Program-made: the position numbers and the translations under genes | The notes under the pieces: model-generated | The model's database searches: none | What the model was told of the DNA's origin: nothing | What the model saw: the letters and a program-made list of their open reading frames with translations, nothing else | Shown here: positions 1 to 64,000 of the stretch, piece by piece | How the letters are laid out: every line of letters begins with the position of its first letter | How positions within the stretch are numbered: the first letter of the stretch is position 1 | Source: Eledone cirrhosa | Lineage: Eukaryota | Assembly (NCBI GenBank): GCA_964016885.1 | Contig: OZ024741.1 | Span: 141,546,001-141,610,000, forward strand | Direction: 5' to 3' | DNA: 64,000 bases

Positions 1-388
1 TCGAGTGCGGGGTTGTGTGTGTGTGTGTGCGTAGATATATGCGTATATTAATTCGTTAACCTCTGTATTAACTCGACAACTATTGAGCTTTGACAGTGGT
101 CCCACTCATGTATACTGTTGAAGATGAAGAGAAAGACTGTAAAAACTAGCTTATCTTTATAATTTAAAATTGATACACACTACGATACTTTTTGCCTTAT
201 GACAGCTGGTTTTCACGCCGTAACATTAGATACATTATATACCCCCCCCCCCCCACCTAAGTAATGTCAGGGTCTCCTTAAGTAGTTTATTGATAGCATT
301 GTTGTAATTGTTGTTATTGTTCTAATTGAATGCCATAACTACTCCATATTTTCTTTTCTTTTCTTGCCTGTGTATTTTCTTCATTCTC

Positions 389-503
389 GCATGCTCCGAA
401 GATCTGACTGGTTATAATTCTGTATTGGCGATCGAGTGACGCAAAATTAGGCGGATAGCGATCTCTAGACATACCAGTTCAGTGAAACAAATGTAAGCTA
501 TGT
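389..503 (+). ncRNA. Degenerate type I hammerhead ribozyme in a probable PLE pseudo-LTR remnant
   Basis: Stem I GCATGCT(389-395)/AGCTATGT(496-503) with one bulge; core CCGAAGA (396-402, consensus CUGANGA); stem II CTGACTGGT/ACCAG(T)TCAG; GAAAC-AAAT-GTA (484-495); followed by ATTAAA and a (TA)n tract. Confidence 0.5.
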
Positions 504-550
504 GATTAAAAACTTTTTTGTATAGCAAACCATGTAAACCTTCTTTCCTG

Positions 551-553
<3 letters not shown>

Positions 554-625
<72 letters not shown>
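554..625. repeat. (TA)n microsatellite
   Basis: Pure TA run; similar runs near 1706-1753 and 3147-3200. Confidence 0.95.
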
Positions 626-629
<4 letters not shown>

Positions 630-748
630 AAAATGGAACGGGAACAAAACAGAGAGGCAGTACAAAGAAAGGTTTATTAGTTTCACGCAGGGGAGGGGAA
701 TGTTTGCCACTATATATATGTGAGTTGTCCACGTTTCTTATTCCTATA

Positions 749-885
749 AATAATTGTTTCTACATTTGGCACAAGGCCAGCAATTGCCCAGTATATTCCT
801 GGTACTTTATTTTATCGACCCTGTAAGGATGAAAGGCAAAGTTAACCTCGGCGGGATTTGAACTCAGATCATAAAACGCCGTAAC
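749..885 (-). mobile_element. tRNA-derived SINE family S1 (Meta-domain-like body, ATT tail)
   Basis: Reverse complement reads B-box GAGTTCAAATCCCGCCGAGG, then TTTGCCTTTCATCC...GGTCGATAAAATAAAGTACCAG, ending GGCCTTGTGCCAAATGTAGAAACAATT; matches the copy at 11821-12020. Confidence 0.8.
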
Positions 886-1249
886 TCTTTGCTGCAAATA
901 AATAATAAGAGTTCATCTAAGTGATATCAGATCTGACACTTGTTTTCAATATTACCTTCTGTGCTGAACACGTCTGTTCTGTTCGGTCACAATCTTTATT
1001 TACTATTTGATATTTAACGATGTTGATATAGTAAATTTGATATTACCCAGATGTTATCACACTTTAATGTTTACAACGTAGCCAAAATATTGAGTAATCG
1101 TTTATTACACCCCTGTGATGTAATTATTGTTATAACTATTTCATTTTTTTTTTTTTTTTTTTGTCTGTCACGATTACAATATTGATTAAAATCAGAACAT
1201 TTTTCCCGATATAAACACTAGAGTTATTCAGCAATAAAGAAGAAAGCAA

Positions 1250-1600
1250 GTGATTTCCATCGGTTTCGTCAGTGAGTAAATAATTTGTTTGACGAATGGA
1301 ACAAACTACTCGTGAAATTAGCGTGTAAGTGGCGGAGTATCTCATATACATGTATACTTTTAACATAAGCCTCGGGTAGATTTAGCCTGACAAAGTGCGT
1401 GACATGCCTGCTCCTTTGAATTACAGATGCAGTTTATGAGATGGGCTCCAAAACAATTTCCGTTCACTCAATTTTACTCACATGACATGGCTCAACCCTA
1501 GGTCATGGTAAACAACACGTGCTCAAGATGTCACGTTGTGGGATCGAAGTCGCGATCTATCGATTGTGAAACAATTTCTTTAAGCTATCAACTATGAATT
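1250..1600 (-). mobile_element. Decayed SINE pieces (S2-type tail plus a tRNA-like head)
   Basis: Tail shares the AACCGATGGAA motif with 10010-10020; B-box-like TTCGATCCC on the minus strand near 1540. Confidence 0.45.
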
Positions 1601-1701
1601 GTCTCCATTAATATTAATAGTTTCTAACATAGGCACAACATCGGAAAGTACTTAAGTGGTTCTTTATTTATCAAGTACCTTTCTTAACAGGGGTCAGCTC
1701 C

Positions 1702-1756
<55 letters not shown>

Positions 1757-1759
1757 ATT

Positions 1760-2142
1760 ACCCTTTCTGACTTACTTTCATTCTTATCCTTGTCAATAAT
1801 TTCATTTATTTTCACTTTTATTTATTTTTTTATTTATTTTTACTTCACCCCCCCCCCCTCCCCCCTTTATTCTCCGATCCACTTCCTATTTTCTATTTTT
1901 TACTTCCCCTTCTTTTACTTCCCTTTTTCCTCTACTAACTGATTATACTTGTCTTTTGTGTTTTTCAAACCAGATATATTTTTCAATTTTATTTTTATTT
2001 TATTTTTGCGCAGCCTATCCTACAATTTTATATTTGTATTTATTTATCCACATTTCAATATGGCTGAACGCCTTAATGTGTGTATACTTTTTTTTATATA
2101 TGTACACGAGTGACTACGTATGTGCGCGCGCGTGCGTGCATG

Positions 2143-2181
<39 letters not shown>

Positions 2182-3144
2182 GTGTATGTATGCGTGTGTG
2201 TACTGGTGTTTGTGTGTGTGTGTGTGTGTATATTATGCGTATGTGTAAGTGTCTTTATATCCGTGTTTTTGACATTTCGGTTTTATATTTTTTTGTTTCT
2301 TTTTTCTTCCCCCCCCCCTTCCCTCTTTCGTTACTTACCCAGTTTCATACATGGGCATGCAAACAGGTTCATATGCGCGAGTATAAGTATGTGTGTGTGT
2401 GTGTATGTATGTATCGAATGTATGGAAGTGTAAGTGCGCGTGTGTATAAAACCATAATTATTTTTACATTTCTTTTGTGAGACACGCGTGTCTGTGTATG
2501 TATGTACCCCCGCTTTTTTTGTTTTCTTTAATTTTTTCTTTCTATCTTGTCTTTCTAATTTATCGTTACTATATTTTTATAAATATATCGTAATAGATAC
2601 TTTTCTTTTATTTATTATACTCTCTTTATCTCCTTTCTTTCCGCATCTAAGTGTACGAGTGTCCAGGCGTTTTTATATGCGCGACTTTATTTTCTTATTT
2701 TTACGAAGTAACCATTTCCGTCTGTATAATACAGACATATAGATACATTTGCCCTAAATTTTTATAATTACGCACACTTTCTAACCATACATTTACACGT
2801 GCACATATACATATATGCACATCTATGAGCGTATATACATACACATACACACACCTAACTATTTTTCTTGATAGATTTTTATATATTTCAATTTCTATTT
2901 CATTTATCTATATATTTTTTTTTTGATTTTCTTGATGTGTTTTTCTAAGTATTTGCCCATGTTTTATATTGCCTCGTCTGACGAACGAATGAAGTCGTTT
3001 ATTTGGTATTCGCCTCATTCGGGAAACCTCTGGTAATGAGGTAATTATATTGTATTGATTTTATACATTAAATTTTGCTCTGATATTTACATAGAGCACC
3101 CTTCATTTCTATGACCTTTTCTGTTTCCAACTGAAATTTCAATA

Positions 3145-3146
<2 letters not shown>
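1760..3146 (+). mobile_element. Non-coding 3' region/pseudo-LTR of a Penelope-like element
   Basis: T-rich segment with the hammerhead about 100 nt from its 3' end, then ATTAAA; bounded on both sides by (TA)n, as is typical of PLE insertions. No ORF seen. Confidence 0.5.
2968..3045 (+). ncRNA. Type I hammerhead ribozyme, near canonical
   Basis: Stem I ATTGCCTCGT(2968-2977)/ATGAGGTAAT(3036-3045); core CTGACGA (2978-2984); stem II CGAATGA/TCATTCG; GAAA (3023-3026); stem III ACC-TCT-GGT; cleavage triplet GUA, cutting after 3035. Confidence 0.85.
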
Positions 3147-3206
<60 letters not shown>

Positions 3207-4038
3207 TAAACAAATAATGAATAAAACAATGAAACAGTTCCTTATATTAAACAAAAAAAGTTCATTATTTAACGATCGTTTCTAGGATATATATGTGTTA
3301 GAATTGGCATGCATATTCAACAGATCTATGTACAAAATTATACAAAATTATACAAACTATCAAAATTAAATATACATACCAAACACACATATACGCCGTC
3401 TTCAGAAATAATGAAATATATTTATTGATAATAACAACAATTCAAAATTTCAGGTCCGTTTGGGAACAAAATTGACCAATGAAAATACAAAAGGTTTTGT
3501 GCAGTTTGGTGTGTGTATATACATATAACTACCCCGTACACATATTTATACAAAGATGTATGCTAAACATGCATACGCATGCCAAAAAGATGCATGCAAA
3601 TACAAAATTTCAAGGTTAATGTCTCTGTAAGTTTATAATGCACAGATAAGATGCGTATAGACACATAAATATGAAATAAGTGTATACACATATTCTCATA
3701 CTCACACATATCCGTACACTCACACACACGCGCGCGTATATGCATAAACATACACATAATTACGAACATACATACACACACACACCCCCACACACATATA
3801 TATATGTGTGGATATAATATTATCATAAGCACATGGATATTAATTCACTCACATAAACACTGCCACACACATTTAGATCAAGATACAGAAATTAGGTGGG
3901 AGGGGGGGAGAGGTCAGTATTCAACGGTTTGGGCAGACTGCTTATTTATAGATGTATCTATAAACTAAGAAATAAAAAATAAAAATTAAAAAGGAAAGAA
4001 AAGAAAAAGAAAAAAGAAAAAAGAAATATATCAAGAAA

Positions 4039-4110
<72 letters not shown>

Positions 4111-4112
<2 letters not shown>

Positions 4113-4300
4113 CGAAGGAAATGTGGTAAGGAACCAGGTGGACCATAACGCACCAAAGTACTCAATACTTGAGGTAGTAGAGTGGGTAATAGGAACCAGT
4201 AAGACCCCGACAGCTGAGCTCAAGCCGTTTCGACGGCTAATTCAGTCCAGAATTAGCCGTCGAAACGGCTTGAGCTCAGCTGTCGGGGTCTTACTGGTTC

Positions 4301-4304
<4 letters not shown>
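4111..4304 (-). mobile_element. Short PLE-type insertion with a perfect 55-bp fold-back
   Basis: Arms 4189-4243 and 4250-4304 are exact reverse complements around a 6-nt loop; 4111-4208 is a near-identical reverse complement of 8946-9043; flanked by (TA)n. Confidence 0.75.
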
Positions 4305-4335
<31 letters not shown>

Positions 4336-4478
4336 CACACATCTACATTTAGAACACACATACACACACATATATAAACATATACATATACACACATACA
4401 CATCTACATTTAGAACACACATACACACACATATATAAACATATACATATACACACATACACACATATACACACATAC

Positions 4479-4523
<45 letters not shown>

Positions 4524-4799
4524 TACACATATAATCACACATACATATATAGACACACATATATATACACATACACGCACATATACATACACATACATAC
4601 TTATATACATACAGATATACACATACATACCTATATATACACACAAATACATACAGACATACATACATACATACACACAAATACTTACGCATCCATATAT
4701 CGGTATATACATACAAACACCACTACACTCTCACACAACTCAGACATACAAAGAAAAAGGTATATACCTATACACATATACACATACAAATAGAGATAC

Positions 4800-4838
<39 letters not shown>

Positions 4839-5046
4839 TATATATATATATACATACACATATACACACATATACATACATACACATACATACATGTATA
4901 CACACATACATATACATACATACACACATACACACATACATATATAGTCATACACACACATACACCTACACGAACATACACATACACATATATAAAGATA
5001 TATATACACACACACACATACACACACACACATATATATAAAATAA

Positions 5047-5089
<43 letters not shown>

Positions 5090-5408
5090 CACATATACAT
5101 AGACATATATGTACATACATACACACATATACATACATATACACACACATATATATATATATATACACACATAGACACATACATACATACACACACAACA
5201 TACATACACACACATATATACTCATACATAGACATAGATATATATTCATACATACATACGCACTTACATATACTCATATATACAAATACATACGCATCCA
5301 TATATGCGTATATACATACAAACACCACTACACTCTCACACAACTCAGACATACAAAGAAAAAGGTATATACATATAGATATATACACACATTAATAGAG
5401 ATACATAT

Positions 5409-5443
<35 letters not shown>

Positions 5444-5650
5444 CATTTATATATATACACCCACACACACATACAACCATAAACACACATACAAACACAC
5501 ACATACACACATATATACATACATATATATACACACACACAAAAAACACACATACACATATATATTTTTTCACATATATATACATATATATACATATACA
5601 CACCCTCACATATACACACATACACATAAGTTATATTATAATAATAAATA

Positions 5651-5681
<31 letters not shown>

Positions 5682-5714
5682 CGAATATAGACATATATAC
5701 ACACATAGATATAC

Positions 5715-5750
<36 letters not shown>

Positions 5751-5914
5751 TCACATATATATGTGCGCACACGTACATATATATACATACATATACACAT
5801 AAACATATACATGTGCATACATGTACATACACACATATACCCACATAGATACGAAGATAGACATATATATAGAGAGACATACATATATATACACATACAT
5901 ATATACACATACAT

Positions 5915-5959
<45 letters not shown>

Positions 5960-6075
5960 TACACGCCCACACACATATACACATATACACGTATATATAT
6001 ATATACATATACACATATACATACACATGCATATATACACATATATATATACATACACACATATATATACACACA
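4305..6075. repeat. Compound (TA/CA/TACA)n microsatellite with internal duplications
   Basis: Low-complexity tract; CATCTACATTTAGAAC occurs twice (~4340, ~4401) and CACCACTACACTCTCACACAACTCAGACATACAAAGAAAAAGG twice (~4718, ~5323). Confidence 0.9.
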
Positions 6076-6359
6076 ATCTTACATTCTTATTTGCATGCGC
6101 ATATATGTATTTTTATATTCAGATATAAATACCCAAACATATATACACCTACCTACATATATATTCATACATACACGCTTACAAACACAGATGATAATAG
6201 TATGGGGGAAAGGGGGGGGGGGGTTGGAGAAGGGGATTATAGTAAATATATGTTTTAAGAAACATAGAATATTATCTGTATCTGGATCCCAATATATGCT
6301 TTTACATAGTTTCAGTGTTAGGAAATACAAGAAATAAGGCAAAATTATGCATTTCAAAA

Positions 6360-6754
6360 TAAGTATACCATTAATTATATGTTAACTAAACTAAAGATAG
6401 TTAACATATTGATTTCTAAGGTGTAAATTAGTTAGGTTTATAATATTTGAAGCAGAATTTTGAAGTTAAATAGTAGTAGAGTATTAATTATAGTATAACT
6501 AAATTAAAGTTATTAACGTTATGGTATCAATATTAGGAAATGAATTTAGTAATAGGGAAAAAACAAATAAAGTATTACATCGGTAGTAGAATATAAATTA
6601 TAGGTTAACTAAATTAAAAATTATATATTAATTTCTATAGTATATGTTAATTAGGTATATAATAAATAAAACAGATATTGTATTTTATCAATAGCAGAAT
6701 ATAATTATATGCAAATAGAAATCAAAATTAATACATATACATATACATATACAT

Positions 6755-6821
<67 letters not shown>

Positions 6822-7321
6822 TACACATACATATACATACATACATATACATATTTTTTCAAAAATTGCAAAGAATATATTAACTAGGTATACATCCAAA
6901 ACACATCCCATTCTATGATTACATGACACTCTGCAATCCGTCTGTATAAGGATACTAATTTTAAGCCAATTAAATTAAATTTTTAGGTTGACTAAATTTA
7001 AAACCAAATTATAAATATATTTCTAAAATGTATATTAATTAGGTCTATAATACTAAAAATTATTTCTCTGTCATTGGAATACACGATATTTTGTTATATT
7101 TTATCTGTAAAGGAATTTTAATAAAAGGTTTAAATAAATTAAAATTAATCTATAAATTAAATTACTAAGTATATATTAGTAATATTTAAAGGTTTTTCAC
7201 AATTTATGATTACACAATATTTTATATTCTCATCTGTAGTAGAATTTTAATTAAATTAAATTTATAGGTTAACTAACATTTAAATTAAATTAATTTCTAA
7301 AATAATGTTATTAATTAGGTT

Positions 7322-7325
<4 letters not shown>
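6360..7325. repeat. Decayed AT-rich tandem repeat
   Basis: Recurring unit ...TAGGTTAACTAAATT...TTTCTA...TTAATTAGGT at about 6380, 6600, 6985 and 7265. Confidence 0.55.
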
Positions 7326-7355
<30 letters not shown>

Positions 7356-7462
7356 CGCGTGTGTGTGTATGCATACGTACAAACATCTATATATATACAC
7401 ACACATATATACATATGTACATATGGGTTACATCAAAGATTGATAATTATGTTCGATTCGTT

Positions 7463-7634
7463 TGTAAACAAACGGCCTGATTTAAAGCTGTGACGTGTTG
7501 GTGACCGATCGTCACCTGTTTGATCGATTTAAAGGTGTGCTGTGCCGGTGACCGATCGTCACCTGTTTGTTCAACAAACAGGTGACGATCGGTCACCGGC
7601 ACAGCACACCTTTAAATCGAGCCGTTTGTTTACA
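7463..7634. repeat. GC-rich palindrome / fold-back element
   Basis: Perfect 48-bp arms 7524-7571 and 7573-7620; outer arms TGTAAACAAACGGC (7463-7476)/GCCGTTTGTTTACA (7621-7634); a diverged extra unit at 7477-7523. Confidence 0.9.
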
Positions 7635-7857
7635 TTTTACGTATGTAAGTATAGATTTAATATTTAATATTCTCTAGATCGATACAGACGGACTATATGT
7701 ACTTGAATTAAGGTATTTCTATCTGGCTAAAAAATTATTGTCATTTTGCAAAAAAAAAAAAAACACAGTAGTGTTGATCATATATTTTTTTAAATTATAA
7801 TGTAATGCTCAGAAGTATTTTCTTAGAGCTTAATATTTGTAACTGACTACTAAACTG

Positions 7858-8926
<1,069 letters not shown>

Positions 8927-8929
<3 letters not shown>

Positions 8930-9043
8930 GGAACAAGTAAGACCCGGGGTCTTACTTGTTCCTATTACCCACTCTACTACCCTAAGTATTGAGTACTTTG
9001 GTGCGTTATGGTCCACCTGGTTCCTTACCACATTTCCTTCGTT
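8927..9043 (+). mobile_element. Second copy of the short PLE-type element, with a 19-bp fold-back at its 5' end
   Basis: ATAGGAACAAGTAAGACCC-G-GGGTCTTACTTGTTCCTAT palindrome centred on 8946; flanked by (TA)n. Confidence 0.75.
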
Positions 9044-9549
9044 ATATATATATATATATATATATATACAGGAACGGCATTGGTAGACCCGAGGCTACAG
9101 TAGATTCTAGAACCACATGAGTGTGAAACGAACTTCTTAACCACTCAACTTCATCCCTCGCCTATATAGGTTGTTATTTTCCTAACCATTGTTAATTTAC
9201 ATAAGTTCTGATCAGTTGTGAGTAAACAAGTTTTAGAATATATTTTAATTCTCGGCACATGTTGCCGCTAGATTCCCACCAGCAAACTCACAGTATAATA
9301 TTAAAACATTTTCTATTTGGCGTCGTAAATAACCTGTCAAACTGTAATCGCTGATCAACTCCAATATCAGGCTAATCTAAAATAAGTTGGCAATCTATTG
9401 ACTAATTACATATGCTGCTTCATATTTAATATATTCATCATCCTAGCCCGTCTAATCCTATGTTTTAATTGAATGTGTCAAAATGGCGAACATCTTTTTC
9501 ATGTTTAATTAATTTCGTTCCAGTTTGTCCTTCTATTGTCTATTATAAG

Positions 9550-10030
9550 ACGGTGGTATGAACGCGCATACAATTCTGGCTAGGGATGCTCGGCTATTGA
9601 TCGTAAAACCCTACGTACGATTCCCTGTGGTGGTGTATTGTGTTTCTTATCACGATACTATATATCACGTTGCTCCATTCCACTCAGCTGGCAAATATGT
9701 GTTGTATCTTTAATTCAAAGAGCCAGCCGTGACACACTATGTTATGAGTTAATCAATTCGGTTACCGGCGGTGCGTTGTGTTCTTCGGTAAAACACTTTA
9801 CTTTAAATTGCTTCAGTTCATTCAGGTGGGAAAAATTAGTTATACTTGTAATTTAAAGGCCCAACCTTGTCACACACTGTGTCTTACTGAATCGTCCTGC
9901 TAACTACGGTAAGTGTAAACGCTGTCTGGAAAATGCATAACAAGTTGCAAGTTAATTTCAAACGAAGACTGTTTCGTTCTCTGAACAACTCGAACATTCA
10001 TGGTCGTAACCGATGGAAGTCCAACACACA
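9550..10030 (+). mobile_element. tRNA-derived SINE family S2 (CORE-like), two partial copies
   Basis: Head with CGATTCCC box, then TTGCTCCATTCCACTCAGCTGG and CCTTGTCACAC, shared with copies at ~35690, ~39286 and ~61445. Confidence 0.55.
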
Positions 10031-10256
10031 CATTCACAAACATGAGATAGTTGTTTCTGAGATTATTTATTTCCTCGACATCAGACATTGGAATTGATGA
10101 CAGATTACATAGATTTAGAGAACGTTGACACACTATTTTGTATGTATTGTAATTAATTAGAAAGACAATGTTTAGCCTTTACTGTTTGAGTTCAAATCCC
10201 ACCAAGGTCATTTATAACTCTTTCTCTATTTCTCGGAAAGAACTCTGTTGTATTCC

Positions 10257-11716
10257 ATCCCTTGATTCGGTCTTTCATTACCAGAACTGTGGTACCTTTT
10301 GTCAAACACTCTAGTACTTCACCCGACACCAAGCATTCATTGAATATGGTTGTCAATTTTGGGTGGAGGGATGTATTGTTTATCCAATATCCTCGCACAC
10401 CATCTGAACCTGGTGATTTCCAATTGGTTAGTTGTTTTTTTGTCTGTTTTTTAAGGGTTTCCACTGTGATACTTAAATCAGGTTGTTGGTGTGTGTGCTT
10501 GTTCACTAATCTCCTTTTTAATTGTCTCAATCCATACTGCCTGACTATTATGTTCAACATCCTGCTCCCATATTCCGTTCCAAAATGCCTTAGTCTGTTC
10601 AGCTTCATAGATCACTTCGTTCCCTCAAGCTGTTCAAATGACATCTGGTTGTTGTCAAACATGCGGTTCTGTCTATACTGACTAACTCTGTTCTCATATC
10701 GTTTAATTTTGCGCTTTTTGCTACAATGCGTTGCTTAATTTCCTCTATGATAACATTTAGCTCTTTTCCCTTAGTGTTATATTTTATTTTTAATCTATCC
10801 TTAGTGTCTATGTTTTGCAATGTCCCGTTTAGTAAAGACTCAAGCTTTCCAATGTCTTTTCTCATTTCCTTGATTTGACCATTCAGTCGTTTCTTCCACC
10901 TAAGTTCTGTTCTTTCTTGTTTGTTGTTTCCTCTCGTTGTATACCTAGTAATCTTTTCACCACATTTGTGGTTGCTTTGAAGATGATGTTGTATTGGTGA
11001 AGGTGCTTCGGCTCAAGGTATGGGATGATCCTGTTTACTTTAGCTGTCGTTTCTTTTAACTTTTTCCTGTCTACAAATCTTAGGTCCATAGGTTTTCCAC
11101 TACCATTGTTTATTTCATCTACCACTAAGTTTAAAATATCAACAAAATCTTGCCCTAGCCCGTCAGTATTCATTTCCTCATTGGCCCTATCTTTGTTCCA
11201 GATGTTATATATTTTAGCATTCAAGTCATTGTCTGCTTCAGTTGCTTCCTCAGGTATATCAATCTCTTCACCCTTATTTCCCACAGGCTCATTTGCTTGA
11301 TATACCCCACTCTCCATTTCCATCTCAATCTCTCTGCTCAGTTCCTTCAGTTCCAACTCGCTTATCCAGCCATTAGTTCTTATTACATGACCCTGACCGG
11401 TCAATTTTTGTTCATCTAATTTAATAGACCAATCTCGTTCCAGATGTTATGCATCCGTTTCCTATAGCCTTTTTCCATGGGGTTACACTTCAGGTAACAT
11501 TTCATGACAGTTCTATTCATTTCTTTCGTCCAGTTGGTTCTTGCTCCATTCCTTCTTCTTCCTCCAACACTAGCAGTATTTGGATGACAGCTAGGTCCCT
11601 GCTGCTGGGCCAGGGTGCACTTGCTGGGTCTTTCACATGAATTCCAGCCTCCTTTCCACCGTTATTCGAACTATTTAGGTTCGACATTTAAACACTCATA
11701 TAGAGGATTAGTGAAT
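10257..11716 (-). mobile_element. R4/Dong family A, decayed 5' half (copy A3)
   Basis: Collinear with ~22206-23697; ORF pieces VIRTNGWISELEL, LKETTAKVN and WKSPGSDGV; multiple frameshifts; same 5' terminus as copy A2. Confidence 0.9.
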
Positions 11717-11820
11717 TTAAAGTTGCACCAACACCAATGTTTTTATCGTGACACCATCACGTTAAAAAAAGAAAACATTAAATTTTGGGACAATTTATGT
11801 GACATTTATCTATTATTATT

Positions 11821-12020
11821 AGGGTGGGGGATTGGCAGTATCAGTAGAAGGTCGGACGCCATGCTCTCTAGCATAGTTACGTCCCTTTACGATCTGAGTT
11901 CAAATCCCGCCGAGGTTAACTTTGCCTTTCATCCATACATGGTCGATAAAATAAAGTACCAGTAATGTACTGGTTAATTACTGGCCTTGTGCCAAAAGTA
12001 GAAACAATTATTATTATTAT
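11821..12020 (+). mobile_element. SINE S1, near full length, ending in (ATT)n
   Basis: A-box-like TTGGCAGTATCAGTAG, B-box GAGTTCAAATCCC, central domain, and tail GGCCTTGTGCCAAAAGTAGAAACA(ATT)n. Confidence 0.85.
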
Positions 12021-12028
12021 AATTTCAT

Positions 12029-12469
12029 GACACGTTTGAAAGGGCTGAAGACGAGCACTTACCTCTTCGGTGATGCCCTGATTGACTTTTTCAAATTTCA
12101 TTTGAAAAGGAAAATCAGAGTAGAGAGGGAAGTGCTCTCTTCCCAGCATTTTGTTGAAAGATGGGTGAGAGAAGTAAGAATGGCCCGAGTGAATGGGCCT
12201 ACTCTGAGTATGTATCTGTAAATTAAAGGTGGAAAACTGGGAGAGGGCACTTGACTTGGTGGTCAGGGTCACTGTAGCCTTTTACTGGGCTTTCTCCACA
12301 AATGTCCCTCCGAAGTCTCCCCACTATTGGGGAATTTTTCATTGTTATTTTTTGTTACATCCTCTGTTTTTGTTTTTTACACGTAGAAATTCCCATTTGT
12401 ACCGTCCTGTATTGTCCTGCACTGTCCTTAATATCTACTTTATGTAAACCCTTGTGGTTAATAAAGAAA

Positions 12470-12471
<2 letters not shown>
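12029..12471 (+). mobile_element. Tx1-clade family C, 5'-truncated 3' fragment
   Basis: Near-identical to 33554-33996 (TRLKGLKTSTYLFGDALIDFFKFHLKRK); ends AATAAAGAAATC followed by (ATT)n. Confidence 0.92.
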
Positions 12472-12505
<34 letters not shown>

Positions 12506-12506
<1 letters not shown>

Positions 12507-15186
12507 AGTTGCATTTATCTTGCTTTATGTTCATACGAGTTATCACCAAATCACAACCAGTGACCTCAAGAGACAACAAGGTCCGCCATGTTCAAGAAAG
12601 CACATACATACTCACACATGCATCTTTAGTGTTTAGACTTGTGATGTACTTATATTGACAGAATCTTCCTTAGTATATGGGCAGTTCCCATTAGTACTAT
12701 CTTTTGTATTTCTCCTATACGCGGGTTTCTTGGGATTTGCGATAACTAATCATTAGACCCCTTAGGTATCATTCCCAGAGCGCCTACAACCACTGGTATT
12801 GTTTTAGTTCTCAATTTCCACATTTTTCCAATTTTTATCTCCAGGTCCTTATACTTGCTCAATTCTTCAAATGTTTTTATAGATACATTCTTGTCTATTG
12901 GAACAGACATATCAATTAGCAGGCATACCCTCTTTTTAAAGTCCTTCAATATTACATCAGGTCTATTTGCATCTATTTCTCGGTCTGTTTGGATGCTAAA
13001 GTTCCACAAGATTGAGGTGTGATCTTTTTCAAGTATGGGATGTGGTTGATGCTCCCACCAATTCTTTTGATGGGGCAGGTCAAAATGCTTACACATTATC
13101 CAATGTATGTATTGTTTAGCTCTGTCATGCCTGTTTAGGTATTCGGTTGGAGCTATAGGACTGCACATTGAAATTATATGGCCAATGGTCTCCGGTTGTT
13201 TTTTGCATACACGGCATAATGGGCTGCATCCATTTTTTATTATGTTGGCTTGGTAATTTTTTGTTGGCAGACACTGATCTTGTGCTGATATAATCAGTCC
13301 TTCAGTCTCCGATTTCAGTCCAAGGGATGCCAACCACTGATGGGTTAAAGTTTTGTCAACATCAGGATTGTTAGCTCGCTCTGGGTATTTTCCATACAGA
13401 GGCTTTTCTTGCCATTTCTTAACCAGTTTCTGTGGCAGTTCTTTCTTTGCAGTTAATTTTACCTGTTTTGCTTTTTCTGTGTTTTCCATTTCAGCCGCAA
13501 ATGGGACTTATGAAATTTGTAGTCCATTACTGTATCTTTGTGCATCTTTTGTAATAGAATATGATCTTTTGATGCTTTCGTGTTTCAAAACGAGTTTGAT
13601 CATCCAATCATGTGATTCCCTTAGATATGTAGATAATCCAATTGTTGCAGTTTTCAACGCAATGTCTAACTGGATTAACCCACGTCCTCCTTCTTTCCTA
13701 GGGAGATATATTCTATCTGTATCTGCCTTAGGGTGATGCATTCTGTGCATGGTTAAGAATTTTCGAATTTTTGTATCGAGCCTACGGATCTCTGTGCTTG
13801 ACCAGTTGATGACATTGTAACTGTAGGTTACTACTGATATGGCAAGTGTGTTTATGGCATCGATCCTATTCCTTGCATTCAATTACGTTCTTAAGATTGC
13901 TCTTACTCTGCGGTAACATTCCTTCCTCATCCTTTCCCTCATTGTCGAGTGCTTGATTTCGTCTTCTTCACAAACACCTAGATATTTGTAAGTTTTTTCT
14001 TGATCAAGTTCTCTTATCACGTTCCCCCGAGCAAGATTAATGTCTGAACTCTTCAGCAGCTTTCCTCTGGTGAACGTTGCTTTGGCGCATTTATCTAGTC
14101 CAAACTCCATTTTAATGTCATCACTGAACTGCTCCACAGTGGATAATAGCCCTTGCAATTGTTCATCATTTTTTGGAAATAGTTTCAGGTCATCCATGTA
14201 GAACAAGTGATTAATGGTTTTGTCATAGACTTTATATCCATGTTTTGTTTCATTGAGCATTTTACTTAATGGTATAAGTGCGATGCAGAATAAAAGCGGT
14301 GATAAAGAGTCACCCTGAAAAATTCCACAATTAATATTAACTTCTCCAGCTTCCAGTGATTTTGTTTCACTATTCAAAAGGAGTGTCGTTTTCCATGTCT
14401 TCATACTGAATGACAAAAACCTCCTGACAACGGGGGATATATTGAAAATCTCTAAACATTTTTCAATCCAACTATGTGGCAAACTATCGAATGCTTTTTT
14501 ATAATCTATCCAAGCAATCGATAGATTTTTGTGTCTATTATGACAATCTTCCAGTATCATTTTGTTAACCAAAAGTTGATCCTTACAGCCATATGAGCCT
14601 CGTTTACACCGTTTCTGCTCAATGGGAAATATGTCATTTGTTATCAGGTGGTCATATGTGTATTCAGTTAGGACTGATGTTAAAATTTTATACATTGTGG
14701 TCAAGCAAGTTATCGGTCTGTAATATTTTTGGGATTGTTTGTCTCATCATTCTTCGGTAGCAGGAATGTAATACCGTAAACTAGCCATGATGGTATCTTT
14801 TCTGGCTCCTTAACTATTTCATTGTAAAGTTGGGCTAACAGCTCATGAGACTCTGTGAAGGCATTTATCCAAAAGTTTTGTATTTTGTCTTTTCCTGTGG
14901 ATTTCCATTTGCTGGTTTTTCTTAGAGCCAAGCGCAACTGTTCAACTGTTATATTTTTCCATATTTGTTCCTCAAGGTGAGCTGTACCTTTCATTTATCT
15001 GTCTATCCATGGGACATGTATGTTATGAACTTTTTCTTCGGCCCAGATCTTTTCCCAGAATTCTTGCACTTCTTCCTTGGGTGGTATTGATTTAGCAGTT
15101 ATTGTTGACTTACCAATTTTTCTGTAGAAGTTTCTTTGGTTGTTTTTGAACATATTATTGTCGGTTTTTTTTAACATATTATTGTC
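12506..15186 (-). mobile_element. R4/Dong family B, 5'-truncated and defective (copy B1)
   Basis: RT motifs WIDYKKAFD, GIFQGDSLSPLLF and YMDD; CCHC CRVC...HIISMC; RHD; RPDVILKD restriction-like endonuclease. Several stops/frameshifts; (TAA)n at both ends. Confidence 0.93.
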
Positions 15187-15204
15187 TTATTATTATTATT
15201 ATTA

Positions 15205-17940
15205 CAGTTGCAGTTATCTTGCTTTATGTTCATACGAGTTATCACCAAGTCAAAACCAGTGACCTCAAGAGACAACAAGGTCCGCCATGTTCAAGAAAGA
15301 ACATACATATTCACACATGCATCTTTAGTGTTTAGACTTGTGATGTATTTATATTGACAGAATCTTCCTTAGTATATGGGCAGTTCCCATTAGTACTATC
15401 TTTTGTATTTCTCCTATACGCGGGTTTCCTGGGATTTGCGATAACTAATCATTAGACCCCTTAGGTATCATTCCCAGAGCGCCTACAACCACTGGTATTG
15501 TTTTAGTTCTCAATTTCCACATTTTTCCAATTTCTATCTCCAGGTCCTTATACTTGCTCAATTTTTCAAATGTTTTTATAGATACATTCTTGTCTATTGG
15601 AACAGACATATCAATTAGCAGACATACCCTCTTTTGAAAGTCTTTCAATATTATATCAGGTCTGATTGCATCTATTTTTCGGTCTGTTTGGATGGTAAAG
15701 TTCCACAAGATTGAGATGTGATTTTTTCAAGTATGGGAGGTGGTTGATGCTCCCACCAATTCTTTTGATGGGGCAGGTCAAAATGCTTACACATTATCCA
15801 ATGTATGTATTGTGCAGCTCTGTCATGCCTGTTTAGGTATTCGGTTGGAGCTATAGGACTGCACATTGAAATTATATGGTCAATGGTCTCTGGTTGTTTT
15901 TTGCATACACGGCATAATGGGCTGCACTCATTGTTTATTATGTTGGCTTGGTAATTTTTTGTTGGCAGACACTGATCTTGTGCCGATATAATCAGTCCTT
16001 CAGTCTCCGATTTCAGTCCAGAGGATGCCAACCACTGATGGGTTAAAGTTTTGTCAACATCAGGATTGTTAGCTCGCTCTGGGTATTTTCCATACAGAGG
16101 CTTTTCTTGCCATTTCTTAGCCAGTTTCTGTAGCAGTTCTTTCTTTGCAGTTACTTTTACCTGCTTTGCTTTTTCTGTGTTTTCCATTTCAGCAGTAAAT
16201 GGGACTTCTGAAATTTGTAGTCCATTACTGTATCTTTGTGCATCTTTTGTAATGGAATATGATCTTTTGGTGCTTTCGCGTTTCAAAACGAGTTTGATCA
16301 TCCAATCATGTGATTCCCTTAGATATGTGGATAATCCAATTGTTGCAGTTTTCAACGCAATGTCTAACTGGATTAACCCACGTCCTCCTTCTTTCCTAGG
16401 GAGATATATTCTATCTATGTCTGCCTTAGGGTGATGCATTCTGTGCATGGTTAAGAATTTTCGGATTTTTGTATCGAGCCTACGGATCTCTGTGCTTGAC
16501 CAGTTGATGACATTGTAACTGTAGGTTACTACTGGTCTGGCAAGCATGTTTATGGCATCGATCCTATTCCTTGCATTCAATTCCGTTCTTAAGATTGCTC
16601 TGACTCTGCGGTAACATTCCTTCCTTATCCTTTCCCTCATTGTCGAGTGCTTGATTCCGTCTCCTTCACAAACACCTAGATATTTGTAAGTTTTTTCTTG
16701 ATCAAGCTCTCTTATCACGTTCCCCCGATCAAGATTAATGTCTGAACTCTTCAGCTGCTTTCCTCTGGTGAACGTTGCTTTGGCGCATTTATCCAGTCCA
16801 AACTCCATTTTAATGTCATCACTGAACTGCTTCACAGTGGATAATAGCCCTTGCAATTGTTCATCATTTTTTGGAAATAGTTTCAGGTCATCCATGTAGA
16901 ACAGGTGATTAATGGTTTTGTCATAGACTCTATATCCATGTTTTGTTTCATTGAGCATTTTACTTAATGGTATAAGTGCGATGCAGAATAAAAGCGGTGA
17001 TAAAGAGTCACCCTGAAAAATTCCACAATTAATATTAACTTCTCCAGCTTCCAGTGATTTTGTTTGACTATTCAAAAGGAGTCTCGTTCTGCATGTCTTC
17101 ATACTGAATGATAAAAACCTCCTGACAACGGGGGATATTTTGAAAATCTCTAAACATTTTTCAATCCAACTGTGTGGCAAACTATCGAATGCTTTTTTAT
17201 AATCTATCCAAGCAATCGATAGATTTTTGTGTCTATTATGACAATCTTCCAGTATCATTTTGTTAACCAGAAGCTGATCCTTACAGCCATATGAGCCTCG
17301 TTTACACCCTTTCTGCTCAATGGGAAATAGGTCATTTGTTATCAGGTGGTCATATGTGTATTCAGTTAGGACTGATGTTAAAATTTTATACATTGTGGTC
17401 AAGCAGGTTATCGGTCTGTAATTTTTGGGATTGTTTGTCTCATCATTCTTCGGTAGCAGGAATGTAATGCCGTTAACTAGCCATGATCGTATCTTTTCTG
17501 GCTCCTTAACTATTTCATTGTAAAGTTGGGCTAACAGCTCATGAGACTCTGTGAAGGCATTTATCCAAAAGTTTTGTATTTTGTCTTTTCCTGTGGATTT
17601 CCATTTGCTGGTTTTTCTTAGAGCCAAGCGCAACTGTTCAACTGTTATATTTTCCCATGTTTGTTCTTCAAGGTGAGCTGTATCTTTCATTTGTCTGTCT
17701 ATCCATGGGGCATGTATGTTATGAACTTTTTCTTCGGCCCAGATCTTTTCCCAGAATTCTTGCACTTCCTCCTTGGCTGGTATTGATTTAGCAGTTATTG
17801 TTGACTTACCAATTTTTCTGTAGAAGTTTCTTTGGTTGTTTTTGAACATATTATTGTCCTTATAGAATCTAGATCGTTTTTCAAAGCGCCTTATACGAGC
17901 AGCTTTGGCCGACACTTTTTTGCTTGATTTTATTTTTTTT
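15205..17940 (-). mobile_element. R4/Dong family B, 5'-truncated (copy B2)
   Basis: Close paralog of B1; long open RT frame 15672-17987, frameshift near 15720, premature TAG at 15445; (TAA)n at both ends. Confidence 0.93.
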
Positions 17941-17970
17941 ATTATTATTATTATTATTGTTATTGTTATT

Positions 17971-20900
17971 CCTTGAATCTCAGTCATTGATGTTGGTTAA
18001 CTGGAAAGTCCGTTGGATTGAATATCAAGCCACTACCTGCAGCCTCAGATATTCAGGACGTATCGGAGGGTTCTTGCCGTTCCAAGCAAGCATGCCTTTT
18101 GAAGCGTTCCAAAAAGCGTGAAGGGGCCGATTTTCTTTAACCATCCCTGGAAACCTTTGGAGATAGTCCCCAGTGCGCCTATGACAATCGGGATCACTTT
18201 GACTTCATGGCAGTTCCAAATCCTTTTCACCTCCCACTTTAGGTCCTGGTATCGGTTAATTTTCTCCCTCTCCTTCTCTTGCACTCTCGTGTCGAACGGG
18301 CAGGCCACATCCACAATCAGGCACGATCTTTTTTCTTTGTCCACAACCACCAGGTCAGGTCTATTGTGTTCCAGTTTTTTGTCCGTCTGTATCCTAAAAT
18401 CCCACAGCACCTTCACCTGACTGTTCTCCATCACCGCCTCTGGCCTATGCTCATACCATTTCTCAGAATGTGGTAGATTGTTTACTTTGCACAGGTGCCA
18501 GTGGATCACCCTGCCCATCACATCGTGTCTCCAGCCCTTATAGTGGGTCTGGGCTAGGTGTTTACACTCGGACACAATGTGAGCCACAGTCTCCTCTCTC
18601 TCTCCACAGATCCTGCACAGTGGGCTAGCCTCCTCCTTGTAGATATGGTGCTTCAACCACTTCGTTTTGAGGGCCTGCTCCTGCGCAGCCATTAGCATTC
18701 CTTCTGTAGCCTTTTTGAGGTCTCCTCTTCTCAACCAGTTCCATGTCTGTGGATCTCTAAATTCAGTTTTCTCAAAGAAGGTACTATGAAGGGATTTTCC
18801 CTTAAGGCTGCTCTTCCTCCTTGATGTTATTTCCTCCTTGGGTATCCCCTGGCCTACTGTCCCCTCCTTCAGTACAGCTCTGAGCATTGGCTCCTTACTA
18901 TAGGTCACGTATTTGTATAGGTTGTTTTTCTCCATCTGAACACAGTCCTCTATGCTGATAAGACCTCTTCCACCCTCAGATCTCCTTAGGTAGAGTCTAT
19001 CGACATCACTCCTCTTGTGGAACATGTTGTAGATAGTCAATAGCTTCCTAGTCTTCCTATCCATTTCTTTTTGTTCAGCAACATTCCATCTCAGAATTCC
19101 CGCACTGTACCTAATAATAGACACAGCTCGGGAATTTACTGCGCTTATGGCATTTCTGCTGTTCAGATGTGACTTCAATACGCTCCTTACTCTCCGAATG
19201 TATTCAGTTCTTAACAATTCCTTCATTTTTTTGTTCTTTATGCCATCAGCCTCCAGAACGCCCAAATACTTGTATCCTTCCTCAGAGTCAATTTCCTTTA
19301 TCATCTCACCTGTTGGTATCTGGATCCCGTTACTTCTGCTCAACCTACCCCTCCTCATCACAATGACTCCACATTTACCAATACCAAACTGCATACATAT
19401 ATCACTGCTGAAAATACGGACAGTGTCAACAAGCACATCCAACTCCTTCTCACTTTTCCCGAAGAGCTTAAGATCGTCCATGAAGAGGAGGTGATTGATG
19501 GTAAGCTCTCCCCTTCCCAACTTGTATCCTGCTCTCACTTTTCGCAGCATAATGGTCAAGGGCATCAGGGCAAGGACAAACAACAGAGGGGACAGGCTAT
19601 CTCCCTGGAAGATACCTCTCTTGATCTTCACGCTTCCCAAGGATACTCCAGTTGATGTCAACTCTGTCTCCCAGGACCCCATACTCCTGCCCAGCAACTG
19701 TCTGATGTTATCTGCCACCCTGAAGATCTCCAGGCTTTTGGTGATCCAGGAATGAGGCACCATGTCAAATGCCTTTCTGTAGTCTATCCATCCCATGGCA
19801 AGATCAGTGTGTCTCCTCCTGCAATTCCCCATTACCATCTTATCAATAAGCAACTGGTCCTTTGTACCACGTGACTTCTTTCGGCATCCTTTCTGTTCGT
19901 CCGGCAACAAGTTGTTTGTGTGGAGGTGATGGTAGATTTCCTCAGACACAATGCTCGTCAACAGTTTCCACATTACGGGCAGACATGTGATAGGTCTATA
20001 GTTGGTAACATCATTACCCTTGATTCGGTCTTTCATTATCAGAACTGTGGTACCTTTTGTCAACCACTCTGGCACCTCACCCGACACCAAGCAGTCATTG
20101 AACATGGCCGTCAGCTTCGGGTGGAGGGATGTTAAATGTTTAATCCAATACCCCTGCACACCATCTGGGCCTGGTGATTTCCAGTTGGTTAGTTTTTTGG
20201 CTTGCCCCTTAAGAGTTTCAACTGTGATACTCAAATCAGTCTGTTGCTGTGCCTGCTCACCGATCTCCCTCTGTACTGTCTCAATCCACCCTGCCTGGGC
20301 ATTGTGTCTAACATCCTGCTCCCATATTCCTCTCCAGAATGTTTTAGCTTGTTCCGCCCCAGGGATCAAGTCGGTGCCTCTTTCTTTCCCCTCAAGCTGT
20401 CCAAACAGCATCTTCTGGTTGTTGTCGAACATGCGGTTCTGTTTATACTGACTGACTCTGTTCTCGTATCGCCTGATTTTGGCACTCTTTGCTACAATGC
20501 GTTGCTTCAATTCCTCTATGATAATATTTAGCTTTTTACTCCTAGTTTTGTATTTTATTTCCAGTCTATTTTTAGTGCCTATGTTTTTTAGTGTCCCATT
20601 CAGTAGTGACTCATGCTTTCCTATGTCATTTCTCATTTCCCCGATTTGCCCACTCAGTCGCTTCTTCCACCACGGCTCTGCTCTTTCTTGTCTGTTGTTT
20701 CCTCTCGCTTTTATACCAAGTAGTTTCCTCACCGTATTTGCTGTTGCTTTGAGGATATTGTTGCACTGGTGAAGACTCCTCGCCTCAAGGTATGGGATGA
20801 CTTTGTTTACCTTAGCTGTTGTTTCTTTTAACTTTTTCCTGTCTACAAATCTTAGGTTCATAGGTCTCCCACTATCATTGTTCAACTCATCTACCACTAA

Positions 20901-21452
20901 ATTTAGGATGTCAACCGAATCTTGTCCTAGCCCGTCAGCATTCATCTCCTCAGTGGCCGTATCTCTGTTCCAGGTATTATTTATCTCAGTATTCAGATCA
21001 TTGTCTGCTTCGGGTGGTTCCTCCGCTCTCAGGACCTCCTCACCTTCATTTCCCGCCGGCTCGCTTGTCTGGCATACCACACCCGCCATCTCCAAGCCAT
21101 TCTCTCTGCTCAGTTCCTCCAGTTCCAGCTCGCTTATCCACCCATTAGTTCTTATTACCCGAGCCTGCCCGGCCAATTTTTGTTCATCTAATTTAAATAA
21201 ACCAATCTCGTTCCAGATGTTATGCATCCGTCTCCTGTAGCCCCTCTCCTTGGGGTTACTTTTCAGGTAGCATTGCATAACAGTTCTATTCAATTCTTTC
21301 GTCCAGTTGGTTCTGGCCCCTTTCCTTCTTCTTCTTCCTCCAACATCAGCAGTATTTCGTTGACAGTCAGGTTCCTGCTGCTGAGCCAGGGGGCACCTGT
21401 TGGGTGAGAGTCTGTCACATGACGTTCTAGTCTCCATTTCACCGTTATTCGA
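17971..21452 (-). mobile_element. R4/Dong family A, near full length with intact ORF (copy A1)
   Basis: Flanked by (TAA)n on both sides; lacks only about 55 nt of the 5' end seen in copies A2 and A3; 3' UTR about 75 nt. Confidence 0.95.
18045..21437 (-). CDS. Reverse transcriptase + CCHC zinc knuckle + restriction-like (PD-D/ExK) endonuclease of an R4/Dong retrotransposon, 1130 aa from METRTS
   Basis: YRPITCL, QKGC, WIDYRKAFD, GIFQGDSLSPLLF, FMDD, YKYLG, CRICGEREETVAHIVSEC, RHD, RPDLVVVD...IVDVACP and KINRYQDL; no stops. The first 80 aa of the 1210-aa ORF call come from upstream flanking DNA. Confidence 0.93.
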   Translation of the reverse strand: METRTSCDRLSPNRCPLAQQQEPDCQRNTADVGGRRRRKGARTNWTKELNRTVMQCYLKSNPKERGYRRRMHNIWNEIGLFKLDEQKLAGQARVIRTNGWISELELEELSRENGLEMAGVVCQTSEPAGNEGEEVLRAEEPPEADNDLNTEINNTWNRDTATEEMNADGLGQDSVDILNLVVDELNNDSGRPMNLRFVDRKKLKETTAKVNKVIPYLEARSLHQCNNILKATANTVRKLLGIKARGNNRQERAEPWWKKRLSGQIGEMRNDIGKHESLLNGTLKNIGTKNRLEIKYKTRSKKLNIIIEELKQRIVAKSAKIRRYENRVSQYKQNRMFDNNQKMLFGQLEGKERGTDLIPGAEQAKTFWRGIWEQDVRHNAQAGWIETVQREIGEQAQQQTDLSITVETLKGQAKKLTNWKSPGPDGVQGYWIKHLTSLHPKLTAMFNDCLVSGEVPEWLTKGTTVLIMKDRIKGNDVTNYRPITCLPVMWKLLTSIVSEEIYHHLHTNNLLPDEQKGCRKKSRGTKDQLLIDKMVMGNCRRRHTDLAMGWIDYRKAFDMVPHSWITKSLEIFRVADNIRQLLGRSMGSWETELTSTGVSLGSVKIKRGIFQGDSLSPLLFVLALMPLTIMLRKVRAGYKLGRGELTINHLLFMDDLKLFGKSEKELDVLVDTVRIFSSDICMQFGIGKCGVIVMRRGRLSRSNGIQIPTGEMIKEIDSEEGYKYLGVLEADGIKNKKMKELLRTEYIRRVRSVLKSHLNSRNAISAVNSRAVSIIRYSAGILRWNVAEQKEMDRKTRKLLTIYNMFHKRSDVDRLYLRRSEGGRGLISIEDCVQMEKNNLYKYVTYSKEPMLRAVLKEGTVGQGIPKEEITSRRKSSLKGKSLHSTFFEKTEFRDPQTWNWLRRGDLKKATEGMLMAAQEQALKTKWLKHHIYKEEASPLCRICGEREETVAHIVSECKHLAQTHYKGWRHDVMGRVIHWHLCKVNNLPHSEKWYEHRPEAVMENSQVKVLWDFRIQTDKKLEHNRPDLVVVDKEKRSCLIVDVACPFDTRVQEKEREKINRYQDLKWEVKRIWNCHEVKVIPIVIGALGTISKGFQGWLKKIGPFTLFGTLQKACLLGTARTLRYVLNI

Positions 21453-21509
<57 letters not shown>

Positions 21510-21510
21510 T

Positions 21511-23697
21511 GAGTCTCGGTCATTGATGTTATTTAACTGGAAAGTTTGTTGAAATGAATATCTAGCCACTACCTGCAGCCTCAGATATTCAGGACGTATC
21601 GGAGGGTTCTTGCTGTTCCCAGCAAGCATGCCTTTTGAAGTGTTCCAAAAAGGTCTCCTCTTTTTAACCAGATCCATGTCTTAAAGAAAGTACTATGAAG
21701 GGGTTTTTCATGAAGATTGCTCTTCCTCCTTGGACATCCCCTGGACTATTGTCTTCTCCTTCAGACAAACAACAGAGGGGACAGACTATCTCCCTGGAAG
21801 AAACCTCTCTTGATCTTCACGCCTCCCAAGGATTCTCCAGCTGATGTTAACTCTGTTTTCCAGGACTTCATACTTTTTCCCAACAACTGTCTGATGTTAT
21901 CTGCCACCTTGAAGATCTCTAGGCTTTTGGTGATCCAAGAATGAGGCACCATGTCAAATGCCGTTTTGTAGTCTATCCATCCCATGGCAAGACCAGTGTG
22001 TCTCCTCTTGCAATTCCGCATTACCATCTTATCAATAAGTAACTGGTCCTTTGTACCACGGGACTTCTTTCGGCATCCTTTCTGTTCGTCCGGTAACAAG
22101 TTGTTTGTGTGGAGGTGATGGTAGATTTCCTCAGACATAATGCTTGTCAACAGTTTCCACATTACGGACAGACATATGATAGGTCTATAGTTGGTAACAT
22201 CATTACCCTTGATTCGGTCTTTCATTACCAGAACTGTGGTACCTTTTATCAACCACTCTGGTATCTCACCTGACTTCAAGTAGTCATTGAACATGGTTGT
22301 CAGTTTCGGGTGGAGGGATGTTATATTTTTAATCCAATACCCCTGCACACCATCTGGGCCTGGTGATTTCCAGTTGGTTAGTTTTTTGGCCTGCCCCTTA
22401 AGAATTTCAACTGTGATACTCAAATCAGTTTGTTGGTGTGCCTGTTCACTAATCTCCTTTTGTACTGTCTCAATCCACACTGCCTGGTCATTATGTTTAA
22501 CATCCTGCTCCCATATTCCTCTCCAGAATGTCTTAGTTTGTTCCGCCTCAGGGATCAAGTCGTTGCCTCTTTCTTTCCCTTCAAGCTGTCCAAACAGCAT
22601 CTTCTGGTTGTTGTCAAACATGCGGTTCTGTCTATACTGACTGACTCTGCTCTCGTATCGCCTAATTTTTGCACTCTTTGCTACAATGCGTTGCTTCAGT
22701 TCCTCTATGATAATATTTAGCTTTTTCCTCCTAGTTTTGTACTTTATTTCCAGTCTATTTTTAGTGTCTATGTTTTTTAGTGTCCCATTCAGTCGGGACT
22801 CAAGCTTTCCAATGTCATTTCTCATTTCCCTGATTTGACCATTCAGTCGTTTCTTCCACCAAGGCTCTGATCTTTCTTGTTTGTTGTTTCCTCTCGCTTT
22901 TATACCAAGTAATTTCCTCACCACATTTGCTGTTGCTTTGAGGATATTGTTGCACTGGTGAAGGCTCCTCGCCTCAAGGTATGGGATGACTTTGTTTACC
23001 TTAGCTGTTGTTTCTTTTAACTTTTTCCTGTCTACAAATCTTAGGTTCATAGGTTTCTCACTATCATTGTTCAATTCATCTACCACTAAGTTTAGGATAT
23101 CAACCAAATCTTGTCCTAGCCCACCAGCATTCATGTCCTCAATGGCCGTATCTTTGTTCCAGGTATTATTTATTTCAGCATTCAGATCATTGTCTGCTTC
23201 GGATGGTTCCTCCGTTCTCTCAACCTCTTCGCCTTCATTTCCCACTGGCTCGTTTTCCTGGCATACTCCACTCTCCATTTCCAAGCTAATCTCTCTGCTC
23301 AGTTCCTCCAGTTCTAGCTCGCTTATCCACCCATTAGTTCTTATTACCCGAGCCTGCCCGGCCAATTTTTGTTCATCTAACTTAAATAGACCAATCTCGT
23401 TCCAGATGTTATGCATCCGTTTCCTCTAGCCTTTCTCCTTGGGGTTACTCTTCAGGTAACATTGCATAACAGTTCTATTCAATTCTTTCGTCCAGTTGGT
23501 TGTGGTCCCTTTCCTTCTTCTTTTTCCTCCGACACCAGCAGTATTTGGTTGACAGCCAGTTCCTTGCTGCTGAGCCAGGGAGCACCTGCTGGGTGAGAGT
23601 CTGTCACATGACATTCTAGTCTCCACTTCACCGTTATTCGAACTGTTTAGGTTCGACATTTAAACACTCTTATCGAGGATTGGTGAATATATGGTTA
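21511..23697 (-). mobile_element. R4/Dong family A with intact ends and two large internal deletions (copy A2)
   Basis: 5' end carries the ATG at 23659 (MSNLNSSNNGEVETR); junctions near 21651 and 21764 skip about 600 and 700 bp relative to A1; 3' end abuts (TAA)n. Confidence 0.92.
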
Positions 23698-24037
23698 CAT
23701 AACCACCGGTGATTTTATCACTCCCGGTGATTTTTGTGTGGCACTATCACGCTGTAGACGAACATAAATAAACAAACAAACAAATAGGTAAAAAGAAAAA
23801 AAAAGAATAAGCATAAGTTTCATTGTAATGTAATGTTTGAATGTCTGACTTAGTTTTTCCCTTCCCTTCTCTGTCTGTCTGTTTGTTTTTCTTTTCATTT
23901 TCTTTACGTTTTTCGTTGTTGCTGTGCTGTTTTGATTTTGATTTTTGTTTTTTTGTTTTTTTTGACCGGGTCATCAAATCAGTCTATTTATATATTTTGA
24001 TGCCTTCCTCTTTTAGTGGGGACACTACGATGCATGT

Positions 24038-24185
24038 CTTAGCAGGAGGTAGTGGGAGAGAATAGCGGCGGTAGCGATAATGAGACAGTGGTGGTGGTGG
24101 TGGTGGTGCTGTGCTAGTAGTACTTAGCAGGAGGTAGTGGGAGAGAACAGCGGCGGTAGCGATAATGAGGCAGTGGTGGTGGTGA
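24038..24185. repeat. Tandem duplication, period about 86 bp
   Basis: CTTAGCAGGAGGTAGTGGGAGAGAA(T/C)AGCGGCGGTAGCGATAATGAG occurs twice. Confidence 0.85.
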
Positions 24186-24607
24186 TGTGATAGTAGTACT
24201 GTAGTGATGGTGTTGAAATTGAAGTAGAAATAGAAGTTGAGGTAACTTGACTAGAGTTTTTAGCGTGGTAGTGGTGGTGGTGTTGGTGGTGAAATTATCT
24301 TTCTGTCTGTCCACTTAGCCATTTAGCTATTTAGCTATTTAGCCATTTTGCCATTTTCCTCTTTTTCGACTATAACATTTCTGATCCAAAATTAAATATT
24401 AAATATTGGGGCCGTATGGGTTATGGCTTGCTGAACGTGAAAACTGTAATCTTATTGTTCATTTGTAATAAGAATTATTCTATCACAGTTGTTTTAAAGA
24501 AGTAAAAATCAAAATCTTACGGGAGCGATTCCATAACGATATATATCCACCATGTGCGTTTTCTTCCCTATATAATTATTATTAATATTATTATTGTTAT
24601 TGTTATT

Positions 24608-24965
24608 CCTTGAATCTCAGTCATTGATGTTGGTTAACTGGAAAGTCCGTTGGATTGAATATCAAGCCACTACCTGCAGCCTCAGATATTCAGGACGTAT
24701 CGGAGGGTTCTTGCCGTTCCAAGCAAGCATGCCTTTTGAAGCGTTCCAAAAAGCGTGAAGGGGCCGATTTTCTTTAACCATCCCTGGAAACCTTTGGAGA
24801 TAGTCCCCAGTGCGCCTATGACAATCGGGATCACTTTGACTTCATGGCAGTTCCAAATCCTTTTCACCTCCCACTTTAGGTCCTGGTATCGGTTAATTTT
24901 CTCCCTCTCCTTCTCTTGCACTCTCGTGTCGAACGGGCAGGCCACATCCACAATCAGGCACGATC

Positions 24966-24968
<3 letters not shown>
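24608..24968 (-). mobile_element. R4/Dong family A, 360-bp 3' fragment (copy A4)
   Basis: Identical by eye to 17971-18330, including the AATAACAATAAC tail variant; (TTA)n on both sides. Confidence 0.95.
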
Positions 24969-25018
<50 letters not shown>

Positions 25019-25020
<2 letters not shown>

Positions 25021-27951
25021 AGGCTTACAAGGACCGAGTCAACAATTTAGTTAAGCAAAAGTTGACAGGGGGATCATTAACAACAGATGGTGGGTGGCTC
25101 TCAAAAGAGAGATTAGAGTAACTTCGATAGAGTTCATCAAAGAACTAGTGTTAGAGAAAAATAGAAAGGAGGGGGAGATGGTAGATAAGTTAGACGAGGC
25201 TATTTGTAGTGGCATCGCAAATGACGTGCTAGCGGCGAGAATGGCATTAGACCATTTCTTCAATGCCAAACACGAAGGTTGCATTGTCAGAGCTAAGGCG
25301 CATGCGCTGAGAAACGAGGGAACTAAAGCTGTTCGATGGGCCCGCGTGGTGGAGGCGCATCGTGGTAATAAAACCACAATTCGGTCTTTGGCGGACCGAG
25401 ACGGACACGAGATAAGCGATTCCAAGCGGATGTGTGAGGCTTTTCGCCAGCACTTTGCTCGGTTGTTCAGAGAGAGTGGCGAGTCAGAGAGAGTAGCGGA
25501 TTTCAGTCCCTACCTTGACGGCTTGCCGCGCATCTCGACGGTCGACGCTGAGCGCTGTGAAAGGCCGATTATTTCAGCCGAAATTCAGGACGCCCTTGTC
25601 GGCTGCATGAGGCGCAAGTCACCCGGTTTGGATGGCCTGTCCTACGAGCTTTACGTAAATATGCCAGACTTGTTCTCCGAACTCCTCGAAGCACTCTACT
25701 GCAACTGGCAGCAGAATGGGAGTATTCCCAGTTCTGTGAGCAGGGGAGTGGTGACGCTGATAAGGAAAGACGAGAACAAGAGGGATACCTTAGACAACTT
25801 CAGGCCCATAACACTGCTCAACACAGAGTTTAAGATTTTTGCCAAGGTGTTAGCAAAGAGATTGGCGCTTGTCGTCGAGGATTTGGTTGGAGAGGCGCAA
25901 ACTTGCGCAATCCCAGCCAGGTCCATACACGACAATTTCCACCTTATGCGATACATCATAGAGAGGGTAGGGTGTAAACCTGGCTTCGGTGGGGCACTGA
26001 TCAATTTAGATCAATCGAAAGCATTCGATAGGGTCGACCATCGATATCTGGAGTTTGTCCTCAAAGCAGCTGGCTTTGGCCCTGTCTTTAGAAGCTGGAT
26101 CGTTGCAATGCACAGCGACACATGCTCGGTGGTCAAAGTTAATGGCCACCTCTCGGAACCATTTCGGCTCTCCCGATCGGTCCGTTAAGGGTGCCCTCTC
26201 TCTTCCCTTCTGTACGTATTGACTCTCGAGCCTTTACTGCGGAAGCTGGAGCTGTTGCAGGGCATCCCGCTCGAACCGGGACGTGGAAAGGCGTTGTCGG
26301 CTTATGTGGACGACATCACGGTGATGGTGTCGAACACCTCAGAAATCGAGGTGGTAGGCACCTAATTGAAGGAATATGAAAGGTTGACAGGAGCCAAACT
26401 TAACCCGGAAAAGTCGGTGGGCTTGCAGCTCGGCACCTGGAGAGGTAAGCCCATGCCGTCCAACAGCGTCGTGGGGCGCTGGACGGACGGACCGGTAAAG
26501 TTGCTCGGGGTTTGGTTCGGACCAGACCTCCAGGTGGAAAAGAATTGGGACGAGGTAACGAGCAGAGTAGCCAGTCTCACCCAAAAATGGGCTGGGAGGA
26601 AGCTATCACTGAAAGGTCGCGCGGAGGTGGCGAATGCGTACATCGCGTCCGTCATCTACTACCGCCTGACCGTCGTGCCTTGCCCCCGTCCGCGCCTCGT
26701 CAAGCTGGAACGGCTCCTCTTCAAATTCTTGTGGAGGGGACAAGTTCCGTTGGTGAGGCGGTCCACCTGCTGCCAGCACCCTCTATGCAGAGGGCTGGGC
26801 TGCCGTGGCTAATGATGCGCAGACATGCGTTGAGGCTGCGACATCTCCAGATATTCTGCCTCAACGGTGAACAGGTGTGGTCGCCGTTTATCAGACGGGC
26901 CTTTCCGCAGCTCATTTCTTTGACTGAGCTGCAGTCCTGGGTCAAGAAGAGACCGAGACTGGGTGACTGGCACCTGGAATGTTTCCAGGCACTCACTGCC
27001 CTCTACCAAGCGGGCAATGCGATCAGTGGAACTTCCACTCTCGAGTTCTATAGAGGATTAGTGGTGGGCAAGTGCGATGACGCACTCGGAGAAGCTTTGG
27101 GCCTCGACGAAGTCGAACTGACCAGTCTCTACCGGAGGACTTTTGAGCCGGGGACGATGGACAATTTCCAGAAATCCCTTGCTTGGCATTGCTACCGGGG
27201 AGCACTGCCGGTTCGGGATAAACTCTACAGGCACCGAAGTGATGTCAGACGGACCTGTCCAAGATGCGCAGAGAACGACGAAACCGTTCTGCACGCACTT
27301 GTCCAATGTCCGAGCATTACTGACTTGTGGAGTTATGTCGAACAGCTACTGTCGCGTGTAGAACGAATCCGGCTATCGGCCGAGTCCATAGTGAAGATCG
27401 ATCCACCGCCTTCCTTAGGTCAGGAAGAGCAGGAAATTTTCTTCTGTCTGGTGGCAGTTGCGAAAGAGATTATATGGTGGACCAGGTTGAAAGGACTAAA
27501 AACAGACACTTTTCTCTTCGGCCAATCCCTCATCAACTTCTTCAAGTTTCACCTGGAAAGGAAGGTGAGGGTGGAGAGAGAAGTGCTGCCCCCCAGTACA
27601 TTTGCTAAAAGGTGGGTGAATGTGGCGAGTATGGCTCGTGTGAATGGGCCTACTCTGACCATGCGCCTATAGGCTGGCTAACTTGAGGAGAGGGGTGCGC
27701 TCCCTGGGTGCCCTAGAAGCGCAGGGTGGTTCAGGATTGGTGGGGTACCCGAATCACCCCAGGGTCGTCCATCCCCTATCGGGGAATTTATTTTGTTATA
27801 TTTATGCATAGTTTATTTTATATTTTTATATTTTCATTGTTAAATTAGTCTTGCCATTGTGCACTTTTACTCGACCTTATTGTAAACCCCCACTGTCCCT
27901 ATCTTTGTATTGTCCCCTACATGTCGGCTCTTGTGGCTAATAAATGAAATC
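25019..27951 (+). mobile_element. Tx1-clade family D, 5'-truncated and defective ORF2
   Basis: KSPGLDG, FRPITLLN, DQSKAFD, YVDD and CPRC...HALVQC; stop at 26186 plus frameshifts; ends AATAAATGAAATC followed by (ATT)6. Confidence 0.92.
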
Positions 27952-28185
27952 ATTATTATTATTATTATTGAATGCTATGGTTGACGGAGGCTCGGCTCTG
28001 TAAGGTATTGTAAATTTTGAACGCTATAACAATTGTAAATTGTTTAAAACTTAGACCAACTTGTAGACAAAAACACCCTCCTCCTCGTGAGAGGGGTCTT
28101 TCTGCCCGTTATTTGGCCCTTCGGGGTTAAATAACTGCTTATTGGGGTTTTGTACCCAATATTTATTTTAAACAAAAAAAACAAC

Positions 28186-30291
28186 ATGGCTACGAAAAAG
28201 AATTTGCATAGGTCACTCCCACTCATTCCGTCTTCTTCTTCCCCAATCGTCACTACAGCAGAGAGAAGATTGTCTCTCTCCCTCCCTTCTTTAAATGTGT
28301 CTCTCTCCCTCCCTTCTCTTTCGCAAGCGACGACAGAAAAGAAAAGTCTTGTGCAAAGCGTGCAAGATTTCTCCACGACGACAACAACGAAACAGGTGTG
28401 CGGGAAATACGAAAACCCATTTCATTCGTCTGACGTCAGGAATAATAGCAGTAGCAGCCGTAATAACAACAGCAACAGTGACAATGAAAACAACAGTAGC
28501 AGCCGCAACAGCATCACCAGCAGCATAAACAACAACAGCATTAGCAGCAGCAACACCAACAACAACCACAGCAACAGCGGCGGAGGCAGTAGTCGTAGTA
28601 CCTGCAGCAACAACAAAAGTAACAGCAGCTCTGACGACAACAACAACAACAGCAGCAAAGAAAAACCAATATCGTTTGCAGGTATCGCGAAGAACCTGGA
28701 AACAATCCTCATAACAAATGAGGAATTAGAGGAAGCGAAGAAGATGGTGACAAATATAGGACACCGATCAATCTGCAAGGCAGCGGAAAAATTTTTCGAA
28801 ACCCAACAGCACTGTACGGTCACGTACCGTACAGTAAGTACAAAATCCCGTAGGGTTGAAAGAGCCACAGAGGCTCAAATACAAAAAGCCTTGGGGTCTG
28901 TGTGGCAGCGGAAAACGCACATCACCCGAGGCAAAAAATATGCCACCGTAGACGTACTTTTTGCCACACCCCAGGAGGCAAAGGCTCAATCCGTAGTGAC
29001 CCTAAGGAGCGAGGAAATGGTGTTGGTGCCCTCCTACTGCGGGCAAAAAATTGTGAGGGTCAAACTGACCCACGTCCCCCCCCCCCCCCCGGGATGGCCC
29101 CTTCTTGGCTTGCCGCGTCTGTCCTCGTCGGAATCGAGGACAAAACAACTGTATTGCAAGTACAGAAAAAAGTAAGAGAAGATTGGGTCGGCACCTCCAT
29201 TGAGATGTTATTCCAAACCAGCCAGGAGTGCATCGAAGCTATCCCGGATGTGATAGACTTCGATAACGGCACTCAACTGCCCATAAGTGTTGAGGGCAAA
29301 CGCCCGAAATGCTTTCGCTGTGGATCGAAGACTCACCTCAGGGCCTTCTGCAACGAGAAGACCCTGAGAAAGGAGAAAACCCCCCCTCCTTCCGAAACCG
29401 GCTCCACGGCTACCAGCAACAGAACAAGCGGCAACCATGAACGATAGGTCCGTGGCACCCATACCCACTCCACGGAAATCAAAAACAGCAGCAGCAGTGG
29501 AAATATTAACAACAACAACAGCAATACCAAATGCAGCTGCAACAGAGACTCCAGTGCTAACATCACCAACGACAACAAGTGAAAGAGTGGAGCTGGTACC
29601 CCTCCCCGACCTCACAGAATCAGACATGGAATGTGAGGTGGGAGAGGGATGGCATAAGGTCGTAAGAAGGCACAAACGCAGAAGCAGCGCATCGTCGCCT
29701 TTGAAAAGGGAGGAAAGAAATGAGAAAAGGGTAAAGTCTACTGCAAAGAGACTCACAGCAGCAACACCACCAACACCATCACCACCCACACTAGCACCAC
29801 CATCACCACCGGCAACAACCCCACCGCCAACAACACCTTCAACACCACCACCACAAGCACCAACATCGCAAACACAACAACAAAACACACACACCCAGCA
29901 ACAACGACAAGAAAATAGCAGAACCACACCCCACCCCCAGAAAAACAAATGCACGGCAATAAATACACACAACAAGAAACTAATGACTTACATAATTGAA
30001 CACACAGACATTTCACAACACGACTACATAATACCAGCACCGATCAAAACGCCAACTAACATAAGACTGCTAAAAATAGCACAGAAACAATACACAAACA
30101 TTAAAACGAAATTCCCCAACGCAGTTGGTGATTTCAGGGACCTAGGAGGAACTATCAATCGAAGAGTATATTCGGACATACTCATAGAAGAGCCGACGAC
30201 CAGCCGAAGGGACGATTCAACGGTCCCTTCACCAGACGATCAAGTGAAAAGGGATGTAAAAACCATCCCTCCTCTACGAAAAGTACGGTAA
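28186..30291 (+). CDS. ORF1, gag-like zinc-knuckle nucleic-acid-binding protein (two apparent frameshifts)
   Basis: Starts MATKK; N/S-rich and T/P-rich tracts; CFRCGSKTHLRAFC (CX2CX4HX4C). Frame changes can be placed at poly-C runs ~29076-29090 and ~29380-29386. Confidence 0.75.
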
Positions 30292-30326
30292 GTTGTCTTT
30301 CCCATCTTTTCCACTCTATTTTAAAC

Positions 30327-33300
30327 ATGACCTCACTCAGAATAGGCAGCATAAATGCGCGTGGCTTGGGGTCGTCATGGAAGCAGGGTCACCTGCTCAA
30401 CGACCTCAGGTCACTAAACATAGATGTAGTGGCCATCAGCGAGACCAGAATCTCCGAAGCACGGGCCTTCGCACCGATCTTCGGCGGCTACGATGTGTAC
30501 GCATCTCCCAGCCGTCCTGGATCGGGGGGAGGAGTTGCTGTGCTTTTTCGGAGAGGTTTGGATCCCGCCATACGGGCCATTTTCCTGGACCCAGAGGGTA
30601 AGCTGGTGGTGCTGGACGTGACCAGCGGAGACGGGCAAGCTTTCAGGCTAGTGGCCGTCTATGCCCCGACAGGTGCAGGGCAGCCTGATTTCTTCCGGCA
30701 TCTGGAGACCTTTCTTGGAACGTCCCGCTCTTTAGTGTTAGTGGGCGACTGGAACGGGATCTTAGATGCACGCTGGGACTGTGTGGGATTAGCGGATAGG
30801 GGTGGAGGGTGCAAGAGCCTCACCAACCTGCTCAGGCGTTTTGAACTGTCTGACAGGTACCGATTGGATTTCCCGAATGTGCCAATGTGGACTTGGACAA
30901 ATCGCATAGGGTCATCCAGATCATATCTAGATAGAGTATTTTGTAGGGAAATAGATAGGTCTAGCATAGGCTATCCACAATTCAAGATAGTCAGCTACAC
31001 GGACCACAAATTCGTGATCTGTGTGCTTGACTTAGATAGGCTTCATAGACGAGGACCCGGCTACTGGAAGCTAAACGCGTCCTTACCAGCGCGCAAGGCC
31101 TACAGAGACTGGATTAGCGAACTAGTTAAGCGGGCGTTGACGGGGGCCATCGTCAACAACAAGTGGTGGTTTGCTCTGAAAAGAGCGATTAGAATAGAAT
31201 CCATTAGGTTTAGTAAGGCTTTAGCAATAGAGAAAAATAGAGCAGAGGGAGAACTAGTTAGAAAATTAGACGAGGCGCTTAGCAAAGGCATTGCGACCGA
31301 CGTGCTTGCGGGGAAATTGGCACTTGACCAATTCTTCAATGCAAAGCACGAAGGCTGCGTTGTCAGAGCAAGGGTGCGTGCTCTCAGACACGAGGGGACG
31401 AAAGCCGTTCAACGGGCCCGAGTGGCGGAGGCGCGTTGTGGCAACAAAGCCACGATCCGGTCTTTGGTGGACCACGACGGGCGCATGCTACGCGTTCCCG
31501 GGCAAATGTGTGAAGCTTTTCAGCGACACTTCGCTCAGCTGTTCGGGGGCAGCGGTGGGCCGGGTCGAGGGATGGACTTTAGTGTCTACCTCGACGGACT
31601 GCCGCGGCTCTCGGCCACTGAGGCGAAGTGTTGCAAAAAGCCGATAACAGCCGCTGAAGTAATGGAGGCAATGACTGGCTGCACAAGGGGTAAATCGCCT
31701 GGTTTGGATGGTCTGCCCTATGAACTTTACGTAAAGATGCTAGACTTGTTCGGAGGCCTCTTGGCGGACGTCTACTGCAACTGGCAACAGAACGGGAGAA
31801 TTCCCAGTTCTGTGAGCCGAGGAGCGGTGGCACTGCTGAGAAAGGATCCGAACAAGGGGGATAACATAGATAATTTCCGGCCCATAACTCTGCTAAACAC
31901 AGAGTTCAAGATTTTGGCCAAGGTGCTAGCAAAGAGGTTGGCGCTTGTCGTTGGTGGTCTGGTGGGAGAGGTGCAGACATGCGCCATTCCCGACAGATCC
32001 ATCCACGACAACCTCCACCTCATGCGATACATCGTAGAGAGGGTAGCTAGGGAACCTGGCAAGGGTGGGTCCTTGATCAATTTAGATCAGTCGAAAGCTT
32101 TCGATAGGGTCGACCATCGTTACCTAGTGGCAGTCCTGAGAGCGGCTGGCTTTGGGCCCGTCTTCAGAGGCTGGATCGCTGTCATGCACAGCGACATCTG
32201 CTCTGTGGTGAGAGTGAACGGTCTCCTGTCGGAACCGTTCATCATCATGCGCTCGGTCCGCCAAGTATGTCCCCTCTCGTCCCTCTTGTACATATTGACT
32301 CTCGAGCCATTACTGCACAAACTGGAGACGTTGAGGGGCGTCCCGCGCGAACTAGGATGCGGAAGATCCGTGTCAGCATATGCGGACGATGTCACCGTAG
32401 TGGTGTCGAACGCCAAACACATCGAGGCGATCGGCACTACACTAAGAGAATACGAAGCGGTGACAGGAGCAATGATCAACCAGGAAAAGTCAGTGGGCCT
32501 GCAGCTCGGCACCTGGAGAGACAGGTCCATGCCGTCCAACAGCGTCGTCGGACGCTGGACGGACGGACCAGTTAAATTGCTAGGGGTCTGGTTCGGTCCA
32601 GACCTCCAGACGGACAAAAACTGGGACGATGTGACGAGCAGGGTGGCTTCTCTCACCCAGAAATGGGCGGAGAGGAAGCTATCCCTGAAAGGTCGAGCGG
32701 AGGTGGCTAACGCGTACATCGAGTCTGTCATCTGCTACCGCCTGACCGTCGTACCTTGTCCTAAGCCCCGCCTGACTGCGCTGGAGCGTTTGCTCTTTCG
32801 CTTTTTGTGGAAGGGACGCGCTCCGATGGTCAGGCGGTCCATCTGTTGTCAACACCCGCTACGCGGAGGGCTGGGCATGCCGTGGCTGATGATGCGCAGG
32901 CACGCGCTCAGGCTACGACATCTCCACCTCTTCCTCGACGGTGATCAGGTGTGGTCGCCGTTTGCTAGACACGTATTTCCCCAGCTCGTTTCCTTGACGG
33001 AGCTGCAGTCCTGGGTCAAGCGAAGACCGAGAGGGAGCGCCTGATGACTGGAATGTCTTCAGGCGCTCACAGCCCTCGACCAATCGGGCAATGTGATCGG
33101 TGGAAACTCCACCTCAGCGTTCTATAGAGGATTAGTGGAGGGGAAGAGCGACGACGTACTTGGGGAAACTCTAGGCGTTGACGAAAATCAACTAGCCAAT
33201 CTCTTCGGAAGAACTTTCGGGCCAGGGCCTATGGACAACTTCCAGAAATCTCTGGCCTGGCAGTGCTACCGAGGAGCCTTGCCAGTTCGGGATAAACTCT

Positions 33301-33746
33301 ACAGGCATGGAGGTGCCGTCATCCGGGCATGTCCGAGATGCGCGCAGGGCGACGAAACCGTCCTGCACACACTCGTCCAGTGTCCGAAAATTGCTGACTT
33401 GTGGGTTTATGTCGAACACCTGCTGTCGCGTTTAGGACGGATCCGGCTATCATCTGAGTCCATCGTGAGGATTGCCCCGCCCTCCTCCTTTAGCCGGGAA
33501 GGGCAGGCAGTTTTTATCTGTCTGGTGGCCATGGCGAAAGAGATAGTATGGTGGACACGTTTGAAAGGGCTGAAGACGAGCACTTACCTCTTCGGTGATG
33601 CTCTGATTGACTTTTTCAAATTTCATTTGAAAAGGAAAATCAGAGTAGAGAGGGAAGTGCTCTCTTCCCAGCATTTTGTTGAAAGATGGGTGAGAGAAGC
33701 AAGAATGGCCCGAGTGAATGGGCCTACTCTGAGTATATATCTGTAA
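30327..33746 (+). pseudogene. ORF2: AP endonuclease + reverse transcriptase + CCHC, interrupted only by in-frame TGA-TGA at 33042-33047
   Basis: APE motifs SINARGL, AISET, VYAP, GDWN, LDR and TDH; RT motifs FRPITLLN, DQSKAFD and YADD; CPRC-x7-HTLVQC. ORF 33093-33746 is in the same frame. Confidence 0.9.
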
Positions 33747-33994
33747 ATTAAAGGTGGAAAACTGGGAGAGGGCACTTGCCTTGGTGGCCAGGGTCATTGT
33801 GGCCTTTTACTGGGCTTTCTCCACAAATGTCCCTCCGAAGTCTCCCTCCTATTGGGGAATTTTTCATTGTTATTTTTTGTTACATCCTCTGTTTTTGTTT
33901 TTTACACGCAGAAATGCCCATTTGTACCGTCCTGTATTGTCCTGCACTGTCCTTAATGTCTACTTTATGTAAGCCCTTGTGGTTAATAAAGAAA

Positions 33995-34047
<53 letters not shown>

Positions 34048-35254
34048 TCAGAAAATCTAATTGTATTCTTGTATATCGGAGTGTAATGGAGTTGAAGAAG
34101 AAAATTTCTTGTGAGCAGTATCTACAACCTCTCTTGGATTCCCGTATGTAGTGATTTTTAATACATATATTCTCCCCGACTTGGAAATGCTTGCACATCA
34201 CAACATTCTAGTATCTTCAACATTACGATGTGTACTATTCATTTGTGTCAGACAAACTTTAAATACATGTAAATCCACTTTGGTCTCAGTTGTAAGATTT
34301 TGTTTTAACAAAAGGATATATATATATATATATAAATTTCGCCAACAAAGTAAATTTCAAATATATTTGTATTTCTTATATATAGTTTATTTTATATTTT
34401 CTTTGATTCTTCCCCATCTATTTCCATCTCGACAGACCATTTTCTATTATTTCAATGGAGTTTGTGAATCGATGTTCTCATTACAGAAATTTAAGCTTAC
34501 ATAGATTTTATTCTGAGTTACTAATCTTGATTGAAGATCTGCGTTAAAACTATTTTGGTCCCAAAGCTCAAACGACATCTAAGACAGAAAATGTGAAGAA
34601 AACAACAAAAAATGTTGTAACAAATTTAGGAAATGTACTTATAAACTACAACAGAATGTTGCTGGATTATATGCTAGCCAACAGAAACAGATCAACAGAA
34701 GCCAATGATAAATTATAAGAATTATTAGGGTTGGCGAGGTATTTCGTTTAGTAAAGTTCTAGCAGAAACTTAAAATAGAACGGAATGGAAGAAATTCAAT
34801 TCGACGCATGATGTAGAAAATGTTGTAAAAGGATTAAAACAGGATAAGCTGTCTCGATTAGAATTGATCAGTAATCAATCAGCCAGATTTATATCCTACT
34901 TATCTGGATGATATATCAGAATGTGGTTAAGATGGCAGCAGATTATCTTGGCACTGAGTCCTTTTATACTATTTTAAACAATAGCATATATACCATTTAT
35001 ATTATGCTTGCAAATAAAGAAAGAACAAAAATCATATCTTAATTCCCTTATCATATTTATTCTATTGGCCATGCTCATGAGCCCTTCAATACTGGTGGAG
35101 TTGTAGGGATTCCGTTAGGATAATGCCATTCTTGGGTATTGAAACCTGGTAGGGTTCTTACATTTCCAGGTCTAAACACCGTTGCTTTCTTTCAGAGAGC
35201 GTGGGTGAATAAGAGTGAGGACGTAAGAAATTGCTATAGAGGAAAAATTAACTC

Positions 35255-35400
35255 CAGTATTGGATTATCATTTATTTATCGATTTTGAAAGGATAAAAGA
35301 AAAAGCAAACCCCGGCAGGATTTGAACTCAGAGCACAGAAAGTCATAACAGTTACCAAGAAACATATTATCCGACGTTCTAACAACCCTGCCAATTCGCG
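35255..35400 (-). mobile_element. SINE S1, decayed
   Basis: GGATTTGAACTCAGA (B-box reverse complement) with the S1 body. Confidence 0.6.
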
Positions 35401-35689
35401 ATTTTCTCTTTATTTCGTTACTAGTAAAAACTATGGTATTTTGCAGCTTCATACAATATTACGTTTTGGTTTACTTGCAAAGAGATATTAATTCGCTATA
35501 GTTATGAACATTTTGGAACTGTTGTTATAGTATTCGGTTGTATATATTTACAAACAGCAAGAAAAAAGGGGGGAATAAAATTGGGGAAGTGAGACGAATA
35601 CTTTACACCCTTGTAAATAAATATGGAACGAAAAATATAACTTAGTTTCTTTGGTATAATTGGTCTGTTACTGCTACAAAATATTGCAA

Positions 35690-35892
35690 GGCACTTGAGC
35701 AAGACGTTTTATTTCGTATTGCTCCAATCCTCTCAACTGGCAAAATTGAGTTTTACTTGTGATTCAAAGGTTCAATTTTGTCACACCATGAATCACACTA
35801 AATCATTCTGAGAACAGCGTTAATTCAACGAACATGCTTTTCCGTTAGTCGAATCAACTGGACACACCTCGTTGTAACTGACGGACGTCCAA
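35690..35892 (+). mobile_element. SINE S2 body and tail
   Basis: CTTGAGCAAGACG...TTGCTCCAATCC...TTGTCACAC...GTAACTGACGGACGTCCAAC. Confidence 0.55.
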
Positions 35893-35943
35893 CACACATA
35901 CACACACACACACATACACACAGCGCACAGACACAGACATGTG

Positions 35944-36006
<63 letters not shown>

Positions 36007-36984
36007 ATGAGAGAGACACAGAGTCAGACAGACAGGTAAACAGAGAGACAAAGAGTCAAACAGACAGAGAGCAATGCTGGAAAATTGTGTGAAATACAAA
36101 CATTCTTTGAGTTATCTAAGAAAATTGACAATATTTCTGGCTATCTTTTCTCCTCCTGTGAAACCTCAAATACCGACATAACATATACCACCACTTACTG
36201 CCAAGAGTGCTATTGATTTTTCTATTATATTTTCTACCATAATAGAAAATAATGCAACATTTAATATCAGAGCTAACGTAATATAAATCCGACATAATAT
36301 ACGTCTCGGTATAAAATCGATATAATATGTCATCGTATCATAATGTACCTATATAATTTACTTCTGGTAGTACGTTATCAAAAGAAAACTGCCTTTGAAG
36401 AAAGTGACTGTAAAGAGATTGTTTATTGAAGCTATATGGAAAAAGCGTGCTTGAAGAAGAAAATAGAGAAGAAATGAATGACCAGACAGAGTTGGTTCAC
36501 GGCTAAGTTAATGCAAGTGGTATTCTAAAGAACATATTATTCCTGATATAAAAGTTAAACAAACCGTTAGTTTAAGAAAAAATAGAAAAGAAAATATTAG
36601 GACTAACTAAATTCAACAAACATGAAAAGCTCTGTTACAATACTGTAATCCACTGTTTATTCTCACATAAATGATTATTTCAAAGATGCATTAAACGTTT
36701 CATCTGTTTACGTTTAGACGAAAAGCCAGCGTATAACTACCTTATTACAATTTTATCTTCCATCTTATAAATAACACACTATTGTGAATTACATAAATAT
36801 AAATGTCCTCCCGTAGTTGAAAATGCTATACATTTGCGATGGCGGATCTATATAGTCAATCCTACTAAACCCAATAACTTTCGTTATACATCCTCGTATA
36901 ATGAAAGATGAAAGCATTCAATTTGAAAGTTATGTTGTGTACTTTAAGATAAAGAATATTAAACAAATAAATAAAATTCAATAA

Positions 36985-37625
36985 TAACAACAATAAGGGT
37001 TTCTGATTTAGGTACAAGGTTAGAAATTTTGGAGGAGGGGAAAATCGATTAAATCCACCTCGTCCATTACTGGTACTTTGTTTTATAGACCCCGTAAAAG
37101 CAAAGCTAACCTCAGCAGGATTTGAACTCAGAACATAAAGTGCCGTAACTATATGCCACAAGGCATGGTATCTGACGCTCTACCGATACTACCAATCCAT
37201 CCCCAAGATAATAAATAATGCATTCTGATTTAGGCACAAGGCCATCAATTTTGGGCGGAAGGGAAAGTCGATTAAATAGAACCCAGTGCGTTACTGGTAC
37301 TTTATTTTATCGACCCCGTAAGGATGTCAAAAAGTATGTTGTTCAACGCTCTACTAATAGTGCTAATAATAATAATATATAAATAAAGAATATCATTACA
37401 TACCGTAAAAGGTCAATGGGCTGACAGTGTAGGTAGAGCGTCGACAAAATGTTTTGCTTTCAGTTACGACTTTCTATGTCCTGAGTTCAAATCCCGCCGA
37501 TGTCAGCTATGCTTGTCATATTTCAGGAGTCGATAAAATAAAGTACCAGTTATGTACTGAGGTCGATATAATTGACTTTCCTCTTCTTCCGATATACTGG
37601 CCTTATGTCAACACTAGAAAGAATT
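36985..37625. mobile_element. Cluster of three SINE S1 copies (36985-37200 -, 37215-37350 -, 37415-37625 +)
   Basis: B-box and/or GGTCGATAAAATAAAGTACCAG domain and CCTTGTGCCTAAA-type tails. Confidence 0.75.
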
Positions 37626-37922
37626 TTAAAGCGTAAAGTATTTATTTTGGCTATTTACAGTTTCAGCAATTAGTATACCATGGCGATTCTCTGATCATTC
37701 CACTTAATCCGTCAACTCGCTTGTGGATACATACATTGTCTTCTACTATTGTCACTTAAATCGAACAGGAGAGATAATTAAATTTTAAAGATTTATTTTC
37801 TGATTCATTAGAATATATTCTATTTTTACTTCAAATCATTATTTATGTTTACAGCAGAGTACGTAATGTTATGAACATATTCAGTTGGTATTTGATAATG
37901 TTCATGAACAATTTCTTTAGAC

Positions 37923-38124
37923 AAGGGGTTTCAAACAGGCAGCCCACAAACTTCCTTTCTATGACCCGCGGAAGAACATTTTTTTATGAAAAACATAAAT
38001 ATTCGCCTATCAATTCTATTACAGATTAACATTATGATTAATGAGAATCCCACCCCATTTATCATGTAAATTTTGGCTCACAGGAAATAATGACCATTTT
38101 GATTCTTTGAGTTTGAGACCCAAG
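37923..38124. mobile_element. hAT/Charlie-like MITE, about 200 bp
   Basis: TIRs AAGGGGTTTCAAAC / GTTTGAGACCCAAG; imperfect 8-bp TSD CTTTAGAC (37915-37922)/CTTTAAAT (38125-38132). Confidence 0.6.
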
Positions 38125-38174
38125 CTTTAAATCAATTACTTCCCATGAGAAACCACCGTGCAGAGGAAAAGGTT

Positions 38175-38700
38175 ACCGGAATTTGAACTCAGAACACGCA
38201 GTATCAGAACAGATACCAAATGTTATTTTTAACGATTCTGCCAATCCACTGCTCCTGAATTGATACTTTATTTTAATGACCCCGAAAGGATGAAAGGAAA
38301 AATTGATTTCGGTGGGATTTGAACTCACACTGCAGAGGATCAGAACAAATATCGAGGCATTTAATCTGAGGCTCTAACAATTCTGCCAATTTGTCTCTCA
38401 TACATTGTATTTATTAATGGGTGGGTGGCTGGATGGATGGAGATGTAACTCCTGGTGGTAAGGGCACCCTATTGACATACGGCGTATCTAGGACATTTAA
38501 AAACTGGCAGAGTCCATCTCCTCTTCAGGTCGGAACACATCCGATTTCTACCAGAGATGGAAAAAGAGTGAAAGTGAGAAAGAGATATGGAGGAAGAATT
38601 GACATTCGTACTGGACTGGAAATTTTTTTTATCGACCTTGAAAGGATGAAAGGCAAAGTTGACCTCGGTGTGTTTTGATCTCTACCGAATCTGCTAATTA
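38175..38700 (-). mobile_element. SINE S1 fragments
   Basis: ATTTGAACTCA boxes at ~38181 and ~38317; GAAAGGATGAAAGG...GTTGACCTCGG at ~38640. Confidence 0.65.
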
Positions 38701-39285
38701 CCCGACATGTCATACATACTATTCATTTTCTATATCGGTTATTGTTGTTGATCTAAGTCGGATAAACGCCGTTCCATTTCACATTTACTTTATTATCATT
38801 TAAATGTGTTTTATTACTTCTTTGATCGCTCTTCCTACATTAATTACCTTCAATTCATGTATACAGATATAATGTTTTATTTAAAACAAATTCTTTAATG
38901 ACTCTATTCTAAATCTAGATACAAACTCTTAAATAGCTTTTAATTACACTACACAGCTTCATTCACCTTTTAGCTATGGCTATATACTCGCCATTAAGCT
39001 AATTAAATTAATTAATATTTCCTAATTATATATATATCCAATACTATATCTCGTCCGTAAAGGTTTTCGCTCTGCAGCATATTGCCATCCTGTTATACAA
39101 ATGCATAAAACAAACCTCATATTTTAAATTTTTTTTTTTTATTATATATTCTGTTCTTTTCTCTTTTCGTTTTGTTTTTGGAGTTCTTTCTTTGAATTTT
39201 TTCTACTATCTCTATTTTCTAGTCACGTCAATCTAATTCATTTTTTATTAATTTGATTTCATATATTTTCGCTAATGATAATTGA

Positions 39286-39560
39286 AGTCGCGTGGCGTAG
39301 TTTTAGAGTGTTCGGCTCACTATTGTACATTCGATCCCAGCGTCTCGTTTTGACCTTGAACAAGAAACTGTACTTTGTACTGCTCCATCCCACTCAGTTT
39401 GCGTAAAAGAGTTGTGTCTATAACTAAAAAGAGCAGCCTTGTCACACACCGTTTTACACTGTTACGGTTGCAAGTTTCTATTGAAGCCTCAGCCGCTTGC
39501 ACATTAATTTCACGACAAACTGGCTCATTCGACGTCGGAACCGAAGGATCTCCAACAACA
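39286..39560 (+). mobile_element. SINE S2 (CORE-like), near full length
   Basis: A-box GTGGCGTAGTTTTAG, B-box ATTCGATCCC, CORE-like TGACCTTGAACAAGAAACT, and the shared tail. Confidence 0.65.
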
Positions 39561-42479
39561 AGCTATATATTATAATGTTTGTAATTCTACATAAAACCTC
39601 TTAATTATACGGTTTCGGAATGGGATTTTAATAATTCCTATAACTATTATTGTTTCTTTAGCCTACTGTATCTTTGTTTCAAAAAACAAATTCTTCCTAA
39701 AATACCGTGTTTTGTTTTGTTTGTTTGTATGTTTTTATTTTATTTTTGGTGGGAGAGGGGTTACCACACCGGTGTGAGAAAGAAAATAGAATAAATTTTA
39801 CCGCACTTAATTATATTATAGTACAAGTATAGTATTTAGGTCGATTCTTCTTCTATGTCTCTTCTCACTTCCTATACCTCATTCTCCCATCACCCTCGCT
39901 TTCTCTGGAAAGATTCGAACGTGATCAGATCTGGAGTGAGTAAGCTTTATCAGGTTTATATGACAGAGACAGCACCCTAAAGATTCGATCGAAAGATGAT
40001 AGCCCGTAGATTTATTTATTAGGTTTACAATTTAATTTAAGGTGAATGGATTTAACGTTATTCGTTAAGCTAGAATGGGGTATCTTCAGATGGTTGTATA
40101 TTATCAAATTATTACTAAACAGTATTAAGATGAACGCATCAAAGAGGAAACCTTTAAATAGTATAAGAATATTTTAAAATATTAAATTGTTTAGCTTACG
40201 CTTTATAAAGAACTAACATAAAAGAGCCGTTTGACATTTTGAAATGGTTTAGCAGAAAATATCTAAAAATAGGTTTGTTCAGATGTTTATAGTACCTTCA
40301 CTGGTTGACAGATTGTTTTGCAAATTTGCAATATTTGAGTAAAGGCGAAAAATGTAATCTAGTACAGCCATAATCTTGTGGTTTTTTTCATGAATGTTTT
40401 GCTAATTTGGTTCCTTGTGGTTTGTTAATTCAAATGCTTATATTAAATTTACATTCTGAAAATGTGCAGTATTAGAATAAATACTTTTATTGTAAATGTG
40501 ATATAATTTATTAGTGTTTTATTCGTTCAAGAATGTTTTGCTAAAGTGGTTTCATGTAGTACAGGATGTTAAGAGTTAAACTAAAAATGTGTAAGAGACC
40601 TTTAACAATCAAAATCATATAATCGAGTTAAAATAGTTAAAATGGGTGTTCTTTATATATATTACATATCGACGTGTGTAAATACGAAAAATATAATATA
40701 AAAGAAAGATGCTTCATCAGCTTAGGGATTAAGGTAAATATTTACTTCTGCAGATCGGACATAATTAAGATAGGCTAATTACTTAGTTGATAATAAGTAT
40801 AAAATTGTAATAGCGTACATTCAAAGTGGGTCGATATTGAAATTATTCGTTCTTTGTTTGGTATAAGTATATTAACGTTTCGTTATCTCTACAACCTCAT
40901 CTTCCGAATAAGAATTGCTGACTCCTCGTCCGACGGTGAGATCTCCCACCCACTTTGGGGTGGCTGAGAGATGTCTTCTCTTGTGAAAATGAGTATAGCT
41001 TTCATTATGTAAAATCTCACTATTTTGCTTCATTTCTCCCCGTTTTGGGGTACCTTTTTCATGGTGCTCCCCGTTTGGGTTTATAAAGATTGGTATGTCT
41101 GGAATTGAAACAATAGTCGCGTGTTTTGCAGTGATCACAAAGGATCATGGGAGTAGTAGTAAATTAATGAACGTTAGATTTTAAAGAAGTTAAAGAAGGT
41201 ATGTTTTTATAATTATTATAATTGCAACAAAATTAGATGGGAAAACATTAGTTGACAACACTATCATTTTATATAGATTACCACACGGAACATAGAGATT
41301 AATTATTTACTAATATATCAAAAATATAAATCAAACATTGACAGTTACTGCTAAACATGAAACCAATTAAACCGTTCATCCCTATATTTACAATCAGTTA
41401 TATTTATACAGTTACACAATTTTATATTTTGATGAAGTTGCACGCAACTTGATTATTTCAGATATACATATAAGTTTTCACCTGTATGTTTGCATAATTT
41501 CCCTGCTTGTAATCATTTAAACGATTTTTTTCTTTCTTTCGCACCTGTTACTCGTTCTTCTGATGTTCAGTTACCTTTTAATTTAATATTCTAAAGTTTA
41601 ATAAATCTTTTTATGCAATTTTCCTTAATATATTATATTCTAACAAAAGGTAGAGTTAACTAATTTAATAATATTCCTCTGAAATCTCTCTTTCTTTCTC
41701 TCTCTCTCTCTCAAATATTATTTTGTCTTTTGCGTTAACTCATTATTTTTGCTCCCAAACCATTGCAAAGAAAACAAATTTAACCATATTTATAATCTAA
41801 GGATTCCCTGTAACTTGTGTATGTTTTAATAAATATTTCCTCCCTATCGTGTATACTCCTCATTACATCGACTATATTTTAAGATACACTCACTTAATAA
41901 ATATTTTATGGTTATTCACCTAAATCTGACGCGTTTCCAAACAATATCTATATACATAATTTAATAATGCTCTTTCGACAGCTAACTTTTTTCCTCTCCC
42001 AATTTGTAGTCCTACGAATACGTGTTTCGTCATTTCTTCTAATTTGTATCTTTCCTAAATAAGCTACGGATGACTAAATATGTATAATAATAGTCTTGTG
42101 ACACCTAAAGTGTCCATTCCCATTTCGTGTAATTAAGAATATTCCATTACTTTATCTAGATGTCACATTCTATAACTACATACACTTAAGCCATTTAACG
42201 TCATATATTTTACAACTTGGTTTTAACACACCAAACTTGCAAATTTTACTTACACTCGTAATCCTTTCAATGTTGTTGGCTGAAATATTGATATATTTTA
42301 TTTTTCAAATACTCAGACAAGATCGTCCGTATTGTTTATTAAATTGCAGTCCAGTCCACAATCAATATAATTGCTATTATGTTAATACAGAATTAAACGT
42401 ATTAATTTCACACTTTACCGTCACCACAGTTTGTCGTCATTCAGCTTCCCTAGTAATTTGTTTCTTTTTTCAACTTTTT

Positions 42480-42625
42480 TTTATTTTGCTTATTTGCTGA
42501 ATTGTGTCATTAGACAGCGGTCATACTGGAGCACCGTTTCTATTTAATCAGTCATATCAAACCTAGTAGTGTTTTTTTTCAAATTTTGTTGAATTTATTA
42601 ATTTCTTTTATGTCGAAAAATAAAG
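42480..42625 (-). mobile_element. SINE fragment with a CR1-like tail
   Basis: Minus-strand CGGTGCTCCAGTATGACCGC (42517-42536) matches the CR1 3' UTR at 8833-8852 at 15/20 positions. Confidence 0.5.
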
Positions 42626-42737
42626 ACACATACATAAAGACACATACGTACGTACAGTCACAGCTGCTCACATACACACACGCACACATATATGTATTTG
42701 TATGTATATATATATGTGTGTGTGTGTGCATACATAT

Positions 42738-43665
42738 GTATATAGTATAAAAGAGAATACACAGGTAAGCATTAAGAGAAGGATTTTATCCAGGTATTTA
42801 CGACCATTTCATTGGTAAGTGCAGCCTTACTTAGACTTTATACCCTCTTGTTGTATCTAAACCCTTTTAATTACCCACAAAACCAATACATATATCCCCC
42901 TCTTCTCCCTCATTCCTCTTCTATTTCTTCGATTTCTTCTTTCCTTCCCTCCCCTTCTTGGCTATCTTTTCTTTTCTTCTTTCTCATCCCCTTCTTTGCT
43001 TTTATTTTTGTCATTATTATCTTTATCTTTATTTTTTATTGTTTTTATATATATATATATATATATATATTTATCTCTTTATATCTTCCCCCTCTCTCTC
43101 TCCCTCTCTATCCATCCCTCCCACTATGATCAATTTAATTCTCTTTAACTCACTACATTCCACGACATGAAGTCTGCTATCAAAACTAACCAAATAATCC
43201 TTCCACCTCTACCCCTCCCTCCATCTCAGTTTGTCACTACTTCCTACCTCGTCCCCCTTCCTCTCTCTCTATACTATTCCGTGTGTCCCCTCACCTTCTG
43301 ATTCCTCTCTCTCTATACTAGTAAATACAATTCCAAATAAATGTGTTTCTCTATATATTAAGAATTATTTCAAGAGTAACTTACTCACTATTTTGAAAAT
43401 TTGGACTGTGAACAACAGTTATAATTGAGTGGCTGCTATTTGCAATTTAAGGCTGCACTTACCAATGAAACGGTCGTAAATACCTGGATAAAATCCTTCT
43501 CTTAATGCTTACCTGTGTTTTCTCTTTTATACTTTATACTCCAAGATTGAACGGAATTCTTACAAACTTGTGGAGTTACCCCTAACCGTACGTTGAGATC
43601 ATCCATGAAACTGGTTTTCTTAACCAAGAACTGGATCACAATAAGCAATTTTTTGCTTCTCTAAC
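42738..43665 (+). mobile_element. PLE-type non-coding insertion with a 92-bp inverted repeat
   Basis: Arms 42738-42829 and 43448-43539; right arm contains GAAAC-GGTC-GTA; flanked by TA-rich microsatellite. Confidence 0.65.
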
Positions 43666-43699
43666 TACATATGTATATATATATAGATACATATATAGA

Positions 43700-44483
43700 G
43701 AGAAAAGGTGAAGTTGGAAATGGCACGGAAAATATATTTTAGGGACTGCTTTTCTTCTTTTCTTTTCCTTTCTTTGATTCGTGAAAGTGACATTATTGAA
43801 AATATGAGAGGGACAATTCTTTTAAAAAAGAGTATTATAATGTATATAAGTATTAACTGTTTCGATGTATTATTAAAATTCATCTTATCAAATGTTGAGT
43901 ATTACAATTAAAAAGAATTAATAAGAATTAAAATTAAAGATGTTGTTTCTTGCTGAGAAGGAGACTGGAGAATGAACTTTTGTGTATAGAGAGAGGAGTG
44001 TCGTCATAAAGTAGCAGCAGTAGTGGTAGTAGGTGTGTTTCTTCACAGAACAAAATTGTTTTTTTGGGGGGACAAAGAAAATATTCTGTAAATATGTGTG
44101 TGTATCTCGATTGTGTTAATGGAATGGTCAAGAGTTCAAATGTAGATGGCAAGGGTGGGTGTAAGCTAGAGACAAATTCTATGGCAACAGTAGGGTTGTA
44201 AGAGAAATTCTATTTTTGGAATATGGTTTTTAGGGAATGTGTGTGGTGTGAGAGTGTATATATAAAAATACACACGTGTGGGGCAGGCGTGCTTCAGCCT
44301 GTCTGTCAAGGGTCTCCTTTTTAAAAGAATTGTCCCTGTTATTTTTTCAATAATGTCACTTTGACGAATTAAAGAAAGGAAAAAAAAGAAAAACGGACCC
44401 TAAAATATATTTTCCACGCTATTTCCAACTCCACCTAGTCTCTATAACCACTGTTTTATATAAAACCTGACTTCCCTTTTCTA

Positions 44484-44485
<2 letters not shown>
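43700..44485. mobile_element. PLE-type insertion with a diverged ~125-bp inverted repeat
   Basis: About 43707-43830 is the reverse complement of about 44312-44435 (AAAGTGACATTATTGAAAA, AGGGACAATTCTTTTAAAAA); (TA)n on both sides. Confidence 0.55.
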
Positions 44486-44519
<34 letters not shown>

Positions 44520-45229
44520 TAAAGCTGGCACACTTTAAAATTAACACCCTAGTCAATGTAACCTTTAGCAATGTATCCTTCTCCAAGATTCCACGAACAT
44601 CTGACATCTATATAATGCAGACCAAGCAACTACATAGAAACACCCAAATCAGCTAGCCCTGGAGGACTTCCACGAAGATAATCGGATAAATGGAAACATT
44701 CAGGTGTCAAACTAAATGCTTTACATTCCCCTGAATCTGGAAGTTTCTGCTGAAGATAGAATGGGCATTCCAGTGGTTCTGAACCCCTTTTTGTGGCAGC
44801 ATTTTCTCCAATCCCCTATATCTGAAATTTGTGCTAGGGATGGAATTAGTATTTCAATAACTCTGAATCTTCTTTGTGGCAAAAAAAAACAAGGTCAATG
44901 TTGATGATTTCTTCTAAGAAAAAATTCCAAGATAGATATTTTTAGAAGCAATACCCCGCCCGGTCAATTCTAAGGTCACCCGGCCTTTCAAACCAATCCC
45001 AGCTGGAACTTGTAACCACTCCTCAAGGGGCCTCTCTGAGCAGTCTGCTAACACAAGTATCCCCTGCCTCTTCCTCCTCATCCTTCTTCTTCTCTTCTCC
45101 CCTCCTTCCTCTCCTACTACCAGTCACAACCAGAGAAGCAGAGTAGGATGGACATAGAAATGAACTCTCTTCTCTGAATGAACATGTATGTGAAAATTAA
45201 TTTTTCTTCTTTTTATTTTCATATTATTG

Positions 45230-47005
45230 TTCTTTGAGTCTCAGTCATTGATGTTATTTAACTGGAAAGTTTGTTGAAATGAATATCAAGCTGCTACCTG
45301 CAGCCTCAGACATTCAGGACGTATCGGAGGGTTCTTGCTGATCCCAGCAAGCATGCCTTTTGAAGTGTTCCAAAAAGCGGGGCTGGACTAATCCTCTTTA
45401 ACCATACTTGGAAACTCTTTGAGATAGTACCTAGTGCGCCTATGACAATCGGGACGACCTTGATTTCCTGGCAGTTCCAAATCCTTTTTAACTCGCACTT
45501 TAAGTCGTGGTATCAGTTAATTTTCTCCCTCTTCTTTTCTTGTACTCTCGTGTTAAATGGGCAGGCTACATCTACAATCAGGCACGATCGTTTTTCCCTG
45601 TCCTAAACCACCTGGTCAGGCCTATTGTGTTCTAATTTCTTGTCCGTCTGTATCCTAAGATCCCATAGCACCTTCACCTGATCGTTTTCTATCACCGACT
45701 GTGGCTTATGCTCATACTACTTCTCAGAATGTGGTAAATTGTTTACTTTGCATAGATGCCAGTGGATCACCCTGCCTATCACATCATGTCTCCAGCCTTT
45801 ATAGTGATTCTGGGCTACGTGTTTACACACGTATACAATGTGATCCACAGTCTCCTCTCTCTCTCCACAGATCTACACAGTGAGCTAGCCTGCTCTTGTC
45901 AATAAGGTGTTTCACCAACTTTGTTCTGAGGGTTTGCTCTTGCGCAGTCATAGCATTCTTTCTGTAGCTTTTTTAAGGTCTCCTCTTTTTAACCAGTTCC
46001 CTGTCTTAAAGAAGGTACTATGAAGGAGTTTTTCATGAAGGTTGCTCTTCTTCCTTGTTGTTATTTCCTCCTTGGACATCCCCTGGTCTATTGTCCTCTC
46101 CTTCAGTACAATTTTGAGCATTGGCTCCCTACTGTCAGTCATATGTTTGTGCAGGTTGTTTTTCGCCATCTGAACACAGTCATCTATGCTGATAAGACCT
46201 CTTCCACCTTCAGATCTCTTTAAGTAGAGTCTATCGACTTCACTCCTCTTGTGGAACATGTTGTAGATAGTCAAGAGCTTCCTAGTCTTCCTATCCATTT
46301 CTTTTTGTTCAGCAACATTCCATTTCAGAATTCCCGCACTGTACCTAATAATAGACAAAGCTCGGGAATTCCCTGCACTTATGACATTCCTACTATTTTG
46401 ATGTGATTTTAATACTCTCCTTACTCTCCTAATGTACTCAGATCTTATCAATTCATTCATTTTTTTCTTGGTGTCATCTGCCTCCAGAACACCTAAATAT
46501 TTGTATCCTTCTTCAGTGTCAATTTTCTTTATCATCTCACCTGTTGGTACCTGGATTCCGTTGCTTCTGCTCAATTTAGCCCCTCTCCATCACAAGGACT
46601 CCACACTTACTAATACCAAATTGCATACATATATCATTGCTGAAAATACGGACAGTGTCAACAAGCACATCCAACTCCTTCTCACTCTTCCTGAAGAGCT
46701 TAAGATCGTCCATGAAGAGCAGGTGATTGATGGTAAGCTCTCCCTTTCCCAACTTGTATCCTGCTCTCACTTTTCGCAGTATAATGGTCAGGGGCATCAG
46801 GGCAGGGACAAACAACAGAGGGGACAGACTATCTCCCCGGAAGATACCTCTCTTGATCTTCACGCCTCCCAAGGATTCTCCAGCTAATGTTAACTCTGTT
46901 TCCCAGGTATTCATACTTTTGCTCAACAACTGTCTGATGTTATCTGCCACCTTGAAGATCTCTAGGCTTTTGGTTATCCAAGAAAGAGGCACCATGTCAA
47001 ATGCC

Positions 47006-47007
<2 letters not shown>
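45230..47007 (-). mobile_element. R4/Dong family A, 5'-truncated and decayed (copy A5)
   Basis: Collinear with 17971-19775; starts at the KAFD motif immediately after (TAA)n at 47008-47075. Confidence 0.92.
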
Positions 47008-47067
<60 letters not shown>

Positions 47068-47267
47068 TACTATTATCACTACCTGTACAAATATGCAACT
47101 TAACAATATGCTGCATATCCGCAGTTGACAATGCATATAATGCTGAAACCGGTATTGTAAATAAATTGATGTTTTGATATCTCACTGAAAAAGATCTCTT
47201 CGACATTTTCTACTGAAAGAATCTTTTTCCTTTCTAACATTTGTTTTCATATATATATATATATATA

Positions 47268-49168
47268 TCTTAGTCTTAGTCTTAGTTCCTCCAGTCCCTT
47301 GTGGAACATTGGGCGACGAGCTTCCTCTTCTTGATCCTGTCACTGGCGACCCTTCTAGCACCTCTCCATGCAATTCCCATCTCCTGCAGGTCCTCCCTGA
47401 ATGTGCTCCGCCATGTTTTTCGTGGTCTTTCCCGTTCTCTCCTGCCACCTTCTGGTACCCAATCCGTGGCAATATGAGCAGGTCGATCTGCCGGCAAACG
47501 AAGGATGTGGCCCGCGAACCGCCGTCTCTTTTTCCGAACAATGTCCCTTAACCTCTCCAATCGTGACCTCCTCATCACTTCCTCGTTGCTAACTTGGTCT
47601 CTCCATGAAATTTTCAATATGGTCCGAATTCAACGACTGTGGAATACATCAAGCTTGTTACACACACTTTCCATACTGTTCTATGTCTCACAGGCATATA
47701 TCGCTGTTGGTACTACAATGGACATGTAAACACGGAATTTGACGGCGTTGCGGATGGAACACCTGGACCATACCGGACGGAGTCACTGCAAGACCGCCGC
47801 TGCTTTTCCCAGCCTTGTGCGCCCATCCACCGCAAAATCCCCATCGTCAGAGATGTTGCTGCCAAGGTATTGGAAGTGATTTACACATTCAATGTTACGC
47901 TGACCAACCATGATGGGAGGATTTGGAGGGTCACCTGTCGACATGCTCTTGGTTTTTTCACAACTGATGCGCAGGCCAACTTTCTCTGCATTGTCATTTA
48001 GAACGTTTATCATCTCTTGCAGGTCTTCTCGGGAATGGTCTATCACTGCGATGTCATCGGCAAAGTCCAGGTCGCTTAATCTCCTTCCATCCCAACTGAT
48101 GCCAAAACGATGGTCTCTCATTGTCTTCTTCATGATGAAATCGATGACAATGAGGAAAAGGAAAGGCGAAAGGATGCAGCCTTGTCGAACACCCGTCAAG
48201 ATGTCAAACATTTCCGTGTTTCCATCCTTTGTCCTAACGCAGCACCTGGAATGTCGGTACAGCGACCTGAAGATGTTATTATATTTTTCTGGGACACCGT
48301 AGAGTCTTACAATCTTCCAAAATGACTGCCGATGAACACTGTCGAAAGCTTTTCTGAAGTCAATGTAGTTTACAACAAGGGACTTGTGGAACTCCCGACA
48401 TTGTTCAATGATATTTCGGAGAGTGAAGATCTGTTCTGGACAAGACCTTCTACTGCAGAAGCCAGCCTGTTCGTCTCGAAGATGACGATCTACTTCTGCT
48501 CTCACCGGTTCAGGATGACTGTGCAGAATTCCTTCCCTGGCACTGATAGCAACGTGATCCCTCTCCAGTTGTTGCAGTCGCTGAGACAGCCCTTCTTCGG
48601 TAGTGGTACAATCACTTCATTTCCCCAGTCCTCCGGCACCTCCTGTTCTTGCCAAATCACATTGCATATATGGGTGAGCTGCTGCTCTATTACATCCTTG
48701 CCGTGCTTCAGAAGCTCTGCAGGAATCTCATCCAGCCCTGCCGCTTTGTTATTCTTTTGGCAGCGAATGGTCTTGGCCACCTCAGCTCTTGTGATGTCGT
48801 CTAGTCGTACATCCAGCCGGTAGCTCGCTTCCTCCGAGTCAAGCTCGAAGACTGTGTTGGGGGATGGCTGATTGAGGACCTCAGGAAAGTGTTCGTTCTA
48901 CCTCTGGGCCTGCTCTTCACTGGCTGCAAGCATCCGACAATCTTTGCTCTTGTTTGGCAAACTGCTTCCACTTCGTCCTCCAGTTAGCTCTCTGACGATC
49001 CGGTACAGCGTCTTGGAATCATTTCGATCTGCTGCCACCTGTGCCTCTGCAGCCCGATCTTCTAACCACTGGCGCTTGTCTTTTCGACAGCTCTTCTTTA
49101 CTTCCTTGTCAAGACGTCTGTACTCTTTGTCCACTTCCTTCCATTGCTGTCGAGTTTTGGTTTGATCT
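47268..49168 (-). mobile_element. RTE-clade LINE, 5'-truncated and decayed
   Basis: KAAGLDEIPAELLK, CNNWRGITLLS, IDFRKAFDSV, GVRQGCILSPFLF, FADD and GRRERERPRKTW; no 3' UTR, (CTAAGA)n tail; inserted in (TA)n. Confidence 0.92.
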
Positions 49169-49233
49169 CTTATATATATATGCATATGGATTTATTATAT
49201 ATATCTATATATATATATATATATACATATATA

Positions 49234-49340
49234 TAAGCAAAGAATCACTGCTTTCACCCTTAGAGGGTTCTTCAGGATATCCCGCTAAGGGTGACAGCAG
49301 GGATTCTTTGCTTAAACTTTAATCTATTATTTTAATAAAT
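49234..49340 (+). mobile_element. Short fold-back PLE-type end with a hammerhead-like core
   Basis: Imperfect inverted arms spanning 49234-49314; minus strand reads CTGAAGA-ACCCT-CTA-AGGGT-GAAA; related copy at ~61075-61140 (-). Confidence 0.55.
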
Positions 49341-49369
49341 ATACATATATATATTAGAAAATAAGGTTT

Positions 49370-50394
49370 TTTTTACAAAATGAAAAAAAAACGAGATGTC
49401 CTACATGAGTGAAAGTATAAGGAAAAAAGATGAAATCGAAAATGCAACTGGAGTCTTTTTAAGAATATTTATTAGGTTCCTTTACCGGTTTCGCAGTTCT
49501 TGGGATTTTCAAAAGTAGAATTGAGATGGAGGGTTTGTGGGTTGCTCTCGCATCTGGTTTACTTCTGTTTTATATGGAAAAAAGTGGCTCGAAATGCTAG
49601 GTTTTTCGAAAAGTAATTTGGTTGGTTGATGACTGTCATGTGAATAGGTATAATAAATTTCACGCCAGTTCGCGTTACAAAGTTCTTATTATATTTGCCT
49701 TTAAAAAGGGGGGGGGGGGCGCTCAGATTGTTTTTTTCATATATGTGTGAAATTTGGTTGGTTGATGCAGTCACGTGTATAAGCACATCAACCTTTGCGC
49801 CAGTTTGTGTTTGAGTTTCTTCTTACTTTAAAAAGTGACACAAAAAAGTTTTTTCATACATGTAATTTGATTGGTTATAAATGAAATTATGACTGTCACG
49901 TGAACAAGTACATTAAAATCGCCCCCGTATTTGGGAATTTGTTTTATAGCCATTTAGAGAAATTTGTGCCAAACAAAATGTAATGGTCATGAAAAAAGGG
50001 ATGGGGAGAATTGTTCTGGTTTAGTGAGTATGGCTGATGTGTTGAGGTGTCAAAATTCAGACTTTCTATTGAAATAAAGAAAATAGAGATATGTATTTTT
50101 ATTTGTGTGTGTGTGTAGGAAAATGATTCTATTAGTAGAAATGGGGGAGGGAGTTATGTGTGTGTGTATGGGTGTTATATGTGTGTGTATATGTGTGTGG
50201 GAGTATGGTTAGCATGTAAAGAGGGAGAGAATATATATTTGTGTGTGTGTGTGTGTAGGAAAATGATTCCATTAGTAGAAATGGGGGAGGGAGTTATGTC
50301 CGTGGGGGGTAGGATTAGCATGTTAAAGTGTTAGAGTATTAACGTGTGTTAAGGTTTATTTAGCTCTGGTTTTTATTTTCGAATATAGAAGGTG

Positions 50395-50481
<87 letters not shown>

Positions 50482-51690
50482 TGCTCGGATGGTTAGCACG
50501 TTATGGTGTTAACATAATGTATATTAAACTATATTTAATGCTGGTCTATATTTTTGAATAAACATATTTTCCTTATTTATTCGTATTTGTTCTGTTGTAT
50601 TGTCAGCGCAAAGATAAAATGGGAAGACTTGGAATTTGGGTGTCTTATCATTTGCAGATATGTCTAGATGTGCACTTAGTGGTATCTGTCTTGTGGTAGG
50701 GTCTCGTAATTGTTGGCGATGAATTGTCATTCTGTTTCTGAGTGTGAGTTTAGTTTGTCCTATATAATCTTCATTACATCCTTTATATTTAATGGCATAA
50801 ACTAAATTTTTTGATGAGCAAGTGAAGTGATTTTTTACAACAAAATTTTGTCCTGATTGAAATGTATACATGTTGTCTTCAATGAGGTGAGTGCAGGTTC
50901 CACAATTAGAGCGACCACCTTTTTTTACAGTTGGTTTGTGGTAGGTAATTTGGCATTGGTGGGTAATGTTTTTAGTGATTTGGGTTGTCTTTTGATTATT
51001 TTGTGTGTTTCAAGGGCTTTTTTCATTCTTGGGTCTTGTTTCAATAGGTGAATGTTCTTGTGAATAATGTTGTAAGCTTCTGCATTTCTTGGGTTGTGTG
51101 TTGAGATATATGATAGAATATTGGACGTACCTTGAATTTGTTTCTGTTTTCGTAATTCATCAATGCCTATTGCTTTAGTCCTTTCTATTCTATTATTTAT
51201 TAGTAATGGTGGGTACTGTCTTTCGAGTAGAATTTCCTTTAATTCTTGAAGTCTTTTATTTCGCGTTTCATAATTGGAAACAATTGTGCAGATTCTTCTT
51301 GCTAGGTTAAATGTTCTTGCTAGGTTCGTCTTTGTGTGCTTTGGATGGTTAGAGGTAAATAGCAGGTATTGTTTGGAATCTGTTGATTTGTAGTGTATGT
51401 CAGTTTGAATATTTGTGTCTTTTTTTATCATTAAGATGTCCAGAAATGGGAGGTGATCCTGGCTGTATTACATTGTGAATTGGGTGTGGTTATTGATGCC
51501 GTTAATTAAATTGTTGAAATCATTTAGTTGGTCGAGTGTGTGTGACCAAAGAATAAAACAATCATGCAAATAGAGTTTCCAATTCTCTGATAAATATTTG
51601 TGGAAGTTCAATCCGTATTTTGATTTGTAGTGTTCATATATCTGGACTTCCAAATATGTTATGACTAAATTAGCATATGCATACATACAT
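49370..51690 (-). mobile_element. Penelope-like element (Neptune-like): RT C-half + GIY-YIG endonuclease + 3' region, decayed
   Basis: AYANLVI, WKLYLHDCFILW, LPFLD, YKSTDSKQYL..SNHPKH, Cys-containing linker and CSSKNLVYAIKYKGCNEDYIGQT...RMTIH; degenerate hammerhead half GAAACCGGTA at ~49483-49492 followed by AATAAA. Confidence 0.88.
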
Positions 51691-51731
51691 CCATATATTT
51701 ATATATGTATACATACATCCATGGATGTATG

Positions 51732-51762
<31 letters not shown>

Positions 51763-51847
51763 ATGGATGGATGTATATAAATATACATATATATGTATAT
51801 ATACAATGATATTAAATAAATGGAAACTATATTTATAAAACCATATT

Positions 51848-51908
51848 TATTCTATTATATATATTTCAAGGGTACCAAAACTTTGGTACGCTTTCATCAG
51901 ATAAAATA
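51848..51908 (-). ncRNA. Type I hammerhead ribozyme with canonical core
   Basis: Minus strand: stem I TATTTTAT/ATAGAATA; CTGATGA (51900-51894); stem II AAGCGTACCAAA/TTTGGTACCCTT; GAAAT-ATAT-ATA with a short palindromic stem III; AUA cleavage triplet. Confidence 0.8.
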
Positions 51909-52179
51909 CAAAGTTTGTTTTATAGATATTGACATATCCAAGAAAAAGATACCTTAATGGTTCAAGTTTTCCTTGGATAGTGAAGGGATAAGAGAAGAAA
52001 AGTCGGATATTTCAAATTATTAAGATGAGTATGCAAATGATGTTGAGGTATAGGGATGAAAAAAACGTTATTTTAGACGCTATACGTCTAAATTATTTAA
52101 GAATTTAAATAATTAGAAATTATTTAAGAATTTAAATAATTAGGATATATGTATGTATGAGTATGAGGAAGTGCTTGTA

Positions 52180-52850
52180 TTTACGTTAATTTGAAAGGCA
52201 TTAACAATTTGGGGGAATGGAGGAATATGATTCCAGAATTTACATTTATTTAGCTATATTATTAAATTCTATTAGTGCTTTACGTGCAGTTAGAATTATA
52301 TTCATTTCATCACTAGATAGGTCTGTATGTTTAGAAGCGTAGATAAATGCCTTATTAAGTAAGCTAGGGGTAATAGAGGAGTAGTAATTTTCAATATCCA
52401 TTTGAATGAATTTTTTGTTATGTTTTAATTTTAGTACCGTTCCATAGTTTAAGGTGTGATTTTTCTTTAATTAGTGGCATAATTCTATCTAATATATGCT
52501 TTCTAATTATGCCTAAGTCCGATTTAGATGGTGCGATGAGTCTGACTGGTAGTTCAATTTCAAAGATCCGATAGAAAATCTTCCACTTCACTTTCACATT
52601 TAATTTGGAACTTAAAAGACAACAATATAGACTATTCAATATCTTGGGGAATGATTTCGAAAGCACCTGCATACCGAAATATGACTTTCTCAAGATTATG
52701 TAACTTGTGTAACGATGAAATTTTTTATATAATTAACTATCAAAACTCTATTAATCTTAAAACAGAATTATTTTCTTCTTGCAGACATCCACTTTCAAAA
52801 ATATTTTTACTCCAGACATCCACTTTCAGAAGTATTTTTAATTTATGATA
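52180..52850. mobile_element. Hydra-like PLE fragments joined in inverted orientation
   Basis: Minus ~52200-52575 encodes RT N-region LPVRLIAPSKSDLGIIRKHILDRI; plus ~52590-52850 encodes endonuclease C-terminus LCNLCNDEIFYII...LKTELFSSCRH. Confidence 0.7.
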
Positions 52851-53259
52851 TTCATTATACTTGACTATCTTATACACCTTCAAAATGATCCTATTTTGAG
52901 TAAATCATTCATCAAATTTAACGGTTAACAAGCAAGATTGGAGTTATCTTTCCTTTTTCAATCGTGCAAACATAAACATGATATAATATAATATGTACGA
53001 TAAACTATATAACTTCGTTCAATTAACAATATTCTGAAAATATTTTCAATGTTGGAACAAAATATTCGAATCTACAAATTATTTTCCTCTTACAACTTGA
53101 ACCACCTCTTTTTTATGTAAAATCCTAATTATTTAAATTCTGCATAGCGTCTAAAATAACGTTTTTCTTCAGCCCTATAGCGCTTTGGCTTCTAACTAAT
53201 TCACCAATCCCTCCTCTCCTATCTCCATCTCTCTCTTTAATATTGGTTACTCTTGAACT

Positions 53260-55183
<1,924 letters not shown>

Positions 55184-55777
55184 GGTGCTACTGGTAACAT
55201 GTATCCCAGTACAACCTGTCTCATGGTCGGGTCGTTGGCGACTAAACTGGCAACCCCACCAAGGTTTCTTGGTGAGGAGGGTGACTTTGGACATCCTGCA
55301 GGACTAAAAACAAAACCTGTCAAAGGGCAAAGGAGCTCTTAAGAGTCAATGGCCATCCAAAATCACCGGGAGAGATGACCCCTTAGCCTTTGTCAAGGCA
55401 GAATTCTAGGAGAAGGAAAACTCTGATATAACACCTGCAACCCTGATGGTATCCAATGATGTTGACTTGTTCTTCTTTTTGGTAAATATCATCTTGGTTA
55501 AGAGAGTGGGACTGGCTTTGTGCAGTGCCTTTGCTCACTATAAAAGCTTCACGGCACAGGCATTGCTTTATATCTGGAGATCTCTCTGCACTTGTCGTCA
55601 CATGGTACCATGGGCCCAGCACTATGTGTCAATAATTGTCACAGGTGTAGTGTTTGTACCAGAGTTTTCAAGTCACTGGCTGGACTAAAAAGTCACACTT
55701 GTTCAGGGCATCGGTAGGGGTTCTCCTACATGGATATAAAGTAGTGGCCGTACTCGAAAACGAGTTGGCAGCCACCA
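55184..55777 (+). mobile_element. RTE-type 5' UTR / non-autonomous RTE derivative in (TA)n
   Basis: CTGGCAACCCC, AAAACCTGTCAAAGGGC and CTAGGAGAAGGAAAACTCTGA resemble RTE-clade 5' UTR motifs as I recall them; no coding domain seen. Confidence 0.5.
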
Positions 55778-55873
55778 TATATATATGTATGTATATATGT
55801 GTGTATGTATGTGTGTATGTGTGTGTATATGTATATATGTATGTGTGTGTGTATGTATATATATATGTGTATG

Positions 55874-56340
<467 letters not shown>

Positions 56341-56529
56341 CCACTCATCCCTCTCCTACCACCTGAAAAGATATAAATACCACTCTATATATATATATAT
56401 ACATATATATACATATGTATGTGTGTATATATATATATATATAGTATTAAGGATACTATTTATGGTTGTGTATATACTAAAACCTTTTATAGTTATATAT
56501 ATATATTATACCCTAAATAGTGAAAGACA

Positions 56530-59500
56530 GTAATTTATTACTATCTTATTACCAGTAAGATAAATAGCTCAATGTAACAACATCAGTTGGTTTACAGAGC
56601 AGTTATATAGAGATTACATGAAACACAGTTCTGTTTAAATTATTTACTTGCTTACAATTGTTTCTTCCGAACCGAGGTTTGGAGTCTACGGAGCAATTAT
56701 TCAGTGATTTTTAACATACTTGACCTCCTTTTCAACACAAGAGACATATAGAAACATATGTATATATTGACCCACAGTGGGTTGACATCCATTATAATAA
56801 TATAGCATGGTAATTTACATACAAAGATTACAGTCATATTAAAGGACAAAATTAAAGTTAAAATTAAAATTAAAATTAAAATAAAGCATTGGCAGTCTAC
56901 TAAGATAAAGCAAAAGAAAAGTTTGGAGTAGCCAGTGTATGCAACAGTCACACGTGTGGAATGCGCGCGTGTCCTATTTATACAAGATTATAGTGCGGCA
57001 GATTGTTACAAGTAAAACAAGCAGTCAAAGCAGGCAATCAAGAGCATCATGGGGGCTGAACTGGTAAAGCATTATTCACACACACCTGTACGATATAGAA
57101 GCCCGTGTGTGGAGAAACACCAAAAATATCAAAAATATTATAAATGAGAAGCAAAACAGCACCATTGTCCTCGTACACACCACCACTCTTACAATCCAGG
57201 AAACGCAATTTATAGACTACATGTCCATCTCACAATCCACGATGATTCAACATTGGGTGCCTGGTGAACCATGCTAGAACATCACCGCTTGTCGTTCTTT
57301 AATTCGATTCCATAGAGTAGGTTGTTTTTGTTGTGAGAGATGACATCGTATTATATTCCGGAAGTGTGTGTGTGGGATTAAGGGGAGTTAATGCGTAAGG
57401 GGAGGTAACTAGCTGATTTCTATAGCTAAATTTATTATCCTAAAGTACATTAATGGTGTCTCAAATGAGTTCCCATCGTATAAGGTTATAAACAATTTTT
57501 AAATTTAAGTATCTTATCTATAAATTACAGTGAAGTCTATCAAGAAGTACTAAAGGTGTTCATATTAGGATGATTACCTTCTATCATAGAGTGCCCCCAC
57601 CGAACATTCCACATGAAGAGTCAGATCTACAAATCAATGATCTCTGTAAGTGTAGTCCACCCGCAGGACCTGGCAGGGTCTTATTAGAATCACTTCTATA
57701 TATGACTCCTGGTAAGTTCTGGGTCATTGCATGTCTGATTACATGGCAAAGTTAAATATCACTAGGGTAGTCCAGAGATCAATTCTCACCCACGAAGACA
57801 CTAATCTGACCATCAAGTCATACATGTATTTATAACTCATACATCACCTGTACATAATTCATTGCACTCAGCATATAGATTATATAGCTCTTTTATGTTA
57901 ATAAATTAATTAATTACTTAATCTTCCATTTATCCAATGATGGCACTACATACACAGGACAATGTTAGCACAACCAATTCCGTGCTTAAAGTTTACATTG
58001 GTGTAATGTAGTCTAAGCAATTGAAGGCCAATATACCAAAAGTAGAAGTACATGGGGATATCCCCAAGGTAAAAGGTACTAGGAGGATGTCACTATTTGC
58101 GTTAAAGTGGATTAATGGGTATGGAGATGAGGTGTAAGGTGTGCCCCTGATGATTGCTGCTAGAGGTGGTGACGGGTTCAAGTCTGACATTGTTATATAT
58201 TGGGTTTAAAGTTTTGGAAGGAGTGTCGGAAGCGGTGTTGGCAAGACGCGAACACTTCTGATTTTTTATTAAGGAGGTTATGGTTTGAGAAGATGATAGC
58301 ATGGGTCTCCAGTAGACAGAGGTTTCAAAATTTATTAGGTGGTTTGTACGATGTCGCGTTACCTATCACTTCCCATTTAAGTGTATATGGTTTATTTTTA
58401 GTTTTTAGATAGTGTATGTAGCTAGATAGTGAAGTGGATTTGGCTAGACTGTGTTTTTTGAAATAGTGGAGGTGCGAATTGTATATGGTTTTGAAGCAGT
58501 GTGAAGTAGAGCCTATATAGGTTTCAGAAGAGTTGCTAGTTGTGACTGTGCATGAGTATATGATATCCTTGGTTAAGCATTTTTTATCTAAAGGGCAGGT
58601 TCTATTTGATCTACAGTTACAATTATTCTGGGTGTTAGTCTGCCGGTTATTATGTTGTGTAGAAGTCTGGATGGTAGTTATAGGGTTATGGTTATGTGGG
58701 TTGACGTTCCCAGCGTTATTGTTTACACAAGTGTTATTACTATTATTTCTATTGATATTAGGGTTAGTTGCTATAATGTTATTTTGAAGGTTTATCGTCC
58801 GTTGTGATTTAGTTTGCTGGAAGTAAGGATTATTTTTTTCTTTTATTGCTACTAGCTATGTGGTATGCTATGTTAGGCGTAGTAGAGTAGGAGATGTTAA
58901 TAGTGTTTTTGTTTAAAAGGCTATGGTACTTATGGCCGGATGGGAAGTTTTTATCTAGTAGTGAGAAGAAAGCCCTAGGTAGGTTGGTAGAGACGTTTAG
59001 ATTAAAAGGAGGGTTGAAAAATGTATTATTTCTTCTTCTATTTTTGTTTTTTATGTCTGGTGAGTTGTTTCCTTTTATGGTACTATGGTAATTTCTGTGG
59101 TGTGGGTTACTTTTGTTGTTACCATCCCTATTAGTGTGTGTGTGGTTGCTATTCCTATTATTAAATTTTCCCATGGACATGTTGTGTGAAGTAATGTTGT
59201 AGCTATGCGTTTTTGTAGGTAGGAACTCTATCCCTGTATTATGGCCTGATCTAGCTAATGCCTGATTATAATACTGCGAGTTATTGTTAAATGTGTTTAT
59301 GTCATAGGATAGATTAGAGATTCTATTAGATATTCCCTTAGAGATAGAGTTTAATATAGATCTAGGGTGGTTAGACTTGGTATCTACGTAGATGAGTTTT
59401 TCATTAGGTTTGTGGAAAGGTGCATATATCATTGAGTCTAGGTAGAGTGTGGCGTCTAGGAAGTTGACGTTTTTGGTGTTTTTGTCCATGGTAATACTAA

Positions 59501-60462
59501 GGTTATAGTTTTTGAATGTCTTGTGCAATAGTTTTCTAGTTGTTTCTATATTAAATTTTTGATAATCTATAAGTAGAAGTGCATCATCGCGGTACAAACC
59601 ACCGTTGAGGTATGGAAGGTCCTTATGGATTTTGCTAAGTAAATATAGGCCTACTAAATCAGTGACCTGCGCCGAGTTACTAGATCACATGGTAATGTCG
59701 AAGTTGTTTTGCGTATCCTTGCGGGTCCATAATTGGTCTTCAAAGGTGATTACTGTTTTACGGGCCGCAAGTATGACATCAATCTGGGGTCTAGTCAGGT
59801 CACTATTGTCCATGGCCATGATATGTTCCTTATGTGTGATGGACATGTAGTCTATAAATTGCGTTTCCTGGATTGTAAGAGTGGTGGTGTGTACGAGGAC
59901 AATGGTGCTGTTTTGCTTCTCATTTATAATATTTTTGATATTTTTGGTGTTTCTCCACACACGGGCTTCTATATCGTACAGGTGTGTGTGAATAATGCTT
60001 TACCAGTTCAGCCCCCATGATGCTCTTGATTGCCTGCTTTGACTGCTTGTTTTACTTGTAACAATCTGCCGCACTATAATCTTGTATAAATAGGACACGC
60101 GTGCATTCCACACGTGTGACTGTTGCATACATTGGCTACTCCAAACTTTCCTTTCGCTTTATCTTAGTAGACTGCCAATGTTTTATTTTAATTTTAATTT
60201 TAATTTTAATTTTAACTTTAATTTTGTCCTTTAATATGACTGTAATCTTTGTATGTAAATTACCATGCTATATTATTATAATGGATGTCAACCCACTGTG
60301 GATCAATATATACATATGTTACTATATGTCTCTTGTGTTGAAAAGGAGGTCAAGTATGTTAAAAATCACTGAATAATTGCTCCGTAGACTCCAAACCTCG
60401 GTTTGGAAGAAATAATTGTAAGCAAATAAATGATTTAAACAGAACTTTGTTTCATGTAATCT
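56530..60462 (-). mobile_element. Hydra-like PLE (RT + C-terminal GIY-YIG), 5'-truncated, with a ~620-bp inverted terminal segment
   Basis: GGLYRDDAL, VNFLD, KPN, SNHP, FFNPPF, ISYS, CNCR-x3-TCPL-x3-CL, IIY...YIG, LKW and ASCQH; arms 56611-57234 and 59833-60462. Confidence 0.85.
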
Positions 60463-60473
60463 GTCTCTCTCTG

Positions 60474-61311
<838 letters not shown>

Positions 61312-61444
61312 GTAGTCAATGACTGTAACAATAGTCGACTACTATAATTATTAGTTGAGAAAATTGGGTGATATTTATTCTCAAGATCCGAAAATATTTT
61401 GTCAAAATATCCAGTGTACATATTGTGGATATAATTATCACTGA

Positions 61445-61735
61445 AGGTGCAAGGTGTAGAAGGCTTACAGAGATGGATTCACGACTTTACTATCCTGAGT
61501 TCGAATCCCGTAACGGTCAGCGTGTTTTGTGATAATGATACTTCATTTCACGTTGTTCCAATTTACTCAACTGTCAAAAATGAATTTTACTTATATTTCG
61601 TTCAAGGGAGCTTTGTCACAGTGAATTTTCTTGGGATTTGCGTTAAGCGTGCAGGTTACATTCCTGAGAGGCTCTTCTGTTGTTCAAACAACTGGAAAAT
61701 ACCTCGTCGCAACTAACGGACATCAAATGAAGCAT
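61445..61735 (+). mobile_element. SINE S2, decayed
   Basis: B-box GAGTTCGAATCCC; TTCACGTTGTTCCA...CTTTGTCACA...GCAACTAACGGA. Confidence 0.55.
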
Positions 61736-62007
61736 ACAATCCCCCACCCCCAACACACAACCACACACGCACGTACTCTATATAGAACGGAACGAGGAAG
61801 TGGTGTTACATGTTATTCACAACTAGTATGAAAATAGCCCTGGTAAGAATAACTTAATAAGTTGAAAGTACAGTTGTGGTTTAAATATATTATTTGGTTC
61901 GAAATTCTGAGAACGTTGCCAAATACAATAGGAACCTGGAGAATAACAATCCAAAACGTTGGGATTATCATTGAATTGGGGGAAATTTAAACGAATAAAT
62001 TAGTGTA

Positions 62008-62118
62008 TAATAATTGTTTCTACTTTAGGCACAAGGCCAGCAATTACCCAGTGCATTACTGGTACTTTATTTTATCGACCCCGTTAGGATGAAAGGCAAA
62101 GTTAACCTCGGCGGGATT
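62008..62118 (-). mobile_element. SINE S1, 3' half
   Basis: Close match to 749-858; tail GGCCTTGTGCCTAAAGTAGAAACAATTATTA. Confidence 0.8.
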
Positions 62119-62444
62119 AATAATGTAGTCATAGAAGCAAGTATGAGAAAATACAAAAAACGCCCTGCTATAATTGAATGAATATAACAAGTGAACTTTG
62201 GTTGACACTTGTCACTACGTTAATAACTATTATCTCCCTCACTCTCTCTCATGATCTCTCTCTATCTGTCTATCTATATCTTTTTCTGCTCTCCCTCTTA
62301 TTCTTTCTCTCTCTCTCTCTCTATCTATCTCTTTCCCACTCTCTCTACCTCTCTTATTTTCTTTCCTCTCTCTTTTACTCTTTTACTCTCTCCCATCTTT
62401 CTTACTCACTCTTATACACCCACTCACTCTCTCTATCTCTCTCT

Positions 62445-62499
<55 letters not shown>

Positions 62500-63705
62500 T
62501 CGTGAGTATCCAAAATTTTAGGTGATTTCACTCCTGAAAGTAAAGACGATCAACTTATGGAAGTCTCCCACGAACTCTCTTACGACATTATGCTGGCATG
62601 TTTGGCAATTGCTATGCGAATGACTGTTTCATGAAGAGGACATGACATTTATTCGAATAGCAATAGTGGAGCATGCGCATTACATCAAACAACACAAGAT
62701 ATTGAAAACACTGCTTCAATTGAACTCGGCGTCAGACAAAGCAAGCTATTGGAATCACTCCTTCATTTGTATTCAGCATCAACTAATTCTTTACAGAAAC
62801 ATCAGAGAACGTCCTCATTCTAATTCCATCCATGGGCTCTTAACTCTTATGGAATCTTAGGAACATTCTCGTGACATTTAAACATGGTAGAGCCAATCCT
62901 TTTCCATGTCGGAACAGTTTATTTCTACCAGAGTGGTGAATACAGAGAGAGGTGAGAAAGTGACAGAAGAAGAATTGATTACAATATTGAACAGGTATTT
63001 TATTTATCGCCCTCAATTTGGAATGCAGAGAGCCAGAATGAATACCGGGTCATTTCGTCCGACGCTCTAACGACTCTACCAACTCACCTCCTATCATCAT
63101 CATCGTTCTAATTGCTATATTATAAAGCTCGGGGAAAACATATTTTAATAATAGTCCAGTCTCTTTTCTAGCTCTCGCATATAACAGTAATGTTGGAATT
63201 TATGGCCAGTAACAGAAAATAATGAAGTTATTTTCAAATTTTCTGGAGCATCACTGACTTATAAAGATTCTTTGTCTGATTTATATTGATTAGTTGTCTG
63301 TGTTAAGCTGTGCATCAGAAGGCCTGATTTATGTGCATCGTATGCAGCGTTAGATAACATTCTGCTTCCTCCTTTCGTACGTTTTCATTGATAACAGAAT
63401 ATGTAATGCTTACGACAGGCTGAACAATTTAGAGAAAAATAAGGTTGTGAAAATATCTTATTTCTTTTATTGTTGTTGTCGCCCTTTAATATGTTTCTGC
63501 TCAACAATTTCCACTCACTAGGCTTGTATTTGTATAAATCAAAAAAAAAATGAAACACAAAAAATAAACTTCCTAAGATCTTAATGGAGCCGAACTGCGT
63601 ATGACGATAAATAGGAATTGACATTTTTTTTTCTCAAGCTGTTTATTCTGAAGCTAGTTTTACATGCGCGCATACATACACACCTACGCCATATATATAT
63701 ATATG

Positions 63706-63767
<62 letters not shown>

Positions 63768-63867
63768 GTATATAAATATATGTATATATATATGTATATA
63801 AATATATATATATATATATATATAATGTATATAAATATATGTATATATATATATGTATATAAATATG

Positions 63868-63898
<31 letters not shown>

Positions 63899-64000
63899 AT
63901 AAATAAATGTATATAAATATATGTATGTATAAAAATAAATGTATATAAATATATGTATATATTTACACGCACATATATATATATATGTGTGTAAATATCT

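Follow-up and report, generated by a model that had tools for sequence, protein, structure and literature searches.

The 64,000-nt window analyzed here (Eledone cirrhosa assembly GCA_964016885.1, contig OZ024741.1, positions 141,546,001–141,610,000, forward strand) contains a perfect hairpin. Its sequence identifies it as a short insertion, in a (TA)n tract, of a Penelope-like retroelement (PLE) of Hydra type arranged head to head. We consider it likely that the hairpin formed by twin priming, in which two target-primed cDNAs copied from one RNA ran off at its presumably capped 5′ end, within loop II of a hammerhead ribozyme, and were joined. As an object the hairpin is ordinary, a PLE stub; it is informative as a member of a population. 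From that population we favor, with less confidence, the broader proposition that the inverted ends of PLEs are twin-primed pairs whose seams map the 5′ ends of the template RNAs, at a cap in loop II or at the ribozyme cut. This would imply germline cleavage by a hammerhead with a U3-A8 core and copying of the cleaved RNA.

The arms of the window hairpin (4189–4243 and 4250–4304) are exactly complementary over 55 bp, as a sequence-only reading of the window had noted, and flank a 6-nt spacer, AGTCCA. The fold has a z-score of −20.4, and none of 200 shuffles was equally stable. Both flanks are (TA)n by sequence (4038–4111 on the left and 4302–4330 on the right), and an additional 80 nt is present on the left arm only. 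We number the element from the A at window position 4244, the putative transcription start (+1). The tail-bearing arm (4112–4243, minus strand) covers +7 to +138, with its 3′ end abutting (TA)n, and agrees at 132 of 132 bases with the pLTR and tail of a longer copy at another locus, L031. Its one-sided tail (+59 to +138; 4112–4191, minus strand) lies between two fixed 3′ ends, which would be priming sites of the reverse transcriptase (RT). The tail-less arm (4244–4304, plus strand; 61 of 61 bases as in L031) covers +1 to +61, starting at the presumed capped A and ending in (TA)n. The spacer (4244–4249, plus strand) is part of this arm and would represent the initial six bases of the transcript, that is, native loop II in the sense orientation. 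The seam of this particular copy carries no cap base.

Within the tail-less arm, the 3′ strand of stem II (+11 to +18; 4254–4261, plus strand), whose native partner (−36 to −28) is missing from the window copy, is followed by the 3′ half of a type I hammerhead (4262–4289, plus strand), assigned from the sequence and from the fold of the full motif in L031. This half consists of GAAA (4262–4265), stem III, GTC (4282–4284) with the predicted cut at 4284/4285, and the 3′ strand of stem I, GGGGT (4285–4289); the loop of stem III holds the palindrome TGAGCTCA. The earlier inventory of the arms (GAAA, a palindromic stem III, GTC and GGGGT, with the first core half of the ribozyme absent) is therefore accurate, and its assignment to a PLE end bearing half a hammerhead is borne out by the match of the arms to the pLTR of a full-length Hydra-type PLE. 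A second insertion of the same family is located at 8927–9042 (plus strand), with a tail-bearing arm covering +42 to +138 (8946–9042) and an inverted arm covering +61 to +43 (8927–8945). Its palindrome is shorter and has another center; the seam is at the ribozyme cut, which places it in the +42 class described below.

The window contains several other elements. At 7524–7620 there is a perfect palindrome of 48 bp, unrelated to this family and interrupted by 1 nt, whose center is partly repeated just upstream. Broken frames of another Hydra-like PLE (YRDD, CxCx5C, IIY..YIG) lie at 58325–59684 (minus strand), and further broken PLE-like frames at 50524–51467 (minus strand), in which the linker is CxxC and GIY-YIG contains two cysteines, probably belong to another clade. 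A cluster of non-LTR retrotransposon frames (10190–33746) includes a 1,211-codon RT frame with a restriction-like end (18045–21680, minus strand) and a 970-codon endonuclease-RT frame (30132–33044, plus strand). Among the sampled loci, long perfect palindromes of other families also lie by (TA)n (L045:1867–2176, L151:952–1294, L050:60–297, L059:641–765, L118:501–619, L144:2285–2852 and L145:1–1206); those of L045 and L151 belong to one family and have an almost identical center.

Pattern searches of the 3.0-Gb genome returned 10,737 exact matches to a 29-nt motif of the arms and 21,877 to a tail-end motif. At L031, a 3,118-bp unit with a single stop-free frame of 786 codons (first Met at codon 68) is accompanied by a partial tandem and by a truncated copy in inverted orientation. 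Read by motif, this frame contains RWR, DKT, YRDD (415), CxCx5C, VIY..YIG (658), CxxC and CxH; Pfam and PDB sequence searches with it gave no match. The architecture is that of an endonuclease-bearing (EN+) PLE: a single ORF with RT and, at its C terminus, a GIY-YIG nuclease (L031, by motif), pLTRs derived from a partial tandem, an inverted 5′-truncated copy and a one-sided tail (L031 and 90 sampled copies). DKT, the CxCx5C linker, the lack of a cysteine pair inside GIY-YIG, CxxC, CxH and the (TA)n targets are features of the Hydra clade; RWR occupies the position of the RWK motif of that clade. The family thus appears to be a Hydra-clade PLE, placed by motifs that match the clade description as far as it is given in PMC8557442. 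It runs to tens of thousands of copies, of which about half (42 of the 90 sampled) are short palindromes with a common center. A MITE or fold-back DNA transposon was ruled out by the unequal arms, the seam differences from copy to copy and the RT-element parent. Multiplication of the hairpin as a unit of its own was also rejected, since seams vary among copies, even though one junction type does recur 1,644 times and some copies may descend from one another.

Long copies that retain the upstream half of the ribozyme (4,687 pattern matches in the genome) begin with the ACCCC of stem I, followed in order by the core, the 5′ strand of stem II (−36 to −28), the 37-nt loop II, stem II 3′ strand (+11 to +18), GAAA, stem III, GTC (+39 to +41) and stem I 3′ strand. 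The 3′ strand of stem II pairs with GHT-CGGCTA of these copies, and the complete type I core (three stems, N3-U-G-A-N-N8-A, GAAA, NUH and a 3-8 pair) is found in long copies only. The minimum-energy fold of the full motif (L031) has the hammerhead layout. The motif is no more stable than its shuffles (z = −0.15), and an Rfam search with it gave no hammerhead match; a search of the window likewise listed no hammerhead among the first 150 of 188 matches, which were microsatellite-driven miRNA. Stem covariation was absent from 30 long copies in which the stems are almost invariant, so that the result is uninformative either way. We assign to the long copies a putative type I hammerhead with a U3-A8 core, in which stem II is identified by position and complementarity.

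The sequence-only reading had predicted that longer copies would read ACCCC-CTGANGA upstream. The ACCCC, a core and the CGGCTA strand are indeed there, but the core differs: a hand count of the first 100 listed of the 4,687 matches gave TTGANAA in 80, CTGANAA in 18, others in 2 and CTGANGA in none. Positions 3 and 8 accordingly form U3-A8 in 80 of the 100 and a C3-A8 mismatch in 18. U3-A8 is a described variant of PLE hammerheads, as in Schistosoma Cercyon (PMC4209133). With C3-A8 (also seen in L123, L135, L136 and L141), the 3-8 pair is lost and the core would be expected to lack activity, although the subfamilies that carry it were successful.

Genome-wide, 12,267 palindromes are centered inside loop II, each counted once per strand; the inversion centers are thus strongly non-random with respect to the ribozyme, as had been anticipated. 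Arm ends were examined in the first 90 of 100 listed tail-end matches, a sample that was not chosen for hairpins. The fine counts of this analysis are in general hand tallies of whichever rows were listed first, mostly from contig C1. The 5′ ends of the tail-bearing arms fall at −5 to +8 in 52 copies, at −12 to −6 in none, beyond −12 in 6 (the nearest at −77) and downstream in 32. Inverted arms could be parsed in 65 copies: the inner end lies at −5 to +8 in 52 and the 3′ end at +61 (including a TAT common to the target) in 54. Both arms end at −5 to +8 in 42 of the 90 copies. Several of the 25 uninverted or unparsed copies also stop there, so inversion is not the cause of the stop. Many arms end at +2 to +8 or extend to −2 to −5, and +1 is not the sole end. 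In contigs from two sequencing runs, X1 and X4, the bin that follows +1 shows a 6.6-fold and a 9-fold increase in depth, respectively; the runs may derive from the source organism or sample, which makes the step independent of the assembly only, and these contigs yielded no usable strand-change joints at the seam. In the upstream flank of locus L017 (1280–1500), a copy of a diverged subfamily likewise ends at about −2 of a matching TTAGT word, which suggests an old start site.

An artefactual fold-back during assembly or library preparation was rejected, as the seams vary, the flanking loci are distinct and the ends follow landmarks of the element. A splice-acceptor or trans-splice end was rejected as well, since no constant added leader is present at the seams.

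The position of the common center bears on the origin first proposed for the hairpin, in which the cDNA stops after copying the whole of stem II, snaps back on it and primes itself. That the hairpin is centered on stem II holds only in part. Stem II exists, its 3′ strand lies within the arms (4254–4261) and the centers cluster nearby; the seam is, however, 4–10 nt further 5′, inside the 37-nt loop II, and what looks like the 5′ strand of stem II in the hairpin is the mirror image of the 3′ strand, from which the native 5′ strand differs. A snap-back on stem II would retain the native loop II between the arms, and the predicted product has no match in the 3.0 Gb (one pattern, covering common variants of loop II). 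The hairpin itself lacks both the native 5′ strand and loop II. None of the sampled tail arms ends at −36 to −28, nor does any of the 90 end between −12 and −60. Moreover, the window copy has its spacer on the tail-less arm, a position that the tail-primed cDNA could not have given it by folding back on its own. We give this origin almost no credence; the observation behind it is confirmed and its interpretation partly supported, and the mechanism is replaced.

The stop in loop II coincides with promoter-like sequence. Long copies carry TATTTAAA 29 nt upstream of YA(+1)GT; in one subfamily, whose loop is longer and whose word is weaker, the distance is 31 nt. The TATA-like word is variable (TATTCATA, TATTCAAA and TATTTATT in some subfamilies). 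We take a gap of 29–31 nt to be the usual spacing between a TATA box and an initiator. Both arms reach +1 in 1,034 palindromes genome-wide, and in a hand count of the first 50 listed, 32 contain a non-native C or G, which is present on both arms in 12 (C-A/T-G in 9, CG in 2 and CCAG in 1). The other seams have a single C/G (17), a one-sided one (3), no insert (7) or a native or nearly native sequence (11). The native base at −1 is T, with C in 5 of 29 long copies; a C after the antisense end or a G before the sense start is thus foreign, although in the minority subfamily, where −1 is C, a single C/G insert can be native sequence. Full-length L1 insertions, as described in the available text of PMC11702581, carry an extra G copied from the cap, and the foreign C/G beside +1 can be read as a cap mark in the same way. 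Outside the palindromes, at 80 loci where an uninverted +1 end adjoins (TA)n directly, the base at the join is T in 49, G in 17, and A and C in 7 each, which amounts to an enrichment of G among the non-T bases (17 of 31, p = 0.011). We infer that Pol II initiates at +1, positioned by TATTTAAA at −29 and the initiator-like YAGT, with the extra base a copied cap.

A minor class of 420 palindromes is centered near the ribozyme cut. Both arms end exactly at +42 in 26 of the first 50 listed (hand count), with 1–6 foreign bases between them in 20 and none in 6; among the others, 7 lie within +42 to +44, 7 have one arm reaching +39, and 10 are of other types. Single inserts at +42 seams are A or T in 7 of 7. 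The arm-adjacent non-native bases in inserts of at least 2 nt are of the cap type in 27 of 29 at +1 compared with 6 of 26 at +42 (Fisher p = 7e-8). The +42 seams are mostly without the cap-type base, as expected of an uncapped cleavage product, and we infer that the +42 ends correspond to RNA 5′ ends created by ribozyme cleavage in vivo.

The same comparison weighs on the view that ends at −5 to +8 mark a pause or a cut (at a weak AU-rich stem, by an RNase or by the GIY-YIG nuclease of the element), followed by end-joining. The predicted fold does have a small stem with its 3′ strand across −4 to +5, a related nuclease is reported to favor ATT (PMC11167929, in the text available), and the ends are scattered over 13 positions. 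Such a site would leave unexplained why C/G occurs beside +1 and is mostly absent beside +42, as well as the 29–31 nt spacing of the TATA-like word and initiator and the empty interval from −12 to −6, which is equally AT-rich. We regard it as quite improbable. Self-priming on an antisense template, proposed for junction palindromes of rotifer PLEs from an identical head-to-head geometry (PMC3846280, as far as described there), is more improbable still: the seams coincide with an initiator and a cap base, both in the sense orientation, and with the ribozyme cut of the sense strand, all features of the 5′ ends of sense RNA. The run-off of cDNAs at RNA 5′ ends is the reading that we retain.

Several observations point to a contribution of two cDNAs. 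Among the sampled pairs, the further-reaching arm is the tail-less one in 25 and the tail-bearing one in 20, with 14 ties; fold-back of a single tail-primed cDNA predicts that the tail arm is always the longest, and the 25 cases argue against one cDNA. Seven of the 65 parsed pairs do not overlap at all. The junction type of the window copy has 1,644 matches; of the first 100 listed, 54 carry the spacer on the tail-less arm and 46 on the tail arm. For the C-A/T-G seams (203 matches), the first 100 listed include 58 rows that end in the tail, and the untemplated A belongs to the tail-less arm in 31 of these and to the tail arm in 27. Flipping of the spacer after insertion could even out both ratios (54:46 and 31:27) and weakens the argument from symmetry; it cannot make cap bases on both arms or non-overlapping pairs, which stand regardless. 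The +58 end also terminates long direct copies (L031), so +58 is probably a real priming site. A PLE protein has been reported to cut and extend both target strands and to start at two sites flanking the tail (PMC11167929, from the parts available).

The two cDNAs appear to share a template. Mixed pairs, with one arm ending in loop II and the other near +42, have 375 matches (about 26 of the first 100 listed start at +41/+42), compared with roughly 3,300 expected under independent templates, a rough figure that compares patterns of unequal stringency. The arms agree at three subfamily sites in 33/33, 33/33 and 31/33 parsed pairs (chance expectation 16.5, 19.4 and 12.9). This agreement fits one RNA, and it suits a fold-back or a single active source as well. 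Alternatively, the templates may have been two RNAs that were cleaved while paired as a dimer through the palindromic loop III.

Fold-back could also act at the RNA 5′ end itself. The run-off cDNA would add C (and A), fold on 2–4 of its own bases and extend, and the resulting sense strand would anneal to the partner cDNA or to the target; the start site would be unchanged, and the joining would differ. In R2 insertions, cDNA has been documented to snap back once it has been synthesized to full length (PMC11371274, in the text available). The seams TCTG-GACT-CAGA and, in the window, TTC-TGGACT-GAA allow loops of 4–6 nt on stems of 2–3 bp, and the near-constant concordance of the arms suits such a step. 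It cannot, however, yield C..G on both arms with 0–2 nt between them (12 of 50), and zero-spacer palindromes and the non-overlapping pairs (7 of 65) fall outside it. The loop belongs to the tail-less arm in 54 of 100 cases, so this route needs a second cDNA anyway. We therefore consider it unlikely as the general origin, with short fold-back at the RNA 5′ end a possible joining route.

In the twin-priming model that we prefer, a nuclease would cut (TA)n, and the 3′ ends of both target strands would prime RT, at +138 and +58 on the 5′ repeat of an RNA transcribed from +1. The two cDNAs would run off the 5′ end, add C opposite the cap and often then A, and their 3′ ends would be joined directly or after slight trimming, by template jump or microhomology end-joining. 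PLEs are not known to carry an RNase H, and its absence would allow a single RNA to be copied twice. With +1 in loop II, the 5′ repeat would be devoid of the first core half, leaving half a ribozyme at the 5′ end and a whole one in the 3′ repeat, and priming on the 5′ repeat would produce abortive, strong-stop-like stubs. Templates starting at +42 may come from read-through transcripts, from 3′ copies or from cleavage in trans. At two loci (L034 and L113), tail arms starting at +1/+2 continue into upstream direct pieces of the 3′ UTR or ORF; these joins are consistent with RT template jumps able to build partial tandems.

PLEs are the closest retroelement relatives of telomerase, and the origin of the seams bears on their tandem and inverted ends. 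Thousands of seams give predictions at the level of single bases (a cap at +1, a 5′-OH at +42 and two cDNAs per RNA), and seams may be read in this way in any PLE-rich genome from DNA alone. The findings concern a specialist field and come from a single family in a single genome, with the start, the cap and the cleavage all read from DNA. The literature searched, in which subscription papers and older PLE reviews are thinly covered, gave no cap mark at PLE seams, no start site inside a ribozyme and no seams fixed at a cut site. Inverted truncated copies and tails are standard for PLEs, and PMC8557442, in the text available, names the formation of their tandem and inverted ends as an open question. 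Evidence of PLE hammerhead cleavage in vivo is stated to be absent in the available text of PMC4209133.

The published account of the Hydra clade (Craig et al. 2021, PMC8557442), in the parts available, describes a single ORF with RT followed by GIY-YIG, DKT, CxCx5C, no CCHH, CxxC and CxH, together with (TA)n targets, a hammerhead in the pLTR, an inverted 5′-truncated copy and a one-sided tail, all of which are shared by the present family. The latter differs in having RWR instead of RWK, a 3.1-kb unit, a tail of ~80 nt compared with 30–40, a U3-A8 core, a loop II of 37 nt and a copy number in the tens of thousands, around half of the copies being palindromes. Poseidon_Ac in vitro (Frangieh et al. 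2024, PMC11167929) shares the cutting and extension of both strands, the two RT starts that bound the tail and AT-rich targets. According to the available text of that study, the 5′ seam was not mapped, the ORF starts at stem II and no RNA reads ended at the ribozyme site; in the present family, by comparison, the seam would mark a cap in loop II, and there is a minor class whose ends fall precisely on the cut site.

L1 twin priming, as outlined in the accessible part of 10.1101/2024.08.27.596794, is alike in that two nicks prime two cDNAs on one RNA and give rise to an inversion. In L1, the second priming depends on chance complementarity and the pieces barely overlap, whereas the present family has two fixed priming sites, and the same 58 nt are usually copied to the end in each of the two cDNAs. 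PLE hammerheads (Cervera and de la Pena 2014, PMC4209133, in the text available) share the type I layout, G10.1-C11.1, a long helix II, a palindromic loop III and U3-A8 with the ribozyme described here, which differs in its stable 6-bp helix III and in a long loop II that apparently contains the promoter. The promoter of Drosophila virilis Penelope is likewise located in the pLTR. It is described as TATA-less, and its start lies upstream of both intron and ribozyme; the 5′ end thus includes the whole ribozyme (PMC2377424 and PMC4209133, both as available in part). In the present family, by contrast, the putative start splits the ribozyme.

Follow-up and report, generated by a model that had tools for sequence, protein, structure and literature searches.

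Opposite orientation of Dong-like and Tx1-like retrotransposons on shared (ATT/TAA)n tracts in the genome of Eledone cirrhosa

Dong elements of the R4 clade are known from Bombyx, Anopheles, Biomphalaria and an ostracod and target (TAA)n (PMC3774820, PMC7998251, PMC3812793). The available excerpts of these accounts further describe a Myb/SANT-like N-terminal domain without zinc fingers in the R4/Dong clade (PMC7998251). The Dong elements of the window, by which is meant the whole 64,000-nucleotide stretch of Eledone cirrhosa contig OZ024741.1 analyzed here, resemble the known ones in their single ORF with a putatively Myb-like N-terminus, RT, CCHC and RLE and in their (TAA)n target; as in the 5' junction primer of B. 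mori Dong, TAA lies on the sense strand (PMC3774820, PMC7998251, PMC3812793). They differ from known Dong in comprising two families and in occupying mixed arrays, where APE elements and a SINE use the same landing pads.

The Tx elements of the window (TxC and TxD) are microsatellite-targeting APE elements like Kibi, Koshi and the crocodilian Tx1 families, which the excerpts report to target (TC)n, (TTC)n, (TTCC)n and (TTTC)n (PMC4494074). However, their main target is (ATT)n, and it is common to several 5' variants. The same source reports that SINEU has a target preference in common with Tx1-Mar, the LINE inferred to move it, and the SINE found here likewise has the target preference of its candidate partner LINE (PMC4494074). 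Whereas SINEU and Tx1-Mar target a DNA transposon, insertions here go to a short ATTA motif, and the SINE has a 3' end resembling that of Tx.

TRAS1 and SART1 are both APE elements of the R1 clade, and R1 and R2 insert in the same orientation at separate fixed 28S sites. In Bombyx telomeres a single repeat takes up TRAS1 and SART1 insertions running in opposite directions, an arrangement also seen for the two kinds of element described here (PMC7265360). They are confined to telomeric (TTAGG)n, while in the present case the nuclease folds are unrelated and the repeat is a dispersed trinucleotide. R1 and R2 in 28S rDNA provide a further parallel, an APE and an RLE element on a common multicopy target (PMC1635306), but they occupy separate fixed sites in a gene without self-extending mixed arrays, whereas the pads here would grow such arrays.

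Neither an ATT-targeting Tx1 nor a mixed Dong/Tx1 array was found in the available text of the literature covered, which included PMC4640811, PMC8967140, PMC4758252 and PMC3747384; Repbase, Dfam and the supplements of PMC4494074 lay outside this scope and may list one. Some of the most active LINEs reported in octopus are Dong-R4 and L1-Tx1, in an account whose excerpts contain no target analysis (PMC13282606). Thus, known principles (Dong on TAA, microsatellite targeting by Tx1, antiparallel TRAS and SART) are apparently combined here in a way not described before. That an (ATT)n-targeting Tx1 lineage, its abundant SINE and two Dong families form an undescribed retroelement community on one trinucleotide, reading it from opposite strands by means of unrelated nucleases and multiplying their pads in self-growing, RTE-seeded arrays, is a proposal held at slightly under even confidence.

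Layout of the chain and identity of its elements

Self-BLAST, Pfam and a listing of the junctions showed that 11821-34047 is a single contiguous 22-kb chain of ten elements (Table 1). The preliminary description had given the same element order, orientation and ATT junctions for 11.8-34.0 kb but divided them between two arrays. The two are one chain because 23760-24569 is DongA 5' UTR and not spacer; the sequence of 23.76-24.57 kb recurs directly after (TAA)n on other genomic DongA copies. If the older DongA-like copy at 10259-11812, joined to the SINE by a short ATT run, is counted, the chain probably has eleven members. ATT units are present in all nine internal junctions, three of which are interrupted (15163-15204, 17930-17970 and 24570-24607); this is far more than chance would give, judged by the arbitrary stretches described below. 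In the DongA copy at 17971-21452, (AAT)n stands in place of the 5' UTR and the first few codons. The full-length TxC is a broken copy, with a premature stop in ORF2 at 33044. All six Dong 3' ends had been described as TAA-type repeats, which needs correction for the copy at 45.2-47.0 kb, where the tail is degenerate.

Table 1. Elements and repeat junctions of the window (position 1 is the first letter of the window).
Feature	Positions	Strand	Remarks
Older DongA-like copy, candidate first member	10259..11812	-	3' part lost; 81-84% to DongA copies
SINE	11821..12007	+	Tx-like 3' end; flanked by ATT units on either side
TxC, 5'-truncated (3' piece)	12029..12471	+	97% to 33554-33996
(ATT)11 junction	12472..12505	+	Tx/Dong, tail-to-tail
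DongB, 5'-truncated	12506..15162	-	RVT_1; 96.8% to next DongB; 24-nt duplication at 5' junction
DongB, 5'-truncated, frameshifted	15205..17929	-	RT, CCHC, RLE motifs
DongA, young, open frame	17971..21452	-	Putative Myb-like N-terminal domain, RT, CCHC, RLE
(ATT)19 junction	21453..21509	+	
DongA, complete 5' end	21510..24569	-	~0.9-kb 5' UTR; internal deletions
DongA, 3' piece	24608..24969	-	100% identity to 17971-18332
(ATT)17 junction	24970..25019	+	Dong/Tx, head-to-head
TxD, 5'-truncated	25020..27951	+	RVT_1 and zf-RVT; 77% to TxC
(ATT)6 junction	27952..27969	+	
TxC, full-length	27970..33996	+	ORF1 frameshifted, containing a CCHC knuckle; APE-RT-zf in ORF2
(ATT)17, array end	33997..34047	+	
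DongA, solitary, 5'-truncated	45234..47076	-	Long (TAA)n at 5' junction; degenerate 3' tail of ~2 units
RTE-like LINE fragment	47291..49170	-	Negative control family

The elements of the chain are non-LTR retrotransposons. In its SINE and repeat content the sequence appears similar to octopod genomes. DongA consists of a single ORF, with a protein frame of 1211 aa, in which the RT is followed by C-terminal CCHC and PD-(D/E)xK restriction-like nuclease motifs; FMDD, CCHC, RPDL..VD and K..Y motifs were recognized, and the best PDB matches were R2 proteins, the RLE stretch included. Structure prediction gave a confident helical domain at the N-terminus. The top structural matches of this domain were Myb/SANT/trihelix chains and the N-terminal region of R2, with middling Z scores of 5.0-5.9; Foldseek gave no significant match for the N-terminus, and a C2H2 finger was not seen on inspection of the protein sequence. 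DongA and DongB are 40% identical at the protein level. When Rfam and a simple motif scan of the Dong UTRs were used to look for an HDV-like ribozyme at the Dong 5' end, neither returned a match.

In TxC, Pfam identified an APE (PF03372), RVT_1 and zf-RVT in ORF2, the best PDB match of which was human L1 ORF2p (residues 69-919, E 3e-49). ORF1 has a CCHC knuckle, CX2CX4HX4C, at ~29.31 kb; an ORF1 with such a knuckle is a feature of the Tx1 clade. Judged by domain architecture rather than by a tree with named references, the Dong families are R4/Dong-like RLE elements and TxC and TxD are L1/Tx1-like APE elements, the Tx1 name having the same basis. The sense-strand (TAA)n target of the R4/Dong clade and the target-site preference of the Tx1 clade are both present in the respective elements.

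Junctions and orientation across the genome

The 3.0-Gb assembly was searched with element ends, repeats excluded, single natural copies serving as references; the best 40 matches to each were taken and 30 loci kept. Because the loci are the best matches to the window copies, young subfamilies dominate the sample. It comprised 300 genomic loci, many of them extended, and the window's own copies, and may still contain some segmental duplicates. DongA 3' ends were sampled from loci found by the other searches. Each junction was counted once per coordinate, and rows were kept when the first match had at least 85% identity (SINE, 80%) over at least 90 bp with a flank of at least 40 bp. Three sets of rows were left out: those of DongB whose reference stopped before the genuine 5' end, those from the old DongA-like reference, and RTE rows lying at the edge of their reference. 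A 5' run was scored as a repeat of at least 12 bp within -30 to +6 of the 5' junction. The RTE family and 33 arbitrary 10-kb stretches served as controls.

The preliminary description had pointed to the flanks of genomic copies as the place to seek repeat enrichment at the 5' junctions, and this was found for both clades. A 5' (ATT)n run was present in 97/100 full-length and 25/52 truncated Tx copies, and a (TAA)n run in 111 of 137 Dong copies (full-length 14/17, truncated 97/120). Nor was orientation relative to the repeat random: (TAA)n was found at none of the 152 Tx 5' junctions and (ATT)n at none of the 137 for Dong. The full-length SINE had ATT in 18/63 cases and TAA in 0/63; the RTE control had a repeat at 0/23 5' junctions. 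The 3' junctions had a repeat in 133/148 Tx (ATT), 112/123 Dong (TAA) and 0/30 RTE copies. In 9141 windows of 36 bp from the arbitrary stretches, ATT of at least 12 bp occurred in 15 and TAA in 22 (~0.2%). Fisher tests on the truncated copies gave p values of 2e-49 (Tx, ATT) and 4e-185 (Dong, TAA). Truncated and full-length Tx differed in the long ATT run (p=2e-12). Many truncated Tx copies without a long 5' run look, by eye, like later deletions or short ATTAT targets.

Elements within 160 bp of each other were treated as neighbors. Dong-Tx neighbors were antiparallel in 104/104 cases, in agreement with the original claim of one target shared by both clades with a fixed opposite polarity. Tx-Tx neighbors had the same orientation in 43/43 cases, Dong-Dong in 54/56 and SINE-Tx in 27/29, while Dong and SINE were opposite in 22/22. 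The elements had also been said not to disrupt one another. This holds for Tx and Dong bodies in the loci examined, since neither a Tx-in-Dong nor a Dong-in-Tx interruption was found among pairs fitting within one locus; however, a repeat separates the Dong-Tx neighbors in 92/104 cases and is absent in 12, and at two loci a SINE interrupts a LINE body. A run of four repeat units occurred inside the element body in 1 of 17 references.

In the first 20 arbitrary stretches, Tx or Dong adjoined 7 of the 15 runs of at least five units, and mixed Tx/Dong neighbors were present in 3/20. The 13 later stretches contained one Dong with TAA at both ends and one fragment without. The shared repeat pattern of Tx and Dong is thus confirmed as real, strong and genome-wide.

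Target duplications and the tracts of the RTE-like element

The (ATT/TAA)n at Tx junctions is a target and not only a tail. At unique sites, truncated TxC copies lack a long tail and show a duplication of 12 bp that starts with ATTAT (exact at L009, one mismatch at L005). Furthermore, at six Tx 3' ends no more than one ATT precedes (CTT)n, and TxC and TxD occasionally use (TTC)n. Inherited CTT tails were considered and rejected, the CTT-flanked Tx copies not being nearest neighbors in a poorly resolved tree. Among full SINE copies, 30/55 had duplications of 8-20 bp, every one starting with ATTA, as against 42/2970 mismatched control pairs; the base before the duplication was a pyrimidine in 20/21 non-pure cases. 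The SINE 3' end was similar to three Tx ends (p 0.002-0.037) and not to RTE and Dong ends (p 0.13-0.95). Since the SINE and Tx have in common this 3' end, their polarity and ATTA-starting target duplications, the SINE is likely mobilized by Tx. AAC variants right after the conserved DongA end recur across copies, and the short DongA tail is therefore element-encoded. No Dong duplication was seen because duplications are not measurable inside pure repeats.

A young RTE-like element, with 1488 first-look candidates in the genome, bears an upstream tract of (ATT)5-21 close to its ORF, with more tracts downstream, and thus supplies known empty sites. In copies chosen by RTE sequence alone, the upstream tract was filled by Tx or Dong, inside or at its edge, in 7/29. 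In fully read copies, Tx or Dong occupied a downstream tract in 4/20 and the ORF in 0/20. All Tx and Dong insertions in the RTE tracts obey the polarity rule, and at two of the sites they form arrays of two and three elements (L269/L374 and L199/L375). The claim that insertion leaves or regenerates target repeats was also upheld, the repeats being left or increased. Summed ATT units were 7-31 in 8 filled sites, a small sample of which 4 came from Tx searches; the 15 distinct empty tracts had 5-21, with a median of 8 (p=0.004). Not all of the gain is insertion-derived, because microsatellite slippage also lengthens runs, and two filled sites had no unit gain or a deletion. At the RTE empty sites, then, the nucleation of arrays and their gain in repeat units can be seen.

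The preliminary description mentioned neither the partnership of the SINE with Tx nor the pads borne by the RTE. The possibility that the RTE represents a third ATT-targeting clade was rejected, as it carries the tract within its own 5' region. A second candidate element was likewise discarded; (ATGT)n or (AT)n, not ATT, precedes most of its 20 loci. Loci L196 and L201 were considered as a segmental duplication but proved to be separate insertions into the RTE tract.

Proposed mechanism and alternative explanations

Target-primed reverse transcription is established for R2, L1 and TRAS/SART. Dong, with an RLE, and Tx, with an APE, lie in the same (ATT/TAA)n in opposite orientation, likely since both insert there by target-primed reverse transcription, a reading held with good confidence. 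The primer strand in the standard model is opposite the element sense strand, and therefore the primer would be the TAA strand for Tx and the ATT strand for Dong. Tx and its SINE may recognize Y^ATTAT, a short motif that (ATT)n offers many times, and would duplicate ~8-20 bp of target while adding little or no 3' tail. Dong appears to read (TAA)n more strictly and would copy its own short TAA-like tail. With a target duplication in the one case and an own tail in the other, each insertion would split one pad into two. The element bodies, holding almost no such runs, would be spared, and the RTE with its (ATT)n tracts likely seeds new pads. If this is true, self-growing mixed arrays offer a concrete mechanism for transposon hotspots and help to explain these and the abundance of ATT microsatellites in this genome. 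Tx would be the likely partner LINE of an abundant SINE, and caution is indicated for assemblies of such genomes and for ATT microsatellites used as markers in them, since both sit on insertion hotspots.

The preliminary description inferred that the two endonucleases nick opposite strands; the data give only opposite priming strands, and orientation may be set by the nuclease or by RNA-primer pairing. An alternative that is tenable, if somewhat more doubtful than not, keeps the same targeting but supposes that either strand can be nicked at TpA steps and that RNA-DNA pairing sets the polarity, priming being confined to the strand that is complementary to the RNA 3' end (AUU for Tx, UAA for Dong). 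It alters the mechanistic step and leaves the observation as it stands. Consistent with pairing, ATT or ATTA stands at the start of almost every Tx and SINE 3' junction, the TAA-like tail of Dong is its own, and SART1 is able to initiate by annealing to the telomeric repeat, according to the excerpts of that study (PMC7265360). However, Tx lands in (CTT)n with its polarity unchanged, and the pyrimidine before the SINE duplications lies outside any pairing region. Moreover, the specificity of TRAS and SART swaps with the nuclease in the same excerpts (PMC7265360). Whether nuclease recognition or RNA-primer pairing sets site and orientation is a long-standing question. In Tx and Dong, nature offers a pair whose unrelated nuclease folds meet one symmetric-access target with near-absolute opposite polarity, so the question can be tested on one substrate.

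A second explanation, which is improbable and as a sole cause largely refuted, holds that only Dong is targeted: Tx would insert loosely, its RNA bringing (ATT)n at both ends, and Dong would colonize these repeats later. Full-length Tx indeed seldom has a 5' run below 15 bp, the phase in which the run ends is almost always ATT, two full-length TxC copies (L161 and L175) have (ATT)n on the 5' side and (CTT)n on the 3' side, and half of the truncated Tx copies have no long 5' run. However, truncated copies are unable to carry a leader, and the share of them that has the run is to be set against a background of 0.2%. Tx is also present inside the pre-existing RTE tract, and Tx copies at unique sites are tailless. 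The CTT-flanked copies, furthermore, are not mutual nearest relatives in the tree, which is poorly resolved and has one misaligned TxD slice.

Random insertion, with the arrays owed to survival in repeat regions that tolerate them, to segmental duplication or to an error of assembly, is very improbable and, unless they are a sampling artefact, refuted by the polarity counts. The window is repeat-rich, and eight sequencing runs were uninformative, yielding neither an empty allele nor a piece across the array. But selection or duplication cannot produce uniformly antiparallel Dong-Tx pairs whose combinations vary across many contigs, such flanks are absent from the RTE control, and mixed neighbors turn up in arbitrary stretches as well.

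With targeting of both Tx and Dong as the preferred reading, the excess of 5' runs in full-length Tx and the two copies with 5' ATT and 3' CTT leave room for an (ATT)n leader at the 5' end of full-length Tx RNA.

Variation at Tx and Dong 5' ends

At least six distinct 5' ends or ORF1 regions of Tx elements, which are L1/Tx1-like APE LINEs, begin directly after (ATT)n at genomic loci (L155, L163, L134, L136, L199 and L239). A nearly identical ORF2 was found joined to three different 5' ends or ORF1 regions, those of TxC and of the further variants C2 and C3, which implies exchange of ORF1 among Tx elements.

In one copy of Dong, a Dong/R4-like RLE LINE, the 5' 1.2 kb is inverted and accompanied by a deletion (L098), an arrangement that resembles twin priming, here in an RLE element. 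Full-length Dong 5' ends often adjoin (GAA)n (L113/L183, L097/L184 and L088), in agreement with the GAAGA start of Dong; this repeat could represent either a secondary target or a slippage seed. Within the window, one of the DongB 5' junctions carries a duplication that is template-jump-like. The DongA frame is open across (AAT)19, read as poly-Asn, and continues into the upstream copy's 3' end; this frame could thus be expressed from read-through RNA.

Features located in the window
Feature	Position	Strand
Tandem duplication and palindrome	7479-7620	
Reverse-transcriptase-like remnant	8000-8880	
DongB 5' junction, 24-nt duplication	15138-15186	
DongA open frame	18045-21680	-
Control RTE family fragment	47291-49170	-

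RTE-like elements and microsatellites

The ORF of the young RTE-like element that carries (ATT)n just upstream of it reaches at most 1056 aa and is bracketed by an inverted-repeat pair, and the long flanks, common to the copies, also hold a SINE-like piece and several microsatellites (L301-L330 and L351-L370). It may be a LINE whose UTRs are long, or else another mobile unit may have captured an RTE. At L329, a Tx fragment with a duplication of ~24 bp was inserted immediately upstream of the (ATT)n tract, together with an additional piece from another Tx 3' end.

The RTE-like family that served as the negative control for ATT/TAA junctions (the window fragment and L271-L300) terminates in (CTAAGA)n and lies very often within (TA)n or (CA)n runs, which suggests a microsatellite preference of its own. 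Furthermore, a short element whose 5' region is RTE-like follows (ATGT)n or (AT)n at most of 20 loci (L332-L350), possibly another microsatellite-targeting system.

Window features outside the array

The degraded reverse-transcriptase-like remnant is flanked by (AG)n and (AC)n runs, and its longest frame had no Pfam match. Elsewhere, a 47-bp tandem duplication is followed by an inverted copy, giving a GC-richer palindrome.
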